IMG/VR virus record: IMGVR_UViG_3300048591_001211 | Coordinates: 1-61,923 of that record | Length of the DNA stretch: 61,923 nt | Strand: one strand, 5' to 3' | DNA from: a virus | Lineage: Duplodnaviria; Caudoviricetes | In this document: in pieces, positions 1 to 61,923 of the stretch | How positions within the stretch are numbered: the first letter of the stretch is position 1 | How the letters are laid out: every line of letters starts with the position of its first letter | Notes under the pieces: generated by a model | Told to the model about the DNA's origin: nothing | Seen by the model: the letters and a program-made list of their open reading frames with translations, nothing else | The model's database searches: none | Translations under genes and position numbers: made by a program

Positions 1-3000
1 AGCCGGATTGAAAACAACGCGGCTGGTCTCGCCGCCACTTTCCGGTCGGGCCGTGGCACGAACGACTCCGCGACGATCTTCGTGCGGGGGGCGCAACCGA
101 TCATCGTGGGCAACGACTTCCGGGCCAACGCCGGCGCGGTCGTGAGCGTCAATGCCAACTCCCTGTCGAACGTGCTCCGGCCGGATGTCGGTCGGTCGAC
201 CGGTGTCGTGTCGCGGTTCACGCAGTACGAAACGAACCGTGGACCACTCGTCGCTGGAAATCGACTGGCCTACACACCTGGCGATACCCCGGCGATCGCA
301 GGCATGGTGGTGCGGGGTGAGGAGATCACCACGGAGAGTGTGTGGGACGACACCGACATCGTCCACGTGCTCCAAAACGAGATTATCGTCAACAACTTCC
401 AGACGGCGACGGGCCTGCGACTGCAAAGCCGTACCGACGCGAGCCTCATCGTGAAGTTGCTCGGGGCGACCGCGGGCTTTACTGCTTCGGGCGATCCGCT
501 CGACATCACCGACCGCATCGGTGGTACGGTGCAGGTCATCGGTCAGCCTGGGTATCCGGTGGTGCTGACGTCATTGAAGGACGACAGCGTCGGGGCGAGC
601 CTCGACCCGCTCGGCGTGACGGTGAAAGACACGAATGTCGACGGCACGACAACGAGCCCGGCTCCTGGCGACTGGAGGAGCGTGAAGTTCCTGCCATACG
701 CCAACGATCGCAACGTGGCCGTGGTCATCGAATCCGAGAAGGCAATGACCGGCGGTGAGGGCACCAACGACACGACCGTGACGGCGCAACAGCTCGGCGT
801 TCTCGCTCCCAACTATGCAACCGCCGGCAACACGACCGAGTCGGCTCAAGAGAAGTCGGGTGACGAGATCCGGCGACTCGGCTTCGAGATCCACGGCGCC
901 GTTTCACCCGACGCCCCTTCGGATGTCGACGTCTACCGGTTCACGGGCTATGCCGGCTCGGAAGTCTGGATCGACCTCGACAAGACCGCACCGTCACTCG
1001 ATTCGATGATCGAGGTGCTCGACGCTGCGGGCAACGTGATCGCTCGTTCGGCAGACTCGACGGCCGAAGGCGTCGTCGTCCACCTCGAGGATCAAGTCGA
1101 TTTGGTCGGCGGCACATCGGTGACGTACCAGTTGGACAGCGGCAACGTCACCGCAGGCACGCTCACCGGTGTCATCACCGACATGAGTGGATTCTTTCCG
1201 GTCGTGATCCAGACCTTCACGGTCAATGCCGCAGGCGTGTTCTCCTTCCAAAACGTGCTTGGCGAGGGTCGCTTTAGCGAAGCGATCGCGCCGACATTTT
1301 CGGCCGTGGGCGGTGCCCTTGACCTTGCCAGCGGGGCGTTGACGCTCGACTACTCCGGCCTCATGGGGGCCACGCAGTTGACGCTCCGGTATGCCTCCAC
1401 GAATGCCGCGCTCGGCCCGACCCGAGGCTCTGCCCTCGCCCTTGGGAAGGATAGCTATCGAGGCAACGACTTCTATTCCCAGAATTCCAAGGATGGCGGG
1501 CTTCGGATCGTTCTCCCCGGCACCATCGGAAGCCAGCAGCAGTATTTCGTTCGCGTGCGGAGCCAGCCCAAGTATGAGCCGGTTTCGACGGCGGGCGGCA
1601 ATGGCGGTGTGACCGCAACATCATTGGCGACATACCGCGCCGATCTGGCCGACCCGGCGAAAGTCGCCGCAGGCGCCACTTCTGGCACCTACGAGCTTCG
1701 CATTCGTCTGCGGCAACATGACGAAAAGCCGGGCTCCACCGTCCGCTATGCCGATATTCGCTTCCCGACGATCGGCATCGACGCCCAAGGGCTGCCGGGT
1801 CGCTCCAACCTGGTCGGTGAGATTGGGGAGAATCCCACCGACGACAATGGCACGTTCGACACGGCCCAGTTCATCGGGAACCTCCTCCAGACGGACCAGG
1901 CGACGATCAGTGTCGCGGGCTCGGCATTGGATGAGGGCGACATCGACTGGTACACGTTTGCGGTGGATTTCGCGAAGGTGCAGTCGGGCGGCGGGAGCTG
2001 GGCCACGATCTTCGACATCGACTATGGCGACGGCTTCCGTGGCGACCTCACGATCTCGGTGTTCGATGCCCAGGGTCGGCTTGTGTACATCGGCCGCGAC
2101 TCGAACGTTGAGAATGATCAGCCAGGTGTCGGGCAGGGGAACGACTTCGACGATCTTGCCCGTGGTTCGATCGGCCAGCTCGATCCCTACATCGGAACGA
2201 GCCGCCTCTTCGCGGGAACTGCCGAAGACACGATCGATCCCACCACCGGCCTGCCGACTCCCGCGGCAACATCGCGTTACTACGTCGCGGTCTCGTCGAA
2301 TGAGCGGCTGCCCGAGGCACTCAATGCCTATTACCGGGCGGACGCGGCCAACAGCCTGGTGCGTCTCGAGCCGATCAGTTCGCTCGCTCGCTTGATCGAC
2401 GACACCATCGGCCCGCCCCTCGTGCCTCCGACCCAGAATGCGGCGTTCAATACGACCAATCAGTTCACGCTTTCCACGAACGTGACGCCGTTTACGCTCG
2501 CCGACGTAACGCTGTTCATGACCAGCGCGACGAGCTTGGTCACGGTTGACCCGATGCGTGGAGTCGGTTTTGGTGGTGGTCTCGAGACCGTCATCGAAGC
2601 CAACTATGGCAACGGCCGCAACATCGGTGACATCATCATGCGCTCGGACGGTCGTATGTATGCCTATGCCGGGATCGGCGGCCTTGCCAACTCGGCAGGC
2701 CGTTTGGAGCTCGTCGACACCGGCAACGGTGTGCGCACGGTGATCGGCACGGACAACATTCAGAATCGCCCAGCGGCGACCACGATCACCAACGAGACGC
2801 CGGCCTTGCAAGGCCAGCCGAATCCGACGACCACGGTGTATGAAGTGGCCAATCCCTTGGCGCAGCCGTCCACGTTGACCGGTACGGTGACGATCGCCGG
2901 CGAGGTTGGTGGCAATCCAGTGTCGGGCATCTGGACATTCGTCACGGACGTGAACGGGGTCCTCACGTTCACGCCGGGTGCACCCGGTACCCCGGGTATC

Positions 3001-6000
3001 CCCGTGCCAGATCCGTCGCTCCCCTCGCCGGCAACCGGCAATTTCAATTCAGGGAACCGCCGCATCACCATCGTCTGGACCGCAGCCGTGGACACCGATG
3101 ACATTTCGCTGACGAATGTCGGCTACACGTTTGACGCGCTGCCGGAAACGGTGACGACCGACACCGTCGACGCGCTCGCGTGGCGTCGTGCGAATCCCGG
3201 GTCCTACCAGAACCTCATGTATTCCGTACGGGATGGCGGCAGTTCACGGCTCTACGCCGCGAATTCCGGCACGGGTTCGGCCGCTGGTGCGGCGGCGTTC
3301 CAGGGCTACATCCAGGATGCCGGCAACAGCCTCGGCATCGTCACGGGCATGGCCTGGGGGAACGATGGCCTCCTCTACGGCGTCGACACCAATGGATGGT
3401 TCTTCACGATCAATGCGGGGAACGCTGTCGCCACCTTGATCAGCCAGGTCCCTGGCGCCTCGTTTCAGGGTCTGGCACTCGGGCCGCAGAACCTCGGAGC
3501 GGGTGCGTACGCCAATCTGTTCTTTGCGATCGACTCGATCGGGAACCTGCGGGCGCTGGATACCAACGGCGCGCTTTTGCCGGTGTTCGATCAGAATGGT
3601 GACGGCGTTGCCGGCGACCAGTTCGTGTCCACGGGCTTCTTTGGGGCGACGGGCCTTGCCTTCTCCCCGCTCGACGTCAATCTCTGGCACCCCACGACGT
3701 TCCGCGGCAAGGAGATTGGTCACGGCGTCAACAATTCGCTGGCCGCCGACGGCATTCGCCCACTCGACATCGAGGGTGGGTCGAGCATGTATTTCGGCTT
3801 TGAACAGTTTCAGGCAGAACTTCCAACGTACGACGGCTACGCGCTGGTCAACGGCCAGCACGGTGCGGTTTCGCCCACCTGGCATCAAGACCTCAGCACC
3901 AACGGGGTGCACAACAATTCGTACAACCTGCCGGGTGGCGCGTACGGAAGCATGCAGACGAACCCCTTCAGCCTGGAGGGATACGTCTATGGCGACAAGC
4001 CGACGCTCTACTTCAATTACTGGCTCGAGACGCAAGAGGCCGAAAGCCGGACCAACGGCATGCGGGACAGCGCCCGCGTGCTCGCATCGGTGGACGGTGG
4101 CCGGACGTGGGAACTCGTCGCCACGAACAACTCCCTGCGTTCAGACCCGGGCACCGAGAACGCCGAGCTTCCGGTGACGGCGACGGCATCGTCGGGGATC
4201 ACGAACTACACCAACCAGAAGGTCCAGGAACTGTTCGACTCCGGCGCGTGGAGGCAAGCGCGCATCGATCTTGGCGAATTCGCCGGCTTCGCCGATGTCC
4301 GGCTGCGGTTCGACTTCTCGACGGCCGGCGAGATGGATACGTCGCAAGTGTGGCGCACGAGCAAGCCGGTTCTCGTCGACGCCATCGCTTCAAATACCGT
4401 CACCTTTGGTGACGTGTCGGATCTCCTCACCGGACTGGTCATGGTCGACGGTGCGGGGCTTCCGCTGGGAGCCGTCACGGGCATCGATGCCGCGACGGGC
4501 ATCGTGACGCTCGACACGCCCGTCACGCTCACGCTGGATACGGTCGTCACGTTTGTCGATGCCAGCGGGCTCAATCTGCTGAACAACGTGCCGATCCCGG
4601 GCTTTTCCCCGATCCAGGCGCTCGGCAATTCGACCGGCAACTTCAACAGTCCGCAGCGAGGGCAGAACAACGCCTTCGGTGGATTCATGGTCGACGACGT
4701 CATCGTCGGCTTTGCCGAGCGCGGCGAGATGGTCACCCTTGCCGAACCAGACCAGACCGACTTTTTCGATACGGAGACCGAAGGCGCCGCGGCCCAGGTG
4801 CTGCTCGGCTCCTATCAGTTGGAGATCCGGCGCGGAACCGACTACGTCACGCCGACCGAACCGCCACTGATCTATCAGCTCTTCAATACGAACGATCCGC
4901 TCATCGCCGCCGCCGGCACGGGCACCGAGTATGGAGCGAGATTCGGTGACATGAACACGCCTCGTCAGCAGGGGCAGTTCATCGTCGAGAGCAACATCCT
5001 CTCGGATGCGGCCCAGTACGGGATCAGCATCACCGCGGGCGAGCGAGATGTGGACACCAATGCGCCTCATCCTGGAGTCGCGAGGAACCTTCCGGTCCTC
5101 AACAACGCCGGGCTGGCAGCGGGTGCCGTGGTGACCAACAACGTGGTGGCCTCGAGCGGAATCGCCGGAATTCGCGTGGCGGGCGACCCGAACACAGGGA
5201 ATGTGCCGCGCGGTGTGGTGCCGTTCGCGAGACTCGTCAACAACACGATCTACGGTGGTTCGACGTCGACCGGCACGGGTGTGGACGTGTCCCAGAACGC
5301 CGGGCCGACGATCATCAACAACCTCTTTGCCAACCTGGCGACCGGTGTGGCAGTCGACGGGTCGTCGCGGTTTGACAGCCAAGGCCGTCAGCGGACCGTG
5401 GTGGCGACATCGGCCTACTGGAATACCACGACCCAGGTCTCGGGAGCGTCGCAGAGCATCCCGATTCCGCTTTCGGCAAACCCGTTCGTGAACGCGGGAG
5501 CGAGGAACTTCTACCTCGTACCAGGATCGCAAGCGATCGACAGCTCACTCAACTCGCTCCAGGATCGCGAGGAGTTCCGCGTGGTCAACGCAAGCGTGGG
5601 CATCAATGGCAACACGTTGACAAGCCCCGACGGGGCATCGCCAATTCTGGCTCCGGACCGAGATCTGTATGGTCAGCTCCGGTCGGACGATCCCGCCCAG
5701 GCAAGTTTCCCTGGCCTCGGCCTCAATGTATTCAAGGACATCGGTGCTATCGATCGAGTCGATACGACCCAGCCGTTTGCCATGCTCGTTGTCCCGCTCG
5801 ACGGTGGTCCGTCCGATACCAACCCAACCCCGAACGTCGTTTTCCTGAATAGGCAGGATGCGAGAGGTCTGACCCGTTTTGAAATTCAGCTATCGGACAA
5901 CGGGGTTGGCATCGACAAGTCGACAGTCGTACCCGAAGCATTTGTCCTTACGCACAATGGTGTACCGCTCGTCGAGGGCGTTGACTACGTCTTCCGGTAT

Positions 6001-7626
6001 CTCGAGTCGAGCAACCGTGTGGTTTTGGAATCAGCATCGGTGTATGCACTCGGTGGCTACTTGATCAGGGCCATTCCGCGGCAGAGTGCACCAGGAGTAC
6101 CTGGGCACTTGACGGATCTGGCCAACAATGTGCTCCTCGGGAGCCCTTCCATCAGCTCGGAGAAGCGGTTCTTCATCCGTCTCGAAGACGTTCCGGGCGT
6201 TCCGACCGGTGTCACGGGAAGTCCGCTCGAGAACGCGGTCGCGCTCCAGTGGCTTGCTCCAGCCTCGAGCGGATCGTCCCCGATCACCGACTACGTGATC
6301 CAGTACACGTCGAATGGCGGTGCGACCTGGACGACGTTTCCACATGCGGCCTCGACGGCGACATCGATCACCGTGACCGGCCTCGTGAACGGCACGGGCT
6401 ATCGGTTCCGCGTCGCTGCAGTCAACGCCGTCGGCCAGGGCGCGTACTCCGACCTGTCGCCGGTGATCACACCGGCCGCCTTGCCTCCAGGGCCCCCGAC
6501 GAATGTTGTTGGCGTGCGTGGTGACGCCCTCGTAAACGTGACGTGGGACCCACCTGCGAACCCCGGAACCGCACCTGTCTGGGATTACTGGATTCAGTAT
6601 TCGTCAAATGGCGGCACGACCTGGACGACCTTCTTTGACGGAATCCGAGGAGCCACAGCGGCGACGGTCACGGGTCTGACAAATGGGACGGCCTATCTGT
6701 TCCGTGTTGCGGCGGTGAACAAGAACGGCCCGAGTCCTTGGGTTGCGACGTCCGTTCCTGTCACACCGTTGGCCCGTGCCTCGGCCCCGACGATCACCTC
6801 GCTGACGGCTGGCACGAATCTGCTCAACGTGTCGTGGACGACGCCGAACGGGAACGGGTCGACCATTACCGGGTACATCGTGGAATACAACAACGGTACG
6901 ACGACCGTTCAGGTGCCGGTCGGTGTCGTGAACACGCGGCAGATCACGGGGCTGGTCAACGGGGCGTCGTATACCGTGCGGGTCGCTGCCGTTACGGCGG
7001 CGGGCACGGGAATCTTCTCGGCCTGGGCCGGGCCCGTTTCGCCGGCTGGTCCCGCCTCGGCCCCAACCGGAGTCACGCTCATGGCCCGTGACAAGGCCGT
7101 CGATGTCTCGTGGGTCGCGCCGACGGACAACGGCGGGCGTGCGATCACCGACTATGTCGTTCGCTACCGGCTCGCATCGTCGGCCGTGTGGAGCACCGTC
7201 AACGTCGGGTCGGCTACGACATCACGGACCATCTCCGGCCTCACCAATGGCCAGCAGTACGTGTTCCAGGTGGCCGCCATCACGAGCTTCGGCACCGGCA
7301 CGTTCTCTGCGATCGCCGGTCCGGTGACCCCGCAGCCCTTGGCCTCGCCGCCGACCCGCCTCGGCGGCAATGCCGTGGGACCGGGGCTCGTGTCGCTCGT
7401 GTGGACGGCGCCGTCGAACACGGGCGGCCTGACGATCACGGACTACATCGTGCAGTACTCGTCGAACAACGGCGTGAGCTGGACGACGACGCCGGATGGT
7501 GTGTCGACGCTGGCTCGTTCCACGGTCTCCGTACCCACCGGAGGGACGTACGTCTTCCGGGTGGCGGCGATCACGGGTGGTGTCGTCGGGCAGTGGTCGC
7601 TGAACTCGCTCCCGGTGTCGGCGTAG
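1..7626 (+). CDS. Giant secreted/surface protein, 5'-truncated: PPC-like repeats, beta-helix region and five C-terminal fibronectin type III domains
   Basis: The frame is open from base 1 (ORF 82..7626, 2514 aa). It has DVDVY/DIDWY PPC-type motifs, a NNTIYG/NNLF beta-helix region and five FN3 repeats (W-x-x-P...ITDY...GL-x-NG-x-x-Y-x-F-x-V-A-A) from about 6190 to 7620. Confidence 0.8.
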   Translation, partial: SRIENNAAGLAATFRSGRGTNDSATIFVRGAQPIIVGNDFRANAGAVVSVNANSLSNVLRPDVGRSTGVVSRFTQYETNRGPLVAGNRLAYTPGDTPAIAGMVVRGEEITTESVWDDTDIVHVLQNEIIVNNFQTATGLRLQSRTDASLIVKLLGATAGFTASGDPLDITDRIGGTVQVIGQPGYPVVLTSLKDDSVGASLDPLGVTVKDTNVDGTTTSPAPGDWRSVKFLPYANDRNVAVVIESEKAMTGGEGTNDTTVTAQQLGVLAPNYATAGNTTESAQEKSGDEIRRLGFEIHGAVSPDAPSDVDVYRFTGYAGSEVWIDLDKTAPSLDSMIEVLDAAGNVIARSADSTAEGVVVHLEDQVDLVGGTSVTYQLDSGNVTAGTLTGVITDMSGFFPVVIQTFTVNAAGVFSFQNVLGEGRFSEAIAPTFSAVGGALDLASGALTLDYSGLMGATQLTLRYASTNAALGPTRGSALALGKDSYRGNDFYSQNSKDGGLRIVLPGTIGSQQQYFVRVRSQPKYEPVSTAGGNGGVTATSLATYRADLADPAKVAAGATSGTYELRIRLRQHDEKPGSTVRYADIRFPTIGIDAQGLPGRSNLVGEIGENPTDDNGTFDTAQFIGNLLQTDQATISVAGSALDEGDIDWYTFAVDFAKVQSGGGSWATIFDIDYGDGFRGDLTISVFDAQGRLVYIGRDSNVENDQPGVGQGNDFDDLARGSIGQLDPYIGTSRLFAGTAEDTIDPTTGLPTPAATSRYYVAVSSNERLPEALNAYYRADAANSLVRLEPISSLARLIDDTIGPPLVPPTQNAAFNTTNQFTLSTNVTPFTLADVTLFMTSATSLVTVDPMRGVGFGGGLETVIEANYGNGRNIGDIIMRSDGRMYAYAGIGGLANSAGRLELVDTGNGVRTVIGTDNIQNRPAATTITNETPALQGQPNPTTTVYEVANPLAQPSTLTGTVTIAGEVGGNPVSGIWTFVTDVNGVLTFTPGAPGTPGIPVPDPSLPSPATGNFNSGNRRITIVWTAAVDTDDISLTNVGYTFDALPETVTTDTVDALAWRRANPGSYQNLMYSVRDGGSSRLYAANSGTGSAAGAAAFQGYIQDAGNSLGIVTGMAWGNDGLLYGVDTNGWFFTINAGNAVATLISQVPGASFQGLALGPQNLGAGAYANLFFAIDSIGNLRALDTNGALLPVFDQNGDGVAGDQFVSTGFFGATGLAFSPLDVNLWHPTTFRGKEIGHGVNNSLAADGIRPLDIEGGSSMYFGFEQFQAELPTYDGYALVNGQHGAVSPTWHQDLSTNGVHNNSYNLPGGAYGSMQTNPFSLEGYVYGDKPTLYFNYWLETQEAESRTNGMRDSARVLASVDGGRTWELVATNNSLRSDPGTENAELPVTATASSGITNYTNQKVQELFDSGAWRQARIDLGEFAGFADVRLRFDFSTAGEMDTSQVWRTSKPVLVDAIASNTVTFGDVSDLLTGLVMVDGAGLPLGAVTGIDAATGIVTLDTPVTLTLDTVVTFVDASGLNLLNNVPIPGFSPIQALGNSTGNFNSPQRGQNNAFGGFMVDDVIVGFAERGEMVTLAEPDQTDFFDTETEGAAAQVLLGSYQLEIRRGTDYVTPTEPPLIYQLFNTNDPLIAAAGTGTEYGARFGDMNTPRQQGQFIVESNILSDAAQYGISITAGERDVDTNAPHPGVARNLPVLNNAGLAAGAVVTNNVVASSGIAGIRVAGDPNTGNVPRGVVPFARLVNNTIYGGSTSTGTGVDVSQNAGPTIINNLFANLATGVAVDGSSRFDSQGRQRTVVATSAYWNTTTQVSGASQSIPIPLSANPFVNAGARNFYLVPGSQAIDSSLNSLQDREEFRVVNASVGINGNTLTSPDGASPILAPDRDLYGQLRSDDPAQASFPGLGLNVFKDIGAIDRVDTTQPFAMLVVPLDGGPSDTNPTPNVVFLNRQDARGLTRFEIQLSDNGVGIDKSTVVPEAFVLTHNGVPLVEGVDYVFRYLESSNRVVLESASVYALGGYLIRAIPRQSAPGVPGHLTDLANNVLLGSPSISSEKRFFIRLEDVPGVPTGVTGSPLENAVALQWLAPASSGSSPITDYVIQYTSNGGATWTTFPHAASTATSITVTGLVNGTGYRFRVAAVNAVGQGAYSDLSPVITPAALPPGPPTNVVGVRGDALVNVTWDPPANPGTAPVWDYWIQYSSNGGTTWTTFFDGIRGATAATVTGLTNGTAYLFRVAAVNKNGPSPWVATSVPVTPLARASAPTITSLTAGTNLLNVSWTTPNGNGSTITGYIVEYNNGTTTVQVPVGVVNTRQITGLVNGASYTVRVAAVTAAGTGIFSAWAGPVSPAGPASAPTGVTLMARDKAVDVSWVAPTDNGGRAITDYVVRYRLASSAVWSTVNVGSATTSRTISGLTNGQQYVFQVAAITSFGTGTFSAIAGPVTPQPLASPPTRLGGNAVGPGLVSLVWTAPSNTGGLTITDYIVQYSSNNGVSWTTTPDGVSTLARSTVSVPTGGTYVFRVAAITGGVVGQWSLNSLPVSA

Positions 7627-7672
7627 CGAGCCTTGCGGGAGCGACCGATCGGGCGGGCCGCTGGCGGGTGTA

Positions 7673-8890
7673 CTACCAGCGGCCTTCGAGGCCGATGGTA
7701 ACCGCCTGCACGAAGACCCCGCCGTCGGCGTTGATCGTGCCCGACGTCGGCTCGACGCCGCCGGCGGGTTGCGTGAGCACCTGGCCGCTGAGCTGCTGCG
7801 TTGGCTGCACGATGCCGGAGAGCCACCACCCGGAGTAGCCGACCCGAACATCCAGCCAGTTCGTGACCGGAATGACTCCGGTCAGCCCCACTTCACCCAG
7901 GAAGCTCGCGCTTACTGGTGATTGGTCAATGGCAACCGACTGGGTGAGAAACGGTCCTGTCGCATTCGACGTATACGAGGAACGCTGGACGCCGTTGTTG
8001 TAGTACGCCCCCGCCTTCACGATCGAGTCGACCCGCATCCATGGAAGCGAAAAGAGGACTCCGTCGATGCCGATCTGCCCACCGTAGAGGCTGTTGAAAC
8101 ACTCGGTGCTGTAGAAGTCTTGGATCGTCTGGGTTCCAACGAACTCGTCTGACAGCGAGAAATTCTCCTGCCACTCGACCCAGCGAAATCCGGCGAGAAA
8201 TCGGGCGTGCTCTCCGATCCACCAATGACGGTTCACTTCGAGGCTCTTCATCCACGCCCCGAGATTCACGGTGCCGGTGTCGAAGTTTTGCGTGTTGCCG
8301 TTCCCGTAGAACCCAGGTGGAGCGAGGGCGTAGAGATCAGACTGTGCTGAGAGCGGCCTTTCGCTCCGCCAGTTGGCGATCTGGAAGTAGGTCGTTTCGA
8401 TCGCAGTGCCGTTGGCATCGTTGAAACGAAAGATCGAGAACCTCGGGCCGGCTGCCGCCGGGCTGTCCATGCCGTTGGCGTTGAGAACCGGCGTGCCGCT
8501 CAGGCCTGTCTCGACGAGTGGGCGGTCGGGCGGTGCATCGCGCCAGGCGATGAGCGCGTCGACACGGCCCACCCAGAGCACATCCTGATTGGCGATGACG
8601 GGGCCGAGCAGTCCACTATGCCCCGAGCCATCCTGGTCGGAGATCCAACTGGTGCCCTCGTCCTCCGATCCGACGATGATCCCGTCGTCCGGCGTGGCTC
8701 GTGGCGGCTGTGCAGGAACCATGCTCGGCGCCGGGCCTTCCGAGACGAGAACTGACTCGTTCGGCAGATCGACCCAGCCGTCCTGGGCGCTCGATCCCCC
8801 GGGGATGAGGCCGGCGATCACCGCGAAGGCCATGGCAGCCGAGCGGAGGAGCCTGTCGATTCTGCGGATCAATCCGGCACGCGCCGCCAT
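7673..8890 (-). CDS. Outer-membrane beta-barrel protein (BBP7-like, planctomycete type)
   Basis: Signal-like N-terminus, amphipathic strands, FLAGFRW and NSLYGGQIG motifs, and a C-terminal aromatic residue (IGLEGRW). The start codon is uncertain. Confidence 0.65.
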   Translation of the reverse strand: MAARAGLIRRIDRLLRSAAMAFAVIAGLIPGGSSAQDGWVDLPNESVLVSEGPAPSMVPAQPPRATPDDGIIVGSEDEGTSWISDQDGSGHSGLLGPVIANQDVLWVGRVDALIAWRDAPPDRPLVETGLSGTPVLNANGMDSPAAAGPRFSIFRFNDANGTAIETTYFQIANWRSERPLSAQSDLYALAPPGFYGNGNTQNFDTGTVNLGAWMKSLEVNRHWWIGEHARFLAGFRWVEWQENFSLSDEFVGTQTIQDFYSTECFNSLYGGQIGIDGVLFSLPWMRVDSIVKAGAYYNNGVQRSSYTSNATGPFLTQSVAIDQSPVSASFLGEVGLTGVIPVTNWLDVRVGYSGWWLSGIVQPTQQLSGQVLTQPAGGVEPTSGTINADGGVFVQAVTIGLEGRW

Positions 8891-9102
8891 GGTTTCCGTC
8901 TCCGTGGACACTTCCTGACTGTCCGGTGGAATCGGTCGTGACGGTTGTCCGCCCCCATCGGCCGAGACGGTGTTCCTGTTACGTGGACCTGGCAAACTTT
9001 GACGCTCGATCGCGCAGGCCGCGAAGGCCCTCTTTCACCCAGGCTGCCAGGACTGCAAACTTCGCCGTTGCCGCAGACTCTCCTGCTTCGCTGAACGGTG
9101 GC

Positions 9103-12100
9103 CTATGGAGCCGGCGCGACCTCGAGCGCACCGAAGGCCTTCAGGGCTTCGCCGGTGTGGCTTCGGAGCAAATGCTTGTCGCCGGCGCCGCGTTCCCAGA
9201 GCTCCGCATGGATGACCAGGTCTTCTGGGGGACCTTCGGCCACGATCCGGCCGCCGCCCGCACCCGCTTCGGGGCCCATGTCGATGACCCAATCGGCCGC
9301 GGCGACGACCTCGAGGTTATGCTCCACGACGAGGACGGTATTGCCTCCAGCCACGAGGCGTTCCAGCACACGGAGCAGCTTCTCGATGTCGGTGAAATGA
9401 AGGCCGGTCGTCGGCTCGTCGAGCACGTAGAGTGTTTTGCCCGTGGCCTGTTTGGCGAGCTCGCGGGAGAGTTTCACGCGCTGGGCCTCGCCCCCCGAAA
9501 GCTGCGGGGCAGGCTGGCCAAGCGTGATGTAGCCGAGGCCGACATCCACGAGGGTCTCGAGAATCCGCGCCACCTGCGGCACCGTGCTGAAAAAAGCCGC
9601 CGCCTCGCCAATGCTCATCTCCAGGACATCGGCGATGTTCTTGCCATGCCACTTCGCATGGAGCGTTTCCGAAGAATAGCGACGCCCCTTGCAGTGTTCG
9701 CACTCGACCCAGACGTCCGGGAGAAAGTGCATCTCGACACGTCGCTGGCCGAGTCCCTCGCAGGCCTCGCAGCGGCCTCCGGCGACGTTGAACGAAAAGG
9801 TCCGAGGCGTAAACCCGCGCGTCCGCGCCTCGGGGACCTTTGAAAAGAGCTGGCGGATGTGGTCGAAGACACCCGTGTACGTCGCGGGAGTCGAGCCCGG
9901 CGTGACCCCGATCGGCTCCTGATCGACAAGGATCACCCGATCGATTCGATCGAGCCCGGTGAGCTTGGCAAAACGCCCTGGCTGTTCGCGGGCTGCGTGG
10001 AGTCGTCGCGCCAGTGCCTTCCACAGCACCTCGAGCACGAGCGACGTCTTGCCCGAGCCGCTCGGGCCGGTGACGGCCGTCAAGACTCCCAGCGGAAACT
10101 TCACGTCGAGACCGCGGAGCGTGCGATGCTCGATGCCTTGAATCGTGAGCCATCCAGTCGGCTCGCGCCGGCCTTCTTCGAGCTTCCGCGCAAGCACCGC
10201 GTCAGAAGCACGGCGGCTTGTGAGGTATGGCCCCGTCACACTCGTCACGAGCTTTTCGAGCTTCCGCGGCGTGCCATGGGCCACGATCTGTCCCCCTTCG
10301 CGGCCACTGCCAGGCCCGAAGTCGAGCGCGTGATCGGCCGCGGCGACGACATCGCGGTCGTGCTCCACGACGACGACCGTGTTCCCGAGGTCACGGAGTT
10401 TGCCAAGCGCGGTGATGAGACGATGGGTGTCACGTGGATGCAACCCGATCGTCGGCTCGTCGAGGACGTAGAGCACACCGGTCAGGCCGCTGCCCACCTG
10501 GGCTGCGAGCCGAATGCGCTGCATCTCGCCGCCGGACAGACTTCCGGCAGGTCGGGCCATGTCGAGGTAATCGAGGCCCACATCGACGAGGAACGACACC
10601 CGCGCAAGCAGTTCACGAAGGAGGTCCCCTGCGATGCGCTTGCCGGAGTCGTCGAGTGTGATCGCGGCGAGCTCGTCGTGAAGTCGGCCGAGCGGCATCC
10701 GGCACCAGACATCGAGTGGGCGGCCCCACAGCGTGACGGCGGCGGCAACGTCGGCAAGGCGGCTCCCGCCGCACTCGCTGCAGGGCACCTCGTCCATGAC
10801 CGTATCGACCTTGCCGCGGTAGGCCACGACGAGCCGGGCTGCTTCCTCGCAGGCCGCTTCCAGGCCTTTGAACTGGAACGAGAATCCTGGGCCCTCGATC
10901 CATTTTTCTCCTGTGCCTTCGAAGAGCACGCGCTGTTGGAGTCCGGAGAGGTCGCCCAGTGGCACTTCCATCGGCAGGCCTGTCGCCTTGCAGACAGCGT
11001 TGAGCATCGCCCGGCTCACCGGCGACGCGAGGGCCGGCCACAGATCGAGGGCCCCATCAGCCAGTGACACTGAAAAATCCCGAACGAGTGCCTTGCGGTC
11101 GACACCCACCCGCGTGCCGAGGCCGTCGCAACTCGGGCACCAGCCGAGTGGGCTGTTGAACGAAAACTGCCTGGGTTCCAGCGGCTTGAAGCCTCGGCCG
11201 CAATCGGGGCAGGCGAGCTTTCTACTCTGGATGTCGACTGGCCAGTCAGGTTCCTCGACACCATCGATTGCTCGGGCTACGACCATCGTGCCGCCTCCGG
11301 CATCAAAGGCGGCCTCGATGCTCTGGGCCAGCCGGCTGCGCTCGCCAGGCGCCGCTGTCACCCGATCGATGACGATCTCGAGTCTGCTTTTGCGTTTACG
11401 ATCGAGCGCCGGCTTTTCATCGAGCCGCATCGTGCGGCCGTCGATCCGGATGCGCACATGCCCCGCGGCCAAAAGCTGCGTGAAGAGCGCTTCGGGCGTT
11501 TGACCGGTGCGCAGCTCGATCGGGGCGAGGAGCAGCATGCGCGTGCCTGGCGGGTTCGCGAGCAGCCGATCGACGACCTGATCCACGCTTTGGCTCGTGA
11601 CCTGCGTGCCGCACCCAGGACAGTGCATCACCCCGATCCGCGCGGCGAGCACGCGAAAATGGTCGTACATTTCGGTGATGGTTCCAACCGTCGATCGCGG
11701 CGTGCCATGGCTGCTCCGCTGTTCGATCGCGACGGCCGGAGCCAGCCCTTCGATCCGCTCGAAGATCGGCTTCGGCACCTGGCCGACGAACTGCCGGGCA
11801 TAGGGGGAGAGGCTTTCGACATACCGCCGCTGCCCCTCGGCATAGAGCGTGTCGAACGCGAGCGACGTCTTCCCCGAACCACTCGGACCACAGCAGACCG
11901 TCATCGCCCCACGTGGAATGTCTGCATCGACATGTTTGAGATTATGGAGCGCGGCGCCGCGAACCGTGATGGCTGGTGGCCCGGGATCGATCGACGCCTT
12001 GGAGACGGCGGCAAGCATCGCCGCGACGGCCTTCGACGGATCGGCTACTTTCTTGCGCCGCACGGCGGGCGTGCGCCGCGTCGCCCGATCAGCAGCATCC

Positions 12101-14988
12101 TTGAGCATCGGTGCGAGGGCCTTCCCTGTATGCGAGGCCTTCACGCGGGCCACCTGCTCGGGCGTGCCCACGGCGACGAGCTCGCCACCGCCGGCGCCCC
12201 CTTCGGGCCCGAGATCGATCACCCAGTCGGCCCGCTTCACGACATCGAGATTGTGCTCGACGACGAGCACGGTGTTCCCCGCTTCGACGAGTCGCTCGAG
12301 CACGGTCAACAACTGCCGCACGTCGGCCATGTGCAGGCCGGTCGTTGGCTCGTCGAGGATGTAGAGCGTGCGCCCCGTCGATCGCTTGGCCAGCTCCCGT
12401 GAGAGTTTCACACGCTGGGCTTCGCCGCCGGACAGCGTCGGTGACGGTTGGCCGAGGTGAAGATAGTCGAGGCCGACATCGTGGAGCGTCTGGAGCTTCT
12501 TCGCGATGTCGGGGGCGTCGGCAAAGAGCTCGAGGGCCTCGGCCACCTCCATGTTCAAAAGCTCGGCGACGTTCTTTCCTTTCCAGCGGACTTCGAGGGT
12601 GTCCTTGGCAAACCGCGCCCCCCCACAGCCATCGCAAGTCACCCACACGTCCGCCAGGAAATCCATGTCGAGGCGAATGGAGCCATTTCCCTCGCACGCC
12701 TCGCATCGGCCGCCCGCCACGTTGAAGCTGAAACGTCCCGCCTTCCAGCCCCGCTTCTTGGCGTCGGGAAGCATCGTGAAGAGATCGCGAATGTCGTCCC
12801 AGAGCTTCACATAGGTGGCCGGGTTGCTTCGCGGTGTCCGCCCGATCGGCGACTGATCGATGACGATCACCTTGTCGAGTGCATCGGCGCCCTTGATGGA
12901 CGCAAACGCCCCCGGACTTGCCACCTCGCTCCCGAGGAGTTTTCGCAGGGCCGGCTCCAGGACATCGCCCACCAGCGAGCTCTTCCCGCTGCCCGAAACG
13001 CCGGTCACGCACACGAGGAGGCCGAGCGGAATCTCCACATCGACGTTCTTGAGATTGTTGTGACGCACCCCCTTCAGGATGAGTTTTGATGCTTGGGGTG
13101 TTCTTCGCTCACGCGGCACCTCGATCGCATCCCGGCCACTCAAGAAGGCCCCGGTTACGCTCGCCGGCGTTTTTGCCACGTCGTCGGGCGTCCCTGCGGC
13201 GACGACCTCACCACCGCGCTTGCCCGGCCCTGGGCCAAAATCGATGACCCAGTCGGCAGCGCGGATCGTCTCCTCGTCATGCTCGACCACGACGACGGTG
13301 TTCCCCTTGTCGCGAAGCTGCTCGAGCGCGCCCAAAAGCTTCGTGTTGTCCCGTGGGTGAAGGCCGATTGACGGCTCGTCGAGCACATAGAGCACACCCG
13401 AGAGCCCCGCGCCGATCTGGGCAGCGAGCCTGATCCGCTGGCTCTCGCCCCCCGAGAGCGTCGGCGCCTTGCGGTCGAGGGCGAGGTAGCCGAGCCCCAC
13501 CTCGTCGAGAAACGCGAGCCTGCCGCGGATTTCCTTAAGGAGCTCCGCGGCGATCACTTCCTGCGTGGGGTCGAGTTTGACCGCCGAGAGAAACGTCCGC
13601 GCGTCGGCAATGGGGAGCGCACAGAGGGCGTCGAGCGACCGTTCGTTCGCCTCGCCTCGCCTCGGCTGCATCGCCGTGGTCGTGATCCGCACCCCCCGCG
13701 CCTGCGGCGAGAGCCTCGCCCCCTTGCAATCATGGCAGGGCGTGACGCGCATCAGTTTCTCGAGCATGCGTCGGATGATCCCGCTTTTGGCGTTGCGCCA
13801 GCGGGCCGCGAGCAGGGCACGGATTCCCTCGAACTTCGTGTTGGCTCCCCGCTCCGCCCGCCCTCGCTTCCACGAAACCTTGATCGTGTCGACACCCGTG
13901 CCGTCGAGCCAAATCTTCCGTTGCGATGGAGAAAGTTCCTGCCACGGCGTATCGAGTAGTGTGCCCGGATCGAGTCCCTTCTTCGCCTCTGCATGCGCTG
14001 CCACGCCGTTCAAAAGCCGACGCATCCACCGCGGCATGTCCCGGAAGCTGCCGAGTACTCCCATCGCCCCTTTGCGAAGTGATTTTTCGGGGTTCGTGAC
14101 GAGCTTGTCGGGGTCGATGCCGTAGATGTCGCCGAGGCCGTCGCAGGTGGGGCACGCGCCTTGCGGGCTATTGAAACTGAAAAGCTGCGGCTCTGGTGTG
14201 TCGTAGCTCACCCCACATGCGGCACAGGCATACCGGCTCGACAGCACAAGGTCGCTGCCGGATTGTCCGCCTTCTTCGGCGACGATGACCTGACCACCGC
14301 CTACTTTGAGGGCGAGCTCCACGGCCTCCGCAAGTCGGCTTCTGGTTTCATCACTTGGCACAAGGCGATCGACCACGACCTCGATCGTGTGTTTGAGAAG
14401 TTTCTCGAGCTTGGGAGGCTCCTCGACGCGGGCGATGGAGCCGTCCACGCGGGCGCGGGTAAAACCCTGCCGCACGAGGTCCGTGAAAAGATCGCGATGT
14501 TCTCCCTTCGCCTCACGGACCAGCGGCGCGAGGATCATGATCCGTTTGCCGCTGCGGGCCTTGAAGATGCGCTCGACGATCTGGTCGCGGGGCTGGGCTT
14601 CGAGGATGGCGTCGCACGTGGGGCAGTGGGCCGTGCCGACCCGTGCGTAGAGCACCCGCAAGAAGTCATGGATCTCCGTCATCGTCGCGACGGTGGAACG
14701 CGGGTTCGTGCCCGCTGACTTCTGCGCGATCGAGATCGACGGCGAAAGCCCCGTCACGGAATCGACATCGGGCCGAGGCAACTGCCCCAAGAACTGCCGG
14801 GCAAACGTCGAGAGGCTCTCGACATACCGCCGCTGCCCTTCGGCGTAGAGGGTGTCGAAGGCGAGGCTCGATTTCCCGGACCCACTCACGCCCGAGAGAC
14901 AGACGAGTCGACCGCGCGGCATCGCCACCGTCACGTCGCGGAGGTTGTGCTCACGGGCACCGCGGACCACGATCGGAGGGACGTGCAT
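9103..14988 (-). CDS. uvrA: Excinuclease ABC subunit A, tandem-fused double UvrA
   Basis: 1961 aa with four Walker A motifs (GVSGSGKS x2, GPSGSGKT x2), four LSGGE signatures, LDEP Walker B motifs, Zn fingers and DTLYAEGQRRYVESLS twice. Confidence 0.97.
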   Translation of the reverse strand: MHVPPIVVRGAREHNLRDVTVAMPRGRLVCLSGVSGSGKSSLAFDTLYAEGQRRYVESLSTFARQFLGQLPRPDVDSVTGLSPSISIAQKSAGTNPRSTVATMTEIHDFLRVLYARVGTAHCPTCDAILEAQPRDQIVERIFKARSGKRIMILAPLVREAKGEHRDLFTDLVRQGFTRARVDGSIARVEEPPKLEKLLKHTIEVVVDRLVPSDETRSRLAEAVELALKVGGGQVIVAEEGGQSGSDLVLSSRYACAACGVSYDTPEPQLFSFNSPQGACPTCDGLGDIYGIDPDKLVTNPEKSLRKGAMGVLGSFRDMPRWMRRLLNGVAAHAEAKKGLDPGTLLDTPWQELSPSQRKIWLDGTGVDTIKVSWKRGRAERGANTKFEGIRALLAARWRNAKSGIIRRMLEKLMRVTPCHDCKGARLSPQARGVRITTTAMQPRRGEANERSLDALCALPIADARTFLSAVKLDPTQEVIAAELLKEIRGRLAFLDEVGLGYLALDRKAPTLSGGESQRIRLAAQIGAGLSGVLYVLDEPSIGLHPRDNTKLLGALEQLRDKGNTVVVVEHDEETIRAADWVIDFGPGPGKRGGEVVAAGTPDDVAKTPASVTGAFLSGRDAIEVPRERRTPQASKLILKGVRHNNLKNVDVEIPLGLLVCVTGVSGSGKSSLVGDVLEPALRKLLGSEVASPGAFASIKGADALDKVIVIDQSPIGRTPRSNPATYVKLWDDIRDLFTMLPDAKKRGWKAGRFSFNVAGGRCEACEGNGSIRLDMDFLADVWVTCDGCGGARFAKDTLEVRWKGKNVAELLNMEVAEALELFADAPDIAKKLQTLHDVGLDYLHLGQPSPTLSGGEAQRVKLSRELAKRSTGRTLYILDEPTTGLHMADVRQLLTVLERLVEAGNTVLVVEHNLDVVKRADWVIDLGPEGGAGGGELVAVGTPEQVARVKASHTGKALAPMLKDAADRATRRTPAVRRKKVADPSKAVAAMLAAVSKASIDPGPPAITVRGAALHNLKHVDADIPRGAMTVCCGPSGSGKTSLAFDTLYAEGQRRYVESLSPYARQFVGQVPKPIFERIEGLAPAVAIEQRSSHGTPRSTVGTITEMYDHFRVLAARIGVMHCPGCGTQVTSQSVDQVVDRLLANPPGTRMLLLAPIELRTGQTPEALFTQLLAAGHVRIRIDGRTMRLDEKPALDRKRKSRLEIVIDRVTAAPGERSRLAQSIEAAFDAGGGTMVVARAIDGVEEPDWPVDIQSRKLACPDCGRGFKPLEPRQFSFNSPLGWCPSCDGLGTRVGVDRKALVRDFSVSLADGALDLWPALASPVSRAMLNAVCKATGLPMEVPLGDLSGLQQRVLFEGTGEKWIEGPGFSFQFKGLEAACEEAARLVVAYRGKVDTVMDEVPCSECGGSRLADVAAAVTLWGRPLDVWCRMPLGRLHDELAAITLDDSGKRIAGDLLRELLARVSFLVDVGLDYLDMARPAGSLSGGEMQRIRLAAQVGSGLTGVLYVLDEPTIGLHPRDTHRLITALGKLRDLGNTVVVVEHDRDVVAAADHALDFGPGSGREGGQIVAHGTPRKLEKLVTSVTGPYLTSRRASDAVLARKLEEGRREPTGWLTIQGIEHRTLRGLDVKFPLGVLTAVTGPSGSGKTSLVLEVLWKALARRLHAAREQPGRFAKLTGLDRIDRVILVDQEPIGVTPGSTPATYTGVFDHIRQLFSKVPEARTRGFTPRTFSFNVAGGRCEACEGLGQRRVEMHFLPDVWVECEHCKGRRYSSETLHAKWHGKNIADVLEMSIGEAAAFFSTVPQVARILETLVDVGLGYITLGQPAPQLSGGEAQRVKLSRELAKQATGKTLYVLDEPTTGLHFTDIEKLLRVLERLVAGGNTVLVVEHNLEVVAAADWVIDMGPEAGAGGGRIVAEGPPEDLVIHAELWERGAGDKHLLRSHTGEALKAFGALEVAPAP

Positions 14989-15108
14989 GAGGGGCGGATA
15001 GTGCGGGTTGGAAAGACGCTTCAGAATAGACCATGCCGTGCCCGTGGCACGGGGCTTGGGGCCGCTGGACGCAGCCCCAGGGCTCCCGTACCATCAACTT
15101 CCCCATCC

Positions 15109-15181
15109 GGGGCGGTAGCTCAACTGGGAGAGCGCGGCGTTCGCAATGCCGAGGTTGGGAGTTCGATCCTCCTCCGCTCCA
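15109..15181 (+). tRNA. tRNA-Ala(CGC)
   Basis: Acceptor stem GGGGCGG/CCGCTCC with the G3:U70 pair, anticodon arm CGGCG-TTCGCAA-TGCCG and T-loop GTTCGATC. CCA is not encoded. Confidence 0.96.
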
Positions 15182-15269
15182 TTTGTCGAGGCGGGCGTCT
15201 GGTTCTGGCCGGACGCTCCACTCGATGCCCGAGGTGACGGTATCAGCGCGAAACACGGAGGTCAAAGAG

Positions 15270-15563
15270 ATGGCTACAGCCACGCGTCGCAAGACTGAAC
15301 ACGAGCCAACCGAGAGGAGCCCAGTCTTCCATCTCATCGACGGCCTCCGTGCCCGTCGCCGAATGTCGATCACGGCCGTCGCAAAGGCTGCCGGCCTATC
15401 CAGGGACACGCTTTACGCGATCTCGAACCCAAGAATTTCCACCGTCCGCAAGCTCGCCGATGCTCTCGGCATGCCCGTCAGTAGGCTCGCCTCAAAGGTA
15501 TCGGAGGTTGAGTCCGTGGCGGAATCAGCGAAACCCGCCAGTCCGAAGCCACGATGCCGCTGA
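15270..15563 (+). CDS. XRE-family HTH transcriptional regulator
   Basis: MSITAVAKAAGLSRDTLY...NPRISTVRKLADALG pattern; GGAGG RBS at 15257. Confidence 0.8.
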   Translation: MATATRRKTEHEPTERSPVFHLIDGLRARRRMSITAVAKAAGLSRDTLYAISNPRISTVRKLADALGMPVSRLASKVSEVESVAESAKPASPKPRCR

Positions 15564-15638
15564 CTCGCGCGAGCGAGGCCGGTTGGCAGGTCGCCGTTCA
15601 CCAACGAAAAGTGAAGCGCCGCAGGAGAGTACCGCACG

Positions 15639-16730
15639 ATGTTTGACCATAAGCACTACGTTCCAATTCTCGGCGGCAAGCTCGGGGAGTATGCCGCGCT
15701 GAAAGAGCTTCCGGCGGCAACGAAGGATCGCATCACCCCCCTCATCGAAGTTCCCCCTGTGCCGTGGGACTTTCAGAATGAGCGGCTCGCCCGCACGATC
15801 GACGCTCACCTTTCTGGGACGGCCGCTGCGATCGAGGATGCCTGGGGCGGCGGGGCGCCGATCTTTGTCGACCTGTTCACAGTAGAGGACGATGGCCCAA
15901 TGGCCTCTGGTGACCATCCGCTCGTCCACGTCTTTACAGATGGCCGCGGCCGCGGCCTGGAGCTCGTTCCGGTGACCGGCCTGGATCGAGATGGGGGCTA
16001 TCAGAACGCGGTTAGAGACACTATCGCTATCGATGGCCGAGGTGTATGCGTCAGACTCATGATGCCGGAAATCGCGGAGGACCCAGACTTCATCGCCGAC
16101 CTAGACCAACTGATCGCAGACTTGCGAACCTCTCCGTCTTCTGTGGACTTGATTATCGATGCAGGCCCCATCCCTAAGGACATGCAGTCCGCCTATGCCG
16201 TGATGGCGAGGGGGGCGATTGCAATGGTTCCGCACATTGCTCAGTGGCGAACTCTGACCATCGCCGGTTCAGCGTTTCCGAGGGACCTGAGTGGCTTCGC
16301 GAGAGATGCCGTCAGCCTGTCACCGAGGACCGAATGGGCGATCTGGCGATCGCTTGCCGCGAGACGTGAGCGGCTGGCCCGCATGCCAACGTTTGGAGAC
16401 TACGCCGTCGATGCTCCCGGCCATGACCAGATCGACTTCCGTGTCATCAAAATGAGCGCAAGCATTCGGTACTGCCACGATTCGGACTGGGTGATTGTGA
16501 AGGGCCATGCAATCCACAAAGGCACGTCCAGTCAGCATCCAGCGTTGGCGTCGATCATGCGGGCGAGGCCTGAGTTCTGCGGCGTCGGCTTTAGCTGGGG
16601 GGACGCATTCATTGACGGATGCGCTGGAGGATCCGCGGGGCCTGGGAATGCAACGACTTGGCGACAGGTCGGCGTGAACCATCACATCCAATTTGTCGTG
16701 AACCAGATCGCCAGTTACCCCGGGCTTTGA
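15639..16730 (+). CDS. Beta family protein (P4 beta / sce7725-like)
   Basis: YVPIL..K.GE..AL, PLIE, GSAFP, FGDY and IRY motifs, with a C-terminal G.ATTW...GVNHHI. Confidence 0.8.
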   Translation: MFDHKHYVPILGGKLGEYAALKELPAATKDRITPLIEVPPVPWDFQNERLARTIDAHLSGTAAAIEDAWGGGAPIFVDLFTVEDDGPMASGDHPLVHVFTDGRGRGLELVPVTGLDRDGGYQNAVRDTIAIDGRGVCVRLMMPEIAEDPDFIADLDQLIADLRTSPSSVDLIIDAGPIPKDMQSAYAVMARGAIAMVPHIAQWRTLTIAGSAFPRDLSGFARDAVSLSPRTEWAIWRSLAARRERLARMPTFGDYAVDAPGHDQIDFRVIKMSASIRYCHDSDWVIVKGHAIHKGTSSQHPALASIMRARPEFCGVGFSWGDAFIDGCAGGSAGPGNATTWRQVGVNHHIQFVVNQIASYPGL

Positions 16731-17262
16731 TCGTTTCGCGGATCAGGAATGCCAGTCGATCGCGATCGATCCCCGAGACGGCTGCAACCCAAAGATCGTA
16801 GGTGCTCCATCGGCTCGCAAACCTGACGCCCTCCGCAGCGAGAATGGCCTGGGCTTCGTTCTTCCAAACCAGCTGGATCATTGCGCCCATGTCGAGCCGT
16901 CTGTTTAGCTTCGCGGAGCGCAAGTCGTGCAGGACGACCTCATCCGCTTCTTTTCTCGCGACTACGATGCCCCACCACCGAGGCACGACATCGCGGACTC
17001 GTAGAAGGTGAGACTGCCCGCAAACAATCGTTACCCGGTCGCACACGCGTCCGTAGACCTCGATCTGACGGGGCAGCCTTCCGAGCGTGTCTCGGTCGCT
17101 CTTGATCTCAAAGCCGCTTAGCTCGCCGTTCACGACGGCAATGTCGATGCGTGCGTCGTTCTGGCACAAGCCAAGTTCTTCGACGATGAGCGTGTTGGCG
17201 TCTCCCGCGTGCTCGCTGGCAAGTTGCTTTCGCAGAGATGTTCGGACGTCCGCGTCACGCAT
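16609..17262 (-). CDS. sce7726 family protein (PD-(D/E)xK nuclease-like)
   Basis: EELG...RIDIAVVNG...GFEIKSDRDTL.RL..Q...Y motif. Confidence 0.8.
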   Translation of the reverse strand: MRDADVRTSLRKQLASEHAGDANTLIVEELGLCQNDARIDIAVVNGELSGFEIKSDRDTLGRLPRQIEVYGRVCDRVTIVCGQSHLLRVRDVVPRWWGIVVARKEADEVVLHDLRSAKLNRRLDMGAMIQLVWKNEAQAILAAEGVRFASRWSTYDLWVAAVSGIDRDRLAFLIRETIKARGNWRSGSRQIGCDGSRRPVAKSLHSQAPRILQRIRQ

Positions 17263-17531
17263 GATCCCTGCATGGTAGGGAAATCGCGCAACCGGCGAAA
17301 GGCATTTGCGCGGCCCGTTTAAGCGGTCTCAACAAATACGCGGGTCCGCTGCGGTGCGTCAGTGCTCTCCCGCCGGCGCATCGACGTTCTCCGCGTTCTG
17401 CCACCCATGTCGCTGGTGACGCTGCCGTCAGAAGGACGCGTGCCGCGAAGTCCGATCGGCTTGCTCTCGTGACGCGTTGCCGCCCCCGCCGCGGCGCTCG
17501 TGTGTCGTGGTTTCGCGGGGATTCTGCGTGC

Positions 17532-17584
17532 GTAGGATTTTTCCTACACACGCTATTGACGGGCTGTAGGTTCTTTCCTACAGT
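17532..17584 (+). promoter_or_regulatory. Sigma70-type early promoter with two palindromic operators
   Basis: TTGACG (17556)-N17-TACAGT (17579); GTAGG-N6-CCTAC palindromes at 17532-17547 and 17566-17581. Confidence 0.75.
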
Positions 17585-17658
17585 CCCCCCCGTGACGTTC
17601 ACGTGAGCATCACCGCGTCAGTGACGCGTCAAGGAAGCAACCGGCGAGGGACCGCCAA

Positions 17659-18150
17659 ATGCCGAACGGCAAAGCCAATTCGCGATCGGCGGGCACCTCC
17701 CACCCACGGAAGGGCACCAATGCGAAATCGCATCTTCGGGGTCAGCACGGACACGCTGGCCGATCGGTTCGACGCGGAGTCAGTCGAGGAACGGATTGCC
17801 TTGGAGCACGCGAGGTGGTCCCCGGCAACGCGTCGGGTTCGCAGGCGACGTGCTCGCAACTTCCGCCGGTTCGTGAAGGCCATGTTGCGGCACTCTGCGA
17901 TCTCCAGCGACAGGCTTTCGAGGCACTGAATCGCGGCCTCGCTCGCGTCTCGGGATTCGAGATCGACGAGGAGCACGGCTTGGGCTCGGTCGACCGGCTC
18001 GGCATGACCATCGAGGAGCAGATTGCCAAGGGCGATCCGCAAGGCGTCGTGGCTGCCGTCCGGTCGGCCGCGGTGTCGCTCACGTACATCGCCTCGCGTA
18101 TGGCGATCGTGGAACGGTTCGTCGAGCGAGACCGGAGGGGCGTGGCATGA
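17659..18150 (+). CDS. Hypothetical phage protein (start and frame uncertain; alternative ORF 17720..17929)
   Basis: First ORF after the early promoter, with an ATGA overlap to the next ORF. Confidence 0.4.
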   Translation: MPNGKANSRSAGTSHPRKGTNAKSHLRGQHGHAGRSVRRGVSRGTDCLGAREVVPGNASGSQATCSQLPPVREGHVAALCDLQRQAFEALNRGLARVSGFEIDEEHGLGSVDRLGMTIEEQIAKGDPQGVVAAVRSAAVSLTYIASRMAIVERFVERDRRGVA

Positions 18151-18422
18151 TCCCCATCGGCACCTACTTCACGTCCGCCGGGCTCGTCTGCGGCAGCGGC
18201 AACTCTCTCGGCTCGGGTTTGGGAAGCCCCGAGCCTGTTGGCGACATGTCGTCGTCAACGCAGCAGCCACAGCGGCCGGCCTCCGATGGGGCTGGTCGTG
18301 CCGCTGGGCTGTCTCGCTGCACGGGAATCGTAGCCGACGGATCGGCTCACGAAGACGGATCGCCCCGGGGTCAACCAGGAGGACCAGCCCGTTAGCCAGG
18401 AGGGCGAGCGGGCGCCGCACAC

Positions 18423-18614
18423 ATGCTGACGCTGAGAGTCAATCGAGGTGAGCCGGTCGTCATCCGGACGCAGGGGCCGGCGGAGATCACGGTCGTGTCC
18501 CTTCGCGAGGGGACTACTCGCTTGGGCGTCGAGGCCGAGCGAGAGGTGACGGTGAACCGGGCCTCGGTACAGGAAGCGATCGACCGCGAGATGCGACGAG
18601 GGGGCCAGGCGTGA
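18423..18614 (+). CDS. csrA: CsrA/RsmA-like RNA-binding protein
   Basis: 63 aa, MLTL.V..GE.VVI....EITVV......RLGVEA..EV.V.R pattern. Confidence 0.7.
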   Translation: MLTLRVNRGEPVVIRTQGPAEITVVSLREGTTRLGVEAEREVTVNRASVQEAIDREMRRGGQA

Positions 18615-18617
18615 GCC

Positions 18618-18905
18618 ATGCGAACGTACGAAGAGACACAGGCGATCGTGCTGCGGTGGAGGCAGCAGGGGTGGAGCTATGCGGAGATCGGACGGGCGCT
18701 CGGCATGAGCGCGGCCGAGACGCTGACATGCATCAACGGCGAGTCGCAGGAGCCAGACCCGAACGAGTACCTGATCGAGTTGCAGAAGTCGGCGATTCGG
18801 ATTCGGAAGGGCGAGCCTCCAACCGGGCCGGTGCCGCCACGGGTTGAGATTCAACAGGTGTCAACGGGGCACGGAACGAGACGCAAGGGACTGAGGAGTT
18901 ACTGA
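18618..18905 (+). CDS. HTH DNA-binding protein
   Basis: GWSYAEIGRALGMS HTH motif. Confidence 0.6.
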   Translation: MRTYEETQAIVLRWRQQGWSYAEIGRALGMSAAETLTCINGESQEPDPNEYLIELQKSAIRIRKGEPPTGPVPPRVEIQQVSTGHGTRRKGLRSY

Positions 18906-18907
18906 GC

Positions 18908-19819
18908 ATGGAAGCGGTAGCGGAACAGATGGATCGTGACACGTGGCTGGCCGAGCGACGCAAGGGCATCGGCGGTTCGGACGTCGCGGCGATCCTTGGG
19001 CTGTCGAAGTGGACGTCACCAGTGGAGGTATGGCTCGACAAGCTCGGCCGTCTTCCACCGAAGGAAGAGACGCCTGCCATGCGGTGGGGAAGTCTCAAGG
19101 AGCCGCTTATCCTCGACGAGTTCAGCCGCGCGACGGGCATGGAGGTTCGCCGCGGCCTGCCGATGCAGGCGAGCGAGGATCACCCGTTCATGCTCGCCAC
19201 GATCGACGGCCTGGTGGAGGACCGCCAAGCGATCGTCGAGGCCAAGACAGCCATGTTCGCGGAGGGTTGGGGCGAGCCAGGTACCGCGGAAATCCCCGCG
19301 TATTACCTCACCCAGGTGACGCACTACATGGCCGTGACGGGGGCCGTGGTCGCCTTCGTTCCGGTGCTGATTGGGTCAAGCGACTTCCGCATCTATGAGG
19401 TCGAGCGTGACGAGTCGCTCATCGCGGACCTGGTCGAGGCCGAGCGTTCGTTCTGGTTCGATCACGTTCTCGCCGGTGTCGAGCCGGAGCCGGTGAGCAA
19501 GGAAGACGCGTTGCTCCTGTGGGCTCGCGACAACGGCACGACGGTGGACGTCGACGAGGACGTGGCCGCGGATGTGGAACGGCTCAAGGCCCTCAAGGCC
19601 GAGATCACGCTCCTCGAAGAGCGAGCTGCGTTGATCGATGACCGCGTTCGGATTGCGTTCCGTGAGGCGGCGCAGCTTCGTTTCAACGGCGAGGTGATCG
19701 CCACATACAAGGGCCAGGCGCGGAAGAGCCTGGACCAAAGGGCGATCGAAGCGGAGCACCCGTCGATCGTCGCGCAATACAAGCGGGAGTCGCTGTCGCG
19801 AGTCTTGCGGTTGAAGTGA
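18908..19819 (+). CDS. YqaJ-like viral recombinase / lambda-type exonuclease
   Basis: WLAERRKGIGGSDVAAILG, ATIDG, EAKT and Y..QV.HYM.VTG motifs. Confidence 0.92.
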   Translation: MEAVAEQMDRDTWLAERRKGIGGSDVAAILGLSKWTSPVEVWLDKLGRLPPKEETPAMRWGSLKEPLILDEFSRATGMEVRRGLPMQASEDHPFMLATIDGLVEDRQAIVEAKTAMFAEGWGEPGTAEIPAYYLTQVTHYMAVTGAVVAFVPVLIGSSDFRIYEVERDESLIADLVEAERSFWFDHVLAGVEPEPVSKEDALLLWARDNGTTVDVDEDVAADVERLKALKAEITLLEERAALIDDRVRIAFREAAQLRFNGEVIATYKGQARKSLDQRAIEAEHPSIVAQYKRESLSRVLRLK

Positions 19820-19856
19820 CTGTTTCAGGGCACATATCCAGGGAGGGCAGGACGAG

Positions 19857-20975
19857 ATGAGCAGCGGCACAGAAGCATTGAAAGGCGAGTTGGTCAGCTT
19901 AGACGCGGTCGTGAATGACGCGCTGACGCAGATCACCAAAGCGGAGATCGACCAGCAGATTGCGACGGCCCACGCGTACCCGCGAAGCCTGTCGAAGTTC
20001 AAGAACCGAGCGCTCGAAATGGCGACGCTCGATGAAGAGACGGCCGAGTCATGCATCTATTCGCGGCCGGTCGGGAAAGGCCCAGACGGGAAGCAGAAGT
20101 TCGCGGAGGGCATGTCCATCCGCATGGCCGAGATCGTCGGCGCTTGCTTCGGGAACCTTCGGGTTGGGGCAACGCTGATCGAAATGACGCCTCGGTTCGT
20201 GAAGGCCCGCGGTTTCGCTCACGACCTGGAGACCAACTTCGCGAGCACGTCTGAGGTGGTCGAGTCGACTGTGAAGGCCAACGGGATGCCGTACGACGAG
20301 CGAATGCGGGTGGTCGTCGCAAAGGCGGCCCTCGCAAAGGCCCGCCGAGACGCGACGTTCCAGGTGGTCCCGAAAGCCCTGTGCAAGGCGATCGAAGCCG
20401 CTGCCAGGCAGGCCGCCATCGGGGGCGCGACGACGATCGGGAAGCGGCGAGACGCAGTCGCCGGCTGGGTGGCGAAGCTCGGCATCGAGCCGGCCCGCGT
20501 GTGGGCATCGCTCGGGGTTGCGGGTGCCGATGACCTGACGGTTGAGCACCTCACGACCCTGACCGGGGTGAAGACCGCGGTGAAGGATGGCGAGGTCACG
20601 CTTGACGAGGCATTCCCGCCGATCGCTGGCGAGGCTAGCCCGGCGGCTTCTGCCGTGAAGTCGGCCGCGAAGAAGGCCGTCGAGAAGTCGAAGGGCAAGC
20701 CGACGGTTGTGGACGCCCCGTCCGAGCCTGCAAAACCGGCCGAGACTCCACCGGAGAAAGCCGCTGATGCTTCGCCGGCACCAGGCGATGCGGCCGAGCC
20801 GACGGTCTACGAGGGAATCGAGCAGGCCATCATGCTCACGAAGGGGGAGCGATCGCTCGGCAAGATTCGCGACAACCTCGCGAACCACCTCGAGGCCGGA
20901 GCCATCACGGCCGAACAAGCCGATCACCACCGCGACCTCATTGCCGCAAGGCTGGAAAGTGAGGTGTCGGCATGA
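19857..20975 (+). CDS. Putative single-strand annealing / recombination protein
   Basis: Occupies the RecT position directly after YqaJ; folded-looking N-terminal domain plus an Ala/Pro-rich linker. Confidence 0.45.
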   Translation: MSSGTEALKGELVSLDAVVNDALTQITKAEIDQQIATAHAYPRSLSKFKNRALEMATLDEETAESCIYSRPVGKGPDGKQKFAEGMSIRMAEIVGACFGNLRVGATLIEMTPRFVKARGFAHDLETNFASTSEVVESTVKANGMPYDERMRVVVAKAALAKARRDATFQVVPKALCKAIEAAARQAAIGGATTIGKRRDAVAGWVAKLGIEPARVWASLGVAGADDLTVEHLTTLTGVKTAVKDGEVTLDEAFPPIAGEASPAASAVKSAAKKAVEKSKGKPTVVDAPSEPAKPAETPPEKAADASPAPGDAAEPTVYEGIEQAIMLTKGERSLGKIRDNLANHLEAGAITAEQADHHRDLIAARLESEVSA

Positions 20976-22318
20976 GCGGCAAACTCCACGTCAGCCACGT
21001 CCGAATCTCGAACATCCTCGGTATCGAGGAGCTCGAGTTTGCTCCTGGCGGGTTCACCGAGATCGTCGGCGCCAACGGGTCCGGCAAGACGAGCACGATC
21101 GAGGCCATTCGCTCAGCACTGCGCGGAGGGCATGACGCCACGCTGCTGCGAAAGGGTTCCGAAAAGGGCGAGATCGTTCTCGTTCTCGACGACGGATCGC
21201 AGATCACCAAGACCGTCACTCAGGACGCGACGAAGGTCAAGGTGCTCCGTGACGAGCGGCTGCTCTCGCGGACGGCGGAGGCGATCAAGGCCCTGCACGA
21301 CGTTCTCAGCGTCAACCCGGTCGAGTTCCTGCGGTCTCCGGAGAAGGCCCGCGTCGATGCCCTTCTCCAAGTCATGCCGATCGCCGTCGACGAGGAGCGT
21401 CTCTCGCGGATCGCCGGCGAGCTCGTGCAGCCGGGCGTCGGTCTCGACCAGATCGAGGCGACGAAAAAAGCCGTGTTCGACGAGCGGACCGGCTTGAGCC
21501 GGACGGCCCGCGATAAGGACGGGGCGATCAAGCAACTCCGGGCGACGCTGCCAGCGAACGTCCCGGACGCACCGGACACCGACGCGTCGCTCCTGGAGCA
21601 GATCAACGCTATCGACGCCGATCGGGACGCGAAGGTGGAGTCGATCGTTCAGGAGTCGTCGGCTTATCTCAAGGTCGTCGACGACACGATCACCGGGCTT
21701 CACGAGCGAATCCGTGAGATCGAGGAGGAGGCCCGGCGGAAGGTCTCGGAGGTCAACGAAGAGGTTGTCGATGCCAAGCGGCGGAAGGCGGAAGCCGTCT
21801 CGCGGTGTGATGCCGCGAAGGCCGAAGTGAGGGCCAAGCATTCCGAGGCCCGGGCCGTCATTCAAACGAAGCTCGACGGGATCAAGGCGGCCCACGAACA
21901 GCAGGCCAGGTACAAGCTGACCACCGAGAACATCAACCGGATGGCGGCCGAGCTTGAATCGATCAAGGACGATACCGAGAAGCTCACGGAGTCGCTCGAC
22001 GCGCTCGACGCCTACAAGGCCGAGCTACTGGCGAGCCTCCCGATACCTGGCCTGGAGGTCGTCGAAGGCCGGCTCCAGCGGTACGGCATCCCGTTCGACC
22101 GGCTGAACACGGCCCAACAGGTTGAGATCGCCGTGGAGATCGCGAAGCTCCGGGCCGGCGAGCTCGGGCTTATCTGCGTCGACGGGCTCGAGCTCCTCGA
22201 CCAGGAGCACTACGAGGCATTCCGCGAGCACGCGGCGGCATCGGGCCTGCAGCTGATCGTGTCGCGGGTCGGGGCCGGCGGGCTTGAGGTGAAGACCGAG
22301 GAGGCCGCCTATGCCTGA
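20972..22318 (+). CDS. SMC/Rad50-like coiled-coil ATPase
   Basis: N-terminal Walker A GANGSGKT, long coiled coil, degenerate signature LNTAQQ and Walker B ICVDG. Confidence 0.8.
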   Translation: MSGKLHVSHVRISNILGIEELEFAPGGFTEIVGANGSGKTSTIEAIRSALRGGHDATLLRKGSEKGEIVLVLDDGSQITKTVTQDATKVKVLRDERLLSRTAEAIKALHDVLSVNPVEFLRSPEKARVDALLQVMPIAVDEERLSRIAGELVQPGVGLDQIEATKKAVFDERTGLSRTARDKDGAIKQLRATLPANVPDAPDTDASLLEQINAIDADRDAKVESIVQESSAYLKVVDDTITGLHERIREIEEEARRKVSEVNEEVVDAKRRKAEAVSRCDAAKAEVRAKHSEARAVIQTKLDGIKAAHEQQARYKLTTENINRMAAELESIKDDTEKLTESLDALDAYKAELLASLPIPGLEVVEGRLQRYGIPFDRLNTAQQVEIAVEIAKLRAGELGLICVDGLELLDQEHYEAFREHAAASGLQLIVSRVGAGGLEVKTEEAAYA

Positions 22319-22499
22319 CATCGATCGCATCGTCGCGCGGGACAGACGCATAGCGGAACTGGCGAGGCAGTGGGAGGAAGGCGAGATCGACTCCGCGACG
22401 TTCGCGGTGCTCGCCTCGGGTGAACACGAAAACCGGATCGTTCGGATTCCGGGACGGGCAGAGGGACAGGGCAACACCATCACAGGAGTAGGGGCATGA
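22311..22499 (+). CDS. Hypothetical protein
   Basis: Overlap-coupled ORF with a GGAGG RBS. Confidence 0.5.
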   Translation: MPDIDRIVARDRRIAELARQWEEGEIDSATFAVLASGEHENRIVRIPGRAEGQGNTITGVGA

Positions 22500-23008
22500 C
22501 TACCGAGACGTTGGATCAGATCGAGAAGGCGGCATTGTCGGAGCGCGAGCACGACCACTACGAGGAAATCAAACGCCTCGAACGGGATTGCGATCGCCTT
22601 GAGGGTGTCTACGAAACGGCCAAGGCCGAGGCCGGGGCCGCGAAGAAGGAATGGGAGGGGGCCGTCGCTTCGCTGCGAGCGACCATCCGCCGCGGGCCTG
22701 ACGCCCAAGCGAAGCTCCCGTTCCGCGAGGACTGGCGAGACGTACCGATCGGAGATGCCATCACGCTCACCGAGAAGCAGGCCGAGAAGCTCGAGGAGTT
22801 CGGCATCCGCACGGTCGGCGACTTCGAGAAGCAGCGAGGCGGCGAAGGCCTGACCGCGATCCCGGGCGTCGGCGAGGCCACGGCCGAGAAGTGGGCCGAC
22901 CAGGTCATGGACTTCGTCGCCCAGGCCGCGAGGGACGCTGAGGCCGAAGAGCCCGATGACCAGGAAGACGAGGACTTCGACGACGAAGACGAAGAGGGCG
23001 ACGAATGA
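22496..23008 (+). CDS. Coiled-coil + helix-hairpin-helix protein with acidic tail
   Basis: IPGVGEATAEK HhH motif and a D/E-rich C-terminus. Confidence 0.6.
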   Translation: MTTETLDQIEKAALSEREHDHYEEIKRLERDCDRLEGVYETAKAEAGAAKKEWEGAVASLRATIRRGPDAQAKLPFREDWRDVPIGDAITLTEKQAEKLEEFGIRTVGDFEKQRGGEGLTAIPGVGEATAEKWADQVMDFVAQAARDAEAEEPDDQEDEDFDDEDEEGDE

Positions 23009-23211
23009 CCATCGCCCTCAAGGCTGATACGTCCTCGCTCACCGAAGGAATCGAGAAGGCGAACGACGCGATCCGAAAGATGGTCCCTCGCAATCGCAGG
23101 CCTTCTGGCGCTCCGTTTGTGAAGCCGCTCAGCCGGGCCAAGCGAAATGGTCTGTGTCCGTGCGGCAGCGGCCGGAAGTTCAAGCGATGCCACGGAGGGC
23201 CGAAGCAATGA
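23005..23211 (+). CDS. SEC-C metal-binding motif protein
   Basis: RNGLCPCGSGRKFKRCHG. Confidence 0.75.
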   Translation: MTIALKADTSSLTEGIEKANDAIRKMVPRNRRPSGAPFVKPLSRAKRNGLCPCGSGRKFKRCHGGPKQ

Positions 23212-23417
23212 TCCGACGACTACTCGCCCGATGGCGACAACGTCGTGAGTCGGCAGCCATCGCGGTCGCGCTCCAGGCGGAGAACGACGAGCTGCGTGCC
23301 GAGAACAAGCGGCTCACGGACGCGTTGCAAGCGATCGCATCCGCAGCCGTGCGGATCGCCCACGGTGAGCGAGTGTTTCTCGATACGTGGGCGGGCTACA
23401 CGAGGAAGACGCCATGA
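23208..23417 (+). CDS. Hypothetical coiled-coil protein
   Basis: ATGA-coupled ORF. Confidence 0.5.
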   Translation: MIRRLLARWRQRRESAAIAVALQAENDELRAENKRLTDALQAIASAAVRIAHGERVFLDTWAGYTRKTP

Positions 23418-24025
23418 GCACAGCGACCGCCACCCGCGAGCGTCCAATCCTGTTCTCCGGGCCGATGGTCCGAGCGATCCTCGCCGGCCGGAAGACGCAG
23501 ACGCGGCGGATCGTGAGGCCGCGGCAGGTGCATGAAGGTATCAACATCTATTACGTGCCCAAGACGTGCCCGTATGGACGTGCGGGAGACCTTCTGTGGG
23601 TTCGTGAAACGTGGGCTCCGGTATCCACGTTCGATCCTTCTCCCGAGACGGGTGCTCTCTATCGAGCCGACCCGATGTATGACGGGATAGATCAATTCGA
23701 TTGGCCGTGGAAGCCATCGATCCACATGCCGCGCTGGGCTTCGCGCATCACGCTCGAAGTCACCGGCGTGCGAGTCGAGCGGCTGAACGACATCAGCGAG
23801 GAGGACGCGATCGCTGAGGGGTGCCAGGAGACGTACTGCTCTCCAGAGCTGACGGCTGAGTGCGAGCCAGGGACTCCGCAGAGGGAGTTGGCCGAGCTGC
23901 TTGAGGGCGGCTGGATCACTGCGAAAGGCAACTTCTCGTTCCTGTGGAATGAGATCAACGGCCCCGGCTCGTGGGCGGCGAACCCTTGGGTGTGGGTGGT
24001 CGAGTTCAGGAGGGTCAAGCAATGA
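23414..24025 (+). CDS. Conserved phage protein, ASCH/PUA-like
   Basis: ERPILFSGPMVRAILAGRKTQTRR, GD.LWVRETW, PSIHMPRWASRI and NPWVWVVEF motifs. Confidence 0.75.
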   Translation: MSTATATRERPILFSGPMVRAILAGRKTQTRRIVRPRQVHEGINIYYVPKTCPYGRAGDLLWVRETWAPVSTFDPSPETGALYRADPMYDGIDQFDWPWKPSIHMPRWASRITLEVTGVRVERLNDISEEDAIAEGCQETYCSPELTAECEPGTPQRELAELLEGGWITAKGNFSFLWNEINGPGSWAANPWVWVVEFRRVKQ

Positions 24026-24819
24026 GCTACACCCTCTGCCAAGGCGACTGCCTGACGTGGCTCCGGTCGATGGACACGTACAGCGTGGACCTGATTCTCG
24101 GATCGCCTCCCTACGAAGCGGCACGCACGTACGGGATCGGATTCGATCTCAAGGGGCAAGCGTGGGTCGATTGGATGGTGGAGCGGTGGGAGGAGTTTCA
24201 GCGTGTTTCGCGCGGGCTCGTCGTGATGGTCGTCGCGGGCCAAACACGGAAGTTCGAGTGGTCGGCAACGCCCGCGTTGCTCATGGCCGACCTTCACCGC
24301 GCGGGCTTCCCTCTGAGGACGCCGCCGATCTTCCGTCGCGTCGGCATACCGGGCAGCGGCGGGCCTGAATGGCTCAGAAACGATTACGAATTCTGCGTCG
24401 TCACCGGGAAGGCCGGCCGACTCGAATGGAGCGACAACACCGCGATGGGTGGCGAATGGAAGTATCCGTCGGGCGGCGGTTACTCGCACCGCAAGGCGGA
24501 CGGCACTCGTGTCAAGCGTGAGCGGAAGCCAGGGAGAGCGAACCCAGGCAACGTGATCGATTGCGGCGCTGCTGGCGGTGGCAACATCGGAAGCAAGCTC
24601 GCCCACGAAAACGAAGCCCCTTACCCCGAGCGACTGGCGGAGTTCTTCATCCGCTCGTTTTGTAAGCCAGGGGGCACGGTGCTCGACCCATTCTGCGGCA
24701 GCGGCACCACTCTCGCGGTCGCCCAAAGGCTCGGCCGCAACCCCATCGGGATCGACGTTCGCGAGTCGCAAATCGAGTTGACGCGACGCCGCATGGACGA
24801 AGTCGAGGCGGCAGCATGA
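24022..24819 (+). CDS. Orphan DNA methyltransferase (beta class, N4-C/N6-A)
   Basis: Catalytic SPPY near the N-terminus and SAM-binding VLDPFCGSGTT near the C-terminus. Confidence 0.88.
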   Translation: MSYTLCQGDCLTWLRSMDTYSVDLILGSPPYEAARTYGIGFDLKGQAWVDWMVERWEEFQRVSRGLVVMVVAGQTRKFEWSATPALLMADLHRAGFPLRTPPIFRRVGIPGSGGPEWLRNDYEFCVVTGKAGRLEWSDNTAMGGEWKYPSGGGYSHRKADGTRVKRERKPGRANPGNVIDCGAAGGGNIGSKLAHENEAPYPERLAEFFIRSFCKPGGTVLDPFCGSGTTLAVAQRLGRNPIGIDVRESQIELTRRRMDEVEAAA

Positions 24820-25274
24820 GCCACACCTACCAGGACGCTCAGTGCGATCTCCCGCTTCTCGGAGTCATTCGGAATGAGCAGCGACGAAACAGCGAGCCCT
24901 CCGCCGGTGATGGAGCGCAACAGGTGCAACGCGTTGAAGCCGGACACGCATCCTTGCGGCCGATGCGGATGCCCGGAGTTCCGCATTTTGCAGACGGCGG
25001 GCGGTCACGAGCTCGAGACCCGGGCACGTCTAAGTCCGCCGGCCGCACCGCAAAACTCGGCGGGCAGAAGCTCTCGGTCTGGCAGGCCCTCGGGCAAGGA
25101 CCAGCGGGGCAGACGGAGCTCGGGCGACGAACCGGTCTCCTGCCCCACCAGGTGAACAAGCGGCTTTCGGACCTCGAGCACGAGGGATGGGCCGCGCCTA
25201 CGGGGCGCGAGGTGCTCAACGAAGGCGGCCACATGGAACGTGAGTGGAGAAGGATCGAGGTGACGGATGGCTAG
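24816..25274 (+). CDS. Winged-HTH protein
   Basis: ARDPGTS..A and ELGRRTGL....VNKRLSDLE..G motifs. Confidence 0.55.
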   Translation: MSHTYQDAQCDLPLLGVIRNEQRRNSEPSAGDGAQQVQRVEAGHASLRPMRMPGVPHFADGGRSRARDPGTSKSAGRTAKLGGQKLSVWQALGQGPAGQTELGRRTGLLPHQVNKRLSDLEHEGWAAPTGREVLNEGGHMEREWRRIEVTDG

Positions 25275-26091
25275 GCGGAAAGACTCGATGCACATTCTCC
25301 CGCTCTTCTGCGATGACCTCATCGCGTCGACCGTGGACATGAGCGCTGCTTGCTTCGGGGCGTACATGCGGCTCCTGTGCTTCGCGTGGACGCGTGGCGG
25401 CCTGCCCGATAACGAGGCCGCATGCGCTCGGATCGCCGGTGGGATGAAGACGGAAGACTGGCGGCAGATCCGGGCGAGGCTCACCGTGCTCGAAGACGGT
25501 CGGCTGAGCCACGATCGCCTTGAGCGTGAGCGGGCAGCGGTTGCCGCACATTCTGCGAAGAAATCGGAGGCCGGGAAGAAAGGCAATGCGACCCGGTGGG
25601 GATCGCAAGAGCCATCGCAAACGGATCGCACAGCGATCGCAGAGCGATCGCAAACGGTATCGCAAGTCGATCCCAAAACGATCGCCCCATTCCCATTCCC
25701 TTTCCCAGAAGAAGAAAAACACTCCGCGCGCGCCTCGGCACCGCCGCCGAAAGCCTCGGAACCGGAGGACGAATTCCGCCGGCCGGGGTGGGTGCACGAC
25801 GAATGGGCGGCGATCGTTCCGGTCTGGAACGCGATCGAGCGGGCGGTCCCGTGGACCCACCTGAACCCGCCAAACGATTTCGCGGAGTTGGCGGCGTCCC
25901 CGGGCCGGATGGCCGACGTTCGCAAGGGGCTCGAGCTGCTGCCCGGGTGCGTCCGGTTTACGGAACCGGTGCCCTGGACCCAGTTCGTCCGCGAGCTCGA
26001 TCGGATCATCGCCCTGGAGTTCAGGACACCGCCGCGTGGCGATTCGGTCAGGGGGGCGCGGAAGCAACCAGTCGGAGGGAACATGCGATGA
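25267..26091 (+). CDS. Replication initiator-like protein (YdaU/DUF1376 family)
   Basis: PLFCDD...T..MS...GAYMRLL...W..GGLP and AGKKG...RW motifs; contains phased DNA repeats. Confidence 0.75.
   Translation: MARRKDSMHILPLFCDDLIASTVDMSAACFGAYMRLLCFAWTRGGLPDNEAACARIAGGMKTEDWRQIRARLTVLEDGRLSHDRLERERAAVAAHSAKKSEAGKKGNATRWGSQEPSQTDRTAIAERSQTVSQVDPKTIAPFPFPFPEEEKHSARASAPPPKASEPEDEFRRPGWVHDEWAAIVPVWNAIERAVPWTHLNPPNDFAELAASPGRMADVRKGLELLPGCVRFTEPVPWTQFVRELDRIIALEFRTPPRGDSVRGARKQPVGGNMR
25602..25686 (+). repeat. Eight phased ATCGCA-like repeats (putative iterons / phage origin)
   Basis: ATCGCA at 25602, 25614, 25625, 25636, 25647 and 25659, with variants at 25670 and 25681; spacing 11-12 bp. Confidence 0.7.
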
Positions 26092-26678
26092 GCAGGACGT
26101 GGCAAGAAAACTCGGCGACGATCAACGGGCTCTGGCCGCAATGCCAGTGGACTGACGCGGAGATCGAGCTCTGGCGATCGGACCTTTCGGGTCTCGACCA
26201 GGACTTGCTCTTCGACGCCCTTCGGAATGTGAAGCGGTCGCGCGACTCGCTCTACCCGCAACTGCCGTGGGTGCTCGCCGCCTACCGCGAGTTGGACGCG
26301 GCCCGAAAGGCGATTGCGAAGCGGTCGAAGCTCGAGCCGGTCGAGAAGGTGAAGCTCGACATCGACGATCGGGAAGATGCCAAGCTGGCGAGCGAGTTCA
26401 CCTTCGCGATCGAACACGCGGAGCCGTGCGAGTTCGAGAACCTCAGGCACATGATCCTGGACAAGCTGCCGCGGTTGAAGTCTGTGACCGCGTTCCGGTT
26501 GATCCAGTACGCCCGCCGTCGGTTGCTGGGGCAGGAGCCTCGAGCCGGACGCGTTGACTCGGCCGGGTCTGTGACGCCACTCCTGGGCGGTGGTGCGAGT
26601 CCGGTCGAAAAACAGGCGGCCATGGAATCCATGCGCCAGCACGCGGCGTCGAGACGGGGAACGGAGGCCGCGGCATGA
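26088..26678 (+). CDS. Hypothetical protein (helicase-loader position)
   Basis: Coupled directly after the initiator; function is inferred from position only. Confidence 0.5.
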   Translation: MSRTWQENSATINGLWPQCQWTDAEIELWRSDLSGLDQDLLFDALRNVKRSRDSLYPQLPWVLAAYRELDAARKAIAKRSKLEPVEKVKLDIDDREDAKLASEFTFAIEHAEPCEFENLRHMILDKLPRLKSVTAFRLIQYARRRLLGQEPRAGRVDSAGSVTPLLGGGASPVEKQAAMESMRQHAASRRGTEAAA

Positions 26679-26965
26679 ACCAACCATCCTGCGAGACGTG
26701 CCTCTGGTACGCGCGATCGAAGCTCGGCAATTCGTGCCGTAGGCACCCTCCGGTGGTGGCGATCGGTGACAACCCGCGATGGCCGGAGGTGTTCGATGGC
26801 GAGGTGTGCGGAGAGTGGCGCGACAAGGACACGCACGAGACTTTCGACACGCTCCAGCCTTTGCAGCTCATCGCGGCCTTGAAGCATCGTGTGGCGGACT
26901 TGGAAAGCGGGTCTCGGCAACGCGCGCTTGTCGATCCGTTGGCTCAGTTTGGAAAGGGGACATGA
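26675..26965 (+). CDS. Small Cys-motif phage protein
   Basis: CETC...CRRHPP...WP.V.....CGEW. Confidence 0.6.
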   Translation: MNQPSCETCLWYARSKLGNSCRRHPPVVAIGDNPRWPEVFDGEVCGEWRDKDTHETFDTLQPLQLIAALKHRVADLESGSRQRALVDPLAQFGKGT

Positions 26966-27789
26966 TGGCTGTGGTACCTACATACGGTCGAGAGTCGAAG
27001 GCGTTCCTGGAAGCACTCGGTGTAACCGGGAAGCTGCGGACCCTCGACCTGCGGCTTCGCGTTGGCGAGTTCGTGACCATTCACACCACTCAGTTTGCGG
27101 ACGGAGATTCGCTCGATCGCGCGGCAAGGCTCATCGAGGAGCGTGAGTACCAGCTCTTCCGGTGGGTGCCGATCGAGCAGGAACTGCCACCGGTTGGTGC
27201 GGACGTCTGGTTTGTTGCTCAAGGGAGTCTGTACCGAGGGCGACGACTCGAATGCGAAGGCGTTTCAAAGTTCCAACCTTGGGGCTTCTTCATTTCTCCT
27301 GTAGAAGCGACGCACTGGGCGTACCCGCCAGCGGCCCCAAAGCCGGTCGAGCGTGCGACGAAGAAAGGTCACGAGGTTTCCCCGTGCCAGCCGCTGCCCG
27401 GTTTCATGCGGAAGGGCGTCGATGAAGTCACTCGCAAGATGGTGAGGGAGATCATCGACAATGCACGCCAGGATTTTTCCGTCGACTCCGCGGCATTCAA
27501 GGAACGCGACGCCGCGCCGGCGGCGAAAGCGGAGCCCGGGCAAGTGTTCACGGACGAGTTCCTCGACGCGTGCGAACACGAGTTGTGCTGGTCGTACGAA
27601 GAGAAGTGGGGCCGATGGGTTGCAAATAGCAAAACCGGATCGGCGTTTGTGGTCTCACTGATTGACGGCGTTTACAAGGCCGGCCGCGTTCGCGACGACG
27701 ATTGGTTCGAAGAATGCGTATCGCTCCAGGACGCGAAGGCCAGGTGCTGGGAAGTGGAACACGGCGAACGGAAATGGGGTGACGCGTGA
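26962..27789 (+). CDS. Hypothetical protein with a DUF551-like segment
   Basis: WVPIEQELP...ATHWAYPP pattern. Confidence 0.5.
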   Translation: MMAVVPTYGRESKAFLEALGVTGKLRTLDLRLRVGEFVTIHTTQFADGDSLDRAARLIEEREYQLFRWVPIEQELPPVGADVWFVAQGSLYRGRRLECEGVSKFQPWGFFISPVEATHWAYPPAAPKPVERATKKGHEVSPCQPLPGFMRKGVDEVTRKMVREIIDNARQDFSVDSAAFKERDAAPAAKAEPGQVFTDEFLDACEHELCWSYEEKWGRWVANSKTGSAFVVSLIDGVYKAGRVRDDDWFEECVSLQDAKARCWEVEHGERKWGDA

Positions 27790-28223
27790 TGCTCACGTTC
27801 TTTGTTCCGGGCAAGCCGATCCCGCAGCCGCGGCCAAAAGTCACAATCAAAGGTGGATTCGGGTGCGCCTATGTTGAGCGGAAGCACCCAATCCATGCCT
27901 ACAGGCGACGCGTTGCCGACGCTGCAAAGGCCGCTGGGCTACGGCCCGACGTCACGCCGCTCGAGGTACGCATCATCATCATGTTCGTGCGTCCAAAGTC
28001 GCACCTAGGCGCGCGGGGACAGGTGCGCAAGGGAAAGCCGGTCGTGCCTCCGGACGACGTTGACAACTTCGCGAAGGCGATCCTCGACGCGATGCAGAAG
28101 GACGAACACGACAACCCGATCATGGGGAACGACAGCCGCGTTGCGGCCCTTCGGATTCGCAAGCGGTATAGCGACCGGGCCGGGACGATCATCGAGGTTT
28201 CCGAGATGAAAGAGGTGGCGTGA
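27786..28223 (+). CDS. rusA: RusA-family Holliday junction resolvase
   Basis: PG.PIPQPRP, PDDVDNFAKAILDAM and NDSRV motifs. Confidence 0.85.
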   Translation: MMLTFFVPGKPIPQPRPKVTIKGGFGCAYVERKHPIHAYRRRVADAAKAAGLRPDVTPLEVRIIIMFVRPKSHLGARGQVRKGKPVVPPDDVDNFAKAILDAMQKDEHDNPIMGNDSRVAALRIRKRYSDRAGTIIEVSEMKEVA

Positions 28224-28399
28224 TGTGGTCCGCCGTGTGGATAGCGTTGCTGCTCTTTGTGTTCTGGTGGGCGGGCGCGATCGTCGGCTACTGGGCTGGC
28301 GTGCGGCGAACGTGGCAGGAGGTAAATCGCATCTGCGCCGAGAGCGGGTACGCGGCGGTGGTACGCAAGGTGGACGCGAGGAAGGGAGCCGGCTCATGA
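28223..28399 (+). CDS. Small membrane protein (58 aa)
   Basis: Hand-translated MWSAVWIALLLFVFWWAGAIVGYWAG...; TGATG and ATGA coupling on both sides. Confidence 0.55.
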   Translation: MWSAVWIALLLFVFWWAGAIVGYWAGVRRTWQEVNRICAESGYAAVVRKVDARKGAGS

Positions 28400-28674
28400 A
28401 CCGTCGCGAGGTGCTCGCAAAGGCAAGCGGCGTACTTGCGTCGTGTGGCGTGACGGGGAGTGTGTCGATCGCGGAGGAAGAGCCGGCGCCGCTCCTCGCG
28501 GTGATCCGCACCGACAAGTTCCTTGACGGATGGCAACAAGAGGCGATTCATCACGGCTGGAACCGCCTGCGAGAAATGCAGCCGGGATTGCCGCCAGCCG
28601 TGCTGCTACCGCCCGGCCACGACTTGTCGTTCGTGCGCATCGACCCAGCAACCGGGAAGGTGATCGAGCAATGA
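28396..28674 (+). CDS. Hypothetical protein
   Basis: ATGA-coupled; begins MNRREVLAKA. Confidence 0.5.
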   Translation: MNRREVLAKASGVLASCGVTGSVSIAEEEPAPLLAVIRTDKFLDGWQQEAIHHGWNRLREMQPGLPPAVLLPPGHDLSFVRIDPATGKVIEQ

Positions 28675-29009
28675 GCAAGTTCGACAAGCTCGCGATGGCA
28701 CTGGCCCGCGCGGCCGGCGACCAAAAGCTGGCCGACCTGCGTGAGCGGAGCACGGGCAATGTGGCACTGCCGCTGGTCACCCTCCTGCACCTGGTCCAGT
28801 TCGCGAGGATCGGAATCCTCCACGCATCGGAAAAGGCGTGGCCCGAGACGAAGGCCCAGTGTCGCGCGGGCCGGCGGAAGCTGACACAAGAGCTGGCGGA
28901 CAGGCTTGGGAAGGAGCTCCCGGAGGTCATCCAGGCGGTCGCGACGTTCACAGCGAACCTGGCGGATGACGTCGACGACTTCCGGCAACGGATGAAGGGG
29001 GATCTATGA
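28671..29009 (+). CDS. Hypothetical protein
   Basis: ATGA-coupled ORF beginning MSKFDKLAM. Confidence 0.5.
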   Translation: MSKFDKLAMALARAAGDQKLADLRERSTGNVALPLVTLLHLVQFARIGILHASEKAWPETKAQCRAGRRKLTQELADRLGKELPEVIQAVATFTANLADDVDDFRQRMKGDL

Positions 29010-29246
29010 GCGATCCGGCCGCCGTCACCGCTTGGCTTTCGCCAGAGCAGGAGGAACAGCTGAGGCGAGCGTGGGAGCGAATCCACGTTGGGCCTGCTCC
29101 GGAAGGACGAATAGAAATCCTCCCTCCGTTCTCCATCACAAGACTCTCAGAAGTGAGTGACGTTTCACCGCATTTCTCCGGCAGGGACGCCGACTTGGGG
29201 AGCGATCCCCGGCGGCAACGTCCATCGACTGCGGCATCACCGGAGG

Positions 29247-29588
29247 ATGCGAGTGCGACGGATCACCATCTCGATCGAGGAAGAGCGGCGGTTCATTGAG
29301 TTGTGGACTGGCGGGGTTGCCGTGATGGCAATCTGCGTCGAGTTAGGGCTGACGGAATGGGCCGCGCAGCAGATACGCAAGCGTCTCCGCCTCACGCCGC
29401 GGAAGCCGTCGGATCGCGCGGCCCAGGAACCGCTCGGACGTGATCCGACGCCGACCGAGATACGGGCCGCCACCCGCGCGCTTCGGGAAAGGCACCTTGC
29501 CAGACGGCGTGCCGAACAGGTTCAGAACTATCGGCGGGACGAGGAAGTTGGGGGCCGTCACTACCCCGATTCAGTGTTCGGCGAGTGA
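29247..29588 (+). CDS. GcrA-like HTH protein, candidate late-gene regulator
   Basis: EEERRFIELWTGG.....I..ELGLT..A......RL.L resembles the GcrA N-terminal HTH; it is the last early gene. Confidence 0.5.
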   Translation: MRVRRITISIEEERRFIELWTGGVAVMAICVELGLTEWAAQQIRKRLRLTPRKPSDRAAQEPLGRDPTPTEIRAATRALRERHLARRRAEQVQNYRRDEEVGGRHYPDSVFGE

Positions 29589-29618
29589 GCGACGGAGTGC
29601 TGGGCGCGTCGATAGGCT
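29586..29618 (+). promoter_or_regulatory. Putative phage late promoter, copy 1
   Basis: TGAGCGACGG-N17-TAGGCT. Confidence 0.65.
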
Positions 29619-29650
29619 CCGAAGAATGCCCGGCACGCGAGGGATTTCAC

Positions 29651-30049
29651 ATGAGCGACGTCTCCACAACCATCGTCACGATCCCCGAGGCCGGGTTTCT
29701 CACGCCGGGCGACATCTACGACAAGGGCTGGGCTTTCGTCCAGAACGCCAGGCAGGTGTCCGCTAAAGGTCTCACGTGGTCAGAGTTCGGTGAGCTTTCG
29801 TCCTCGCTGATGAAGCTTGCGACGAAGTTTCTTGACACCGTCGCTCGCATGGACGGCGCCGAGAAGAAGCGGGCCGTCCTCGAGCTCGTCGGCCGGCTCT
29901 TCGACACGATCGCCGACAAGTGCATCCCGCTCGTCGTCTACCCGTTCTGGCTGTTTGTCCGGCCGGCCGTGCGTGCGCTCGTGATCGCGTCGGCCGCGGG
30001 AACCATGGAGCAGATCCTCGAGCTCGTCAGAAAGGAGCCCGCCGCATGA
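29651..30049 (+). CDS. Putative holin-like membrane-associated protein
   Basis: GAEKK motif (as in LL-H-type holins) and a hydrophobic segment; first gene after the late promoter. Confidence 0.4.
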   Translation: MSDVSTTIVTIPEAGFLTPGDIYDKGWAFVQNARQVSAKGLTWSEFGELSSSLMKLATKFLDTVARMDGAEKKRAVLELVGRLFDTIADKCIPLVVYPFWLFVRPAVRALVIASAAGTMEQILELVRKEPAA

Positions 30050-30621
30050 TCCGCGTCTGCATCATCGCCCTGGTTGCCCTCTGCTGCATCGGCGCTGGCT
30101 ACGCCCAGCAGACCGAGCCGCGCGACCCGCGGCTGGCGATGGACCTTCCCAAGGACTTGCGGGCATGGTTCCGCAACCCGGACGGCTCGTGCGTTCAGTG
30201 CTCGATCGGCATGTGCGGCGTCGATCAGAACATCCCATCCGCGGCGACTCTCCTCTGGGATACCGAGTACGGACCCGCGGAGCGTGGTGGGTCGTGGCCT
30301 TCACGCGTCGCCGAGTACTCCCGCCGGCGAGGCATTCGCATCTACAACGTGACGGGCACGCCCACGTGGGACTGGATGAAGTGGTCCGCCGCCACCGGTC
30401 GGCCGTGTGCGATCGGTGCCGGGACCGCTCACTTCCAGACCCTTGCAGGATACGACCCGGCCGCCGGCCGCTGGTACGTCTGCAACAACAACTCGACCAG
30501 CCGCATCGACGAGTACGACGAAGCGGCATTTCGGCGGCTCCATCTCGCGAGCGGCCAGTGGTGCGTGATTCTCGACTACCCACCCCACCCCGAGCGGCCG
30601 TCGTATCGCCAGTGGTGGTAA
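30046..30621 (+). CDS. Secreted papain-fold (C39-like) cysteine peptidase
   Basis: Signal peptide; Cys (GSCVQC), His (AHFQTL.GYD) and Asn (VCNNN) in papain-fold order. Confidence 0.6.
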   Translation: MIRVCIIALVALCCIGAGYAQQTEPRDPRLAMDLPKDLRAWFRNPDGSCVQCSIGMCGVDQNIPSAATLLWDTEYGPAERGGSWPSRVAEYSRRRGIRIYNVTGTPTWDWMKWSAATGRPCAIGAGTAHFQTLAGYDPAAGRWYVCNNNSTSRIDEYDEAAFRRLHLASGQWCVILDYPPHPERPSYRQWW

Positions 30622-30637
30622 CTCAAGGAGTGCAACG

Positions 30638-31567
30638 ATGATCTGGCCCAGGGTTGTGATTGTGGGGATGATCGCCGCGATGTTGGCGGCTACCGGGCGC
30701 TGCGAAGAGCCCGCCGATGTTGATGTTGCGGAGGTGCTCCGCCTTGGCGACACCGTGCAGCACGTCGATGGAATCCGACAAAACTCGGACGATCTCTTCG
30801 TCGAGGCCATGTCGACTCCCGATGACGACTCCGGGAAGTGGTTCGTTTCAGTCCTCACGATGCAGGCCTGCGCTCCATGTGAGCGGCTCAAGGCCGACTG
30901 GAAGACGAGCCAGCACCTTCTCGCTCTCGCGGACCCCGACAACCCCAAGCGGTCGTGGGCTCACTACCAGGTCTACCCGCGCGAAGATAAGAGCCAGGCC
31001 TTCCGGTTCGAGGGGATCAAGGTCACGAGCTATCCGACCGTGATCGTCCAGCCGCCCAGGAACGGGAAGTACGGCGACCCGAAGACCGTGGTTTACCAGG
31101 GTGGATACGGTGGCGATCCCGAGAAGCTGGCTCGGCAGATCACGGACGCTGTGCGCCGATACGTCTCGCGCGTGGAGTCGGCACCGGACCCGGCTTCGAC
31201 CGCCTTTAAGGGCTACGACCCACCGTGGTCTCCGCCTCCGAAGGTCGATGACGCTGTTCCCGTGGGACCGGTGGTTTTTCCCGACGGCCTGCCGCTGATT
31301 CCACCCCCGTCGCCAATGGCGGGAGTAGCGGGCCTCTCGACGGTGGTGCTGGTCTTGCTCTCGGTGATCGCGACGCTCGCGGTGGTGTTTGTGCTACCGG
31401 CAGGGTTGAGGGCTCTGCAAGCCGGGCGGGAACGTCGGGACCAAGCGAGGCAAGCAGCTCGAGCACGGGACCAAGCATTGGCGCAGCTCCTGAGCCGGCT
31501 GGAGAACGGAAACGTTTCGACGGCCACAGGCTCAGAAACCTCGGCCAAGGTATCGCCAGCGGCCTGA
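30638..31567 (+). CDS. Exported thioredoxin-fold protein with C-terminal membrane anchor
   Basis: Signal peptide, CAPC motif, cis-Pro loop VTSYPT, Pro-rich linker, TM helix and coiled coil. Confidence 0.7.
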   Translation: MIWPRVVIVGMIAAMLAATGRCEEPADVDVAEVLRLGDTVQHVDGIRQNSDDLFVEAMSTPDDDSGKWFVSVLTMQACAPCERLKADWKTSQHLLALADPDNPKRSWAHYQVYPREDKSQAFRFEGIKVTSYPTVIVQPPRNGKYGDPKTVVYQGGYGGDPEKLARQITDAVRRYVSRVESAPDPASTAFKGYDPPWSPPPKVDDAVPVGPVVFPDGLPLIPPPSPMAGVAGLSTVVLVLLSVIATLAVVFVLPAGLRALQAGRERRDQARQAARARDQALAQLLSRLENGNVSTATGSETSAKVSPAA

Positions 31568-31681
31568 GCGCCATTTGGTGGCTTTTCATCGGAGGCCCTC
31601 TCTTGATCGTCACGCTGATCATCATCGGGCTCGTCGTGTGGATCGTCCGCAACATCGTGATGATGTGCAGGGGAGGTTGAC

Positions 31682-31861
31682 GTGCCCTCGATGGTCGCCT
31701 ACCTGAGCGATGTGGCTAGGGCCGCTGCGGTCACGTGCTGCGTCGTATGCCTTGCGACATCGTGCGACCGCAGGGAGCCGACTCCAGCCGTTGATGCTCT
31801 GCCGCTCGAGGCGCCTGCCGACGATCCAACCCATTCCGTGCTCGTTCGCGAGGGGGACTGA
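31682..31861 (+). CDS. Small putative lipoprotein (o-spanin-like, 59 aa)
   Basis: Hand-translated: GGAGG RBS, GTG start, hydrophobic stretch ending LATS-C and a Pro-rich mature part. Confidence 0.45.
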   Translation: MPSMVAYLSDVARAAAVTCCVVCLATSCDRREPTPAVDALPLEAPADDPTHSVLVREGD

Positions 31862-32157
31862 TGCCAGCCGCCGACTTCTCCCCGGGCCGGCAGGACGTGG
31901 TCTACCGAACCGGCGACACTCGCACGGTCGAGGTCGATTGGCCGCTTGACCTCACCGGCAGGACGCCGGTGTGCGTGCTCCTGAGCACCGTCACAGGCGA
32001 GTTGATCGACACGCTGACGTCTCAGGTGACAGACGCGTCGGCCGGCAAGATCAACGTGACGTTCCCCGCGACGCTCGTGGTCGGCACGTACGTCTGGGCT
32101 ATGCGGCTCGATGACGATACGACCGGCATCCGCGGCTACGTGGAGGTGACGCCGTGA
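31861..32157 (+). CDS. Small beta-rich virion accessory protein (BppU-N-like)
   Basis: GDT..V.V...DLTG...V.DA..GKI.V......GTY pattern. Confidence 0.5.
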   Translation: MPAADFSPGRQDVVYRTGDTRTVEVDWPLDLTGRTPVCVLLSTVTGELIDTLTSQVTDASAGKINVTFPATLVVGTYVWAMRLDDDTTGIRGYVEVTP

Positions 32158-32384
32158 GCACGTCCATCACCGATCTCCACATCGCGACGGTGGTTCCGAA
32201 GGTCACGGCGCCGAAGGTGACGCCCTCGCTGTCGGCCCCAAAGATCACGCCCACCACGGCGGGTATCGGCATCGAAGGCCCGAAGGGCGACCAGGGCGAG
32301 CCAGCCATCTCATCGCTCACGGTTTCCGGTGGCCTCGTGTCGCCGCTGGTGCTCGAGCTCGTCAGCCAAGTCGGGGAGTCCTGA
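32154..32384 (+). CDS. Small protein with short collagen-like motif
   Basis: PKVT repeats and GPKGDQGEP. Confidence 0.5.
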   Translation: MSTSITDLHIATVVPKVTAPKVTPSLSAPKITPTTAGIGIEGPKGDQGEPAISSLTVSGGLVSPLVLELVSQVGES

Positions 32385-32387
32385 TCC

Positions 32388-33452
32388 ATGCCAACGCCGA
32401 CCACATTCACGACGCGCGTCACGTTCGACCACGTGCGAAACACCGCGGCAGGGTTCACTGCTGACAACCCGGTGCTCGGGTACGGTGTGATCGCGATCGA
32501 GGGCGACGAGGAATCGACGGTCTTCCGTGTCAAGATCGGCGACGGCGTGACGGCGTGGAATGACATGCCATACGCCGGCGGCGACGGCCCTATCGCGATT
32601 GAGGACATCGAAGGGCTCGCGGATGAACTCGCGGCGCTGGCCCCGATCGCCAACCCGACGTTCACGGGGACGGTTTCGGGCGTCACGAAGTCTATGGTGG
32701 GCCTCGGCAACGTCGACAACACGTCGGACGTGAACAAGCCCGTCTCAACCGCCCAGGCCACCGCAGACACGGCCGTCGCGACCGCGGCCGCTGCCGACGC
32801 AACCACGAAAGCAAACGCCGCCCTCGCGGCAGCGATTGATTACACCGACACTGGGCTCGCAACTCACACCCACGGCAACATCAACGCTGACGGCAAGTGG
32901 CAGCCGTTCCTTGATGAGATTCAGCCCGAGGCGGATTTCGTGATGGTGGTCGAGGGCGGTTCGGCCGATCTCAAGGCTCGGTCGTCGATTTCCGCGTCGC
33001 TTGTCGGCGGGCTTTCGACGGTCGCCACGACTGGCGACTACAACGATCTCGACAATCTTCCGTCGCTTTTCTCGGGTGACTACGGCGACCTCGCGAACGT
33101 GCCTTCTACGTTCTCGCCCGCGCCGAAAGTCGTTACCGCCCTCGGCACCATCTCTGGCACCGTGACACCAGACGCCAACGCCCGTGTGGATTACGACCTC
33201 ACGGCCTCCGGCAATATCACGCTCGCGAACCCGTCCGGCACGCCGGTGAACGGGCAGGTCATCTTGTTCCGCGTGACCCAAGGGAGCGGCGGCAGCAAGA
33301 CCGTCACGCTCGGCGGCAGCATCACGATCCCCTCGTCTGCGTCGAGCCCGCTGCCGTGGTCAACCGCCGAAGGCGCGTGCGATTACCTCGCGATCAAGTA
33401 TCACGCCGGTCGCAGCGAGTGGGATGTCGTTTCATTCGTGCCGGGGTACTGA
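32388..33452 (+). CDS. Fibre-like virion protein with Mtd_N-like N-terminal domain
   Basis: NPVL..G.I.IE...KIGDGVTAWNDMPY, VGLGNVDNTSDVNKPVSTAQ and ATTGDYNDL fibre motifs. Confidence 0.75.
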   Translation: MPTPTTFTTRVTFDHVRNTAAGFTADNPVLGYGVIAIEGDEESTVFRVKIGDGVTAWNDMPYAGGDGPIAIEDIEGLADELAALAPIANPTFTGTVSGVTKSMVGLGNVDNTSDVNKPVSTAQATADTAVATAAAADATTKANAALAAAIDYTDTGLATHTHGNINADGKWQPFLDEIQPEADFVMVVEGGSADLKARSSISASLVGGLSTVATTGDYNDLDNLPSLFSGDYGDLANVPSTFSPAPKVVTALGTISGTVTPDANARVDYDLTASGNITLANPSGTPVNGQVILFRVTQGSGGSKTVTLGGSITIPSSASSPLPWSTAEGACDYLAIKYHAGRSEWDVVSFVPGY

Positions 33453-33455
33453 CAA

Positions 33456-34088
33456 ATGGCCACTCTCTACTTCAACGACGCGGAAGAGGACAGCGACGTA
33501 GCCACCCTAGAAAACTGGTGGGAGGACGCTGAATGCACAGTTCAGGCCGACGCGCTTCCGGGTGTCAATGATGACTGCATTTTCCTGGCGAGCGTCTATG
33601 TAAACAGCGGCGATCCGTTCGTGGTCGCGTCAGTTGACATGCAGGTCGAGTGGGGCGAGTTCGCCATCGACGCGACAGCTGGGCTTTTTTCGTTCAGCGG
33701 GGATGGCTGCGGTCCCGCGTTCGGCTTCACTATCAACGGCGACTGTGTGTTCAACGGCGAGGGTGGTGGTGCGTACGGAGCCATCATCAACGGCGACTGT
33801 GAGTTCAGTGGCGAGGGCGGCGTAAACTTCCACACCACCGTCAACGGCGACTGCGTGTTCAGCGGCGAGTTCACCAACAACGTAGGCACGATCAACGGCG
33901 ATTGCTATCTGCTGCATCCGACATCCGCGAATGGCAGCGTCGATCTAATCAACCCTACGTATAACACTGAGGGCTTCGTCAACGGTCGCGTCTTCCTTAT
34001 TCGTGGCTCGAACCTTTACGGCAAACCAACAGAGGGCTTCGTCGTCCCTCGCGGCATCAACGGCTCGTCGATCCTTGGAGTTATGTAG
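33456..34088 (+). CDS. Beta-helix repeat protein
   Basis: Four (I/V)NGDC repeats, three of them followed by xF(N/S)GE. Confidence 0.6.
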   Translation: MATLYFNDAEEDSDVATLENWWEDAECTVQADALPGVNDDCIFLASVYVNSGDPFVVASVDMQVEWGEFAIDATAGLFSFSGDGCGPAFGFTINGDCVFNGEGGGAYGAIINGDCEFSGEGGVNFHTTVNGDCVFSGEFTNNVGTINGDCYLLHPTSANGSVDLINPTYNTEGFVNGRVFLIRGSNLYGKPTEGFVVPRGINGSSILGVM

Positions 34089-34089
34089 C

Positions 34090-34422
34090 ATGAATCTTGC
34101 TAATCCTGTCTCGATCACGCCACCGTCACGCACCAAAAGGGACGGCACCACCAAGACATTCACGACGGTTGAAATCGACTCACTCGGCATCACGATCATC
34201 GACGACGTTGTTCGTCGGATTGCTCGGGTCAGTCTCATGGGTCGCAAGGATGGCCGGCCCGTTCGTTCGTTTCCGAAGCCGCTGACGCTCTGGGAAGGCG
34301 AGGCGTATGACGAGGCCGGAGACTACACCCAGGCCCAGGTCGAGGCCCGCGTCGCGGAGCTGCTCGGCAGCGATGCGTCGGCGAGCTTGACGGGGATGAT
34401 GCAACTGCCCGTGAGTGTGTGA
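34090..34422 (+). CDS. Hypothetical phage protein
   Basis: Coupled ORF containing LWEGEAYD.AGDYTQAQVEARV. Confidence 0.55.
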   Translation: MNLANPVSITPPSRTKRDGTTKTFTTVEIDSLGITIIDDVVRRIARVSLMGRKDGRPVRSFPKPLTLWEGEAYDEAGDYTQAQVEARVAELLGSDASASLTGMMQLPVSV

Positions 34423-34526
34423 CCCATGCCTGACGCCATGGAAGACCAGATCGCTGACGCCGTGGCGACCGGAAACCAACAACCATGAGCCACCCGCACC
34501 TCCAACGCCAGCTCGGCAAGTCGAGA

Positions 34527-34559
34527 TGAGCGACGGGATGGCCGCGGCCGCCTTAGGGT
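34527..34559 (+). promoter_or_regulatory. Putative phage late promoter, copy 2
   Basis: TGAGCGACGG-N17-TAGGGT. Confidence 0.65.
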
Positions 34560-34594
34560 GAAGGGGAGCACCTTCACCCACGAGGCTCGATCGA

Positions 34595-34915
34595 ATGCGT
34601 TCGCCGGCCGTCTCGAATCACTTCACCGATGCCAACGGCAACCCATCCGGTGGCACCACGTTCGGTCAAGGTTTTGCCATCGGGTGGCAGAACGGTCCGC
34701 TCGGTCGTGGCGAGGAGCGGAAGCAGCCAAACGGGGCGTTCATCGAGGACATCATCGCTGCGGCCAAGGATCGGCTGGAGTTCTACCAGGCGTCCAAGTT
34801 CGCCTGCGAAGCGAACGAGACAGCCATCGATCTCCTGGCTGCGGCCCTCGGTGTGCTGAACGCCCGCACGGCCGATCGCGAGAAGCGTGCCGTCGAGGGC
34901 ACACACGCCCCCTGA
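34595..34915 (+). CDS. Tad1-like anti-defence nucleotide sponge
   Basis: WQNGP...NG.F.EDII....DRL.FYQ...F.CEAN..A......AL..LN.RT.DR..R.VEGT parallels the recalled Tad1 pattern FQKG...DRL..FQ...F..REN..AL...EEAL......R..DR..R.V.GT. Confidence 0.75.
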   Translation: MRSPAVSNHFTDANGNPSGGTTFGQGFAIGWQNGPLGRGEERKQPNGAFIEDIIAAAKDRLEFYQASKFACEANETAIDLLAAALGVLNARTADREKRAVEGTHAP

Positions 34916-34927
34916 TCGCCCAACCAC

Positions 34928-35473
34928 ATGGCCATCGATATCAACATCGACCTCGGTTACGCACTTGCTGCCTGGGTGGTCGCCGACTTCCTCTCGGGTG
35001 TCGTGCATTGGATTGAGGACCGCTACGGTGACCCAGCATGGCCCGTCATCGGCCGTCACGTCATCGAGCCGAACATCCTCCACCATCGGGACCAGATGGC
35101 GTTCACCGCGGGTGGCTACTGGCAACGCAACTGGACCACGCTCGTGCCGGCGGCGGCTGCCGCCGGGATGGCGTGGCTGGCCGGCTCGGCATTCCTGGCG
35201 GTCACGTTCCTCATGCTCTCCCAGGCGAACGAGATCCATGCCTGGGCTCACCAGCGATGCGTGCGCCCGATCCGCGGTCTGCAGCTCATCGGCATTTTCC
35301 AATCACCGGAGCAGCACGCCGATCACCACCGGCGGCCGTTCGACCGGAACTACTGCACCATGAGCGACTGGCTCAACCCGTTGCTATCGCGCGCCGGCTT
35401 CTGGCCCGCCCTCGAGCTGCTGGTGGCGAGGGTCACCGGGCTATCGCCACGACCCGAAAGGCAGGTGGCTTGA
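34928..35473 (+). CDS. CarF/TMEM189/FAD4-family lipid desaturase
   Basis: ADFLSGVVHW.ED, HH, H.WAH and H..HH...NYC...W.N histidine boxes; TM helices. Confidence 0.85.
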   Translation: MAIDINIDLGYALAAWVVADFLSGVVHWIEDRYGDPAWPVIGRHVIEPNILHHRDQMAFTAGGYWQRNWTTLVPAAAAAGMAWLAGSAFLAVTFLMLSQANEIHAWAHQRCVRPIRGLQLIGIFQSPEQHADHHRRPFDRNYCTMSDWLNPLLSRAGFWPALELLVARVTGLSPRPERQVA

Positions 35474-36033
35474 TGCCGCGCAAGCTCCCTTACGTCAGCG
35501 TGCCGAAGCCCCGCCGCCGCCCCAGTGCCGCGGCCCGCGGGTACTGCAGTCGCAAGCATCGGGAGTGGCGGCTCGCTGTCCTGCGACGGGATGAGTGGAC
35601 ATGCCAGGATTGCGGCCGGGTCTGCACTGACAAGGCAGAGGCGCACGCTGACCACGTCAGCCCGATCGTGCAGGGGACTGACTACTGCGAGGACGGGTCC
35701 AGTAGGTACGACGTGCGGAACGGTAAGTGCCGCTGCATCCGATGCCACAGCCGCAAGACGCAAGCCGAGAACGCCGGAGGGAAACGAATTCCGGCCGACC
35801 CCAGGGGGGGCTTCCAAAGTTCCAAAGCCCCCACGAATCCAAACCACCTGCTTGCCGCACGCACGCGACCGGGAGTTTTCGAGGGGGGGGGGTCGAATTC
35901 GCAATCCCCGGGTGAAACGGCGTCTGGGGCCGTGCGGTGGCCCGTCGTTGTGGACCCTGCCATGCCACCCGATCGGCTCCTCGTCGGTGGTGTTTGGATT
36001 GCCCTTGGGGTGCCTGCCGGGGGTGTGGAGTGA
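35473..36033 (+). CDS. HNH endonuclease (packaging-associated)
   Basis: A.ARGY...WR..VL.RD...CQDC...ADH...C..CHSRKT. Confidence 0.85.
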   Translation: MPRKLPYVSVPKPRRRPSAAARGYCSRKHREWRLAVLRRDEWTCQDCGRVCTDKAEAHADHVSPIVQGTDYCEDGSSRYDVRNGKCRCIRCHSRKTQAENAGGKRIPADPRGGFQSSKAPTNPNHLLAARTRPGVFEGGGSNSQSPGETASGAVRWPVVVDPAMPPDRLLVGGVWIALGVPAGGVE

Positions 36034-36602
36034 GTACCGGGACGATCCGAAACCGCGTGGTGAGGCTGGCGAGCGTTCGTGCCGGCGACCTGGTGCCGAA
36101 CCCCAGGAACTGGCGGACGCACCCGGCCGGACAGGCCGCCGCGCTCCGTGGGATCCTCGCCGAGATCGGGTACGCGGACGCCCTGCTCGCGCGGGAGTTG
36201 CCGGATGGTCGGCTGATGCTGATCGACGGTCACCTGCGGGCCGAGACGACACCCGACCTTGAGGTGCCGGTCCTGGTCCTCGACCTGAACGAAGAGGAGG
36301 CTGACAAGCTGCTCCTGTCCCTTGACCCGCTCGCCGCGATGGCGGAGGCGAACGCAGAGGCGATCGGCGAGCTGCTCCGCGAGGTGGAAACAGGCAGCGA
36401 AGGGCTGCAGAAGATGTACGCCGGGATGGCAAAAGACGCTGGCCTTCTCGCCGATGCCGACGCGTCGAGCCCGCAAGAGTCGGACTTTCAATACGAGCAG
36501 CAGTACGGCGTCACCGTGGTGTGTCGCGACGAGAGGCACCAGCAGGAGATCTACGATCGCCTGACGTCCGAGGGGCTGGAGTGCAAGGTGGTGGTCGTAT
36601 GA
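36030..36602 (+). CDS. ParB/Srx N-terminal-like domain protein
   Basis: L.PNPRNWRTH and LIDGHLR motifs; small C-terminal domain YGV.V.C.DE..Q..IY..L..EG..C. Confidence 0.8.
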   Translation: MSTGTIRNRVVRLASVRAGDLVPNPRNWRTHPAGQAAALRGILAEIGYADALLARELPDGRLMLIDGHLRAETTPDLEVPVLVLDLNEEEADKLLLSLDPLAAMAEANAEAIGELLREVETGSEGLQKMYAGMAKDAGLLADADASSPQESDFQYEQQYGVTVVCRDERHQQEIYDRLTSEGLECKVVVV

Positions 36603-37711
36603 AAATCGCCGTCCGCAATCGGTGCTCCGACTTCAACTCGTACCGGGCCGCCCGCGTGAAAAGCCTCTTCAACGCGGAGAGCGGCTGCGACTTCACGCTC
36701 GACGCCGATCTCCCCATAGATGACAGCGATTGGAAACTCGGGCTTGTGGTAGGCCCGTCCGGCTCCGGCAAGACCTCGATCGGAAAGCAGATATTCGGCG
36801 ACGCCGGCGCGGTGTACGACCCGTCGGACTGGCCCGCGGACAAGCCGATCGTTGATGCGATTGCCCCTGGTGGCGACTTCGACGCGGTGACGGGCGCTCT
36901 TGCGTCTGTCGGGCTTGGAAGCGTTCCGGCGTGGTTGCGCCCGTTCCACGTTCTGTCGAACGGCGAGCGCTTTCGGGCGAACCTCGCTCGGCTCGTGTGC
37001 GAGGCACCGCCGAAGGTTGTGGTCGACGAGTTCACCTCGGTCGTGGACAGGCAAATAGCCAGGTTCGGTGCGCTGGCCTTCCAGAAGTCGTGGCGTCGAA
37101 CCGGCGGGAAGTGCGTGCTGCTCTCTTGTCACTACGACGTGATCGATTGGCTGGAGCCGGACTGGGTCTACGACACCTCAAGCGGCCAATACGCCGGGAG
37201 GCGTCTTTGGCGACGGCCAAAGTTCGACCTCGAGATATGGCAGACGGACAAGCGCTACTGGCACCTGTTTGAGCCGCATTACTATCTGAGGCTGCCATCG
37301 ATGATCGCGGCAACGTACTACGTCGGGTTCGTCGACGGGGAGCCCGTGTGCCACCTCGGGGTTTCCCCGAAGCTCGAGGTGGGAGGTATGCGCGCGAGTC
37401 GCATGGTCGTGATGCCCGAGTGGCAAGGGGCCGGCGTCGGTGTTCGCTTCTTGAACGAGGTGTGCCAAATGCAGATCGATGGCCGCGGCCCATACGGCCG
37501 TCGCCCGCGCTGCGTTTTCTTCCATACGTCGCACCCAGGCCTGTGCCACGCACTGCGCAAGTCGCCCGGCTGGAGGCAGGTGAGCGCGGTGCTCGCCGGC
37601 GGGAATAAGGCCAGGAGCCGGAGAAGCATGCAGAAGTCGGGAGCGGTCACTGCCGGTTACGGCGGCCACTTCCGCGCGGTCCAGGGTTTCAAGTATGTCG
37701 GCTGTGCCTAG
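36599..37711 (+). CDS. ABC-type ATPase fused to GNAT (Mom-like) acyltransferase
   Basis: Walker A GPSGSGKT, signature LSNGE, Walker B VVDEF and H-loop SCH; F.PHYY and GNAT motif A R.VV.PEWQGAGVG. Confidence 0.85.
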   Translation: MKIAVRNRCSDFNSYRAARVKSLFNAESGCDFTLDADLPIDDSDWKLGLVVGPSGSGKTSIGKQIFGDAGAVYDPSDWPADKPIVDAIAPGGDFDAVTGALASVGLGSVPAWLRPFHVLSNGERFRANLARLVCEAPPKVVVDEFTSVVDRQIARFGALAFQKSWRRTGGKCVLLSCHYDVIDWLEPDWVYDTSSGQYAGRRLWRRPKFDLEIWQTDKRYWHLFEPHYYLRLPSMIAATYYVGFVDGEPVCHLGVSPKLEVGGMRASRMVVMPEWQGAGVGVRFLNEVCQMQIDGRGPYGRRPRCVFFHTSHPGLCHALRKSPGWRQVSAVLAGGNKARSRRSMQKSGAVTAGYGGHFRAVQGFKYVGCA

Positions 37712-37712
37712 G

Positions 37713-38360
37713 ATGCGCCTCTACATATGCGGCCAGCGTGAGTTTGGCGCACGTGTCCTTCGGCTCGCCGTCGGCATGGGGCACGATGTCGTCGGCTGCT
37801 GCTGCCCGGTCGGAAACTCTAAGGGCGACGGGCCTGACCGCACGCGTGAGGCGGCAGGAGTTTTCGGGGTCCCTTGCATCCCGTCCGGAACGCTGACGCA
37901 CGACAAGGTTCCCGAAGGCGTTGACGCGATCGTCGCCGCGCACTCGCACGACTTCATCGGGCAGCGAACCCGCTACAGGGCGAGGTACGGAGCGTTCGGC
38001 TACCACCCGTCCCTACTCCCCAGGCACAGGGGCCGCGATGCAGTTCGCTGGACCGTGCGCATGCGAGACCCTATCGCCGGAGGATCCATTTACTGGCTGA
38101 ACGAGGTTATGGACGGAGGCCCGATCGCCGCTCAGGAATGGTGCTGGGTGTACGGCGATGACACGCCCGAGCGGCTTTGGAGGGAACGGCTGTTTCCGAT
38201 CGGGCTGTCGCTCATGGAGCGAGTCCTTTCCGACATCCCGCGGCACTTTGAAAACAAGGTCGCGCAGGACGAGAGGGCGGCCACCTTTGAGCCTTCGATG
38301 AGCCCACCGAGGGCATTCCGGCCGGACCTGCTTGGCATCCCGTTTCGTCACGCGTGCTAA
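37713..38360 (+). CDS. Formyltransferase (10-formyl-THF-dependent fold)
   Basis: GQ..FG, YHPSLLPRHRG, MDGGPI and LW...LFP.G motifs. Alternative start at 37695. Confidence 0.85.
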   Translation: MRLYICGQREFGARVLRLAVGMGHDVVGCCCPVGNSKGDGPDRTREAAGVFGVPCIPSGTLTHDKVPEGVDAIVAAHSHDFIGQRTRYRARYGAFGYHPSLLPRHRGRDAVRWTVRMRDPIAGGSIYWLNEVMDGGPIAAQEWCWVYGDDTPERLWRERLFPIGLSLMERVLSDIPRHFENKVAQDERAATFEPSMSPPRAFRPDLLGIPFRHAC

Positions 38361-38371
38361 GGGAGGAACCT

Positions 38372-38875
38372 ATGGGAAAGCGGGGTCCACCGCCAAAGCC
38401 CACGACGCTCAAAATCGCCAGCGGAAACGCGTCGAAGGAGAACCTCGACGACCGTGTGCGGCGCGAGCCTCGCCCGCACGATGGCGACATCGAGCCGCCG
38501 GTGTGGCTGACGGGAGCGGCCCTGGAGAAGTGGGGCGAGATGCTGCCCATCATCCAGGGCATGAAGGTGATGACGTCGGCGGACGTTGACGCCCTGGGTC
38601 GGTACTGCGTGCTTCACGAGATGTACGTGAAGTACCTCGACCAATGCCGTCGCGGCCTCGATGTGCTCGTGCTCCGCGATGCGAACGGGAAGGTCAAGTA
38701 CATGCAGAGCACGCCGGCCGCGGTGATGTTCCAGAAGCTCGGCCAGCAACTTGACCGCCTTGGTCAGCAGTTCGGCCTGACACCTTCTTCTCGCACGGCG
38801 ATCAACGTGGACCACGGGGAGACAGCTGACAGTGTCCGAGCTTGGCTGGACGAGACGACTCTGGACGCCGGATGA
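38372..38875 (+). CDS. terS: Terminase small subunit, P27 family
   Basis: RGP.PKPT.LK...GN, PP.WL...A...W and FGLTPSSR motifs. Confidence 0.9.
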   Translation: MGKRGPPPKPTTLKIASGNASKENLDDRVRREPRPHDGDIEPPVWLTGAALEKWGEMLPIIQGMKVMTSADVDALGRYCVLHEMYVKYLDQCRRGLDVLVLRDANGKVKYMQSTPAAVMFQKLGQQLDRLGQQFGLTPSSRTAINVDHGETADSVRAWLDETTLDAG

Positions 38876-40448
38876 GCAACGACTGCGGCCCGAGTTCCTC
38901 GACGGCTACGTCTGGAACGGCAAGGCGGCTGAGCGGGCGTGCCAATTCATCGAGCGGTTTTGCCGGCTTCCCGGCAAGACTCGGTGGGGCTCGCCTGTTC
39001 GGCTTATGCGGTGGCACGCCGACGAGGTGTTCTACCCTTTGATCGGGTGGGAACGCCCGGACGGCAGGCGACGGTTCCGACGAGGCGGGCTTTTCGTCCC
39101 GAAGAAGAACACGAAGAGCAGTCTCACGAGCTGGCTGACCACGTTCTTCATGACCGCCGACTTCCCGCTCACAGACGTGTTCGGAGCGGCTACGGACCGC
39201 AACCAGGCGAAGATCATTTTCAACATGGTGGCCCGCTCGATCCAGAAGAGCCCCGCGCTTTCTCAGATCCTCACTGTCGTCAAAAGCTCCTCGACGATCG
39301 TCAATAAGGAGCACGGCAACGAGTACCGATGCCTTTCCTCCGACTCGTGGAGGCAGGAAGGCTTGAACGGAAAGGTCGTGATCGACGAGATTCACGCCCA
39401 CCGATCACACGACCTGATCGACGCGCTGGTCTACGCAAATCGAGCCACGCCAAACGGCCTCGTGCTCGGGATATCCACGGCCGGTTCCGAGCGGTCCGGA
39501 GTCGGCTGGCAGTGGTGGCAAGACTGTGAGATCGTGTCGCGTGAGCCTGAGGCAATTCCGAACTTCTACGGGAAAATCTACGCGGCCAAGGATACCGACG
39601 ACTTTAGCGACCCCGCGTTGTGGAGACGCGTCAACCCGTGCATGGGCGTCACGTTCCCGGAGGACGAGTTCGCCGACGACTACAAGGACGCTCTAACCGA
39701 CCCGCGGAAGATGGCCCGCTTCTTGCGGTACAGCCTGAACGTGTGGTGCGCCGCCGACAGCCGCTGGATACCGCCCGAAGAGTGGGCCGCCTGCTACATC
39801 GCCGAGATGCTGCTCGCGGACAAGGCCGAGTGCTGGATCGGCGTGGACCTCGCGTGGTCGGAGGACACGACCGCCGTCGTGGCGATTTTCCCGGACAAGA
39901 AAGGCGGTTTCGACGTGTGGTGCCGCATCTACCTACCAGAGGAATTGGTCGACGATCGCGAGCGACGGGATCGTTGTGAGTACCGACAATGGGCCGAAGA
40001 CGGCTTTGTCATTCTGACGCCTGGCGCCGTCACGGACTACGACTTCATCCGACGCGACATCGAAGCGCTTAACCGCAAATACACCATCAAGATGATCGCG
40101 GTCGACCCACACAACGCGACGCACATCACCAACCAACTTGATGGTGCAGGCCTGCCTGTGAAGAAGTACCCGCAAAGCTACGCGGGGATGAACGCTCCGT
40201 GCCGGTTGATCGAGACGCTGATCTCCAAACGAGCGATCCGACACACGTCTCCAGCGCTAAGCCGGCAAATGGGTAACGTCGCCGTCAAGATGAACGCGGA
40301 AGGTCTCATCCGTCCGCTCAAGCCGAAGCTTAACTCCCCGCTTCGAGTCGACGGACCGCTCGCGATGTGCATGGCCTTCGGTGCTTGGAGCGAAACGGGG
40401 CAGGAGCCGGAGAAGCCCAAGGTTCGCCCGAGGATTCACGCGCTATGA
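38832..40448 (+). CDS. terL: Terminase large subunit (HK97 / 3'-cos type)
   Basis: R.FR...VPKKNTKS Walker A, IDEIH Walker B, ISTAG, GVDLA...D and C-terminal VDG nuclease residues. Confidence 0.95.
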   Translation: MSELGWTRRLWTPDEQRLRPEFLDGYVWNGKAAERACQFIERFCRLPGKTRWGSPVRLMRWHADEVFYPLIGWERPDGRRRFRRGGLFVPKKNTKSSLTSWLTTFFMTADFPLTDVFGAATDRNQAKIIFNMVARSIQKSPALSQILTVVKSSSTIVNKEHGNEYRCLSSDSWRQEGLNGKVVIDEIHAHRSHDLIDALVYANRATPNGLVLGISTAGSERSGVGWQWWQDCEIVSREPEAIPNFYGKIYAAKDTDDFSDPALWRRVNPCMGVTFPEDEFADDYKDALTDPRKMARFLRYSLNVWCAADSRWIPPEEWAACYIAEMLLADKAECWIGVDLAWSEDTTAVVAIFPDKKGGFDVWCRIYLPEELVDDRERRDRCEYRQWAEDGFVILTPGAVTDYDFIRRDIEALNRKYTIKMIAVDPHNATHITNQLDGAGLPVKKYPQSYAGMNAPCRLIETLISKRAIRHTSPALSRQMGNVAVKMNAEGLIRPLKPKLNSPLRVDGPLAMCMAFGAWSETGQEPEKPKVRPRIHAL

Positions 40449-42343
40449 TCTCCCGCAACGCTATCTCGGTGCCGCGCATCCGTTCGTTTGGTCAAGCCTC
40501 CCGGCGATCGGCGGACAACCAAGACGTCAAGCGGTGGATTGACGAGGACGACGACTTCGGGATCTCGTCTGCCGGTGTGCGAGTGACCGAGAAAACGGCG
40601 ATGCGGACGGCCGCGTTCTTCTCGTGCACCCGCGTTGTTGGCGAAACGATGGGGGTTCTCGACCTCCATCACTACCGCCGGATCGAAGGCGGCGGATCGC
40701 TGCGAGAGCCGGGCTGGATCGACGATCTGCTTTCGACCTCGATACACCCGTCGCTCACGCGAAGCGAATGGTTCGAGCGGATGGTGACGAACTTCGAATT
40801 GTGGGGGGCGTGCTACGCGCGTCTCATTCAAGGACCGGACGGGACCATCATGGCCCTTGATCCGCTGCATCCGACGCAAGTCCGATGCGTTCCTATGCGG
40901 AACGGCGAGCTGGCGTTCGATGTGGTTCACGATGACGGTTCGACCGGAATCTACGGCCAGGAGGACATGTTCTGGATGCACTTCATGCCGGTCACCAATC
41001 GGTTTGGAGAGCGAAAGGGGCAACCACTTCTGGAGCTCGGCCGCGACACGATAGCGCTGTGCCGGGCGATGGAGAGGCACGCCAGCAAGTTCTTCTCGAA
41101 CGGCGCCAGGCCCGGCGTCATCATCGAGACGGACCTCGAGCTCTTGGACGAGGACATCGTGTCGCTGCGCGATGCGTGGGAGCGAATTCATCGTGGCCCG
41201 GAGAATTCCAACCGCACGGCGGTCATGGATCGCGGGATCAAGGCCCGGGAGTTTGGTGCCGCCAGCAACCAGGACTCACAGTTCACCGAGGCGCTGGAGT
41301 TCGAAACAGGCCGCGTCTGCGCGATTATGCGCGTTCCTCCGCACATGGTTCAGCTGTTCTCTAATCTCAAGTACGCGACCGTCGAACAGGGGGCAATCGA
41401 TTTTCGGAACTACACCATCGGCCCGCGGGCGAATCGCTTCGAGCAGGCGTTTGTCCGCAGCCTGGTCCTCGACCCGTCGACCCACTTCGTTCGGTTCAAC
41501 CTCGACGAGCTCGAGCGTGGCGATGCAACGTCCCGCATGGGTGTCTCGAAGGATGGGGTGTCCACCGGCATCACGTGCGTCAACGAGGAGCGAGCCAAAG
41601 ACGGCAGGAACCCGGTAGCCGGCGGCGACGTGCACCTTGTGCCGGCGAACTACACCACGCTGGAGGCGCTGGCCAGGCGACAGGCCGCGAACCCAGAGAA
41701 CATCGAGCCGGTGCTCGATCGCCTTGCCGCTGGTGGCATTTCACCGGATGCGGCCCGCGTGCTGCTCTCGGTCCAGAATCCGATGCTGTCCGCGGAAGAG
41801 GTTACCGCCATCGTTGCCGGAACCGTTCCTGGGGCGCAGCCTGACAAGCCGCAGGTGACGACGCTTCTCCAAGTCATCGACGATATCGCGACCGGGAAGC
41901 TCACGAGCCACGGGGCGCGGGCCGTTCTCGCCGTTGCGTTCCCGCAGCTCGACAAGCAACTCGTGGACGAGATGGTCGGTGGGGTGAAGGTCATCACCGT
42001 GGATGCGGTGCACGAGCCCGAGCCGCTGGCCGCACCGTCTGCACCAGAGTCGGCCGAGCCGGCGGCGGAAGACCAGGCCACGCCGGAGACCATCGGTGGG
42101 GTGGACGTGGCCTCGCTAGCGCTCAATGGGGCGCAGGTCACAGCGTTGCTGGAGGTCGTGCGGCAGATTTCCGAAGGCACGATCACGAAGGAAGCCGCAA
42201 CGCTGGTCATCACTTCGGCGTTCCCGACGATCCCCGAAGAGGTCGCCTCGCGTATGGCCGACGGTGCAATTGCCAAGCCGATCGAAGAACCGGCGCCAAT
42301 CGAAACCGCTCCGCCCACCGATAACCAGGAGGCCCAGCCATGA
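40445..42343 (+). CDS. HK97-family portal protein with C-terminal repeat extension
   Basis: PLHP, FF.NGARP.., QF.E, VPPHM and NEER motifs; extra tail of about 200 aa. Confidence 0.93.
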   Translation: MISRNAISVPRIRSFGQASRRSADNQDVKRWIDEDDDFGISSAGVRVTEKTAMRTAAFFSCTRVVGETMGVLDLHHYRRIEGGGSLREPGWIDDLLSTSIHPSLTRSEWFERMVTNFELWGACYARLIQGPDGTIMALDPLHPTQVRCVPMRNGELAFDVVHDDGSTGIYGQEDMFWMHFMPVTNRFGERKGQPLLELGRDTIALCRAMERHASKFFSNGARPGVIIETDLELLDEDIVSLRDAWERIHRGPENSNRTAVMDRGIKAREFGAASNQDSQFTEALEFETGRVCAIMRVPPHMVQLFSNLKYATVEQGAIDFRNYTIGPRANRFEQAFVRSLVLDPSTHFVRFNLDELERGDATSRMGVSKDGVSTGITCVNEERAKDGRNPVAGGDVHLVPANYTTLEALARRQAANPENIEPVLDRLAAGGISPDAARVLLSVQNPMLSAEEVTAIVAGTVPGAQPDKPQVTTLLQVIDDIATGKLTSHGARAVLAVAFPQLDKQLVDEMVGGVKVITVDAVHEPEPLAAPSAPESAEPAAEDQATPETIGGVDVASLALNGAQVTALLEVVRQISEGTITKEAATLVITSAFPTIPEEVASRMADGAIAKPIEEPAPIETAPPTDNQEAQP

Positions 42344-43014
42344 ACGGATTTCAGCGGCGATTCTTCAACTTCGAAAACGCGAACGAGGATCCTGAGAAGC
42401 TCCTTCGGCTTGAGCGTCGTTCGGTCAACGGCGTCGAGCAGGTGATTCTTCGTGCCTACGCCGTGCCGTGGAACACAGACACGCTCGACGGCGCTGTTGG
42501 GCCGTACGTCGAGCGAATCGCTCCCGGCGCTTTCTGGATGGTCGACGAGGCAAACCAGGGGAAGCGTTCGTTGATGACCAAGTCGGTGCTGAATCACAAC
42601 GACGACATGCCGCTGGCGGCTTACCCGAAGACTCTCACGCTGCTGCAGGACGATTACGGCCTGTACTACGAGCATCCGCTGCAGGACACGACATACGCTC
42701 GTGATCTCATCACGAATATCGAAGCAGGAATCGTTCGCGGATCGTCGTTCCTCTACAAGCCTGGGAAGAGGAACGGCGACTTCGGGTGGTCGAAGGACGC
42801 CGAGGGCCGCAGCGTAAAGACGATCTTCCGCGCTCAGCTGCTCCTCGACGTTGGCCCATGCACTTTTCCGGCTTACGGCGAGGGCGACCTCAGCCTCCTG
42901 AAGCGGTCCTTTGACCGCGAGATTCACGAATTCCAGGAGGTGCGAAAGCGCCCGGACCTGTCGAGGTTCAAGCACAGGCAGGCCGAGCTGTCGAGGCTCA
43001 TTCGTGGCAAGTGA
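42340..43014 (+). CDS. HK97-family prohead protease
   Basis: YA..W, E.IAPGAF, LNHN, DDYGL, GSSF and FPAY motifs. Confidence 0.9.
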   Translation: MNGFQRRFFNFENANEDPEKLLRLERRSVNGVEQVILRAYAVPWNTDTLDGAVGPYVERIAPGAFWMVDEANQGKRSLMTKSVLNHNDDMPLAAYPKTLTLLQDDYGLYYEHPLQDTTYARDLITNIEAGIVRGSSFLYKPGKRNGDFGWSKDAEGRSVKTIFRAQLLLDVGPCTFPAYGEGDLSLLKRSFDREIHEFQEVRKRPDLSRFKHRQAELSRLIRGK

Positions 43015-43183
43015 CAACCAAAAGTCTGGCGAAGTGTGCCGCGGCTGCGGTGCCAAGCTCCGGACGGCCACAAGCCGTCCGATGGGGGGCGGTTATCGCC
43101 TTCGATACCTCGAGTGCCGGAAGTGCAAGGGTGGACTGTGCCGCTGCGTGATCCGTGAGGCGGAAGCGCGGCACCGGTCATAG
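43004..43183 (+). CDS. Small Zn-ribbon protein (Ogr/Delta-like)
   Basis: CRGCG....TSR......RYLECRKC. Confidence 0.5.
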   Translation: MASDNQKSGEVCRGCGAKLRTATSRPMGGGYRLRYLECRKCKGGLCRCVIREAEARHRS

Positions 43184-43192
43184 AACACTCGC

Positions 43193-43225
43193 TGAGCGAC
43201 GGAGTGCGGTGAGCGGTCTTACGGT
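43193..43225 (+). promoter_or_regulatory. Putative phage late promoter, copy 3
   Basis: TGAGCGACGG-N17-TACGGT upstream of the major capsid gene. Confidence 0.65.
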
Positions 43226-43276
43226 GCAAGGCAGAGGCAAACGGCCTCGCTGAAACACCTTTGAGGAGCCAAAACC

Positions 43277-44788
43277 GTGGCCGCAACTGCCGACGCCGGA
43301 CTCGACACTTCCACCCAGCCGACGGACTCGAAGAAGACTCTCGCGATTCTCGCTCAGATCGCGGAGCTCGTTGCCGAGGCAAAGGTCATGATCGACGAGG
43401 GCGAAGCGGCCCCCGATGACGAGTCGCCCGAGGACGCGGAGGCTCGCTCCTCGATGATCGAGGAGGCACAGGCCAAGGCCCAGAAGCTGTGGAAGCAGGT
43501 GCTCCGCAACCGCAAGATCGCTGCCGAGCAGCTCGAGATGCGAAAGAACGCGATCACGTCCGTGCGGAAGCTCAAGGGCGAAGGCCGCTCCAACGGCCGT
43601 GGTGATGATGACGCCAACGATCGTGAGGACCTGGAGGACGGCGGGGCATCCGACGGATTCCAGGCTCGCGGCCGCCAGGACGCTGGCGCCGAGGATCGGA
43701 AGTTTGCCCGCCCGACGCGCGGCGAGATCAAGGCTTTCGGCGCCGGGGTGGATGCCGAAAAGCGTGCGTTCGAGTGCGGTCAGATCGCCCTCGCGACGTT
43801 CGGTGGGAACGCGCGGGCTCGGCAGTACTGCAAGGAGCACGGGCTCCTCAAGCGAGCTCAGAACACCGAGGACGACGCCGACGTGATCCCGACGATTCTG
43901 TCGGACGAGATCATCAAGTTTATCGACGAACACGGCGTGTTCCGCCGAAACGCTCGGCTCAAGCCGATGAAGAGCGGCGAGCAAGACGAGCCGCGTCGCA
44001 TCAAGGGCCTCAAGATGAAGCCCATGGCTCAGTTGGCCGCGACCACGCAGTCCAACCGAGAGTGGGACAAGGTTCGGCTGTCGGCGAAGAAGTTCGGTGT
44101 CGACAACCGGTACTCGACCGAGTTCAGCGAGGACTCGATCATCGAGATCGGCTCCGACACGGTCTACGAGCATGGCCTCGCGTTTGCCGAGGGCATCGAC
44201 GACTGTGGCTTCAACGGTGACGGCGACACGGAAGGCGACTACCAAGGCATCCTCGGGCTTATCCCGGCGATGCTGACGCTCCACTCCGGCAACGTCCGCA
44301 AGGGCGTGTACTTCGCCGCTGCCGACGCTGTCGAGGACTTCGACGAGGACGACTTCATCTTCGCGATGGCTCGCCTTCCGAAGTATGCCTGGACTCCGAA
44401 TCTCCGCTGGTACTGCTCGCCGGCCGTGTATGCCGCGAGCATGCAGCGGATCAAGTTCAAGAAGCAGGGGAACACCGGAAACGATGTTTCGAACGGGTTC
44501 GCTCAGCCGTTCGGCGGCATCCCGGTCGAGCTCGTCAACGTGATGGACAACACCCTCGGGGCCGACCCTGGGAAGGTGAAGTTCATCCTCGGCGACCTCC
44601 GGCTCGGGTCGATTCTCGGCATGCGTCGGGATCTGACCTACAAGACCAGCGATCAGCTCCTCATGGCGAGCGACGAGGTGCTTTCTATCACCACGGCGCG
44701 GTTCGACATCAAGAACCACGGCCTCGGGGACGACACGAAGGCCGGCCCGATTGTCGTCATCTCGACGGCTGAAGACGAAGGATCGTGA
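43277..44788 (+). CDS. Major capsid protein (HK97 fold, N-terminal delta domain)
   Basis: Coiled-coil N-terminus; IP......II, V.L.AKK, F.G.G...GIL, GIPV, GDL and RFD motifs; position after the protease. Confidence 0.9.
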   Translation: MAATADAGLDTSTQPTDSKKTLAILAQIAELVAEAKVMIDEGEAAPDDESPEDAEARSSMIEEAQAKAQKLWKQVLRNRKIAAEQLEMRKNAITSVRKLKGEGRSNGRGDDDANDREDLEDGGASDGFQARGRQDAGAEDRKFARPTRGEIKAFGAGVDAEKRAFECGQIALATFGGNARARQYCKEHGLLKRAQNTEDDADVIPTILSDEIIKFIDEHGVFRRNARLKPMKSGEQDEPRRIKGLKMKPMAQLAATTQSNREWDKVRLSAKKFGVDNRYSTEFSEDSIIEIGSDTVYEHGLAFAEGIDDCGFNGDGDTEGDYQGILGLIPAMLTLHSGNVRKGVYFAAADAVEDFDEDDFIFAMARLPKYAWTPNLRWYCSPAVYAASMQRIKFKKQGNTGNDVSNGFAQPFGGIPVELVNVMDNTLGADPGKVKFILGDLRLGSILGMRRDLTYKTSDQLLMASDEVLSITTARFDIKNHGLGDDTKAGPIVVISTAEDEGS

Positions 44789-44816
44789 TCCTGATTTTCT
44801 AAGGCACGCCATGCCC

Positions 44817-44856
44817 CAGGCGGGGCGGTTGAGGTAATGCTCGGCCGCCCCGCCTG
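44817..44856 (+). terminator. Strong GC hairpin after the capsid gene (no U-tract)
   Basis: CAGGCGGGGCGGTTGAG-GTAATG-CTCGGCCGCCCCGCCTG. Confidence 0.5.
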
Positions 44857-44876
44857 CCCTGGCGCGAAAGGGTGGC

Positions 44877-45509
44877 GTGATGCTTCGCTCCTACATCGGG
44901 CGGCCGTCGAAGCGATACCGTTCCATCGACGTGCTCGAACAGCCGGCGGTCGAACCGGTTTCCCTGCGCGAGGGCAAGGCCCAGTGCCGCGTCAGCCACG
45001 ATGCGGAGGACGACCTGCTCCAGGGCCACATCCAGGCCGCACGCGAGTATGTGGAGGCCCGAAAGGGGCTCTGCCTCATCGACACGAAGATCTGTGTCGT
45101 GCTCGACGACTGGCAAGCCGCTGGGGAAATCCGGCTGCCTCGGTCGCCAATGTCCCCGACGGACGGCAGGCAGACGGTGCTCGTCGAGTACGCCACCTCG
45201 GCTACCGAGTGGGCCACCGTCGACGCCGGCCTTTACGCAGTCGATCGGCGTTCCATGCCGGGGATCGTTCGCCACGTTGGTTTTGACTGGCCGCTTCCAT
45301 CGTCCCGCGAGGCTGCGTACCGAATCACGTACTGGGCCGGATACGGTGCGACCGGGCAGTCGGTCCCGCGCAGGTATCGCAACGCGATCCTGGCTCTCGC
45401 TGCCCACATGTACCTCAATCGCGAGGCGGTCGGCAGTTCATCGCTCGCGAAGATCCCGTTCATGGTTGACGAGCTCATCGGCCACCGTTCCGTGGAGGGC
45501 TACGCATGA
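44877..45509 (+). CDS. Head-tail connector (gp6-like)
   Basis: PAVEPVSL.E.K..CRV...EDDL....I.AARE.VE, AGYG and H.Y.NRE motifs. Confidence 0.88.
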   Translation: MMLRSYIGRPSKRYRSIDVLEQPAVEPVSLREGKAQCRVSHDAEDDLLQGHIQAAREYVEARKGLCLIDTKICVVLDDWQAAGEIRLPRSPMSPTDGRQTVLVEYATSATEWATVDAGLYAVDRRSMPGIVRHVGFDWPLPSSREAAYRITYWAGYGATGQSVPRRYRNAILALAAHMYLNREAVGSSSLAKIPFMVDELIGHRSVEGYA

Positions 45510-45910
45510 CGGTTGCCGCACATATCTCCCTGCACGCGGCCGTCCAGGAGAAGACGGACGGTGTGTTCCCGGCGATTACGGTCTACCCGGCCGACTACGA
45601 CGAGCGCATCGGGTCGGAAGGCACGAAGGTCTTCGCGGCCACGGGAGCGGTCGAAGCGGGCGAGGAAGGCACAACGTTGGACGTGACGGGCAAGCTGACG
45701 GAGATCACCCGCATCGTCGTCCAGAACCTTGCATCGTTCGACGAGGAAGGAGACGCGGATGTCGTGCTGACTGGTGGCCCGCTTCCAGGGACTGTTACGC
45801 GTGGCGACATTGGCATCAAGACAAACGCGATCGCGGGGTGGCCGGCGGAGAACATTGTCGTCACCGGAACGGCGGGAACGCCGTACAAAGTCATCTGCCT
45901 CGGGAGGTGA
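45506..45910 (+). CDS. Hypothetical virion protein
   Basis: Coupled ORF in the structural operon. Confidence 0.55.
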   Translation: MTVAAHISLHAAVQEKTDGVFPAITVYPADYDERIGSEGTKVFAATGAVEAGEEGTTLDVTGKLTEITRIVVQNLASFDEEGDADVVLTGGPLPGTVTRGDIGIKTNAIAGWPAENIVVTGTAGTPYKVICLGR

Positions 45911-45913
45911 TCC

Positions 45914-46252
45914 ATGCCGACGCCTGCCGGGCTCAAGAATCAGTTGGTGACCGTTGAGCGACTCCGCGAAAAGCCGACGCGTCTCGGCGAGAACAAGTCG
46001 ACGTCGGACGCGTGGGCCGCGATCGGTCAGCCAATCTGGGCCAACGTGAAGTCGGTCGTCTCGAGCGAGTCGAACCAGGACGGCCGGGTTCAGGCCACCG
46101 TCATCTACACGGTGACGATGGACGCATTCCACGACGTGCGAGCCGCCGATCGCCTGCGGTTCGGTACTCGCATTCTGGGGATCCAGGGCATCAAGCCTCG
46201 CGGTCTCCGAAATGAGGAACACGAGATCACGTGCATCGAGGAGGTGCAGTGA
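45914..46252 (+). CDS. Head-closure / head-tail adaptor (SPP1 gp16-like)
   Basis: AG.....V.VE, W......WA.V and R.L.I motifs; synteny. Confidence 0.8.
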   Translation: MPTPAGLKNQLVTVERLREKPTRLGENKSTSDAWAAIGQPIWANVKSVVSSESNQDGRVQATVIYTVTMDAFHDVRAADRLRFGTRILGIQGIKPRGLRNEEHEITCIEEVQ

Positions 46253-46839
46253 TGGACGGCCTGACGTTTTCCGGTAGTGGCGGGTTCCGCGGCGATCGAT
46301 CGAACACTGTCCGCATCGAGGGCGATGAGGAGATCATCGCGAGGCTGTTTGCGCTGCCCGGAACCATCGGACGTCGTTACCTCGGGAAAGCGGTGAAGGA
46401 ATCCATGCGGCCCATGAAGGCGGCACTGCTGGCCAATACCCCACACGGCCCGACCGGCAATGCCCGCGAGGCCGTGGCCGACAAGGTGAAGATTTATGCG
46501 ACCGGCACGGTGTTCGGCATAGTCGGATATCGGCGCGCGGTGTCCAAGAAAGACCAGCGCGGAAACAAGGGCTTCCATTCGCACCTGCTCGAATTTGGCA
46601 CAGACGAGCGACGGCCGAAGAACGGCCGGCTGCTGTCCACGCGATCGCTCGGCGGATGGCGACCTCCGGGATGGATCGGGCCGTCGGAGGCGATGTTTCG
46701 GCGAGCCAGGCCGATGCGAGCTCAGCGCCCGATGCTCAGGGCCTACCAATCGTCTGGCGCCCAGTGCGCCGGAATCATGGAATCCGAGATGGCATCCGCC
46801 CTCGATCGGGCGATCAACGAGCTCGGGGGTGCCGCGTGA
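46252..46839 (+). CDS. HK97 gp10-like neck/tail protein
   Basis: P.G.TG, HLLEFGT and AQRP.LR.A motifs. Confidence 0.78.
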   Translation: MDGLTFSGSGGFRGDRSNTVRIEGDEEIIARLFALPGTIGRRYLGKAVKESMRPMKAALLANTPHGPTGNAREAVADKVKIYATGTVFGIVGYRRAVSKKDQRGNKGFHSHLLEFGTDERRPKNGRLLSTRSLGGWRPPGWIGPSEAMFRRARPMRAQRPMLRAYQSSGAQCAGIMESEMASALDRAINELGGAA

Positions 46840-47258
46840 TCGAAGCGTGGGTGTACTGGCGTCTCGTGTCTGACCCGGGGACCGCGGCCTGGTTCGGGTT
46901 CCGTGTCACGCCGGTTATCGGCGAGCAGGTGCTGGCCAGGGACGAGAACGGCGACGTTCTGCCCTACGCCACGTACCGCGTCACAGACGCCCAATACCTG
47001 ACCGACCTCGAGCACAACAAGCTCGACGGCGAAAAGTCGGTGGCAATCGAAGTTTGGGTCATGACCTACGAGGGGGCCAAGGCTGCCGCGGCCGCCGTTC
47101 AGGACGCGTTGCACCGAGCGACGGAGTCGGGGTTCGGCTGTAACGTGCATGTGTCGCTTGAAGAGGGTGAGCAGGACGACGCTGGCATTCCGGTCAACGG
47201 CAAAGACAAGCCCCTGTACTCGGTCATGAAAACGTTCCGAATCCTCGCAGAGATTTGA
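46836..47258 (+). CDS. Tail completion/terminator protein
   Basis: R.TP...LPY.TY...I.VW..TY..A...A.AV..AL pattern; synteny. Confidence 0.7.
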   Translation: MIEAWVYWRLVSDPGTAAWFGFRVTPVIGEQVLARDENGDVLPYATYRVTDAQYLTDLEHNKLDGEKSVAIEVWVMTYEGAKAAAAAVQDALHRATESGFGCNVHVSLEEGEQDDAGIPVNGKDKPLYSVMKTFRILAEI

Positions 47259-47261
47259 TCC

Positions 47262-47612
47262 ATGCCACTCTCCACGCTGCCAACGATCTCCGGCCTCACG
47301 CTACCTGCTGGCGTGCAGAAGGTGAAGCATCGCGAGGTCGAGACGACCTACGTGACCAAGAAGGAGAAGGTCACTGTCCTGGAGGACACCGAAGAGCAGT
47401 ACGCCGATCCGCCCCTCGTTGAGGCCGCGAAGGTAACGGCGACCGACGTTGTCACGGCGTCCGGCCTCATTCGAAGCGACACGGTTCTTGCGGTGACCGA
47501 TCCGTCCGAAACGGAAGGCTGGATCTGTGAGAGCTATCAAGAGGTCCGCGAGGCAGGCAAGTACGCCACGTGGGACGCGAACTATTCCTACTACCCACCT
47601 GAGGGCTCGTGA
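47262..47612 (+). CDS. Small tail-tube-like protein 1
   Basis: Tail tube position; beta-rich; ends WDANYSYYP. Confidence 0.45.
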   Translation: MPLSTLPTISGLTLPAGVQKVKHREVETTYVTKKEKVTVLEDTEEQYADPPLVEAAKVTATDVVTASGLIRSDTVLAVTDPSETEGWICESYQEVREAGKYATWDANYSYYPPEGS

Positions 47613-47615
47613 TCC

Positions 47616-47972
47616 ATGCCAACGCTTGAATCGTCCCAGGGCTTCACGGCCTACGGTGTCTCAAACGTCAAGAAGTGCACCACGAAGGTGGCGCGTCGAT
47701 CAAACGTCACCCCTCAGCTCGACGAGTCAACGCTCGCGATCGAACACGGCGGCGAGCGGGTCTACGTCGACGGAATGCCCGACTACGGCGAGAACGGCGG
47801 CGACGGAATCATCGTCACGGTCGCGATGGAAGGCTTCAACACGAAGCCCGTCGTGGGCTCGACGATCACGGCCAAGTCGAAGACGTGCAAGTGCATGGAT
47901 TCGGAGTACGACAACAACACGGGGGCGTCTCGCACGTGGTCGGCCAACTACACCAGCGACTACCCCGCCTGA
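47616..47972 (+). CDS. Small tail-tube-like protein 2
   Basis: Tail tube position; ends WSANYTSDYP. Confidence 0.45.
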   Translation: MPTLESSQGFTAYGVSNVKKCTTKVARRSNVTPQLDESTLAIEHGGERVYVDGMPDYGENGGDGIIVTVAMEGFNTKPVVGSTITAKSKTCKCMDSEYDNNTGASRTWSANYTSDYPA

Positions 47973-47993
47973 CGACTGAGAGCGGAGGCATGA

Positions 47994-48383
47994 ATGTCGG
48001 CTCCGTCAGGCCAAGGCTCATCGGTATCGTTCGCCAGTGTGCCGCTCGGATTGCTGCGCTCGTGGAGGCGGCGGCCAGGGTCTGCGGTGATTCGCGAGAA
48101 GATGGGCGTAAATTCTCCGGTCGTCGGGACCGGCGCCGCTGCACGCGTTGTCATCCGCCAAGAGTGCGTCGCCATCAAGCCTGGCCAGGTGAATGTCTCG
48201 TTCTATGGAACGCCGCCATGGGCCGACACGGACATTGGCACGACGGGCATGCTTGCAGTCGTCCGGGTGACCGGGACGTATTCGCGCGAGGCCATGCTCG
48301 AAGACTTCGACGAGTTCACCGAGGTCGGCGGTCGCATTGTCGGAACGGCGGTATTCACTCTCACAGGGGAAGACTGGAGCTAA
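47994..48383 (+). CDS. Small tail-tube-like protein 3
   Basis: QG..V.F, PGQV.V.FYG and G.A.FTLTG motifs. Confidence 0.5.
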   Translation: MSAPSGQGSSVSFASVPLGLLRSWRRRPGSAVIREKMGVNSPVVGTGAAARVVIRQECVAIKPGQVNVSFYGTPPWADTDIGTTGMLAVVRVTGTYSREAMLEDFDEFTEVGGRIVGTAVFTLTGEDWS

Positions 48384-48387
48384 GTGC

Positions 48388-48744
48388 ATGAGCATTTTCG
48401 GGGAAATTGAAAGCCGGAACATCGAGGTCACTCCACCGGGCGCGTCGAAGTCGGTGTACCTCGCGCCTCCGCCAACGTCGGAGTGGATCTCGCTCGTGCG
48501 GGAGGTCCAGGCCTTGGAGGGCAAGACCCCCGACGCGTCGCTCGTGGCGCGCGTCGTTGCGACGTGCATGGTCGATGAGAACGGTAAACGTCTCAAGTCC
48601 GACGCGCTCCGCAAAGAGCTTGTCGAGACGACCCCGCACGTCGTGATGTGGCTTTACAAGCACTGTTGGAAGACCGTGCTCAAGGTCGGCGACGAAACCA
48701 TCAAAGACGCGGAGGGAAATTCCGAGGCCAGTCAGGGCTCGTAA
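48388..48744 (+). CDS. Tail assembly chaperone (gpG-like)
   Basis: Position before the tape measure gene; slippery G GGA AAT near the end. Confidence 0.75.
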   Translation: MSIFGEIESRNIEVTPPGASKSVYLAPPPTSEWISLVREVQALEGKTPDASLVARVVATCMVDENGKRLKSDALRKELVETTPHVVMWLYKHCWKTVLKVGDETIKDAEGNSEASQGS

Positions 48745-49055
48745 AGCGGTTGTGCTTTCGGCTGGCCATCAACCTTGGAGTCAAGCGACCGCGGAAGTGG
48801 CTACGGAAAGTGCCGATCGACGAGATCGTCGAGCTGCTCGGGTACTGGAATGTCGAGCCGTTTGGAAACGATTGGAACAGAACGGCGATGCAAACGCTCT
48901 TCCTGCTTAAGGCACATGGCGCGACTGTTGACGAGACATTCCTCGAGGCGTTCCTCCCGAACTACGACCCGAACCGACCAATGACCCAGGAAGAGATCGA
49001 CGCCGAGTTGGACAAGATTCACCGTCGACAACAAGCAAGGCTCACGGGTGAGTGA
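48714..49055 (+). CDS. Tail assembly chaperone -1 frameshift extension (gpT-like)
   Basis: The -1 frame ORF reads GKFRGQ...RLA..LG...EPFG.DW. Confidence 0.72.
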   Translation, partial: GKFRGQSGLVKRLCFRLAINLGVKRPRKWLRKVPIDEIVELLGYWNVEPFGNDWNRTAMQTLFLLKAHGATVDETFLEAFLPNYDPNRPMTQEEIDAELDKIHRRQQARLTGE

Positions 49056-51412
49056 TGGCTCAGATCGGCAGCGTCAACGTGTCGTTCATCGCGAACGCCA
49101 GCGGTCTCACCGCGGGGGCACAGGCGGCTGGTCGTGCGTTCAAGGTTCTCGGGGGTGACGCAAACTCTCTGCGGGCTGACCTTGCGGCGATCGAGAAGGC
49201 CGCTCGGCAGTCGTTCGAGGGCGTGGGGCCTCAAGCTGACGCAGCTCGAGCTGCGTTCACCGGTCTCACTACCGAAGCGGGCAGCCTCCGAGATCAGTTC
49301 GCCGCCGGCTCGATCACTTCGAACCAGTTTGCCGCTGGCATGCAGGGCGTCACGGATCAGGCGAACGCGATGGCGCGAGCCCTGGCGAACGCCGCTGCGA
49401 TCACGAAAGCGAACACGACGGCCGCGGAGGACTACTTCGCGCGTCTGGATCGCCTGAAGGAAGCCATCAAGCTCGGAGGCCTCTCTGAGGAGGCGGCGGC
49501 CCGGGAGCGCGAGGCGGCCCTTCAGGCCTTCCTTGCGGCGGAGAGGGCCGCGGATCAACTCTCAGGCTCGCTCGGGTCGCTCCGCGATGTGTCCGACGAG
49601 GTCGCATCGATCGAGTTCGAGAATCCCGTGGCCGGGATGGCCGACGAGATCGTTGCCCAAATGCAGGACATCGGCGCGGCGACAGACTTCACGATCGTGT
49701 CACTGGAGGACATGTCGTCATCTCTCTCCTCGCTTACGGCTGCGGGGGAAGCCGTTGCGGACTCTTCTGCATCTCTGGCCGAGGCCCACCAACGAGGAGC
49801 AGCCGTCGCGCGGGCGAACATGACGGCGGAGGAGCGGTACGCCGCCGAGCTCGAAGACCTCGATAACCTGCTGCGCGTCGGAGCGATCGACATGCAGACC
49901 TACCAGCGGGCGACCGCTGCAGCTGCGGCCCGGATGAAAGATGGCGCCGACGCGGCGGAAGAGATGACGAGCGAGCTAGGGGGGGTGAATAGCCGCCTGA
50001 ACGCCCTCATTGGCCTGAACCTGGCTGGCATTTTCACATCGATCACGTCGCAAGTCACGAACACCGTTCGGTCTCTGGTGTCGTTTGGCGCTGAGGAGGC
50101 GAAGGCCATCAACACGACGGCCGACCTTGCGACACGTCTTGACCTCACATACGCGGAACTGGCCGGCCTCGAGCTCGCCGCGCAGCGTGCCGGCGTTGGC
50201 ACCGACCAACTTTCCGGGGCGCTGACGAAGGCCGACGTCACGCTCGTCAAGGCTCTCCAGGGGTCGAAGGAAGCCAATGAGGTATTCAAGCTTCTGGGGC
50301 TCTCGGCGGCCGAGCTCAACAACCAGAGCCCGGGCGAGCGGTTCGCGGAGATCTCCGACGCGATCTCTAGCCTCCCGACGGCGGCGGAGCGGTCGGCGGC
50401 CGCGATCGCACTATTCGGCAAGGGCGGGGCGGAGCTCGTCCCTCTGTTCAACGCTGGCGCCGGTGCGATCCGGGCAGCCACTTCGGATGCCGACGCGTTT
50501 GGCCTGGCCCTGACGGGGGCGCAGGCGGCCGACGTGAAGGCGATGAACGATTCCTTTGCCCGCGGGTTCGACGCGGTGAAGGGCATCACGGACCAGGTCG
50601 TCGCGTACCTCGCCCCGACCGTGGCGACGTTTGTAGATCAGTTCTCGACGTTCATCGCGGACGTCGGCGGAGCGAACATCGGGCAACGGATAGGCGACGG
50701 CCTCGTAGCGGGTGCTGAATACGTGGCGGGCGTGGCCGACGGAATGATCGCCGGTCTCTCGACCGTGTGGACGTACGTGTCTTCCGTGGGTGATCAGTGG
50801 AACGCGGTAACCGCTTTCCTGAATCGCGTCGGCGGATTCTTCGACGGCATATGGCAGAACGCGAAGATCATTTTCTATGACATCGTGCTGCTGTTCTCGC
50901 AGACGTTTGAAGACCTCGCGGTCTTGGCTCAGGGCATTGGTGGATACCTCGGCTTTGATACGTCCGACATCGACTCGATTGTTGCCGGCGCCCAGGCCTT
51001 CAACGATGAGATCGAGAAGGGAATCACCGACGCCAACAAAAAGGCGGCTGATGCGTGGAAGCGTGCGTTTGGGCCAGAGCAGGTTGATCCTGCCGGAAAG
51101 GCGCTCGCCGGCCCGCTCCAGCAAGCGGTGCGCGACGCACGGGCCGCTGCCCAAGCCGCCGCAATCGCTGCCGACCCGAGGCGAACCGGCGTCCAGATCA
51201 CGTCCAAGGCGGAGGACAATCCCGTTGCCGCTGTGAACCAGGCGTTGCAGGGTGTGGAGTCGCGATCAAAGGAAGGCGTCGCGGAAATGTTCCGCATCAT
51301 GCGCGGCGGGTCTGGCGACGTGCAGGTGAAGCAGCTCTCAGTCCTCGAGCAGATCAAGCAGAACACCGACAACATCTTTGGCGAGGGCGTCTACGCCTTC
51401 GGTGATGCGTAA
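49052..51412 (+). CDS. Tape measure protein
   Basis: 786 aa, Ala-rich and helical; IGS.NV...AN N-terminus and ALFGKGG.EL.PL.N.G motif. Confidence 0.9.
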   Translation: MMAQIGSVNVSFIANASGLTAGAQAAGRAFKVLGGDANSLRADLAAIEKAARQSFEGVGPQADAARAAFTGLTTEAGSLRDQFAAGSITSNQFAAGMQGVTDQANAMARALANAAAITKANTTAAEDYFARLDRLKEAIKLGGLSEEAAAREREAALQAFLAAERAADQLSGSLGSLRDVSDEVASIEFENPVAGMADEIVAQMQDIGAATDFTIVSLEDMSSSLSSLTAAGEAVADSSASLAEAHQRGAAVARANMTAEERYAAELEDLDNLLRVGAIDMQTYQRATAAAAARMKDGADAAEEMTSELGGVNSRLNALIGLNLAGIFTSITSQVTNTVRSLVSFGAEEAKAINTTADLATRLDLTYAELAGLELAAQRAGVGTDQLSGALTKADVTLVKALQGSKEANEVFKLLGLSAAELNNQSPGERFAEISDAISSLPTAAERSAAAIALFGKGGAELVPLFNAGAGAIRAATSDADAFGLALTGAQAADVKAMNDSFARGFDAVKGITDQVVAYLAPTVATFVDQFSTFIADVGGANIGQRIGDGLVAGAEYVAGVADGMIAGLSTVWTYVSSVGDQWNAVTAFLNRVGGFFDGIWQNAKIIFYDIVLLFSQTFEDLAVLAQGIGGYLGFDTSDIDSIVAGAQAFNDEIEKGITDANKKAADAWKRAFGPEQVDPAGKALAGPLQQAVRDARAAAQAAAIAADPRRTGVQITSKAEDNPVAAVNQALQGVESRSKEGVAEMFRIMRGGSGDVQVKQLSVLEQIKQNTDNIFGEGVYAFGDA

Positions 51413-52302
51413 TGGCGTGGGTTTCATACGAACGCACGAACGACGGCACATCGCTTTCCGGCGAGATCGGACAGCCGATGGTCGACACGCTGGCGTGGGA
51501 GATCACGACCGACGGCGAGGGCGACAGCAAGGCGACGATTCTGGCCGGCGTCACAGGGACGATGGGCATCACGTGGGGCAGCTCTCACCCCGACCTACCT
51601 GCCCTCAAGGCCGTCGCGTTCAAGCTTGCGAAGATCGACAAGAAGAAATGGCGGCTCGACGTCACGTTCACGGTTCCGAAGAGGCCGCTCAAGGAGAACG
51701 GCATTCCGGAGGACGTCCTCGAAGAAGCCGGCATGACGGTCATCGAGCCAGCTATCCGGGACGTTTCGGGCGACGACATCCTCAATGCGGCGGGCGACCC
51801 CGTTGAAGGTCTTGAACGAGAGCGCGACGAGGAAACGCTGATCCTCACCAAATACTTCGAGGACGAGGCATCGCTGCAAGCCGCCAAGGTTGCCTACGCC
51901 GGCCGCACTAACGGCGACACCTGGAAAGGCTACGGCCCTCACAAGTGGAAGTGCTACTACAAGGGCGCGAAGAAGGTCGGCATATCAAAGCTCGACGGCA
52001 GCGAAGACGCAGGCACGCTCTACTTCATCGAATCGCGATGGGAGTTCAGGCTGAACCGAGACGGCTGGATCGCAAAGCCGTGGGATCTCGGGTTCATGGA
52101 GTTGAGCGGCAGCGGCTATCGCAAGACGATCATGGGCGACGACAAGAAGCCCGTGAAGCAGCCGGTGGCCCTGAATACCGACGGCACGGCGAAGACACCA
52201 GGAGAACCGCCGGGTGTTATTCGTGACGGAGACGGCGCGCAGCTCTACCTCACGGCGACGATGGCCGACGGCTTTGGGACACCGGTGCTGCTGGAGTCCT
52301 GA
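51412..52302 (+). CDS. Tail protein (distal tail position)
   Basis: Directly follows the tape measure gene; HP.., NAAGDP and N..TW.G motifs. Confidence 0.6.
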   Translation: MAWVSYERTNDGTSLSGEIGQPMVDTLAWEITTDGEGDSKATILAGVTGTMGITWGSSHPDLPALKAVAFKLAKIDKKKWRLDVTFTVPKRPLKENGIPEDVLEEAGMTVIEPAIRDVSGDDILNAAGDPVEGLERERDEETLILTKYFEDEASLQAAKVAYAGRTNGDTWKGYGPHKWKCYYKGAKKVGISKLDGSEDAGTLYFIESRWEFRLNRDGWIAKPWDLGFMELSGSGYRKTIMGDDKKPVKQPVALNTDGTAKTPGEPPGVIRDGDGAQLYLTATMADGFGTPVLLES

Positions 52303-52304
52303 CC

Positions 52305-52667
52305 ATGGCTCGCGGCAAGCTTCTGGATGAGCGGTCAGCGGCTCGCACCGAGCGCGCGGTCATCGCCTACGAGCAAGGCAACCGCAACATGCGCCCCGTC
52401 AAGTTCCGGACGGTATCGGATGAAGGCGACCCGTGGATACTCGCGCGTTACGCCGGCGCGTGGCCGAAGGGCGAGTTGCGAACGGTGGAGGTTGTCGACG
52501 AGGACGGCGAACCGTTCGACCCGCCGGAGTACATCGAGGACGTCAAGAACCGATTCGCGGACGTGGACACCGGCGACGAAGAAACGTACGGCGAGTGCGG
52601 CATCGCCTTCTACCGCGGCGTTCCGTTCATGACCGAGTTCGAGTGCGGGGCCACCGGGGGTTCGTGA
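52305..52667 (+). CDS. Hypothetical tail protein
   Basis: Synteny; W.KG...V...V.N.FA motif. Confidence 0.55.
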   Translation: MARGKLLDERSAARTERAVIAYEQGNRNMRPVKFRTVSDEGDPWILARYAGAWPKGELRTVEVVDEDGEPFDPPEYIEDVKNRFADVDTGDEETYGECGIAFYRGVPFMTEFECGATGGS

Positions 52668-52668
52668 C

Positions 52669-54765
52669 ATGCCTTCGAAGGGCTATCTGTTTGGGCATGA
52701 AACGCCGTGCACGTGCGGCTGTTCTCTTTGCACGACGGGCTCTCTCCCCGAGACGATCACGGTCACGTTCTCGGGCATCCCTGATCTCCAGCAAAGCGAT
52801 CCCCTCGTCACGCTTTCGACGACTTCGTGTTTCGGCACCGGGGCGACCGGCCGCCTTACATCGCCAGGAGGTTATCGCGGCACCGACGAAGGCCCGGCCT
52901 CCGGCACGGCGGTCACAAACCCCGGCTGGGGGTACGCGATCGTCGCGAGAGTGACGCCGGCCGGCAGCGTGGAGGTTGAAGACGACGAGGTCTTCACTCC
53001 CACATGGACCGAAGACGAAACCGAGTGCGGCATCCCGTGGTGGAGCATCACATCGGTCGCGGTGACTCCCGGCGCCTCCGGGTTCGTCGACGGTGAGCAG
53101 CTCGACCTGATAGTCGACGGCGATGTTACGGAAGACTGGCATGCTGTGCTGATCGTTCGCACGGTGCGTGAGGAGCCGGACATCGACGTCGAAGCGTACG
53201 GCGGCACCGGGGCGACGTTCACGGGCAACCTCGCGTTGAATCCCGGCCCGCCTCAGTCGTGGTACTTCGACACGATCGACGTCGACACGCCAGGCACGGG
53301 CTACACGGACAACGAAACCGTCGGGTTCACGCCGGGGCCAGGGGTCACGGCCGTGTCGTTCGCGTCGGCTCGCATCCGCACGGTCCGTGCCGCGCCGACG
53401 ATTGTTGCCGACCTGTCGGCCGCGAGCGGCACCGGCGGTGCATTGTCGGTCACGCTTGCCTCCGGAACGGACTACGAGGGGCGTGACATATGGGGTGCGG
53501 ACACGCTCGGAATCGACACAGCAGGAACGGGCTACGCGGTCGACGACCCAATCAATTTCACTGTGACCGACGGGCAGGAAGTCTATGCGGCATACGGTCG
53601 CGTCTCATCGGTTGGTGGAAGTGGGGAGATCACCGGCCATGTGATCGACTCGCCGGGGGAGTATTTCAAGGACACGGGCGTTGTCGACATCGTTGTCATC
53701 GACGACCCGGGTGAATACTTCCTCGACACCGGCGAGCCCGAGAGCGTCGAGGTCGTCGACGGTGGGAAGTATTGGATCGATGACATGGACGCGCCGCCCT
53801 ATGTCGCGGACGTCACCGTCGACATCACGCAAGACGTAGACGGGATCGGATCGGGTGCGGTCATCACGGCCACGATTGACGACGATCCCTACAGCCCGAC
53901 GTTCGGGCGGATCACGGCCTTCCCGATTGATACGCCTGGCGTGGATTACCTCGCGTGGGCGTGGAGGCCGCTGCATTGTTGCGGCTCGCAGTTGAACGAT
54001 ATCTCGATTGTGCTCAAGCGATCCGCGGACGACCCTTGCTACTACGACCACATCATGTGCGGCGGGTGGCGACAGCTTCCGAGTTCAAATTCGCTGATAA
54101 GGTCGGCAAGGCTTGTCCCTTGGGCGCGATATCGCGGCCCGTCCTCGCCACCGCTTGTGGGCATTATTCCTTACCGAACGTACATCGGTTCATCGGAGAC
54201 ATCGGTAGAAGCATGTGGATTGGCTGAGATTGAAGCGGACAGCCCCGTCGCTGACTGTGGCGACATGAATTTCGTCGCGACTGGCCCGGAAGGTATCGAG
54301 GCTGTCGTAGAGCCCGGCGGTGAGTACGACCAAGAGGAACGAGATCGCACGCTGTGCCACGCACTTTGTCACGACGGTGGTGAGATACCGGACGAAATAA
54401 CAGTTCGCATTACGGCGATCGCCCCAGGAGCGGTGGCATACGAAGGCGACCACGTCCTCGGAGACTTTGGGAGTGTCCACGTTAGCGGCGACAGGATATG
54501 GCAAAAGTTGCACGGCGGCAACGCGCTAATAGTTGCGCACCTATTCCCCGGGTACGGGAATACCATCGATTTCGAGGAAGGGACTTGCCCAAGGAAACCT
54601 CACCTTACGCTGGCTCCAGGTTCTGCTCTCCCGTTTGTGTACCTACCTACATTTTGTCCAGGGTTCATCGATGAGATATCGCCATGCCGTCCCCCCGTAG
54701 GTTACACGTGCACGTGGTACACAAGCGGTGAAGTTCCATGGGCGACGGCCGAGGTCGTGGCATGA
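52669..54765 (+). CDS. Large tail-tip / receptor-binding-like protein
   Basis: 698 aa with G.GY beta repeats, duplicated PGEYF.DTG and Cys clusters. Confidence 0.6.
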   Translation: MPSKGYLFGHETPCTCGCSLCTTGSLPETITVTFSGIPDLQQSDPLVTLSTTSCFGTGATGRLTSPGGYRGTDEGPASGTAVTNPGWGYAIVARVTPAGSVEVEDDEVFTPTWTEDETECGIPWWSITSVAVTPGASGFVDGEQLDLIVDGDVTEDWHAVLIVRTVREEPDIDVEAYGGTGATFTGNLALNPGPPQSWYFDTIDVDTPGTGYTDNETVGFTPGPGVTAVSFASARIRTVRAAPTIVADLSAASGTGGALSVTLASGTDYEGRDIWGADTLGIDTAGTGYAVDDPINFTVTDGQEVYAAYGRVSSVGGSGEITGHVIDSPGEYFKDTGVVDIVVIDDPGEYFLDTGEPESVEVVDGGKYWIDDMDAPPYVADVTVDITQDVDGIGSGAVITATIDDDPYSPTFGRITAFPIDTPGVDYLAWAWRPLHCCGSQLNDISIVLKRSADDPCYYDHIMCGGWRQLPSSNSLIRSARLVPWARYRGPSSPPLVGIIPYRTYIGSSETSVEACGLAEIEADSPVADCGDMNFVATGPEGIEAVVEPGGEYDQEERDRTLCHALCHDGGEIPDEITVRITAIAPGAVAYEGDHVLGDFGSVHVSGDRIWQKLHGGNALIVAHLFPGYGNTIDFEEGTCPRKPHLTLAPGSALPFVYLPTFCPGFIDEISPCRPPVGYTCTWYTSGEVPWATAEVVA

Positions 54766-55160
54766 ACCAGTGCGTCTACGACCCTGATACTCTGACCTGC
54801 CAGGCGTGCGGTCACGTCGCCCTGCGGCTACCGACGTTTCGCGATTGTCTGCCACCGCCGAAGCCGCGCGAGGAAAAGCCGAAGGGACCGCCCGGCCCTG
54901 GCCACTACCTCACTCGCACGCTCGGATACTTCGGAATCCACTACACGCCCGACTGCCTGTGCAAGCCGATGGCCGAGAAGATGGATCGCCGCGGCCCCGA
55001 TTGGTGCGAGTCGCCCGCCGGCATGAAGGAAATCCTGTCGACCATGAAACGAGAGCACAAGCGGCGATCGAAGCGGCGAGTCATGCCACCGTGGTCAGAC
55101 GCCGTCGCAGCGGGACTCGTGCATGCAGCGTGCGCGCTGGCTCGGAGGGCCGCCGCGTGA
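54762..55160 (+). CDS. Cys-rich hypothetical phage protein
   Basis: CQACG, GPG..L...L...GI...C.C...A..MD..GPDWC. Confidence 0.55.
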   Translation: MNQCVYDPDTLTCQACGHVALRLPTFRDCLPPPKPREEKPKGPPGPGHYLTRTLGYFGIHYTPDCLCKPMAEKMDRRGPDWCESPAGMKEILSTMKREHKRRSKRRVMPPWSDAVAAGLVHAACALARRAAA

Positions 55161-55813
55161 CGACCTTCGACCGCATCATCGTCATCTCTCTGGTGCGTCG
55201 GCCTGACCGGCTGACCGCGTTCAGGACTCGCCTCGGCGCCGCGTGGCCCGACGGGCTGAGCCGCCTCGAGTTCTTTCCGGCGGTCGACGGAACGGTCTGC
55301 CCGCCGCCGGATTGGTGGAGAGAAACGCCAGGGGCCTACGGATGCTGGAGATCGCACCAGCGCGTACTCGAAGAGTGCCTATCACTCGGATCGGGCAACG
55401 TGCTGATCTTCGAAGACGATGCGAGCTTCTGCGACTGTTTCGAGTTGCGGCTGGCTTCGCTCATGGGAATGGTGCCGTCGGACTGGGGCCAGGTGTACCT
55501 CGGCGGCCAGCACCTGCGGCAATACCCACCGGAGCCGGTGAACAACCTCGTGGTACGTGGTCGCAACGTAAACCGGACCCACGCATACGCCGTGCGGGGC
55601 GGTGAGCGGATGCGAGAGCTCTACCAGTGGCTTCATGCCGGCGAGCACTGGAAGGGCAAGCACCACATCGACCACCACTACGGACGGCTCCACAAGGAAG
55701 GATGGCCTGCCTACGCCCCGCGCGATTGGCTCTGCGGCCAATCGGCCGGGACATCGGACGTGGCCGCGAGGAGGCGAGACCCAGAGCGCTGGTGGCCAGC
55801 ACGGAGCCGATAG
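55157..55813 (+). CDS. Glycosyltransferase family 25
   Basis: VISL.RR.DR, AVDG, GC..SH, LIFEDDA and THAY motifs. Confidence 0.85.
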   Translation: MTTFDRIIVISLVRRPDRLTAFRTRLGAAWPDGLSRLEFFPAVDGTVCPPPDWWRETPGAYGCWRSHQRVLEECLSLGSGNVLIFEDDASFCDCFELRLASLMGMVPSDWGQVYLGGQHLRQYPPEPVNNLVVRGRNVNRTHAYAVRGGERMRELYQWLHAGEHWKGKHHIDHHYGRLHKEGWPAYAPRDWLCGQSAGTSDVAARRRDPERWWPARSR

Positions 55814-56370
55814 ACATGCTTGCCGTTCCAAGCGAAGAGCAGCTCGGGGCTGTAGCGGCGGAGGGGCTCGCGCTCGCCGTGGAGTGGAGCGAAGCGCCAG
55901 CGTGCATCGAGTCTCCTGGGTTCGCTTTCCTGCCCGGCGCAGTTGCAAACGACCAGGTGAGCCCACGGCTTGGCCGCGAAGAAGCGGTCGAGCCAGGCAA
56001 CGATCACATCGTCGGGCCAGTGTTGGAGGACGTCTTTCATCCAGTAGAGGTCTGCCATCGGGATGCGGCGAACGTCGGAGAGGTCATCGACGGCGAATCG
56101 CATGTGCGAGAACCGCTGGCGGTTTCGTTCGATCACGGTGGCGACGGCATCCAGGCCGAGGTAGGCGGTTCGTCCTCCGTGGATCACCGAGGGCATCCAC
56201 CGGCAATCGCCGCACCCGAGGTCTACCATCGAAAGAGCGGCATTCCGCCTGAGGTATGTATTGAGCCACTTCACGAGCGACCGGCAGAAGTCAACCGCGC
56301 TACCTGGTCCGCTCCCGCCGGTCCATGCGTCGTTGGCATAGATCTCGCCGAAGACAGTCGCAGCGTCCAT
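55711..56370 (-). CDS. Class I SAM-dependent methyltransferase
   Basis: F..IY....W...SG.GS, VDLGCGD.W, YLGLD and KDVLQH motifs. Confidence 0.85.
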   Translation of the reverse strand: MDAATVFGEIYANDAWTGGSGPGSAVDFCRSLVKWLNTYLRRNAALSMVDLGCGDCRWMPSVIHGGRTAYLGLDAVATVIERNRQRFSHMRFAVDDLSDVRRIPMADLYWMKDVLQHWPDDVIVAWLDRFFAAKPWAHLVVCNCAGQESEPRRLDARWRFAPLHGEREPLRRYSPELLFAWNGKHVYRLRAGHQRSGSRLLAATSDVPADWPQSQSRGA

Positions 56371-56385
56371 GCTCCGCTCCATTAC

Positions 56386-57120
56386 GTGTTCGGAATGGCC
56401 AGCGACTTCGGAAACAAGCCCTGGAGTTGGGTGCATTATACGAGCGTCCGTACTGCTCACGCGTTGAATCCAGGCTCCGAAATCATCATCTGGCTGGAGC
56501 ATGAGCCCGAGGGCACATGGTGGAAAGCTACGAAGCCGATGGTGACCATCCGCAAGGTAAAGGCGCCGACGAACATCTTCCGCAATCCGATCTGCCATCC
56601 GGCCCACGCAGCGGACGTCGTGCGATTGATCGCCCTTCTTGAGTACGGCGGAACGTACCTCGACTCGGACGTGTGGTGCCTGAGACCGTTCTCGACGATC
56701 GAGCACCCAGGATGGTGGATGGGAAGGCAGGGGCGAAGCTATGGGCTCTGCAACGCGACCATGGGTGGCAGCATCGCGTCGGATTTCGGAATCCGATGGC
56801 TCGAAAGCTATCGCGGATTCCGCTCGCAGGGCCGCGACCATTGGTGGGACGAGCACTCCGTCCGCGTCCCGCTGACGATGGCCCAGGAGCATCCGACCGA
56901 GATCGCGATCCTCGACGAGCGGTCCTGCTTCTTCCCGCTTTGGGGACGGATTCGCGACGTTTTCGACAGGCGGCACCGGTCTCGCGGGCACCTCGCAAAC
57001 TCGATCTCAGTTCACCTTTGGGAGAGCAAAACGTGGGACTGGCTCGGGCAACTGACGCCCGACACGATCGACCGCAAGAGCGAGATCGGCATTCGGCTTC
57101 AGGAGATGAACTGCCTGTGA
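56386..57120 (+). CDS. Glycosyltransferase, GT32 / DXD-type
   Basis: HYVFG, AH.ADVVRL..L..YGG.YLDSDV, NA.M and HLW motifs. Start uncertain (56386 or 56395). Confidence 0.85.
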   Translation: MFGMASDFGNKPWSWVHYTSVRTAHALNPGSEIIIWLEHEPEGTWWKATKPMVTIRKVKAPTNIFRNPICHPAHAADVVRLIALLEYGGTYLDSDVWCLRPFSTIEHPGWWMGRQGRSYGLCNATMGGSIASDFGIRWLESYRGFRSQGRDHWWDEHSVRVPLTMAQEHPTEIAILDERSCFFPLWGRIRDVFDRRHRSRGHLANSISVHLWESKTWDWLGQLTPDTIDRKSEIGIRLQEMNCL

Positions 57121-57806
57121 CTCCCACCGTCTCTATCGTCCAGTTGACCTGCAACAACCGGCAACAGGTCCGCCGGTGCCTGCCGACGGTCGCGGCGCTC
57201 GCGGCTCGGCTCGAGGTCCGCGAGTGGATCGTCCTCGACAACGGCTCGACGGACGGCACGCTCGACGACCTGGCGGCGATCGCTGCCAACGCCCCAAAGC
57301 TGCGAGTCATCCGCGAGTCGTCCAACCTCGGTTGCGGCGGGGGCCGGGCCGTGTTGTGGCGGCAGGCCCGCGGCGAGCTCGTGTTGTCGCTCGATTCCGA
57401 CGTGACCGTCACTGACCCCGACTGCATGCCCAGGATGATCACCGACCTGGATCGGCCGGGCGTGGGCATCGTTGGGGAGCACGGAGGTTGGGTGCGCCCG
57501 GATTGGTCGTGGACCGAGGAGGCCCCACGGGACCACGTCGGGCCGGTCGCGATCGTCTGCGGGTTTGCCCAGCTTTTCCCCAGCCAGCACCTCGAGGCTT
57601 GGGAGCCTCGGCTTGAGTATGGGCCGTACTGGCTGGACGACAGCGAATGGTGCATGCAGCTTGCCGCCGCGCGCGGGCTCGGCGGCTGGATCGACCGCTA
57701 TGGGTTCAAGCACGAATGGAGCCACACAAACGGGCGAGACGAGCGGGTGCGCCGCGAAGCCTGGGCCTCATTCCGAAAGCGATGGCGACCTACGGTGCTC
57801 CTGTAG
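57117..57806 (+). CDS. Glycosyltransferase family 2
   Basis: VSIV, VLDNGSTDGT, NLG..GGR and LDSD motifs. Confidence 0.88.
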   Translation: MTPTVSIVQLTCNNRQQVRRCLPTVAALAARLEVREWIVLDNGSTDGTLDDLAAIAANAPKLRVIRESSNLGCGGGRAVLWRQARGELVLSLDSDVTVTDPDCMPRMITDLDRPGVGIVGEHGGWVRPDWSWTEEAPRDHVGPVAIVCGFAQLFPSQHLEAWEPRLEYGPYWLDDSEWCMQLAAARGLGGWIDRYGFKHEWSHTNGRDERVRREAWASFRKRWRPTVLL

Positions 57807-57959
57807 GAATGGGTGGCCTTGAGGCCGCCTCGCGGCACCTCGAGCAGACAAGCCATATCACCCCCAGCTAACTCCGTGCGGCTACAATCTGAGCCCGTCA
57901 GATGCCGAGGGCGGGCAGGATCTATCGTTTACCGCCATAGCCACAAAGCCAGAACGGAG

Positions 57960-58622
57960 ATGGAATTTGCAATGAGCGACACACAAGTACCCCTATCGGT
58001 AGTCCTGGCCGAACTCCTTCGGATCCAGCGTTGGGCAGGAGGTGACAGCGTTTCATCGGCTCGCATTTTTGGCCTTATGCACGGCGTGGAGTCCGTGATT
58101 CGGAAGGAGCATGAGTCGTTTGGCATCAGCGAGGAAACGCAAGATAAGGTAGAGGACCTTCTTGAAGACATCGAGTCCGGAAAGCAGTCAATCAACGACA
58201 TGGCGATCAAGGACCGGTTGGACAGGGACGGTGTGCGCGAAACGCAAGCGGCGACGGTCATCGAACTGTGTCGCCTACAAGGCAGATTTACCGATGCTGT
58301 TGAACAACTCATCGGAAACCCGAGTGCAACTTTTGGCTATCTGCAACGATCAGTGCCGCCCGAGCATAGCTGGTTTGGGTCCCTGCACTACATGGAGCTT
58401 GTGGACTGTACGGAGGGTGCAAAAAAGAAGATGCACGCCGTTGTTGCTGCCAGTGTTCCACGAGTGGGCGAGACGATTACGCCGCAAAGTGGCTCAACGA
58501 TGCATGTTGTTGGAGTAGACTATGTGATTGTTAATCAATCGAGGCAGGAGGGGTTATCGCAACACGCTCTCGTGCCCCATGTGCTTCTTGAAGGGCTTGA
58601 GTCAGGCGAGGCTAGAACCTGA
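57960..58622 (+). CDS. Hypothetical protein (lower-GC, moron-like)
   Basis: Stand-alone ORF of about 220 aa with visibly more A/T. Confidence 0.6.
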   Translation: MEFAMSDTQVPLSVVLAELLRIQRWAGGDSVSSARIFGLMHGVESVIRKEHESFGISEETQDKVEDLLEDIESGKQSINDMAIKDRLDRDGVRETQAATVIELCRLQGRFTDAVEQLIGNPSATFGYLQRSVPPEHSWFGSLHYMELVDCTEGAKKKMHAVVAASVPRVGETITPQSGSTMHVVGVDYVIVNQSRQEGLSQHALVPHVLLEGLESGEART

Positions 58623-58731
58623 CCGGCAATCAGGCTGCTGCTTCACAACTCGCGTCGGGCTCACCAGCGGGGCAAAGCAATCACGGAAGGCTGCGGACTT
58701 CGTCGCCTGGGTGACCTGGTGTGCGAGCCCA

Positions 58732-58878
58732 CTACCGATTCCAAAAAACTGCCGCTATGACGCCCAGAAATCCTGCCGCCACGATCGCGACGAGGCCGAC
58801 CTGCACCGCCACGGTCGCCCATGCCGCGGCGCTGATAATTCGCAGCCAGAGAGGGTTACGCGTCCTGCCGTTGCTCAT
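58732..58878 (-). CDS. Small membrane protein (48 aa)
   Basis: Hand-translated MSNGRTRNPLWLRIISAAAWATVAVQVGLVAIVAAGFLGVIAAVFWNR. Confidence 0.5.
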   Translation of the reverse strand: MSNGRTRNPLWLRIISAAAWATVAVQVGLVAIVAAGFLGVIAAVFWNR

Positions 58879-58880
58879 GC

Positions 58881-59189
58881 TCACCACCATCCGGTTTCCT
58901 TGACCACCGCGGCCTCCTCGTCGGAGATCTCTCGAGCCGAGAATCGGTCCACCAGCGATGCCAGGCTTTCGAGCCCGGGCACGCCCTTTCGCTTCAATTC
59001 GCGAAGCTCCAGCAGAACGGCCGTCAGATTACCACCTAGGGCAACGCACTCGCAGAGGAAAACGTCCTCGTCTTGCGAGAAGCTACGCGCTAGGCAGTCG
59101 CGCGCCATGAGCACCGACTCAGGCTCCGGCGTCTCGGCGAGGAGCCAGATCCGACGCAGCGGCTTCGGCGGCTCGTGTTCGTCGTTCAT
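58881..59189 (-). CDS. Hypothetical protein
   Basis: TGATG-coupled to the Prim-Pol gene. Confidence 0.5.
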   Translation of the reverse strand: MNDEHEPPKPLRRIWLLAETPEPESVLMARDCLARSFSQDEDVFLCECVALGGNLTAVLLELRELKRKGVPGLESLASLVDRFSAREISDEEAAVVKETGWW

Positions 59190-59740
59190 CACGTTACCCC
59201 CGCAACGACTCGGATAGGTGGCCAGAAGCTTTCCGAACGCGGAGTCGTCTTGTCGACCGATCGCCGCTGCCGTGAAGCGGTTTCGAAGCTCGCTACGGAC
59301 GGCGCGTGGCCAGCGGCATTGACGTCTTCCCGAGTCCACGCGATGGAGTCCGGATAGGCACGCACGTATCCACCCTCGCCTCTGCGATCGACTCCCGGCA
59401 TGCCATTCAGGCCGGTCGTGTTCCGCTCTCCAGCGTGCCGGAAGACCAGGTGTACGCCTCGCTTGGTTCGTTGCCGAAGGTCCGATTGCACACCGCGAGC
59501 CTCGCACATCGCTGCGGCTTCCGGGCTGTCGCAGTCGATCACCGTGATGCCGCTGATCGCTCCGGTGACAATCGCCGGCTCGAAGTCGTTCACGCCGAAC
59601 CACTCGACGAGCTCCGCGTCCGTCGGCCGCTCGGCCTGGAGCCGCTTCCACTTCCTGGCCGGACGCTTGCCACCTGGAAGCAACGGCAGGACGCAGAAGC
59701 CCTCGGACGAAAGATGGCGAGCCAGATCGAGAGCGCTCAT
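59189..59740 (-). CDS. Bifunctional DNA primase/polymerase (Prim-Pol) domain protein
   Basis: VLPL.PG.K.P, AIVTG..SG..VIDCD, T.RG.H..F and D.RGEGGYV motifs. Confidence 0.85.
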   Translation of the reverse strand: MSALDLARHLSSEGFCVLPLLPGGKRPARKWKRLQAERPTDAELVEWFGVNDFEPAIVTGAISGITVIDCDSPEAAAMCEARGVQSDLRQRTKRGVHLVFRHAGERNTTGLNGMPGVDRRGEGGYVRAYPDSIAWTREDVNAAGHAPSVASFETASRQRRSVDKTTPRSESFWPPIRVVAGVT

Positions 59741-59955
59741 ATGGCGACCTGCGCTGCTGACCTGATCTGCCGCAGAGCTTCGATCGCCTCTGGCTTCGTG
59801 TCGTACGAGCCGGCGCTCCAGCGAGTGCCGTCCGGGCTGGTGCCGAAAATCTCGAACCAGTAGCAGACGCCTCGGCTTCGCGGGTCGGAAATCTTCTTGA
59901 TCGTGGATCGGGCCTTCATCGCGGCGGCCTCCGTGCAGGTGGTCGTTCGTGTCAT
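59737..59955 (-). CDS. Hypothetical protein
   Basis: ATGA-coupled; first gene after the leftward promoter. Confidence 0.5.
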   Translation of the reverse strand: MTRTTTCTEAAAMKARSTIKKISDPRSRGVCYWFEIFGTSPDGTRWSAGSYDTKPEAIEALRQIRSAAQVAI

Positions 59956-59961
59956 GCCAGC

Positions 59962-59993
59962 AGTCTACCTATTGTCGCCGAATCGGCAATAGG
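59962..59993 (-). promoter_or_regulatory. Leftward promoter overlapped by an inverted repeat
   Basis: Minus strand TTGCCG-N16-TAGACT; inverted repeat CCTATTGTCG-N6-CGGCAATAGG at 59968-59993. Confidence 0.55.
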
Positions 59994-60027
59994 AATGCGA
60001 CGATTTCGCGACGCGAGCGTAGAGACC

Positions 60028-60261
60028 CTACTTCTTTCGGCGTTTCTTGCCGAAGGTCGGGTTGCCGGGGCCAGGCCGGATGGCCTCCTGGAGTTTCGCA
60101 AGCCCTTCGGCGCGGACAGCCACAACGCGTCCGCCCTCAACCAGGACCGCAAATCGAGCCAGCGACGGGTCCTTGAGCGCCCGTTGAATCGAGCGTGCCG
60201 ACCGTTCAATGCGGCGAGCCGCTTCGGCGATCGACACGTTTGCTTCGGTAGCCTTTGCCAT
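60028..60261 (-). CDS. Small HTH DNA-binding protein
   Basis: VSIAEAARRIERSARSIQR motif. Confidence 0.55.
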   Translation of the reverse strand: MAKATEANVSIAEAARRIERSARSIQRALKDPSLARFAVLVEGGRVVAVRAEGLAKLQEAIRPGPGNPTFGKKRRKK

Positions 60262-60319
60262 GCGAGTGACGATAGCGGCGCCGGTTTTGACGGTCAACGC
60301 GAGCCCGCTGCGGGCGACG

Positions 60320-61543
60320 CTACCACCGCCGCCTTCGCGGGCGTGAACGAGTGTGGCCATTCACCCAACGTCCTCGCTTGTTGACGTAACCTCGCACATA
60401 CACCGGGCCAGTGCTGTACGAACCAGCGCCGGACCAGTTGATCCATGGCTGGGCGGGCACGTAAGCGGCAGCTGGAACCTCTGGTTTCCAGTCCAGGGTG
60501 GCGAGCTGAAATAGCCCGCAGTACGGGCATATCACTCCGCCTGAATACACATGCAGATCAAACCAGTAACGCCTTCCGCACCCCGAGCACCGACATGCCG
60601 ACCTGCCTCCCCCGCGTCGAGTCGAGCCACGCAGAAGATTTAGAAGCGACCTTGCGACGCGCGCCCGATGAAGGCTCCCGCGGGGTTGGTGATCCACAAG
60701 CCGCATGGCGGTGCAGAGAGCCATAGCGTCCTGCTCAGGGCTCGGGTCTCCAACCGCAACGTCATCGGGGTCGTCCGAGAAGCTGCCAACGGCGCCAGCG
60801 GGAGGCGGTGTCAAAGACGAAGCCAAAGACGCCGCCTCCCTGTGAGCCAATTCTAAGGCTGCGCGGTCGCGAGCACGGCCCTCGGTGCAGTCGTAGAGAG
60901 TGCTGTCGGCGCCCGCGAGCAGAAGTAGGCTGCCAACCGCCGAACCTATTGCGAACCAGGCGAGAGCACCGATCGCGCTGCCGCTGGCGAAAAGCCCTGA
61001 TACCCCGGCAATAAACCCGAGAATCTGCACTACGAGGAAACGCGAGCCAATGACCGCATCGACAGACAATCGCATCTTGCGGAGCCAAAGAAGGAAGCGC
61101 TCCGTCGCCGTGTACGTCAGCACCGGGCTCCACCCATCGATCTCCTGCCGGGCGGACTCTTCGTCCTTTGCCAAAACATGATCTTCGCATAACGCACCGC
61201 GGAACAGATCTACGACGGTCCTCTCTGAGTCGTTCGTGCTGTAGCACACAAGCTCGTCGCAGGCGTCGACAAGCGCCGTCCCTAGTGATGTTCCCTTCAG
61301 TTCACAAAGTAGCGGGACCAGTTCGCGTGCCACCGAAACCGCGTTTGCAGCGTGGATAGCTTTGCACGCGTCGATGACAGCATCACGGAATCTATCGGGC
61401 GAAGCACTCTGACCGCTGCCAACGAGAACGTCGTAGGCTGCGTCAATCTCGCTGCTCGTCACTCTTCCGTCCGCGGCTATCACGCAGCAGATAGCGCGAA
61501 CCGCAACTCGCCATTTGGGATTGGGGGAAGCGACTTCTTCCAT
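60320..61543 (-). CDS. TerB-like domain membrane protein with Zn ribbon
   Basis: VIAADGRV..SEI, two TM helices, CSGC...CPYC and C-terminal VYVRGY....G.WV.GH.RS.P. Confidence 0.6.
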   Translation of the reverse strand: MEEVASPNPKWRVAVRAICCVIAADGRVTSSEIDAAYDVLVGSGQSASPDRFRDAVIDACKAIHAANAVSVARELVPLLCELKGTSLGTALVDACDELVCYSTNDSERTVVDLFRGALCEDHVLAKDEESARQEIDGWSPVLTYTATERFLLWLRKMRLSVDAVIGSRFLVVQILGFIAGVSGLFASGSAIGALAWFAIGSAVGSLLLLAGADSTLYDCTEGRARDRAALELAHREAASLASSLTPPPAGAVGSFSDDPDDVAVGDPSPEQDAMALCTAMRLVDHQPRGSLHRARVARSLLNLLRGSTRRGGGRSACRCSGCGRRYWFDLHVYSGGVICPYCGLFQLATLDWKPEVPAAAYVPAQPWINWSGAGSYSTGPVYVRGYVNKRGRWVNGHTRSRPRRRRW

Positions 61544-61574
61544 CTGGGATCGTTCTGGAACGATTGTGGAAAGC

Positions 61575-61923
61575 CTACTGTCGGACCTCGAGCACGAACG
61601 GCTTTTCCACTTCGACGGGCGCCCCGTTGGTTGGCAGGTAGCGGACCACCGATACCTTCGCCTTGCCGGCCGTGTCGTTCAGCGGGATTGGGGCGACAAC
61701 CTCTCGGAATGATTTCGGAGGAACGGGAGACTGGTGCAAGAACACCTTCACGTTGCCGTCGCCAAGGATTCCATTCGCCGGATTGTCGAATTTGTCGAAC
61801 AATTCAACGCGAATCTCAGCGGCGTCGATCTCCATTGCGGATGCGTTGCACAGTGAAATCACGATCTCAAGGCGGCCGATTGCGTTTGGGCGGATAGAGC
61901 CCTCGGCTGCAATGATGGCGCCG
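61575..61923 (-). CDS. Hypothetical protein, probably truncated by the window edge
   Basis: ORF 61575..61862 whose frame stays open toward the window end. Confidence 0.4.
   Translation of the reverse strand, partial: GAIIAAEGSIRPNAIGRLEIVISLCNASAMEIDAAEIRVELFDKFDNPANGILGDGNVKVFLHQSPVPPKSFREVVAPIPLNDTAGKAKVSVVRYLPTNGAPVEVEKPFVLEVRQ

Follow-up and report, generated by a model that had tools for sequence, protein, structure and literature searches.

A putative short-form PF10520 lipid desaturase encoded in a probable late gene block of a temperate phage

Introduction

Why does a phage genome carry, shortly ahead of its packaging genes, a gene of a membrane lipid desaturase family, and what might the encoded enzyme do? 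The question is raised by a viral stretch of 61,923 nt (IMG/VR record IMGVR_UViG_3300048591_001211, referred to below as the window), in which a gene of the Pfam family PF10520 (Lipid_desat) is located between a Tad1-like gene and an HNH endonuclease gene. The known activities of the CarF/PEDS1/FAD4 family are, to our knowledge, limited to two, namely the formation of the plasmalogen vinyl ether and the trans-delta-3 desaturation of phosphatidylglycerol, and we know of no function for the bacterial PF10520 branch that is without the ninth histidine of CarF and PEDS1. Phage-carried membrane desaturases with histidine boxes are represented by the cyanophage vFAD enzymes (DesC-like, delta-9), which are regarded as auxiliary metabolic genes in the available text of PMC5776448. 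No description of PF10520 genes in phages or viruses was found in a literature search that missed most subscription journals and left out supplements.

Results

The desaturase gene lies inside the phage part of the window

The desaturase ORF starts with ATG and encodes 181 residues. The features of the window that are relevant to it are as follows.

15109..15181, + strand: tRNA-Ala(cgc), at the junction of the host genes (82-14988) and the first phage-family gene (15639-16730, phrog_9159)
34595..34915, + strand: Tad1-like gene, 106 residues (phrog_2428, E 2.2e-18)
34928..35473, + strand: predicted short-form PF10520 integral-membrane di-iron enzyme of the CarF/PEDS1/FAD4 family, from the Pfam match, eight His and D31, with N49 and G62 at the PEDS1-specific Phe and His positions
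35473..36033, + strand: HNH endonuclease frame (phrog_589, E 5.3e-19; HNH domain at residues 11-118)
35937..38360, + strand: ParB-like protein, phrog_11143 (ABC-ATPase-like) and formyltransferase, between the HNH and terminase genes
38354..40448, + strand: terminase small (phrog_83) and large (phrog_9) subunits, by PHROG families
Downstream of 40448 to about 51.4 kb, + strand: portal, protease, capsid, connectors and tape measure (packaging/late block)

All genes from 28.5 to 55 kb are on the + strand. Recombination and replication genes (RecE, RusA and a methyltransferase) are located upstream of the desaturase, and HNH, TerS, TerL, portal and capsid genes downstream. Because phage genes flank it on both sides, the desaturase gene lies inside the phage and not in the host flank, as the original prediction had claimed; the proposed place in a late operon also agrees with the co-directional block, which continues into the packaging and structural genes. 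The stop codon of the Tad1-like ORF (TGA, 34913-34915) is separated from the desaturase ATG (34928) by 12 nt, and the desaturase stop codon (TGA, 35471-35473) overlaps the ATG of the HNH frame (35473) by 1 nt, so that the translational coupling predicted for these two genes is borne out by the shared A in TGATG. Gene order by itself suggests late expression of the desaturase. A scan of 31.5-38.9 kb, using a sigma-70 model that may not suit this phylum, gave 0 promoter-like sites (0.6 in shuffles) and 5 terminator-like sites (4.2 in shuffles). No redox partner was recognised among the genes of the window. The Pfam HNH match of the 35473..36033 frame (20.6 bits) is slightly below the cut-off of 21.4; the 3' part of this frame, where tracts of G7 and G10 occur, overlaps with the ORF that follows.

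At its left end the record includes some 15 kb of host sequence, and its CheckV completeness is 51%; both would fit a chimeric assembly or a host gene taken into the viral record by mistake. Such an origin is extremely improbable: the desaturase gene is about 20 kb inside the phage part with phage-family genes on either side, the desaturase-HNH-terminase order recurs in a complete isolate genome as well as in independent contigs, and a protein identical to the window desaturase is present on 8 contigs. The tRNA-Ala(cgc) is probably the integration site and the left end of the prophage. Based on the host flank genes, the host was placed in Pirellulales (Planctomycetota); a porin-like protein of the flank is 86% identical to one in a Pirellulales genome (G133) and has matches in 139 of 201 genomes of that order.

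The catalytic histidines are kept and the PEDS1 determinants are replaced

The ORF was matched by PF10520 with 146.1 bits (cut-off 26.4; E 1.4e-42), the alignment running from position 1 to position 173 of the 175 in the profile, and a six-frame search gave the same result. With this full-length match and all eight family histidines present, the earlier family assignment, with intact histidine boxes, is supported. No PHROG v4 family was matched at E <= 0.01, and no PDB sequence at E <= 10. Seven of the eight histidines (H27, H52, H53, H104, H108, H130 and H133) do not vary across 98 relatives with 39-78% identity, and conservation of H134 is at least 90%, a pattern that points to selection on catalysis. 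The eight columns are common to 8/8 Leptospirae-class homologues and all 17 other rows of the alignment; H44, the ninth histidine of the window protein itself, is not conserved. In the available text of PMC9131029, eight His are described as shared by every homologue and as indispensable in CarF.

The same text describes three further essential residues: a ninth His (CarF H113 / mouse H131), found in animals, myxobacteria and Leptospira, and, in PEDS1, a Phe (mouse F118) and an Asp (mouse D100). The spacing of our Phe and Asp columns to the ninth-His column (-13 and -31) matches the mouse numbering given there. The ninth-His column holds His in 8/8 Leptospirae-class rows, Gly62 in the window protein and His in 0/17 phage, planctomycete or alphaproteobacterial rows; among the relatives of the window protein, this position is G, Q, K, C, N, S or L. 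At the Phe column, Phe is found in 8/8 Leptospirae-class rows, and Asn49 in the window protein; of the 17 rows outside the Leptospirae class (the window counted), 15 have Asn there, and N49 is invariant in the 98 relatives. The Asp is kept as D31. By comparison with the Leptospirae-class proteins, the alignment places the start of the window protein about 60-90 residues further on, and their first hydrophobic segment is absent from it.

These residues bear on whether the protein could be a true CarF/PEDS1 plasmanylethanolamine desaturase, which would turn host alkyl-ether lipids into plasmalogens (vinyl ethers). The sole NCBIfam match (NF045946, 'plasmanylethanolamine desaturase', E 8.7e-27), the name 'fatty acid desaturase CarF family protein' carried by close relatives in NCBI records, and the retained D31 all favour this activity. 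However, the NF045946 match reaches 94.2 bits against an equivalog cut-off of 500 and covers model positions 63-236 of 269, Gly62 and Asn49 occupy the two determinant positions, and homologues without the ninth His failed to complement carF in the available text of PMC9131029, where an alphaproteobacterial (Bradyrhizobium) PF10520 homologue failed and a plant FAD4 homologue did not replace CarF. Together with the missing first hydrophobic segment, these points leave the 'CarF/TMEM189-type' label unsupported where it is read as plasmanylethanolamine desaturase. The phage protein is not equivalent to CarF/PEDS1, and we consider plasmalogen formation by it highly unlikely. Replacement of both PEDS1-specific determinants suggests a substrate or a position unlike that of CarF/PEDS1.

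Structure prediction and the possible hydroxylase activity

The AlphaFold2 model of the desaturase is all-helical (pLDDT 94.6, pTM 0.89), and hydrophobic stretches were identified at residues 1-29 and 72-100 by a window-based hydropathy scan. In BFVD, the model matched a giant-virus 'Lipid desaturase domain' protein (E 1.5e-5, TM 0.63); Foldseek against the PDB gave no match at E <= 0.001. VIA-align against 48,161 PDB chains ranked the di-metal membrane hydroxylase domain of Scs7p, a sphingolipid alpha-hydroxylase (4zr0/4zr1), in the best two places. The match to 4zr0_B (Z 6.4, rmsd 4.1 Å, 148 aligned residues; next unrelated chain Z 4.1) is within reach of chance for helical bundles, so the fold evidence is weak. 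Scs7p differs from the window protein in sequence (10% identity), and it is a hydroxylase fused to cytochrome b5.

A membrane role of a holin-like or purely structural kind was considered and rejected as the main reading, since the eight His, along with D31, N49 and further polar residues, are conserved in relatives of 39-78% identity.

In this superfamily, hydroxylases have the histidine-box site in common with desaturases. A di-iron enzyme that is active but performs another oxidation, for example the hydroxylation of a lipid chain or of some other lipid or isoprenoid in the membrane, would fit the secondary match to FA_hydroxylase (PF04116, E 3.9e-5, 24.5 bits, under the cut-off of 31), the relatives that bear both Pfam labels, the first rank of Scs7p among solved structures, and a host-type homologue in the isolate Pirellulaceae SH501 that adjoins an FA_hydroxylase protein. 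PF10520, however, scores 146 bits over its full length against 24.5 bits for PF04116, and PEDS1 and FAD4, the two characterised PF10520 branches, are both desaturases according to the available text of PMC9131029. Hydroxylation is given a low but appreciable probability, and the best reading of the sequence is an accessory di-iron lipid desaturase, possibly a hydroxylase.

Relatives recur in unrelated phages

Relatives of the desaturase were found in 62 IMG/VR loci, and the phage relatives form 44 clusters (50% identity) at E <= 1e-30. Two GenBank phage records, Erythrobacter phage vB_EliS-L02 (with the homologue UIS25202.1) and a 595-kb uncultured phage, contain a relative; other carriers are two prophages of Pirellulaceae SH501 and, in Novosphingobium, a Mu-like prophage. 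Further viral examples, the lack of which would have counted against the original prediction, are clearly present in metagenomic loci, in phage records and in prophages of isolate genomes. At least five distinct gene neighbourhoods were identified, in which the desaturase gene is always co-oriented with late genes.

Loci L043, L073 and L076: desaturase-HNH-TerS order
Loci L055, L050 and L037: desaturase between head/decoration and connector genes
Locus L118: desaturase after the portal gene
Locus L086: desaturase inside a Mu-like structural operon
Locus L106: desaturase between PhoH and the portal gene, in a lytic phage

The TerL proteins of other carriers are 26-28% identical to that of the window. 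The desaturase is an accessory (auxiliary) gene of phages: it is inside the phage genome, on several unrelated backbones, at varied positions and outside the core modules. In the ESM Atlas, three PF10520 clusters have labelled members of which 50-61% are viruses, or Uroviricota as the commonest phylum.

In the tree, the window protein belongs to a 20-row clade (starred) of 16 viral rows and 4 MAG contigs, nested in a 44-row Planctomycete-associated clade with one chromosomal-looking pair only; since the cellular sequences were recruited by motifs of the phage-like clade, derived from the closer set of relatives, cellular diversity is under-sampled in this tree. The nearest cellular sister group consists of alphaproteobacterial PF10520 homologues (e.g. 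Hyphomonadaceae genes), which share the motifs HW.EDRY, N..HH, NE.H...H and H..HH and are also without the ninth His. Those identified here differ in being chromosomal with ordinary cellular neighbourhoods, whereas the clade of the window is almost wholly viral. A sister clade pairs the desaturase with a secreted, membrane-anchored trypsin-like protease; tblastn with the partner proteases of L073, L055 and L043 gave no match in the window or in its subclade.

The gene upstream of the desaturase had been called Tad1-like, and this holds: besides the phrog_2428 match, phmmer against the PDB aligned residues 32-104 of 106 with Thoeris anti-defense 1 chains (7uav, 8kbb, 8kbe, 8kbg and 8kbh; E 7e-6 to 1e-5). 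A working partnership between desaturase and sponge had been suggested as well, with co-occurrence as its check. The Tad1-like protein of the window was found by tblastn (E <= 1e-5) in 0/62 desaturase-bearing viral loci, many of which are short, and the partnership finds no support there. The Tad1-like gene is a neighbour of the desaturase and not a conserved partner.

Host genomes and expression from the prophage

Desaturase homologues are present in 6 of the 201 Pirellulales genomes, a sample with some incomplete assemblies, and an identity of at least 48% is reached only in the prophage-bearing G002. As most sampled host relatives are without a homologue, the phage probably adds a lipid species instead of boosting a host step. 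Pirellulaceae SH501 has one host-type PF10520 copy in addition to its two prophage copies. Besides the FA_hydroxylase protein, this host-type gene adjoins a DAG-kinase-like protein and an esterase, and these neighbours fit a lipid role of PF10520 in the phylum.

The same enzyme could also be a lysogenic-conversion moron, expressed from the resting prophage to alter the membrane of the lysogen and serving, for example, the exclusion of other phages or tolerance of cold or oxidative stress. The window contains an integrated prophage with its tRNA-Ala junction and host flank, isolate SH501 carries prophage copies, and the gene is located in a variable region between replication and packaging genes, where the 3.3 kb that separate the desaturase from the u30638 homologue are absent from the closest relatives (L002 and L003). 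Against expression from the resting prophage stand the 12-nt gap and 1-nt overlap with the neighbouring genes, promoter- and terminator-like sites around the gene that are not above shuffles, the embedding of the gene in structural operons of several lineages, and a homologue in vB_EliS-L02, which is described as lytic in the available text of PMC9127768. That text makes no mention of 'desaturase' or 'lipid'. Taken together, these data make a moron unlikely, and production alongside the late genes is the preferred reading.

Discussion

The desaturase of the window is best interpreted as a working short-form PF10520 di-iron, O2-dependent lipid desaturase, carried as an accessory gene by a temperate phage, made with the late genes and acting on a substrate or at a position unlike that of CarF/PEDS1. 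We give this interpretation a probability of about 0.6. What the enzyme does and when, its electron source and substrate, and what the phage gains are inferred along the following lines. The gene, between the Tad1-like and HNH/terminase genes, would be read with its neighbours in the long rightward block, and the enzyme would be produced alongside the late genes. Its hydrophobic helices (residues about 9-29 and 72-100) may then anchor it in the cytoplasmic membrane of the host, the eight His facing the cytoplasm. There it would receive electrons from host redox carriers, together with O2, and put a double bond into a hydrocarbon chain of a host glycerolipid. The recurrence of an intact enzyme gene in many unrelated phages suggests that phages probably rework host membrane lipids by means of this desaturase. 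Such remodelling might aid lysis or counter membrane-acting defences, as the original prediction proposed.

The window protein resembles CarF/PEDS1 (TMEM189) of Myxococcus xanthus, Leptospira and animals in the PF10520 domain, the eight His, the Asp (D31) and a predicted helical membrane structure with the His presumably on one face; CarF/PEDS1 has a topology of four transmembrane helices with a cytoplasmic N-terminus. It differs in being phage-borne, about 90 residues shorter and without the N-terminal hydrophobic segment, in addition to the changes from the ninth His to Gly62 and from the essential Phe to Asn49. Plant FAD4, the trans-delta-3 16:1 phosphatidylglycerol desaturase, shares PF10520 and is also without the PEDS1-specific His, but usually has Arg at that position (available text of PMC9131029), which is Gly in the window protein and variable in its clade. 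The cyanophage vFAD is likewise a phage-carried histidine-box membrane lipid desaturase; it belongs to another family (DesC-like, with three boxes, HXXXHH/HXXXXH) and copies a universal host enzyme, whereas the PF10520 gene of the window is without a counterpart in most sampled genomes of the host order.

With these findings, lipid desaturases as accessory genes of phages are no longer limited to the DesC-like enzymes of cyanophages. The branch without the ninth His has a large phage-borne part in which the catalytic His are kept, and the family is missing from most sampled genomes of the host order. The database names 'ubiquitin-conjugating enzyme E2 variant' and 'CarF family' are corrected here, as they would mislead metabolic inference from viromes. 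Two questions are raised, namely which lipid the phage enzyme makes and why phages need a desaturase late, and both are tractable via SH501 and the cultured lytic Erythrobacter phage.

A broader and more tentative picture, which we regard as possible and somewhat doubtful, is that tailed phages infecting Planctomycetes and, separately, those infecting Alphaproteobacteria keep a lineage of minimal PF10520 desaturases with eight His, expressed late and making a lipid change that most of their hosts lack, and that the protease link of the sister lineage reflects a mobile two-gene 'envelope-remodelling' cassette that has moved across packaging, head and portal regions. In that case, altering membrane lipid chemistry would be a step in phage exit, in assembly or in the control of superinfection that has so far gone unrecognised, and the phage enzyme would represent a third catalytic specificity in the CarF/FAD4 family.

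FAD4 is linked to a peroxiredoxin, and a chromosomal relative in Aureliella, which adjoins a gene for an AhpC/TSA (peroxiredoxin-like) domain protein, is reminiscent of this link.

Identity and conserved site of the predicted desaturase

The gene at 34928..35473 on the plus strand starts with ATG and encodes 181 residues, which match the Pfam family PF10520 (Lipid_desat) in full length (profile positions 1-173 of 175, E 1.4e-42, 146.1 bits against a cut-off of 26.4; hmmscan). It lies 12 nt downstream of a Tad1-like ORF (34595..34915), and its TGA overlaps the ATG of an HNH frame (35473) by one base, forming TGATG; both junctions are present as originally described. The protein has nine histidines. 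Seven (H27, H52, H53, H104, H108, H130 and H133) are invariant in an alignment with 98 relatives of 39-78% identity, H134 is kept in at least 90% of these, and H44 is the non-conserved ninth. This conservation is far above chance and the gene is intact, so the intact histidine boxes claimed in the original prediction are borne out.

The best-supported reading is a predicted active His-box di-iron lipid desaturase, phage-borne and made with the late genes. Here we infer enzymatic activity, timing, substrate and benefit: the phage would bring the predicted desaturase into the host and produce it along with its late genes, and the target would be a glycerolipid of the host membrane, the specificity differing from that of PEDS1. 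By analogy with the family, the enzyme would depend on O2 and electrons.

The AlphaFold2 model, built with a 98-sequence alignment, is all-helical (pLDDT 94.6, pTM 0.89). Foldseek against the PDB gave no match at E <= 0.001, and no PDB sequence relative was found at E <= 10. Across 48,161 chains, the two highest-ranking VIA-align matches were both to the Scs7p hydroxylase domain (4zr0_B, Z 6.4, rmsd 4.1 Å, 148 aligned; next entry Z 4.1), which fits the membrane di-iron superfamily, at a Z within the chance range for helical bundles. Hydroxylase-type chemistry, to which this ranking and a sub-threshold Pfam match to FA_hydroxylase could point, is unlikely beside the full-length PF10520 match; we retain the desaturase assignment.

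Comparison with CarF and PEDS1

According to the available text of PMC9131029, eight histidines are conserved in all homologues and essential. A ninth (CarF H113, mouse H131), present in animals, myxobacteria and Leptospira and absent from plants and Alphaproteobacteria, is also needed, as are D100 and F118 (mouse numbering), and CarF is not replaced by plant or alphaproteobacterial homologues. For reference we took eight full-length Leptospirae-class homologues, from genomes of the class of a Leptospiraceae MAG (matches in 19 of 41 genomes searched), and built an alignment that also included the window protein and 16 further sequences. The eight reference rows share a His in exactly nine columns, and eight of these columns are also His in 17/17 other rows. 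At the ninth column the window protein has Gly62, and His occurs in 0/17 non-reference rows. Positions -13 and -31 from that column are Phe and Asp in the reference rows, matching the mouse numbering; the window protein has Asn49 and Asp31 there, Asn49 being invariant in the 98 relatives. The window protein also starts ~60-90 residues later than the reference proteins, without their first hydrophobic segment, and reaches 94.2 bits with the NCBIfam CarF equivalog model, whose cut-off is 500. It therefore shares the eight family histidines and the Asp with CarF/PEDS1 but lacks two defining features, the ninth His and the required Phe. The earlier label "CarF/TMEM189-type" thus holds for the PF10520 family and is unsupported in the PEDS1 sense, and a true PEDS1 enzyme, for which the retained Asp would argue, is very improbable.

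Position within the prophage

The record is of the linear class in IMG/VR, with a CheckV completeness of 51%. Its genes are arranged as follows.

Gene order in the window
First 15 kb: host DNA, with a 2514-aa fn3-rich protein, a BBP7-like porin and a 1961-aa double UvrA
15109-15181: tRNA-Ala(cgc), host-phage junction
After the tRNA, up to 16730: 363-aa phrog_9159 protein; phage families start, 15.6 kb onward
Then, in order: RecE-like exonuclease, ATPase, methyltransferase, primosomal protein, RusA
Next: genes of unknown function, fibre-like ones among them
34595-34915 (+): Tad1-like gene, 106 aa, phrog_2428
34928..35473 (+): desaturase
From 35473 (+): HNH
35937-38360 (+): ParB-like protein (phrog_620/498); well-conserved phrog_11143 protein with an ABC-ATPase-like motif (E 2.6e-146); formyltransferase (phrog_9240, PF00551)
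Next: TerS, TerL, portal, protease, capsid, connectors, tape measure

The porin is 86% identical to a protein of G133, a sampled host-order genome; of 201 genomes sampled from the order containing Pirellulaceae bacterium SH501, 139 have a match to it. This places the host in Pirellulales. At the junction (15109-16730), nothing matched a recognised integrase family. Every likely gene from 28.5 to 55 kb is on the plus strand, and the desaturase gene is tightly packed with its neighbours; a simple scan around it found no promoter or terminator signals above shuffles. With phage families on either side and this co-directional block, the gene sits well inside the prophage, where it borders the packaging block on the upstream side. 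Mis-assigned host DNA, which the host flank might suggest, has next to no chance, since the gene lies ~20 kb inside the phage part, between phage-family genes; placement in the phage operon, as first proposed, stands.

Several further features were observed in this part of the window. The three genes separating HNH from the small terminase may form a module for modifying DNA or nucleotides. Past the HNH domain, the HNH frame has runs of 7 G (35804-35810) and 10 G (35883-35892) in its 3' part, which overlaps the next ORF (35937); these runs may be signs of a region near cos, a slippery tract or a spot prone to assembly errors. The stretch 31861-34088 (+), upstream of the packaging genes and distant from the tail module, holds fibre-like and collagen-like (G-x-x repeat) ORFs along with a 210-aa protein in which "NGDC" units recur; a 3.3-kb stretch with the fibre-like genes is absent from the closest relatives, L002 and L003. 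Downstream of the tail genes, 54806-57806 (+) gives weak PHROG matches (E ~1e-6) to glucosyltransferase and GtrB-like O-antigen conversion proteins, possible surface-modifying lysogenic-conversion genes.

Relatives in phages and rarity in the host order

A word-indexed protein search returned 99 relatives of 40-78% identity, nearly all of 160-200 aa. JGI records name them "ubiquitin-conjugating enzyme E2 variant", and NCBI records, from Pirellulaceae, use "fatty acid desaturase CarF family protein". Eight contigs, the longest of 168 kb, encode the identical protein. Exhaustive phmmer against 1.84 billion cluster representatives gave 1791 matches at E <= 1e-3, 907 at <= 1e-10 and 44 at <= 1e-30. 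The original prediction named a lack of other viral examples as grounds for rejecting it, and this check went clearly in its favour: a relative of 47-71% identity is encoded at 62 IMG/VR loci, and two GenBank phages are carriers. One is an unannotated, uncultured 595-kb phage (29% identity). The other is the cultured Erythrobacter phage vB_EliS-L02 (OL955261.1 2337-2873, 41.7%, annotated "hypothetical protein"), called lytic in its paper, whose available text lists 14 auxiliary metabolic genes with neither this homologue nor the words "desaturase" and "lipid" (PMC9127768). BFVD gave no phage match; its matches are a "Lipid desaturase domain" protein of a giant virus (E 1.5e-5) and one further entry that carries no name (E 8.3e-5). 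In the ESM Atlas, three PF10520 clusters have labelled members that are 50-61% viruses or most commonly Uroviricota.

The enzyme family itself is known, auto-named phage PF10520 proteins are already in databases, and DesC-like desaturases are known in phages from the available text of PMC5776448. We found no paper describing phage PF10520 genes, in a literature search thin in subscription journals.

A quick IQ-TREE phylogeny (SH-aLRT support only) of 67 distinct domain sequences, identical rows merged and four partial rows (L063, L089, L090, L094) left out, was rooted on the eight Leptospirae-class sequences. A planctomycete-associated clade of 44 rows (support 87) comprises 31 viral, three shown prophage, nine unclassified MAG-contig and one chromosomal-looking rows, and the window's starred subclade within the tree (97) has 20 rows, 16 viral and four from MAG contigs. 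The neighbouring clades are Hyphomonadaceae chromosomal genes, among cellular rows recruited by two motifs from the phage-like clade, with other cellular diversity missing.

The gene is rare in the host order. Of 201 Pirellulales genomes sampled, 6 gave a match to the window protein at E <= 1e-3, and three of these matches are short and weak; no homologue was found in the close host relative G133 at that threshold, and copies of at least 48% identity occur only in SH501, as its two prophage copies. The host-type copy of SH501 (189 aa, 34% identity, 178 bits to Pfam) has a lipid-looking chromosomal neighbourhood (L119:7743-12607), in which it is flanked by genes for a DAG-kinase-like protein and for a 409-aa protein with an FA_hydroxylase domain; genes for an esterase and an ECF sigma factor are there too.

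Varied late-gene settings and a recurrent trypsin-like neighbour

At ten representative viral loci, 77 of the 148 called ORFs, picked for their length and strand, were annotated with PHROGs; at eight genome loci, Pfam was used for 71 of 105 ORFs. The desaturase gene occurs in at least five settings, in each co-oriented with late genes.

Settings of the desaturase gene
Immediately upstream of HNH-TerS (L043, L073, L076) or upstream of TerS/TerL (L041, L038, L075): one setting, the one seen in the window
Between head/decoration and connector/tail genes: L055, L050, L037
A short way past a lambda-type portal gene: L118, second SH501 copy
Mu-like structural operon, virion-morphogenesis gene/gp37 interval: L086, Novosphingobium naphthalenivorans
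Between PhoH and portal genes: L106, lytic Erythrobacter phage
Window's own subclade, where neighbours vary again: after a homologue of window gene 30638-31567 (L002/L003); after an exonuclease or metallophosphatase (L036, L065); between two HNH genes (L004)

TerL of other carriers is only 26-28% identical to that of the window, so the carriers are different phages. A lysogenic-conversion role, with which residence in prophages would agree, appears improbable next to the late-gene co-orientation and the lytic carrier; production with the late genes remains our preferred reading.

The upstream neighbour is Tad1-like, as proposed: its residues 32-104 match Thoeris anti-defence 1 PDB chains (phmmer, E 7e-6 to 1e-5) and it also matches PhiKZ gp184 (E ~7e-6), suggesting a probable nucleotide-signal sponge. 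The suggestion that the desaturase acts jointly with this sponge found no backing: tblastn with the window's Tad1-like protein (E <= 1e-5) detected it at 0 of 62 viral loci, many of which are short.

A different neighbour recurs in the sister subclade (21 rows, support 90). The gene directly 5' of the desaturase gene (gap -3 to 589 bp) encodes a product of 367-446 aa that starts with a signal-like hydrophobic segment, carries a trypsin-like domain (PF13365, E ~1e-8) and ends in a hydrophobic anchor (for example, L073:6760-7989 and L055:8624-9925). It is present at 24/62 viral loci, 6/27 genome-contig loci and the second SH501 copy (pairs at L037-L038, L040-L060, L062, L069, L071, L073-L076 and L096/L118). 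All sister-subclade rows with sufficient upstream sequence have it, across different phage modules, whereas the window and its subclade lack it. The pair may be a mobile unit of two genes that would act at the cell envelope.

Ordinary cellular surroundings were seen in an Aureliella MAG (L068) and in Hyphomonas (L077, L084). The chromosomal-looking Aureliella homologue adjoins a gene (L068:8936-11317) for a 794-aa LRR protein ending in an AhpC/TSA (peroxiredoxin/thioredoxin-like) domain, which recalls the link of plant FAD4 to a peroxiredoxin. In the Pirellulaceae prophage L076, which also has the protease-desaturase pair, a 645-aa GDSL lipase/acylhydrolase-domain protein is encoded between the small and large terminase genes (L076:3412-5346), a second lipid-active accessory gene.

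Follow-up and report, generated by a model that had tools for sequence, protein, structure and literature searches.

Organization of the locus

The window, that is, the whole stretch of 61,923 nucleotides of viral DNA that was analyzed, carries three tightly packed genes between an HNH endonuclease gene and the terminase genes, all on the plus strand. The HNH open reading frame (35473..36033) matches Pfam HNH (E 5e-4, residues 44-97) and phrog_589 (E 5e-19, residues 11-118). Its domain is confined to the first ~105 residues, and no HNH similarity was detected in the 3' third of the frame (about 35790-36033). Its TGA stop lies inside a GTGA sequence whose GTG, at 36030, starts the gene of a 190-residue ParB-like protein with a C-terminal domain that we call smallC (36030..36602). 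An ATGA overlap at 36599-36602 joins this gene to one encoding a 370-residue ABC-type ATPase fused to a GNAT acyltransferase (ABC-GNAT, 36599..37711), and the ATG of a single-domain formyltransferase gene (37713..38360, 215 residues) lies one base past the ABC-GNAT stop. The gene of the small terminase subunit, terS (38372..38875; Pfam Terminase_4, 8.8e-16), starts 11 bases 3' of the cassette with a GGAGG ahead of it, and terL, encoding the large subunit (38832..40448), matches Pfam TerL_ATPase and TerL_nuclease. A preliminary description of this DNA had placed a trio between HNH and terS with GTGA and ATGA overlaps and a 1-bp gap, and the reading frames and junctions in the sequence match it. 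It had also reported no permease gene beside the trio, which agrees with the neighbors in the window: HNH, a lipid desaturase, terS and terL. Scanning of positions 34000-40500 for promoters and terminators returned nothing exceeding shuffled sequence.

The ParB-like protein and smallC

As a single sequence, the ParB-like protein had no match in Pfam. It did match phrog_498, the N-terminal part of phage DNA methyltransferases (8e-12), and the ParB-like phrog_620 (6.5e-11). The family profile A3 matched the N-domains of Noc (1.9e-11), ParB (3.4e-11) and Spo0J (5.5e-11) in the PDB, with values of 2e-11 to 1e-9 across these N-domains and a weak match to sulfiredoxin (0.009), and relatives from phages Jace (1.4e-5) and P335 (1.7e-9) matched ParB_N (PF02195) directly. 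The window protein thus belongs to the ParB/Srx N-domain fold through its family profile and its relatives, and the earlier assignment of a ParB-N gene is borne out. At the position of the Box II arginine motif (GxxR) the window protein reads DGHLR and the family consensus AGHGR, and where the family's ADN motif has Asn, the window protein has Pro. No helix-turn-helix (HTH) family of Pfam was recognized in the protein, and no ParA-like gene adjoins the cassette in the window. Without a central HTH and an adjacent ParA partner, a chromosome-segregation ParB was rejected as its identity.

The smallC domain (36477..36599) occupies residues ~150-190, which match phrog_28816, a family of 54 residues without functional annotation, at 3.7e-11. 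Alignments A1 and A3 give it the consensus Y.EQYGVIV.C.DE..Q...Y..L...G..CKVVV. and the smallC part of profile A3 had no PDB match. In Mu-like and Porphyromonas phages smallC is free-standing, with 40-55 residues. Depositors of the Porphyromonas phages labeled this small partner 'acr candidate'.

The ABC-GNAT fusion

Residues 1 to ~200 of the fusion (36599..37198) form an ABC-type ATPase domain. ABC_tran of Pfam matches the window protein with 25.6 bits (cut-off 25), profile A2 matches ABC nucleotide-binding domains in the PDB (E 1e-18 to 1e-12), and all four motifs are in place: Walker A (GPSGSGKT), signature (LSNGE), Walker B (VVVDE) and H-loop (CHYD). Among 88 sequences G55, G57, K58, L119, S120, G122 and D143 of the site are invariant, and E144 and H178 are nearly so. 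PADLOC returned as its sole result a match of the ABC motifs to mad3 (1e-7).

By sequence the nucleotide-binding domain is of the transporter type, and in 2010 it was suggested for gp29 of phage phiE255 that such a protein could be a moron, an ABC transporter ATPase aiding import or export by the lysogen (PMC2920897). This role is highly improbable. No permease or substrate-binding gene adjoins the cassette in the window or in the annotated phage loci examined, the ATPase shares its polypeptide with a GNAT, and the family is mostly viral and includes lytic phages. An ABC importer or exporter was rejected on the missing transport genes and the GNAT fusion.

The GNAT domain (37211..37711, residues ~205-370) scores below the Pfam cut-offs in the window protein (18.6 against 27, 16.2 against 20.7), and relatives exceed them, Jace gp86 for example with 35.9 bits for Acetyltransf_1 (cut-off 20.7). 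The CoA-binding motif R268-x-V270..P273..Q276-G277-x-G279 is invariant, with QGAGVG at 276-281, and corresponds to the CoA-pyrophosphate-binding motif of GNATs (Q/R-x-x-G-x-G/A after strand beta4). A GNAT-only profile gave weak PDB matches to Naa50 (0.0074), SSAT2 (0.015) and NAT10 (0.022). The reading of the preliminary description as a soluble ABC ATPase-GNAT, and not as a transporter, is supported.

The same description called the HYY and QGxGxG motifs Mom-like. Both motifs are indeed in the sequence (HYY at 227-229), but sequence does not support the likeness to Mom: QGxGxG is the generic CoA-binding motif of GNATs and most family members have H-H-Y. Phage Mu Mom aligned to the family profile with a probability of 0.2% (hhalign), matched ABC-GNAT with E 1.3 (BLASTP) and was missing among the PDB matches of the GNAT-only profile at E<=10; with no sequence relationship detectable, Mom homology was rejected. 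The two systems share a phage GNAT-superfamily enzyme among the late genes, and the phiE255 cassette, like com-mom in Mu, comes after the tail-fiber genes. They differ in that Mom works as one enzyme with Gly-tRNA, whereas the cassette GNAT retains the CoA-binding motif, forms a fusion with an ABC ATPase, has a ParB/smallC partner gene and stands alongside enzymes of the CoA-thioester type. Mom, a GNAT-fold modifier of adenine in DNA, acylates an exocyclic base amine in double-stranded DNA (PMC13219725).

The formyltransferase

The third protein, classed as a 10-formyl-THF-dependent formyltransferase, belongs to Formyl_trans_N (PF00551; 55.9 bits, cut-off 26.1, E 5.9e-15) and matches phrog_9240 at 2.3e-47. 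Its best solved-structure match, over the full length, is the N-domain of 10-formyl-THF dehydrogenase (FDH, ALDH1L1; 1s3i, 3e-21), ahead of Fmt (3tqq, 2.5e-9) and PurN (3p9x, 2.8e-7), in agreement with the earlier statement that it lies nearer to ALDH1L1 than to Fmt. Its motifs are GQREFG, YHPSLLPRHRG and LFPIG, the second identical in FDH, and the catalytic residues His98 and Asp134, equivalent to H106 and D142 of FDH, are 100% conserved in 85 homologues. With TIGR00460, the NCBIfam model of Fmt, it reaches 48.8 bits where 201.5 are required, and the protein ends after the catalytic domain, without the C-terminal tRNA-binding domain of Fmt. An identity as Fmt or PurN was rejected. The likeness to ALDH1L1 is, judged by sequence, one of domain and not of enzyme family, the cassette protein being a lone domain that lacks carrier, ALDH and enoyl-CoA-hydratase domains. 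HypX was missing among the 59 PDB matches of the formyltransferase at E<=1. The nearest cellular relatives are ACT-domain proteins of ~380 residues with 40-44% identity. Since these could be hydrolases, the formyltransferase might merely adjust folate pools.

Conservation of the cassette as one unit

We sampled viral loci from four phage records and the best 80 of 167 IMG/VR relatives, and genome loci from the best 80 of 590. The same gene order was found in 84 viral and 80 genomic loci, a repetition that places the arrangement far beyond chance. SmallC lies directly 5' of ABC-GNAT at 74 of the 81 testable viral and phage-record loci and at 78 of 80 genome loci; the formyltransferase lies directly 3' at 72 of 75 and 62 of 78, respectively. 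The formyltransferase is missing from 16 of the 78 genome loci and from two of the 75 viral and phage-record loci (L067 and L076; L015, a third miss in the count of 72 of 75, does have a formyltransferase match), so the core can do without it. ParB-smallC occurs naturally fused to ABC-GNAT (nine proteins plus P0282 and P0284), and so does ABC-GNAT to the formyltransferase (P0299 and P0300). Conserved order, translational coupling and natural fusions together show that the trio is one functional cassette, a conserved module and not a chance neighborhood. The window has one version of this widespread phage module. Its core is smallC, with or without ParB-N though usually part of a ParB-N protein, and ABC-GNAT, and its third enzyme can be swapped.

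The identity of the third enzyme tracks the tree of ABC-GNAT. The clade with the formyltransferase comprises 131 loci, and in its sister clade the third enzyme is a class-III CoA-transferase-like protein (PF02515, 2e-8), to which an aspartate decarboxylase (PF02261, 2e-33) may be added. Both kinds of third enzyme are, by sequence, related to enzymes that handle CoA thioesters. No ParB/smallC was detectable in the deepest ABC-GNAT branch.

The ABC-GNAT family contains more than 7,800 clusters at 90% identity, a lower bound, and 551 clusters at 50% identity with E<=1e-30; a search of the Atlas returned same-family clusters only. Members occur in at least 590 species genomes of many phyla, with 55-68% identity to the window protein, and in cultured phages of Gordonia, Pseudomonas, Streptococcus, Lactococcus, Porphyromonas, Aeromonas and Leptospira.

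Genomic context and the possible targets

Terminase genes lie 3' of the cassette in many lineages, and their families vary (Terminase_4, Terminase_2, GpA). A terminase recognizable by Pfam stands directly 3' in only about 20 of 70 distinct downstream reading frames. The HNH gene, which had been taken as part of the usual setting, is not a constant neighbor: HNH (4), HNH_5 (4) and HNH_3 (1), counts that may overlap, form a minority among 74 distinct upstream frames. In Mu-like phiE255 the cassette comes after the tail-fiber genes, the position of mom in Mu.

The adjoining terminases in several lineages would suit a packaging or anti-defense accessory that acylates a protein (terminase, portal, nucleoid or host defense protein) or handles DNA in an SMC-ParB-like manner without base modification. 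Acetylation of proteins or small molecules is the activity of most characterized GNATs, Naa50 heads the weak matches, and the 'acr candidate' label of the Porphyromonas phage partner points the same way. We regard this role as very unlikely, for the adjacent terminases differ in family or are absent at many loci, which argues against a single fixed protein partner, and swappable acyl-donor enzymes and ASCH neighbors would be left unexplained.

Genes for ASCH proteins abut the cassette in four cassette types, co-directional at L085, L121, L166, L172 and L173 and convergent at L087/L088, L103, L105 and L106. Other neighbors include aspartate decarboxylase and S-adenosylmethionine decarboxylase genes and, on the deeper branches, a Dam-type methylase, DNA polymerase B and a primase Zn-ribbon protein. 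With ParB-N nearest to the N-domains of phage DNA methyltransferases, this context fits nucleic-acid modification. ASCH proteins hydrolyze N4-acylcytosines and remove ac4C (PMC6972931; bioRxiv 10.64898/2026.02.27.708502); all 19 assayed stripped ac4C from tRNA (bioRxiv 10.64898/2026.02.27.708502), and the substrates of YqfB-type enzymes are free N4-acylcytidines (PMC6972931). Since the published activities thus concern tRNA and free nucleosides, an RNA or nucleotide target fits the ASCH neighbors equally well.

The module might acylate RNA, most plausibly cytidine N4 of host or phage tRNA, and so tune translation or evade tRNA-targeting defenses, with ASCH proteins as the erasers. TmcA and NAT10, which produce ac4C, likewise combine an ATPase with a GNAT (PMC13219725) and use acyl-CoA on cytosine N4, an acceptor that for the cassette is a prediction. 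NAT10 is among the top weak matches of the GNAT-only profile, 19 of 19 ASCH proteins acted on tRNA, and the formyltransferase fold is common to Fmt. The cassette nevertheless stands outside the TmcA/NAT10 family, to which the GNAT-motif match (E 0.022) is the sole link: its ATPase is ABC-type and not helicase-type, it has no DUF1726 and no tRNA-binding domain, and it has ParB-N as a constant partner. With a formyltransferase that likewise lacks the tRNA-binding domain of Fmt and scores far below the TIGR00460 cut-off, and with DNA enzymes as the remaining neighbors, an RNA target seems unlikely to us.

Free nucleotides or small amines could also be the substrates, through N4-acylation of (d)CTP on a ParB-type fold or modification of polyamines for packaging, the third enzymes being metabolic helpers. 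In its favor, many proteins use a ParB-N fold to bind CTP, ATP or GTP (PMC12704722), the YqfB-type ASCH enzymes have, as noted, free N4-acylcytidines as substrates, the weak GNAT matches include spermidine/diamine acetyltransferases, and the two decarboxylase neighbors produce small amines. A GNAT of such a kind, however, has no obvious use for an ABC clamp whose ATPase site is invariant, nor for a ParB-smallC partner that is fused or coupled to it, and neither a nucleotide kinase nor a polymerase is consistently linked. We consider this quite unlikely.

A proposed function in DNA-base acylation

We propose, with a probability of roughly 45%, that the cassette is an ATP-dependent nucleobase N-acyltransferase that uses acyl-CoA on phage DNA, is activated by ParB-smallC and is supplied with formyl-CoA by the formyltransferase. 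At a more general level, the module most likely puts a small acyl group, here formyl, on nucleic-acid bases, and base acylation would probably protect the phage DNA. Gene order, coupling, fusions, intact motifs, swappable enzymes and ASCH neighbors are observed; we infer the acceptor, the donor and the biological role.

The ParB-N/smallC protein would first bind and activate the enzyme on DNA, much as ParB-like activators do for phage thymine dioxygenases. The ABC domain would then spend ATP on clamping onto, or opening, the nucleic acid, and the GNAT would move the acyl group from acyl-CoA to an exocyclic base amine, for which cytosine N4 is the best guess. The third gene would supply or set the donor; here, with a formyltransferase of the FDH/HypX kind, formyl would move from 10-formyl-THF onto the CoA thiol to give formyl-CoA, and the mark would be N-formyl. 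Expressed with late and packaging genes, the cassette would mark phage DNA before packaging and let it escape host nucleases.

Parts of this scheme have counterparts in known systems. ParB-like proteins of phages are required activators in post-replicative DNA base modification (PMC13229309). In the 5mYOX thymine dioxygenase system of that study the ParB-like protein has no HTH but consists of a nucleotide-binding domain at the N terminus and a small domain at the C terminus; its gene lies beside that of the DNA-modifying enzyme, often near terminases, and the protein is required for activity. The cassette differs in that its enzyme is an ABC-GNAT and no dioxygenase, and in that the partner in many phages is smallC alone. 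The ParB-N::DNA methyltransferase fusions of phrog_498 and the cassette both typically lie just 5' of packaging genes, whereas the catalytic part of the cassette is a separate ATPase-acyltransferase and not a fused SAM methyltransferase. In FDH the formyl group ends up on the 4'-phosphopantetheine thiol of the carrier domain, HypX is a proposed maker of formyl-CoA from N10-formyl-THF, and formyl-CoA transferase is a class-III CoA-transferase (PMC6802093); by analogy with FDH and HypX, the cassette formyltransferase may produce formyl-CoA. TmcA acylates cytosine N4 from acetyl-CoA, and according to calculations an acyl group at N6 of adenine would be unstable (PMC13219725). Some points count against base acylation of DNA. 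An N-formyl amide would be labile, and, as far as sequence comparison can tell, the ParB-like protein has no HTH and the deepest branch has no ParB/smallC. The calculated instability at adenine N6, the lack of sequence similarity to Mom, the loci that do without the formyltransferase, its possible role in folate pools, the equal fit of ASCH activities to RNA or nucleotide targets and the limited share of terminases 3' of the cassette weigh on the same side.

A bolder formulation, which we hold to be rather doubtful, would make the cassette the first writer known to place N-acyl marks on DNA bases with acyl-CoA as a requirement and ATP as the driving force, with N4-formyl- or N4-acyl-deoxycytidine as the likeliest product. 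ParB/smallC would be its switch, donor modules would set the group (the formyltransferase through formyl-CoA, aspartate decarboxylase with CoA-transferase through beta-alanyl-CoA), ASCH proteins would be the erasers, and phages would have spread it across most bacterial phyla.

Significance

We found no published function for the cassette in the literature, of which the ParB-neighborhood datasets of PMC12704722 and PMC13229309 may list the association. The sole direct mention found treats phiE255 gp28-gp30 as genes of unknown role (PMC2920897). Though very large and strongly conserved, the ABC-GNAT family has, as far as we found, no function in print. If it writes an acyl mark on DNA, it would represent a new chemical class of phage DNA modification and offer a candidate for the enzyme that writes N4-acylcytosine into DNA; plant DNA reportedly contains 4acC (PMC8722123). 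It would also add a further case to the recently recognized activation of DNA-modifying enzymes by ParB-like proteins, and on the practical side it would bear on sequencing artifacts, restriction-resistant phage DNA and new DNA-labeling enzymes. Even with a tRNA or nucleotide target, the swappable donor modules would make the cassette a tractable, testable system.

Genomic context of the cassette

The cassette resides in a linear viral record of 61,923 bases, with completeness estimated at about half, within a segment (35.4-40.5 kb) where every gene lies on the + strand. An HNH endonuclease ORF (35473-36033, +) leads into the gene of the ParB-like protein (190 aa; 36030-36602, +), whose GTG start lies within a GTGA shared with the HNH stop codon. 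An ATGA overlap joins this gene to that of the ABC-ATPase/GNAT fusion (ABC-GNAT, 370 aa; 36599-37711, +), present in single copy in the window, and a one-base gap separates the latter from the formyltransferase gene (215 aa; 37713-38360, +). The terS gene (38372-38875, +; Terminase_4 in Pfam), preceded by GGAGG, begins 11 bases past the formyltransferase and is followed by terL, with TerL domains in Pfam, and then by a portal gene. The three-gene arrangement of the preliminary description is borne out in its ORFs, its GTGA and ATGA overlaps, its one-base gap and its HNH and terS flanks.

Directly 5' of the HNH gene lies a lipid desaturase domain protein (34928-35473, +; PF10520, 1.4e-42; also FA_hydroxylase), a membrane-lipid enzyme that is unusual in a phage late region. 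The final ~80 codons of the HNH ORF (35790-36033) are without HNH similarity and contain a run of nine G at about 35883-35891; since the ParB-like gene of Gordonia phages begins at genome base 1, a cos site could fall in this segment. Elsewhere the virus has genes for a YqaJ recombinase-type exonuclease (18908-19819), for an SMC/RecF-like ATPase (20972-22318), an N6/N4 DNA methyltransferase separate from the cassette (23971-24819) and a DUF1376 protein (25267-26091). Two giant ORFs of 2,514 aa (82-7626, +) and 1,961 aa (9103-14988, -), both with coding-like GC3, occupy the left of the record.

Domain and family assignments

The window ABC-GNAT matched ABC_tran of Pfam at 25.6 bits (cut-off 25), GNAT matches that were weak and under cut-off, and phrog_11143 of PHROGs, a family of unknown function (2e-146). 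In an alignment of 88 diverse sequences, the ATPase motif residues (G55, G57, K58, L119, S120, G122, D143, E144 and H178) and those of the GNAT CoA-binding motif (R268, V270, P273, Q276, G277 and G279) were invariant or nearly so. The family profile retrieved transporter-type ABC nucleotide-binding domains from the PDB; a GNAT-only profile gave only weak PDB matches via the CoA-binding motif (Naa50, 0.0074; SSAT2, 0.015; NAT10, 0.022). The GNAT motifs had been called Mom-like, a likeness that the sequences do not support: the GNAT has no detectable sequence relation to Mom, most family members read H-H-Y where the window protein has HYY, and QGxGxG is a motif of GNATs in general.

The family is large. 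Clustered at 90% identity, it comprises over 7,800 clusters (8,000 candidates scored; search saturated), and in a 50% library the number of matching clusters was 3,039 with E<=0.001, 1,502 with E<=1e-10 and 551 with E<=1e-30. Among the matches listed, with 55-68% identity, hosts include Verrucomicrobiota, Planctomycetota, Pseudomonadota, Bacteroidota, Bacillota, Chloroflexi, Acidobacteriota, Gemmatimonadota and others. Two homologues, P0183 and P0281, contain inteins (Hint plus LAGLIDADG; PF14890). A single metagenomic protein of 1,075 aa (P0287) carries a 3'-5' exonuclease and DNA polymerase A with ABC-GNAT at its C-terminus, and could reflect either genuine fusion or read-through in gene calling.

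The ParB-like protein matched phrog_498 (the N-terminal part of phage DNA methyltransferases) and phrog_620 (ParB-like), and its last 40 residues, a small C-terminal domain here termed smallC, matched phrog_28816, a 54-aa protein of unknown function. The ParB family profile recovered the N-domains of Noc, ParB and Spo0J at about 1e-11; the same search of the PDB found no solved-structure relative of smallC.

The formyltransferase matched Formyl_trans_N (55.9 bits, Pfam) and phrog_9240 (PHROGs), and fell below the NCBIfam cut-offs for both fmt and PurN. Its proposed kinship with ALDH1L1 rather than Fmt was upheld, the N-domain of 10-formyl-THF dehydrogenase (1s3i) matching end to end at 3e-21 versus 2.5e-9 for Fmt and 2.8e-7 for PurN. 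All 85 homologues examined retain both catalytic residues, His98 and Asp134 (100% conservation); the enzyme shares with FDH the absence of the N-x-H Asn, and there is no C-terminal domain of any kind. Closer to the phage enzyme than any solved structure, at 40-44% identity, is a large cellular family of ~380 aa (P0301-P0418) in which ACT domains are fused to a formyltransferase domain, and for which we found no named function. Several Gordonia phage records (Axumite, L002 gene 3, and relatives) label the formyltransferase 'tRNA-methyltransferase', and Streptococcus phage records give the name 'DNA modification methylase' to the ParB-like gene and 'ABC iron siderophore transporter' to the ABC gene; domain content does not support these names.

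Conservation of the trio

A tblastn search of 50,697 phage records found the ABC-GNAT in 77 and the formyltransferase in 31. Genes 1-3 of Gordonia phages encode the ParB-like protein, the ABC-like protein and the formyltransferase, followed by terminase. In the Mu-like Burkholderia phage phiE255, a 54-aa protein, ABC-GNAT and formyltransferase follow the tail-fibre assembly gene, at the position corresponding to com-mom of Mu; Pseudomonas phage Komp_PAO1_1 has the same arrangement, and Porphyromonas phages carry a 42-aa protein, ABC-GNAT and formyltransferase at the genome end.

The survey of co-occurrence revealed that the trio recurs as a conserved module. We analyzed 84 viral and phage loci (4 annotated phage examples and the best 80 of 167 IMG/VR relatives) and a genome set comprising the best 80 of at least 590 confirmed relatives, both samples over-representing near relatives of the window protein. 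SmallC was directly upstream of ABC-GNAT in 74 of 81 testable viral loci and 78 of 80 genomic loci, and the formyltransferase directly downstream in 72 of 75 and 62 of 78, respectively. Five of the seven viral smallC misses encode it a few hundred bases further upstream, and it was not found upstream at L071 and L072; the formyltransferase misses are L067, L076 and L015, the last with a match split by the distance rule. The upstream partner comes in two sizes, about 185-200 aa where it combines ParB-N with smallC and 40-55 aa where it is smallC alone.

Nine proteins of about 570-620 aa fuse ParB-N and smallC ahead of ABC-GNAT, as do P0282 and P0284, and P0299 and P0300 join a full ABC-GNAT to a full formyltransferase. 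These last four may be gene-calling read-through, since they are single-member clusters (four member sequences in P0282). Natural fusions support the view that the components would form a single machine.

HNH genes lie upstream in few loci (HNH 4, HNH_5 4 and HNH_3 1 among 74 distinct ORFs; counts may overlap). Among 70 distinct ORFs downstream, Pfam recognises a terminase in about 20 (Terminase_4 6, Terminase_2 5, GpA 4, Phage_terminase 2, and TerL, Terminase_3 and Terminase_6C 1 each), and an additional 7 to 12 HTH-type ORFs are possible terS genes.

An exchangeable third gene

A tree of 167 distinct ABC-GNATs placed 131 formyltransferase-linked loci in one clade, with about 19 scattered members without a formyltransferase gene, and 19 CoA-transferase-linked loci in its sister clade. 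The latter, Rhodococcus/Gordonia phage Jace and 18 related loci, encode ParB-smallC, ABC-GNAT and then a 225-aa protein corresponding to the N-terminal part of class-III CoA-transferases (PF02515, 2e-8; weak PDB match to fatty-acyl-CoA racemase, 0.007). An aspartate decarboxylase gene (PF02261, 2e-33) precedes the CoA-transferase-like gene in 15 of these 19 loci, and in L089-L094 and L101 a second ABC-GNAT follows it, giving two per cassette. In Streptococcus, Lactococcus and Oenococcus phages, ABC and GNAT are separate genes after the ParB-like gene and just 5' of terS.

Between a sixth and a fifth of genomic loci dispense with the formyltransferase, and in formyltransferase-less loci of the main clade (L141, L193 and L203) terS and terL can directly follow ABC-GNAT. 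In a deeper group, ParB and smallC were not detected, and the neighbours are S-adenosylmethionine decarboxylase and DNA polymerase B, a Dam-type methylase, or a primase Zn-ribbon. Six such loci (L114, L116, L122-L124 and L129) have the ABC-GNAT preceding an ORF of about 840-880 aa; a domain scan of L114 alone identified this ORF as a family B DNA polymerase, with a pyruvoyl-type S-adenosylmethionine decarboxylase (PF02675, 2.5e-16) upstream. Judging from gene content, the different or absent third genes of ABC-GNAT relatives indicate that smallC, on its own or with ParB-N, forms the core together with ABC-GNAT and that the third enzyme is accessory.

Proposed donor and acceptor

Both alternative accessory enzymes belong to families handling CoA or phosphopantetheine thioesters. 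In FDH, 10-formyl-THF donates its formyl group to the 4'-phosphopantetheine borne by the enzyme's own carrier domain, the FDH-like N-domain of HypX has been proposed to formylate CoA, and class-III CoA-transferases have formyl-CoA transferase as their type member (PMC6802093). We infer the mechanistic steps, donor and acceptor alike. The accessory enzyme would supply an acyl donor, given its thioester-handling families, the retained GNAT CoA motif, and a formyltransferase that keeps His98 and Asp134 and has no C-terminal domain. The donor would be formyl-CoA in the window version, probably beta-alanyl-CoA in loci with aspartate decarboxylase and the CoA-transferase-like protein, and perhaps plain acetyl-CoA in loci without an accessory gene. 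The formyltransferase and CoA-transferase clades each have their own fixed residues at several positions close to the GNAT motifs (H252/F, R265/M, E274/D, the FHTS 308-311 segment and L319/Y), a pattern that would fit different donors but is no more than suggestive.

A base amine of nucleic acid is the likeliest acceptor, a reading based on the ParB-N partner, on precedents and on ASCH neighbours. Phage ParB-like proteins without HTH occur together with terminases, and post-replicative thymine dioxygenases need them as activators (PMC13229309); Mom and TmcA are precedents for GNATs acylating base amines, N6-acyl amides being labile by calculation (PMC13219725). ASCH proteins are N4-acylcytosine amidohydrolases (YqfB; PMC6972931, PMC12707154); all 19 assayed stripped ac4C from tRNA (bioRxiv 10.64898/2026.02.27.708502), the published activities being on tRNA and free nucleosides. 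ASCH-domain genes occur at the cassette 3' edge in four cassette types, co-directional in Streptococcus phage Javan141 (L085), L121 and formyltransferase-clade L166, L172 and L173, convergent directly past the CoA-transferase-like gene in Jace (L087/L088), L103, L105 and L106, and about 650 bases downstream in L063. Two of them matched the ASCH domain of ASC-1 in the PDB at about 1e-8, and all ASCH matches were confined to this edge despite coverage of 5-6 kb flanks on each side. These neighbours point to cytosine N4.

Several observations argue against this mechanistic reading: the GNAT is not Mom-related by sequence, published ASCH activities are on tRNA and free nucleosides, the formyltransferase is dispensable in some genomic loci, N-formyl amides, like N6-acyl amides, are labile, the nearest cellular formyltransferase relatives are ACT-domain proteins, and recognisable terminase and HNH neighbours make up a minority of the distinct flanking ORFs.

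Literature searches found no functional description of the cassette. The 2010 phiE255 paper counts gp28-gp30 among the genes whose role is not known, with a transporter as its suggestion (PMC2920897), and the main texts of the ParB-CTPase survey (PMC12704722) and the ParB-dioxygenase paper (PMC13229309) do not mention an ABC-GNAT partner. The enzyme architecture of the cassette and its probable chemistry are without a characterised example; the system itself would be a variant within an established type, the ParB-activated modification of nucleic acids by phages after replication.
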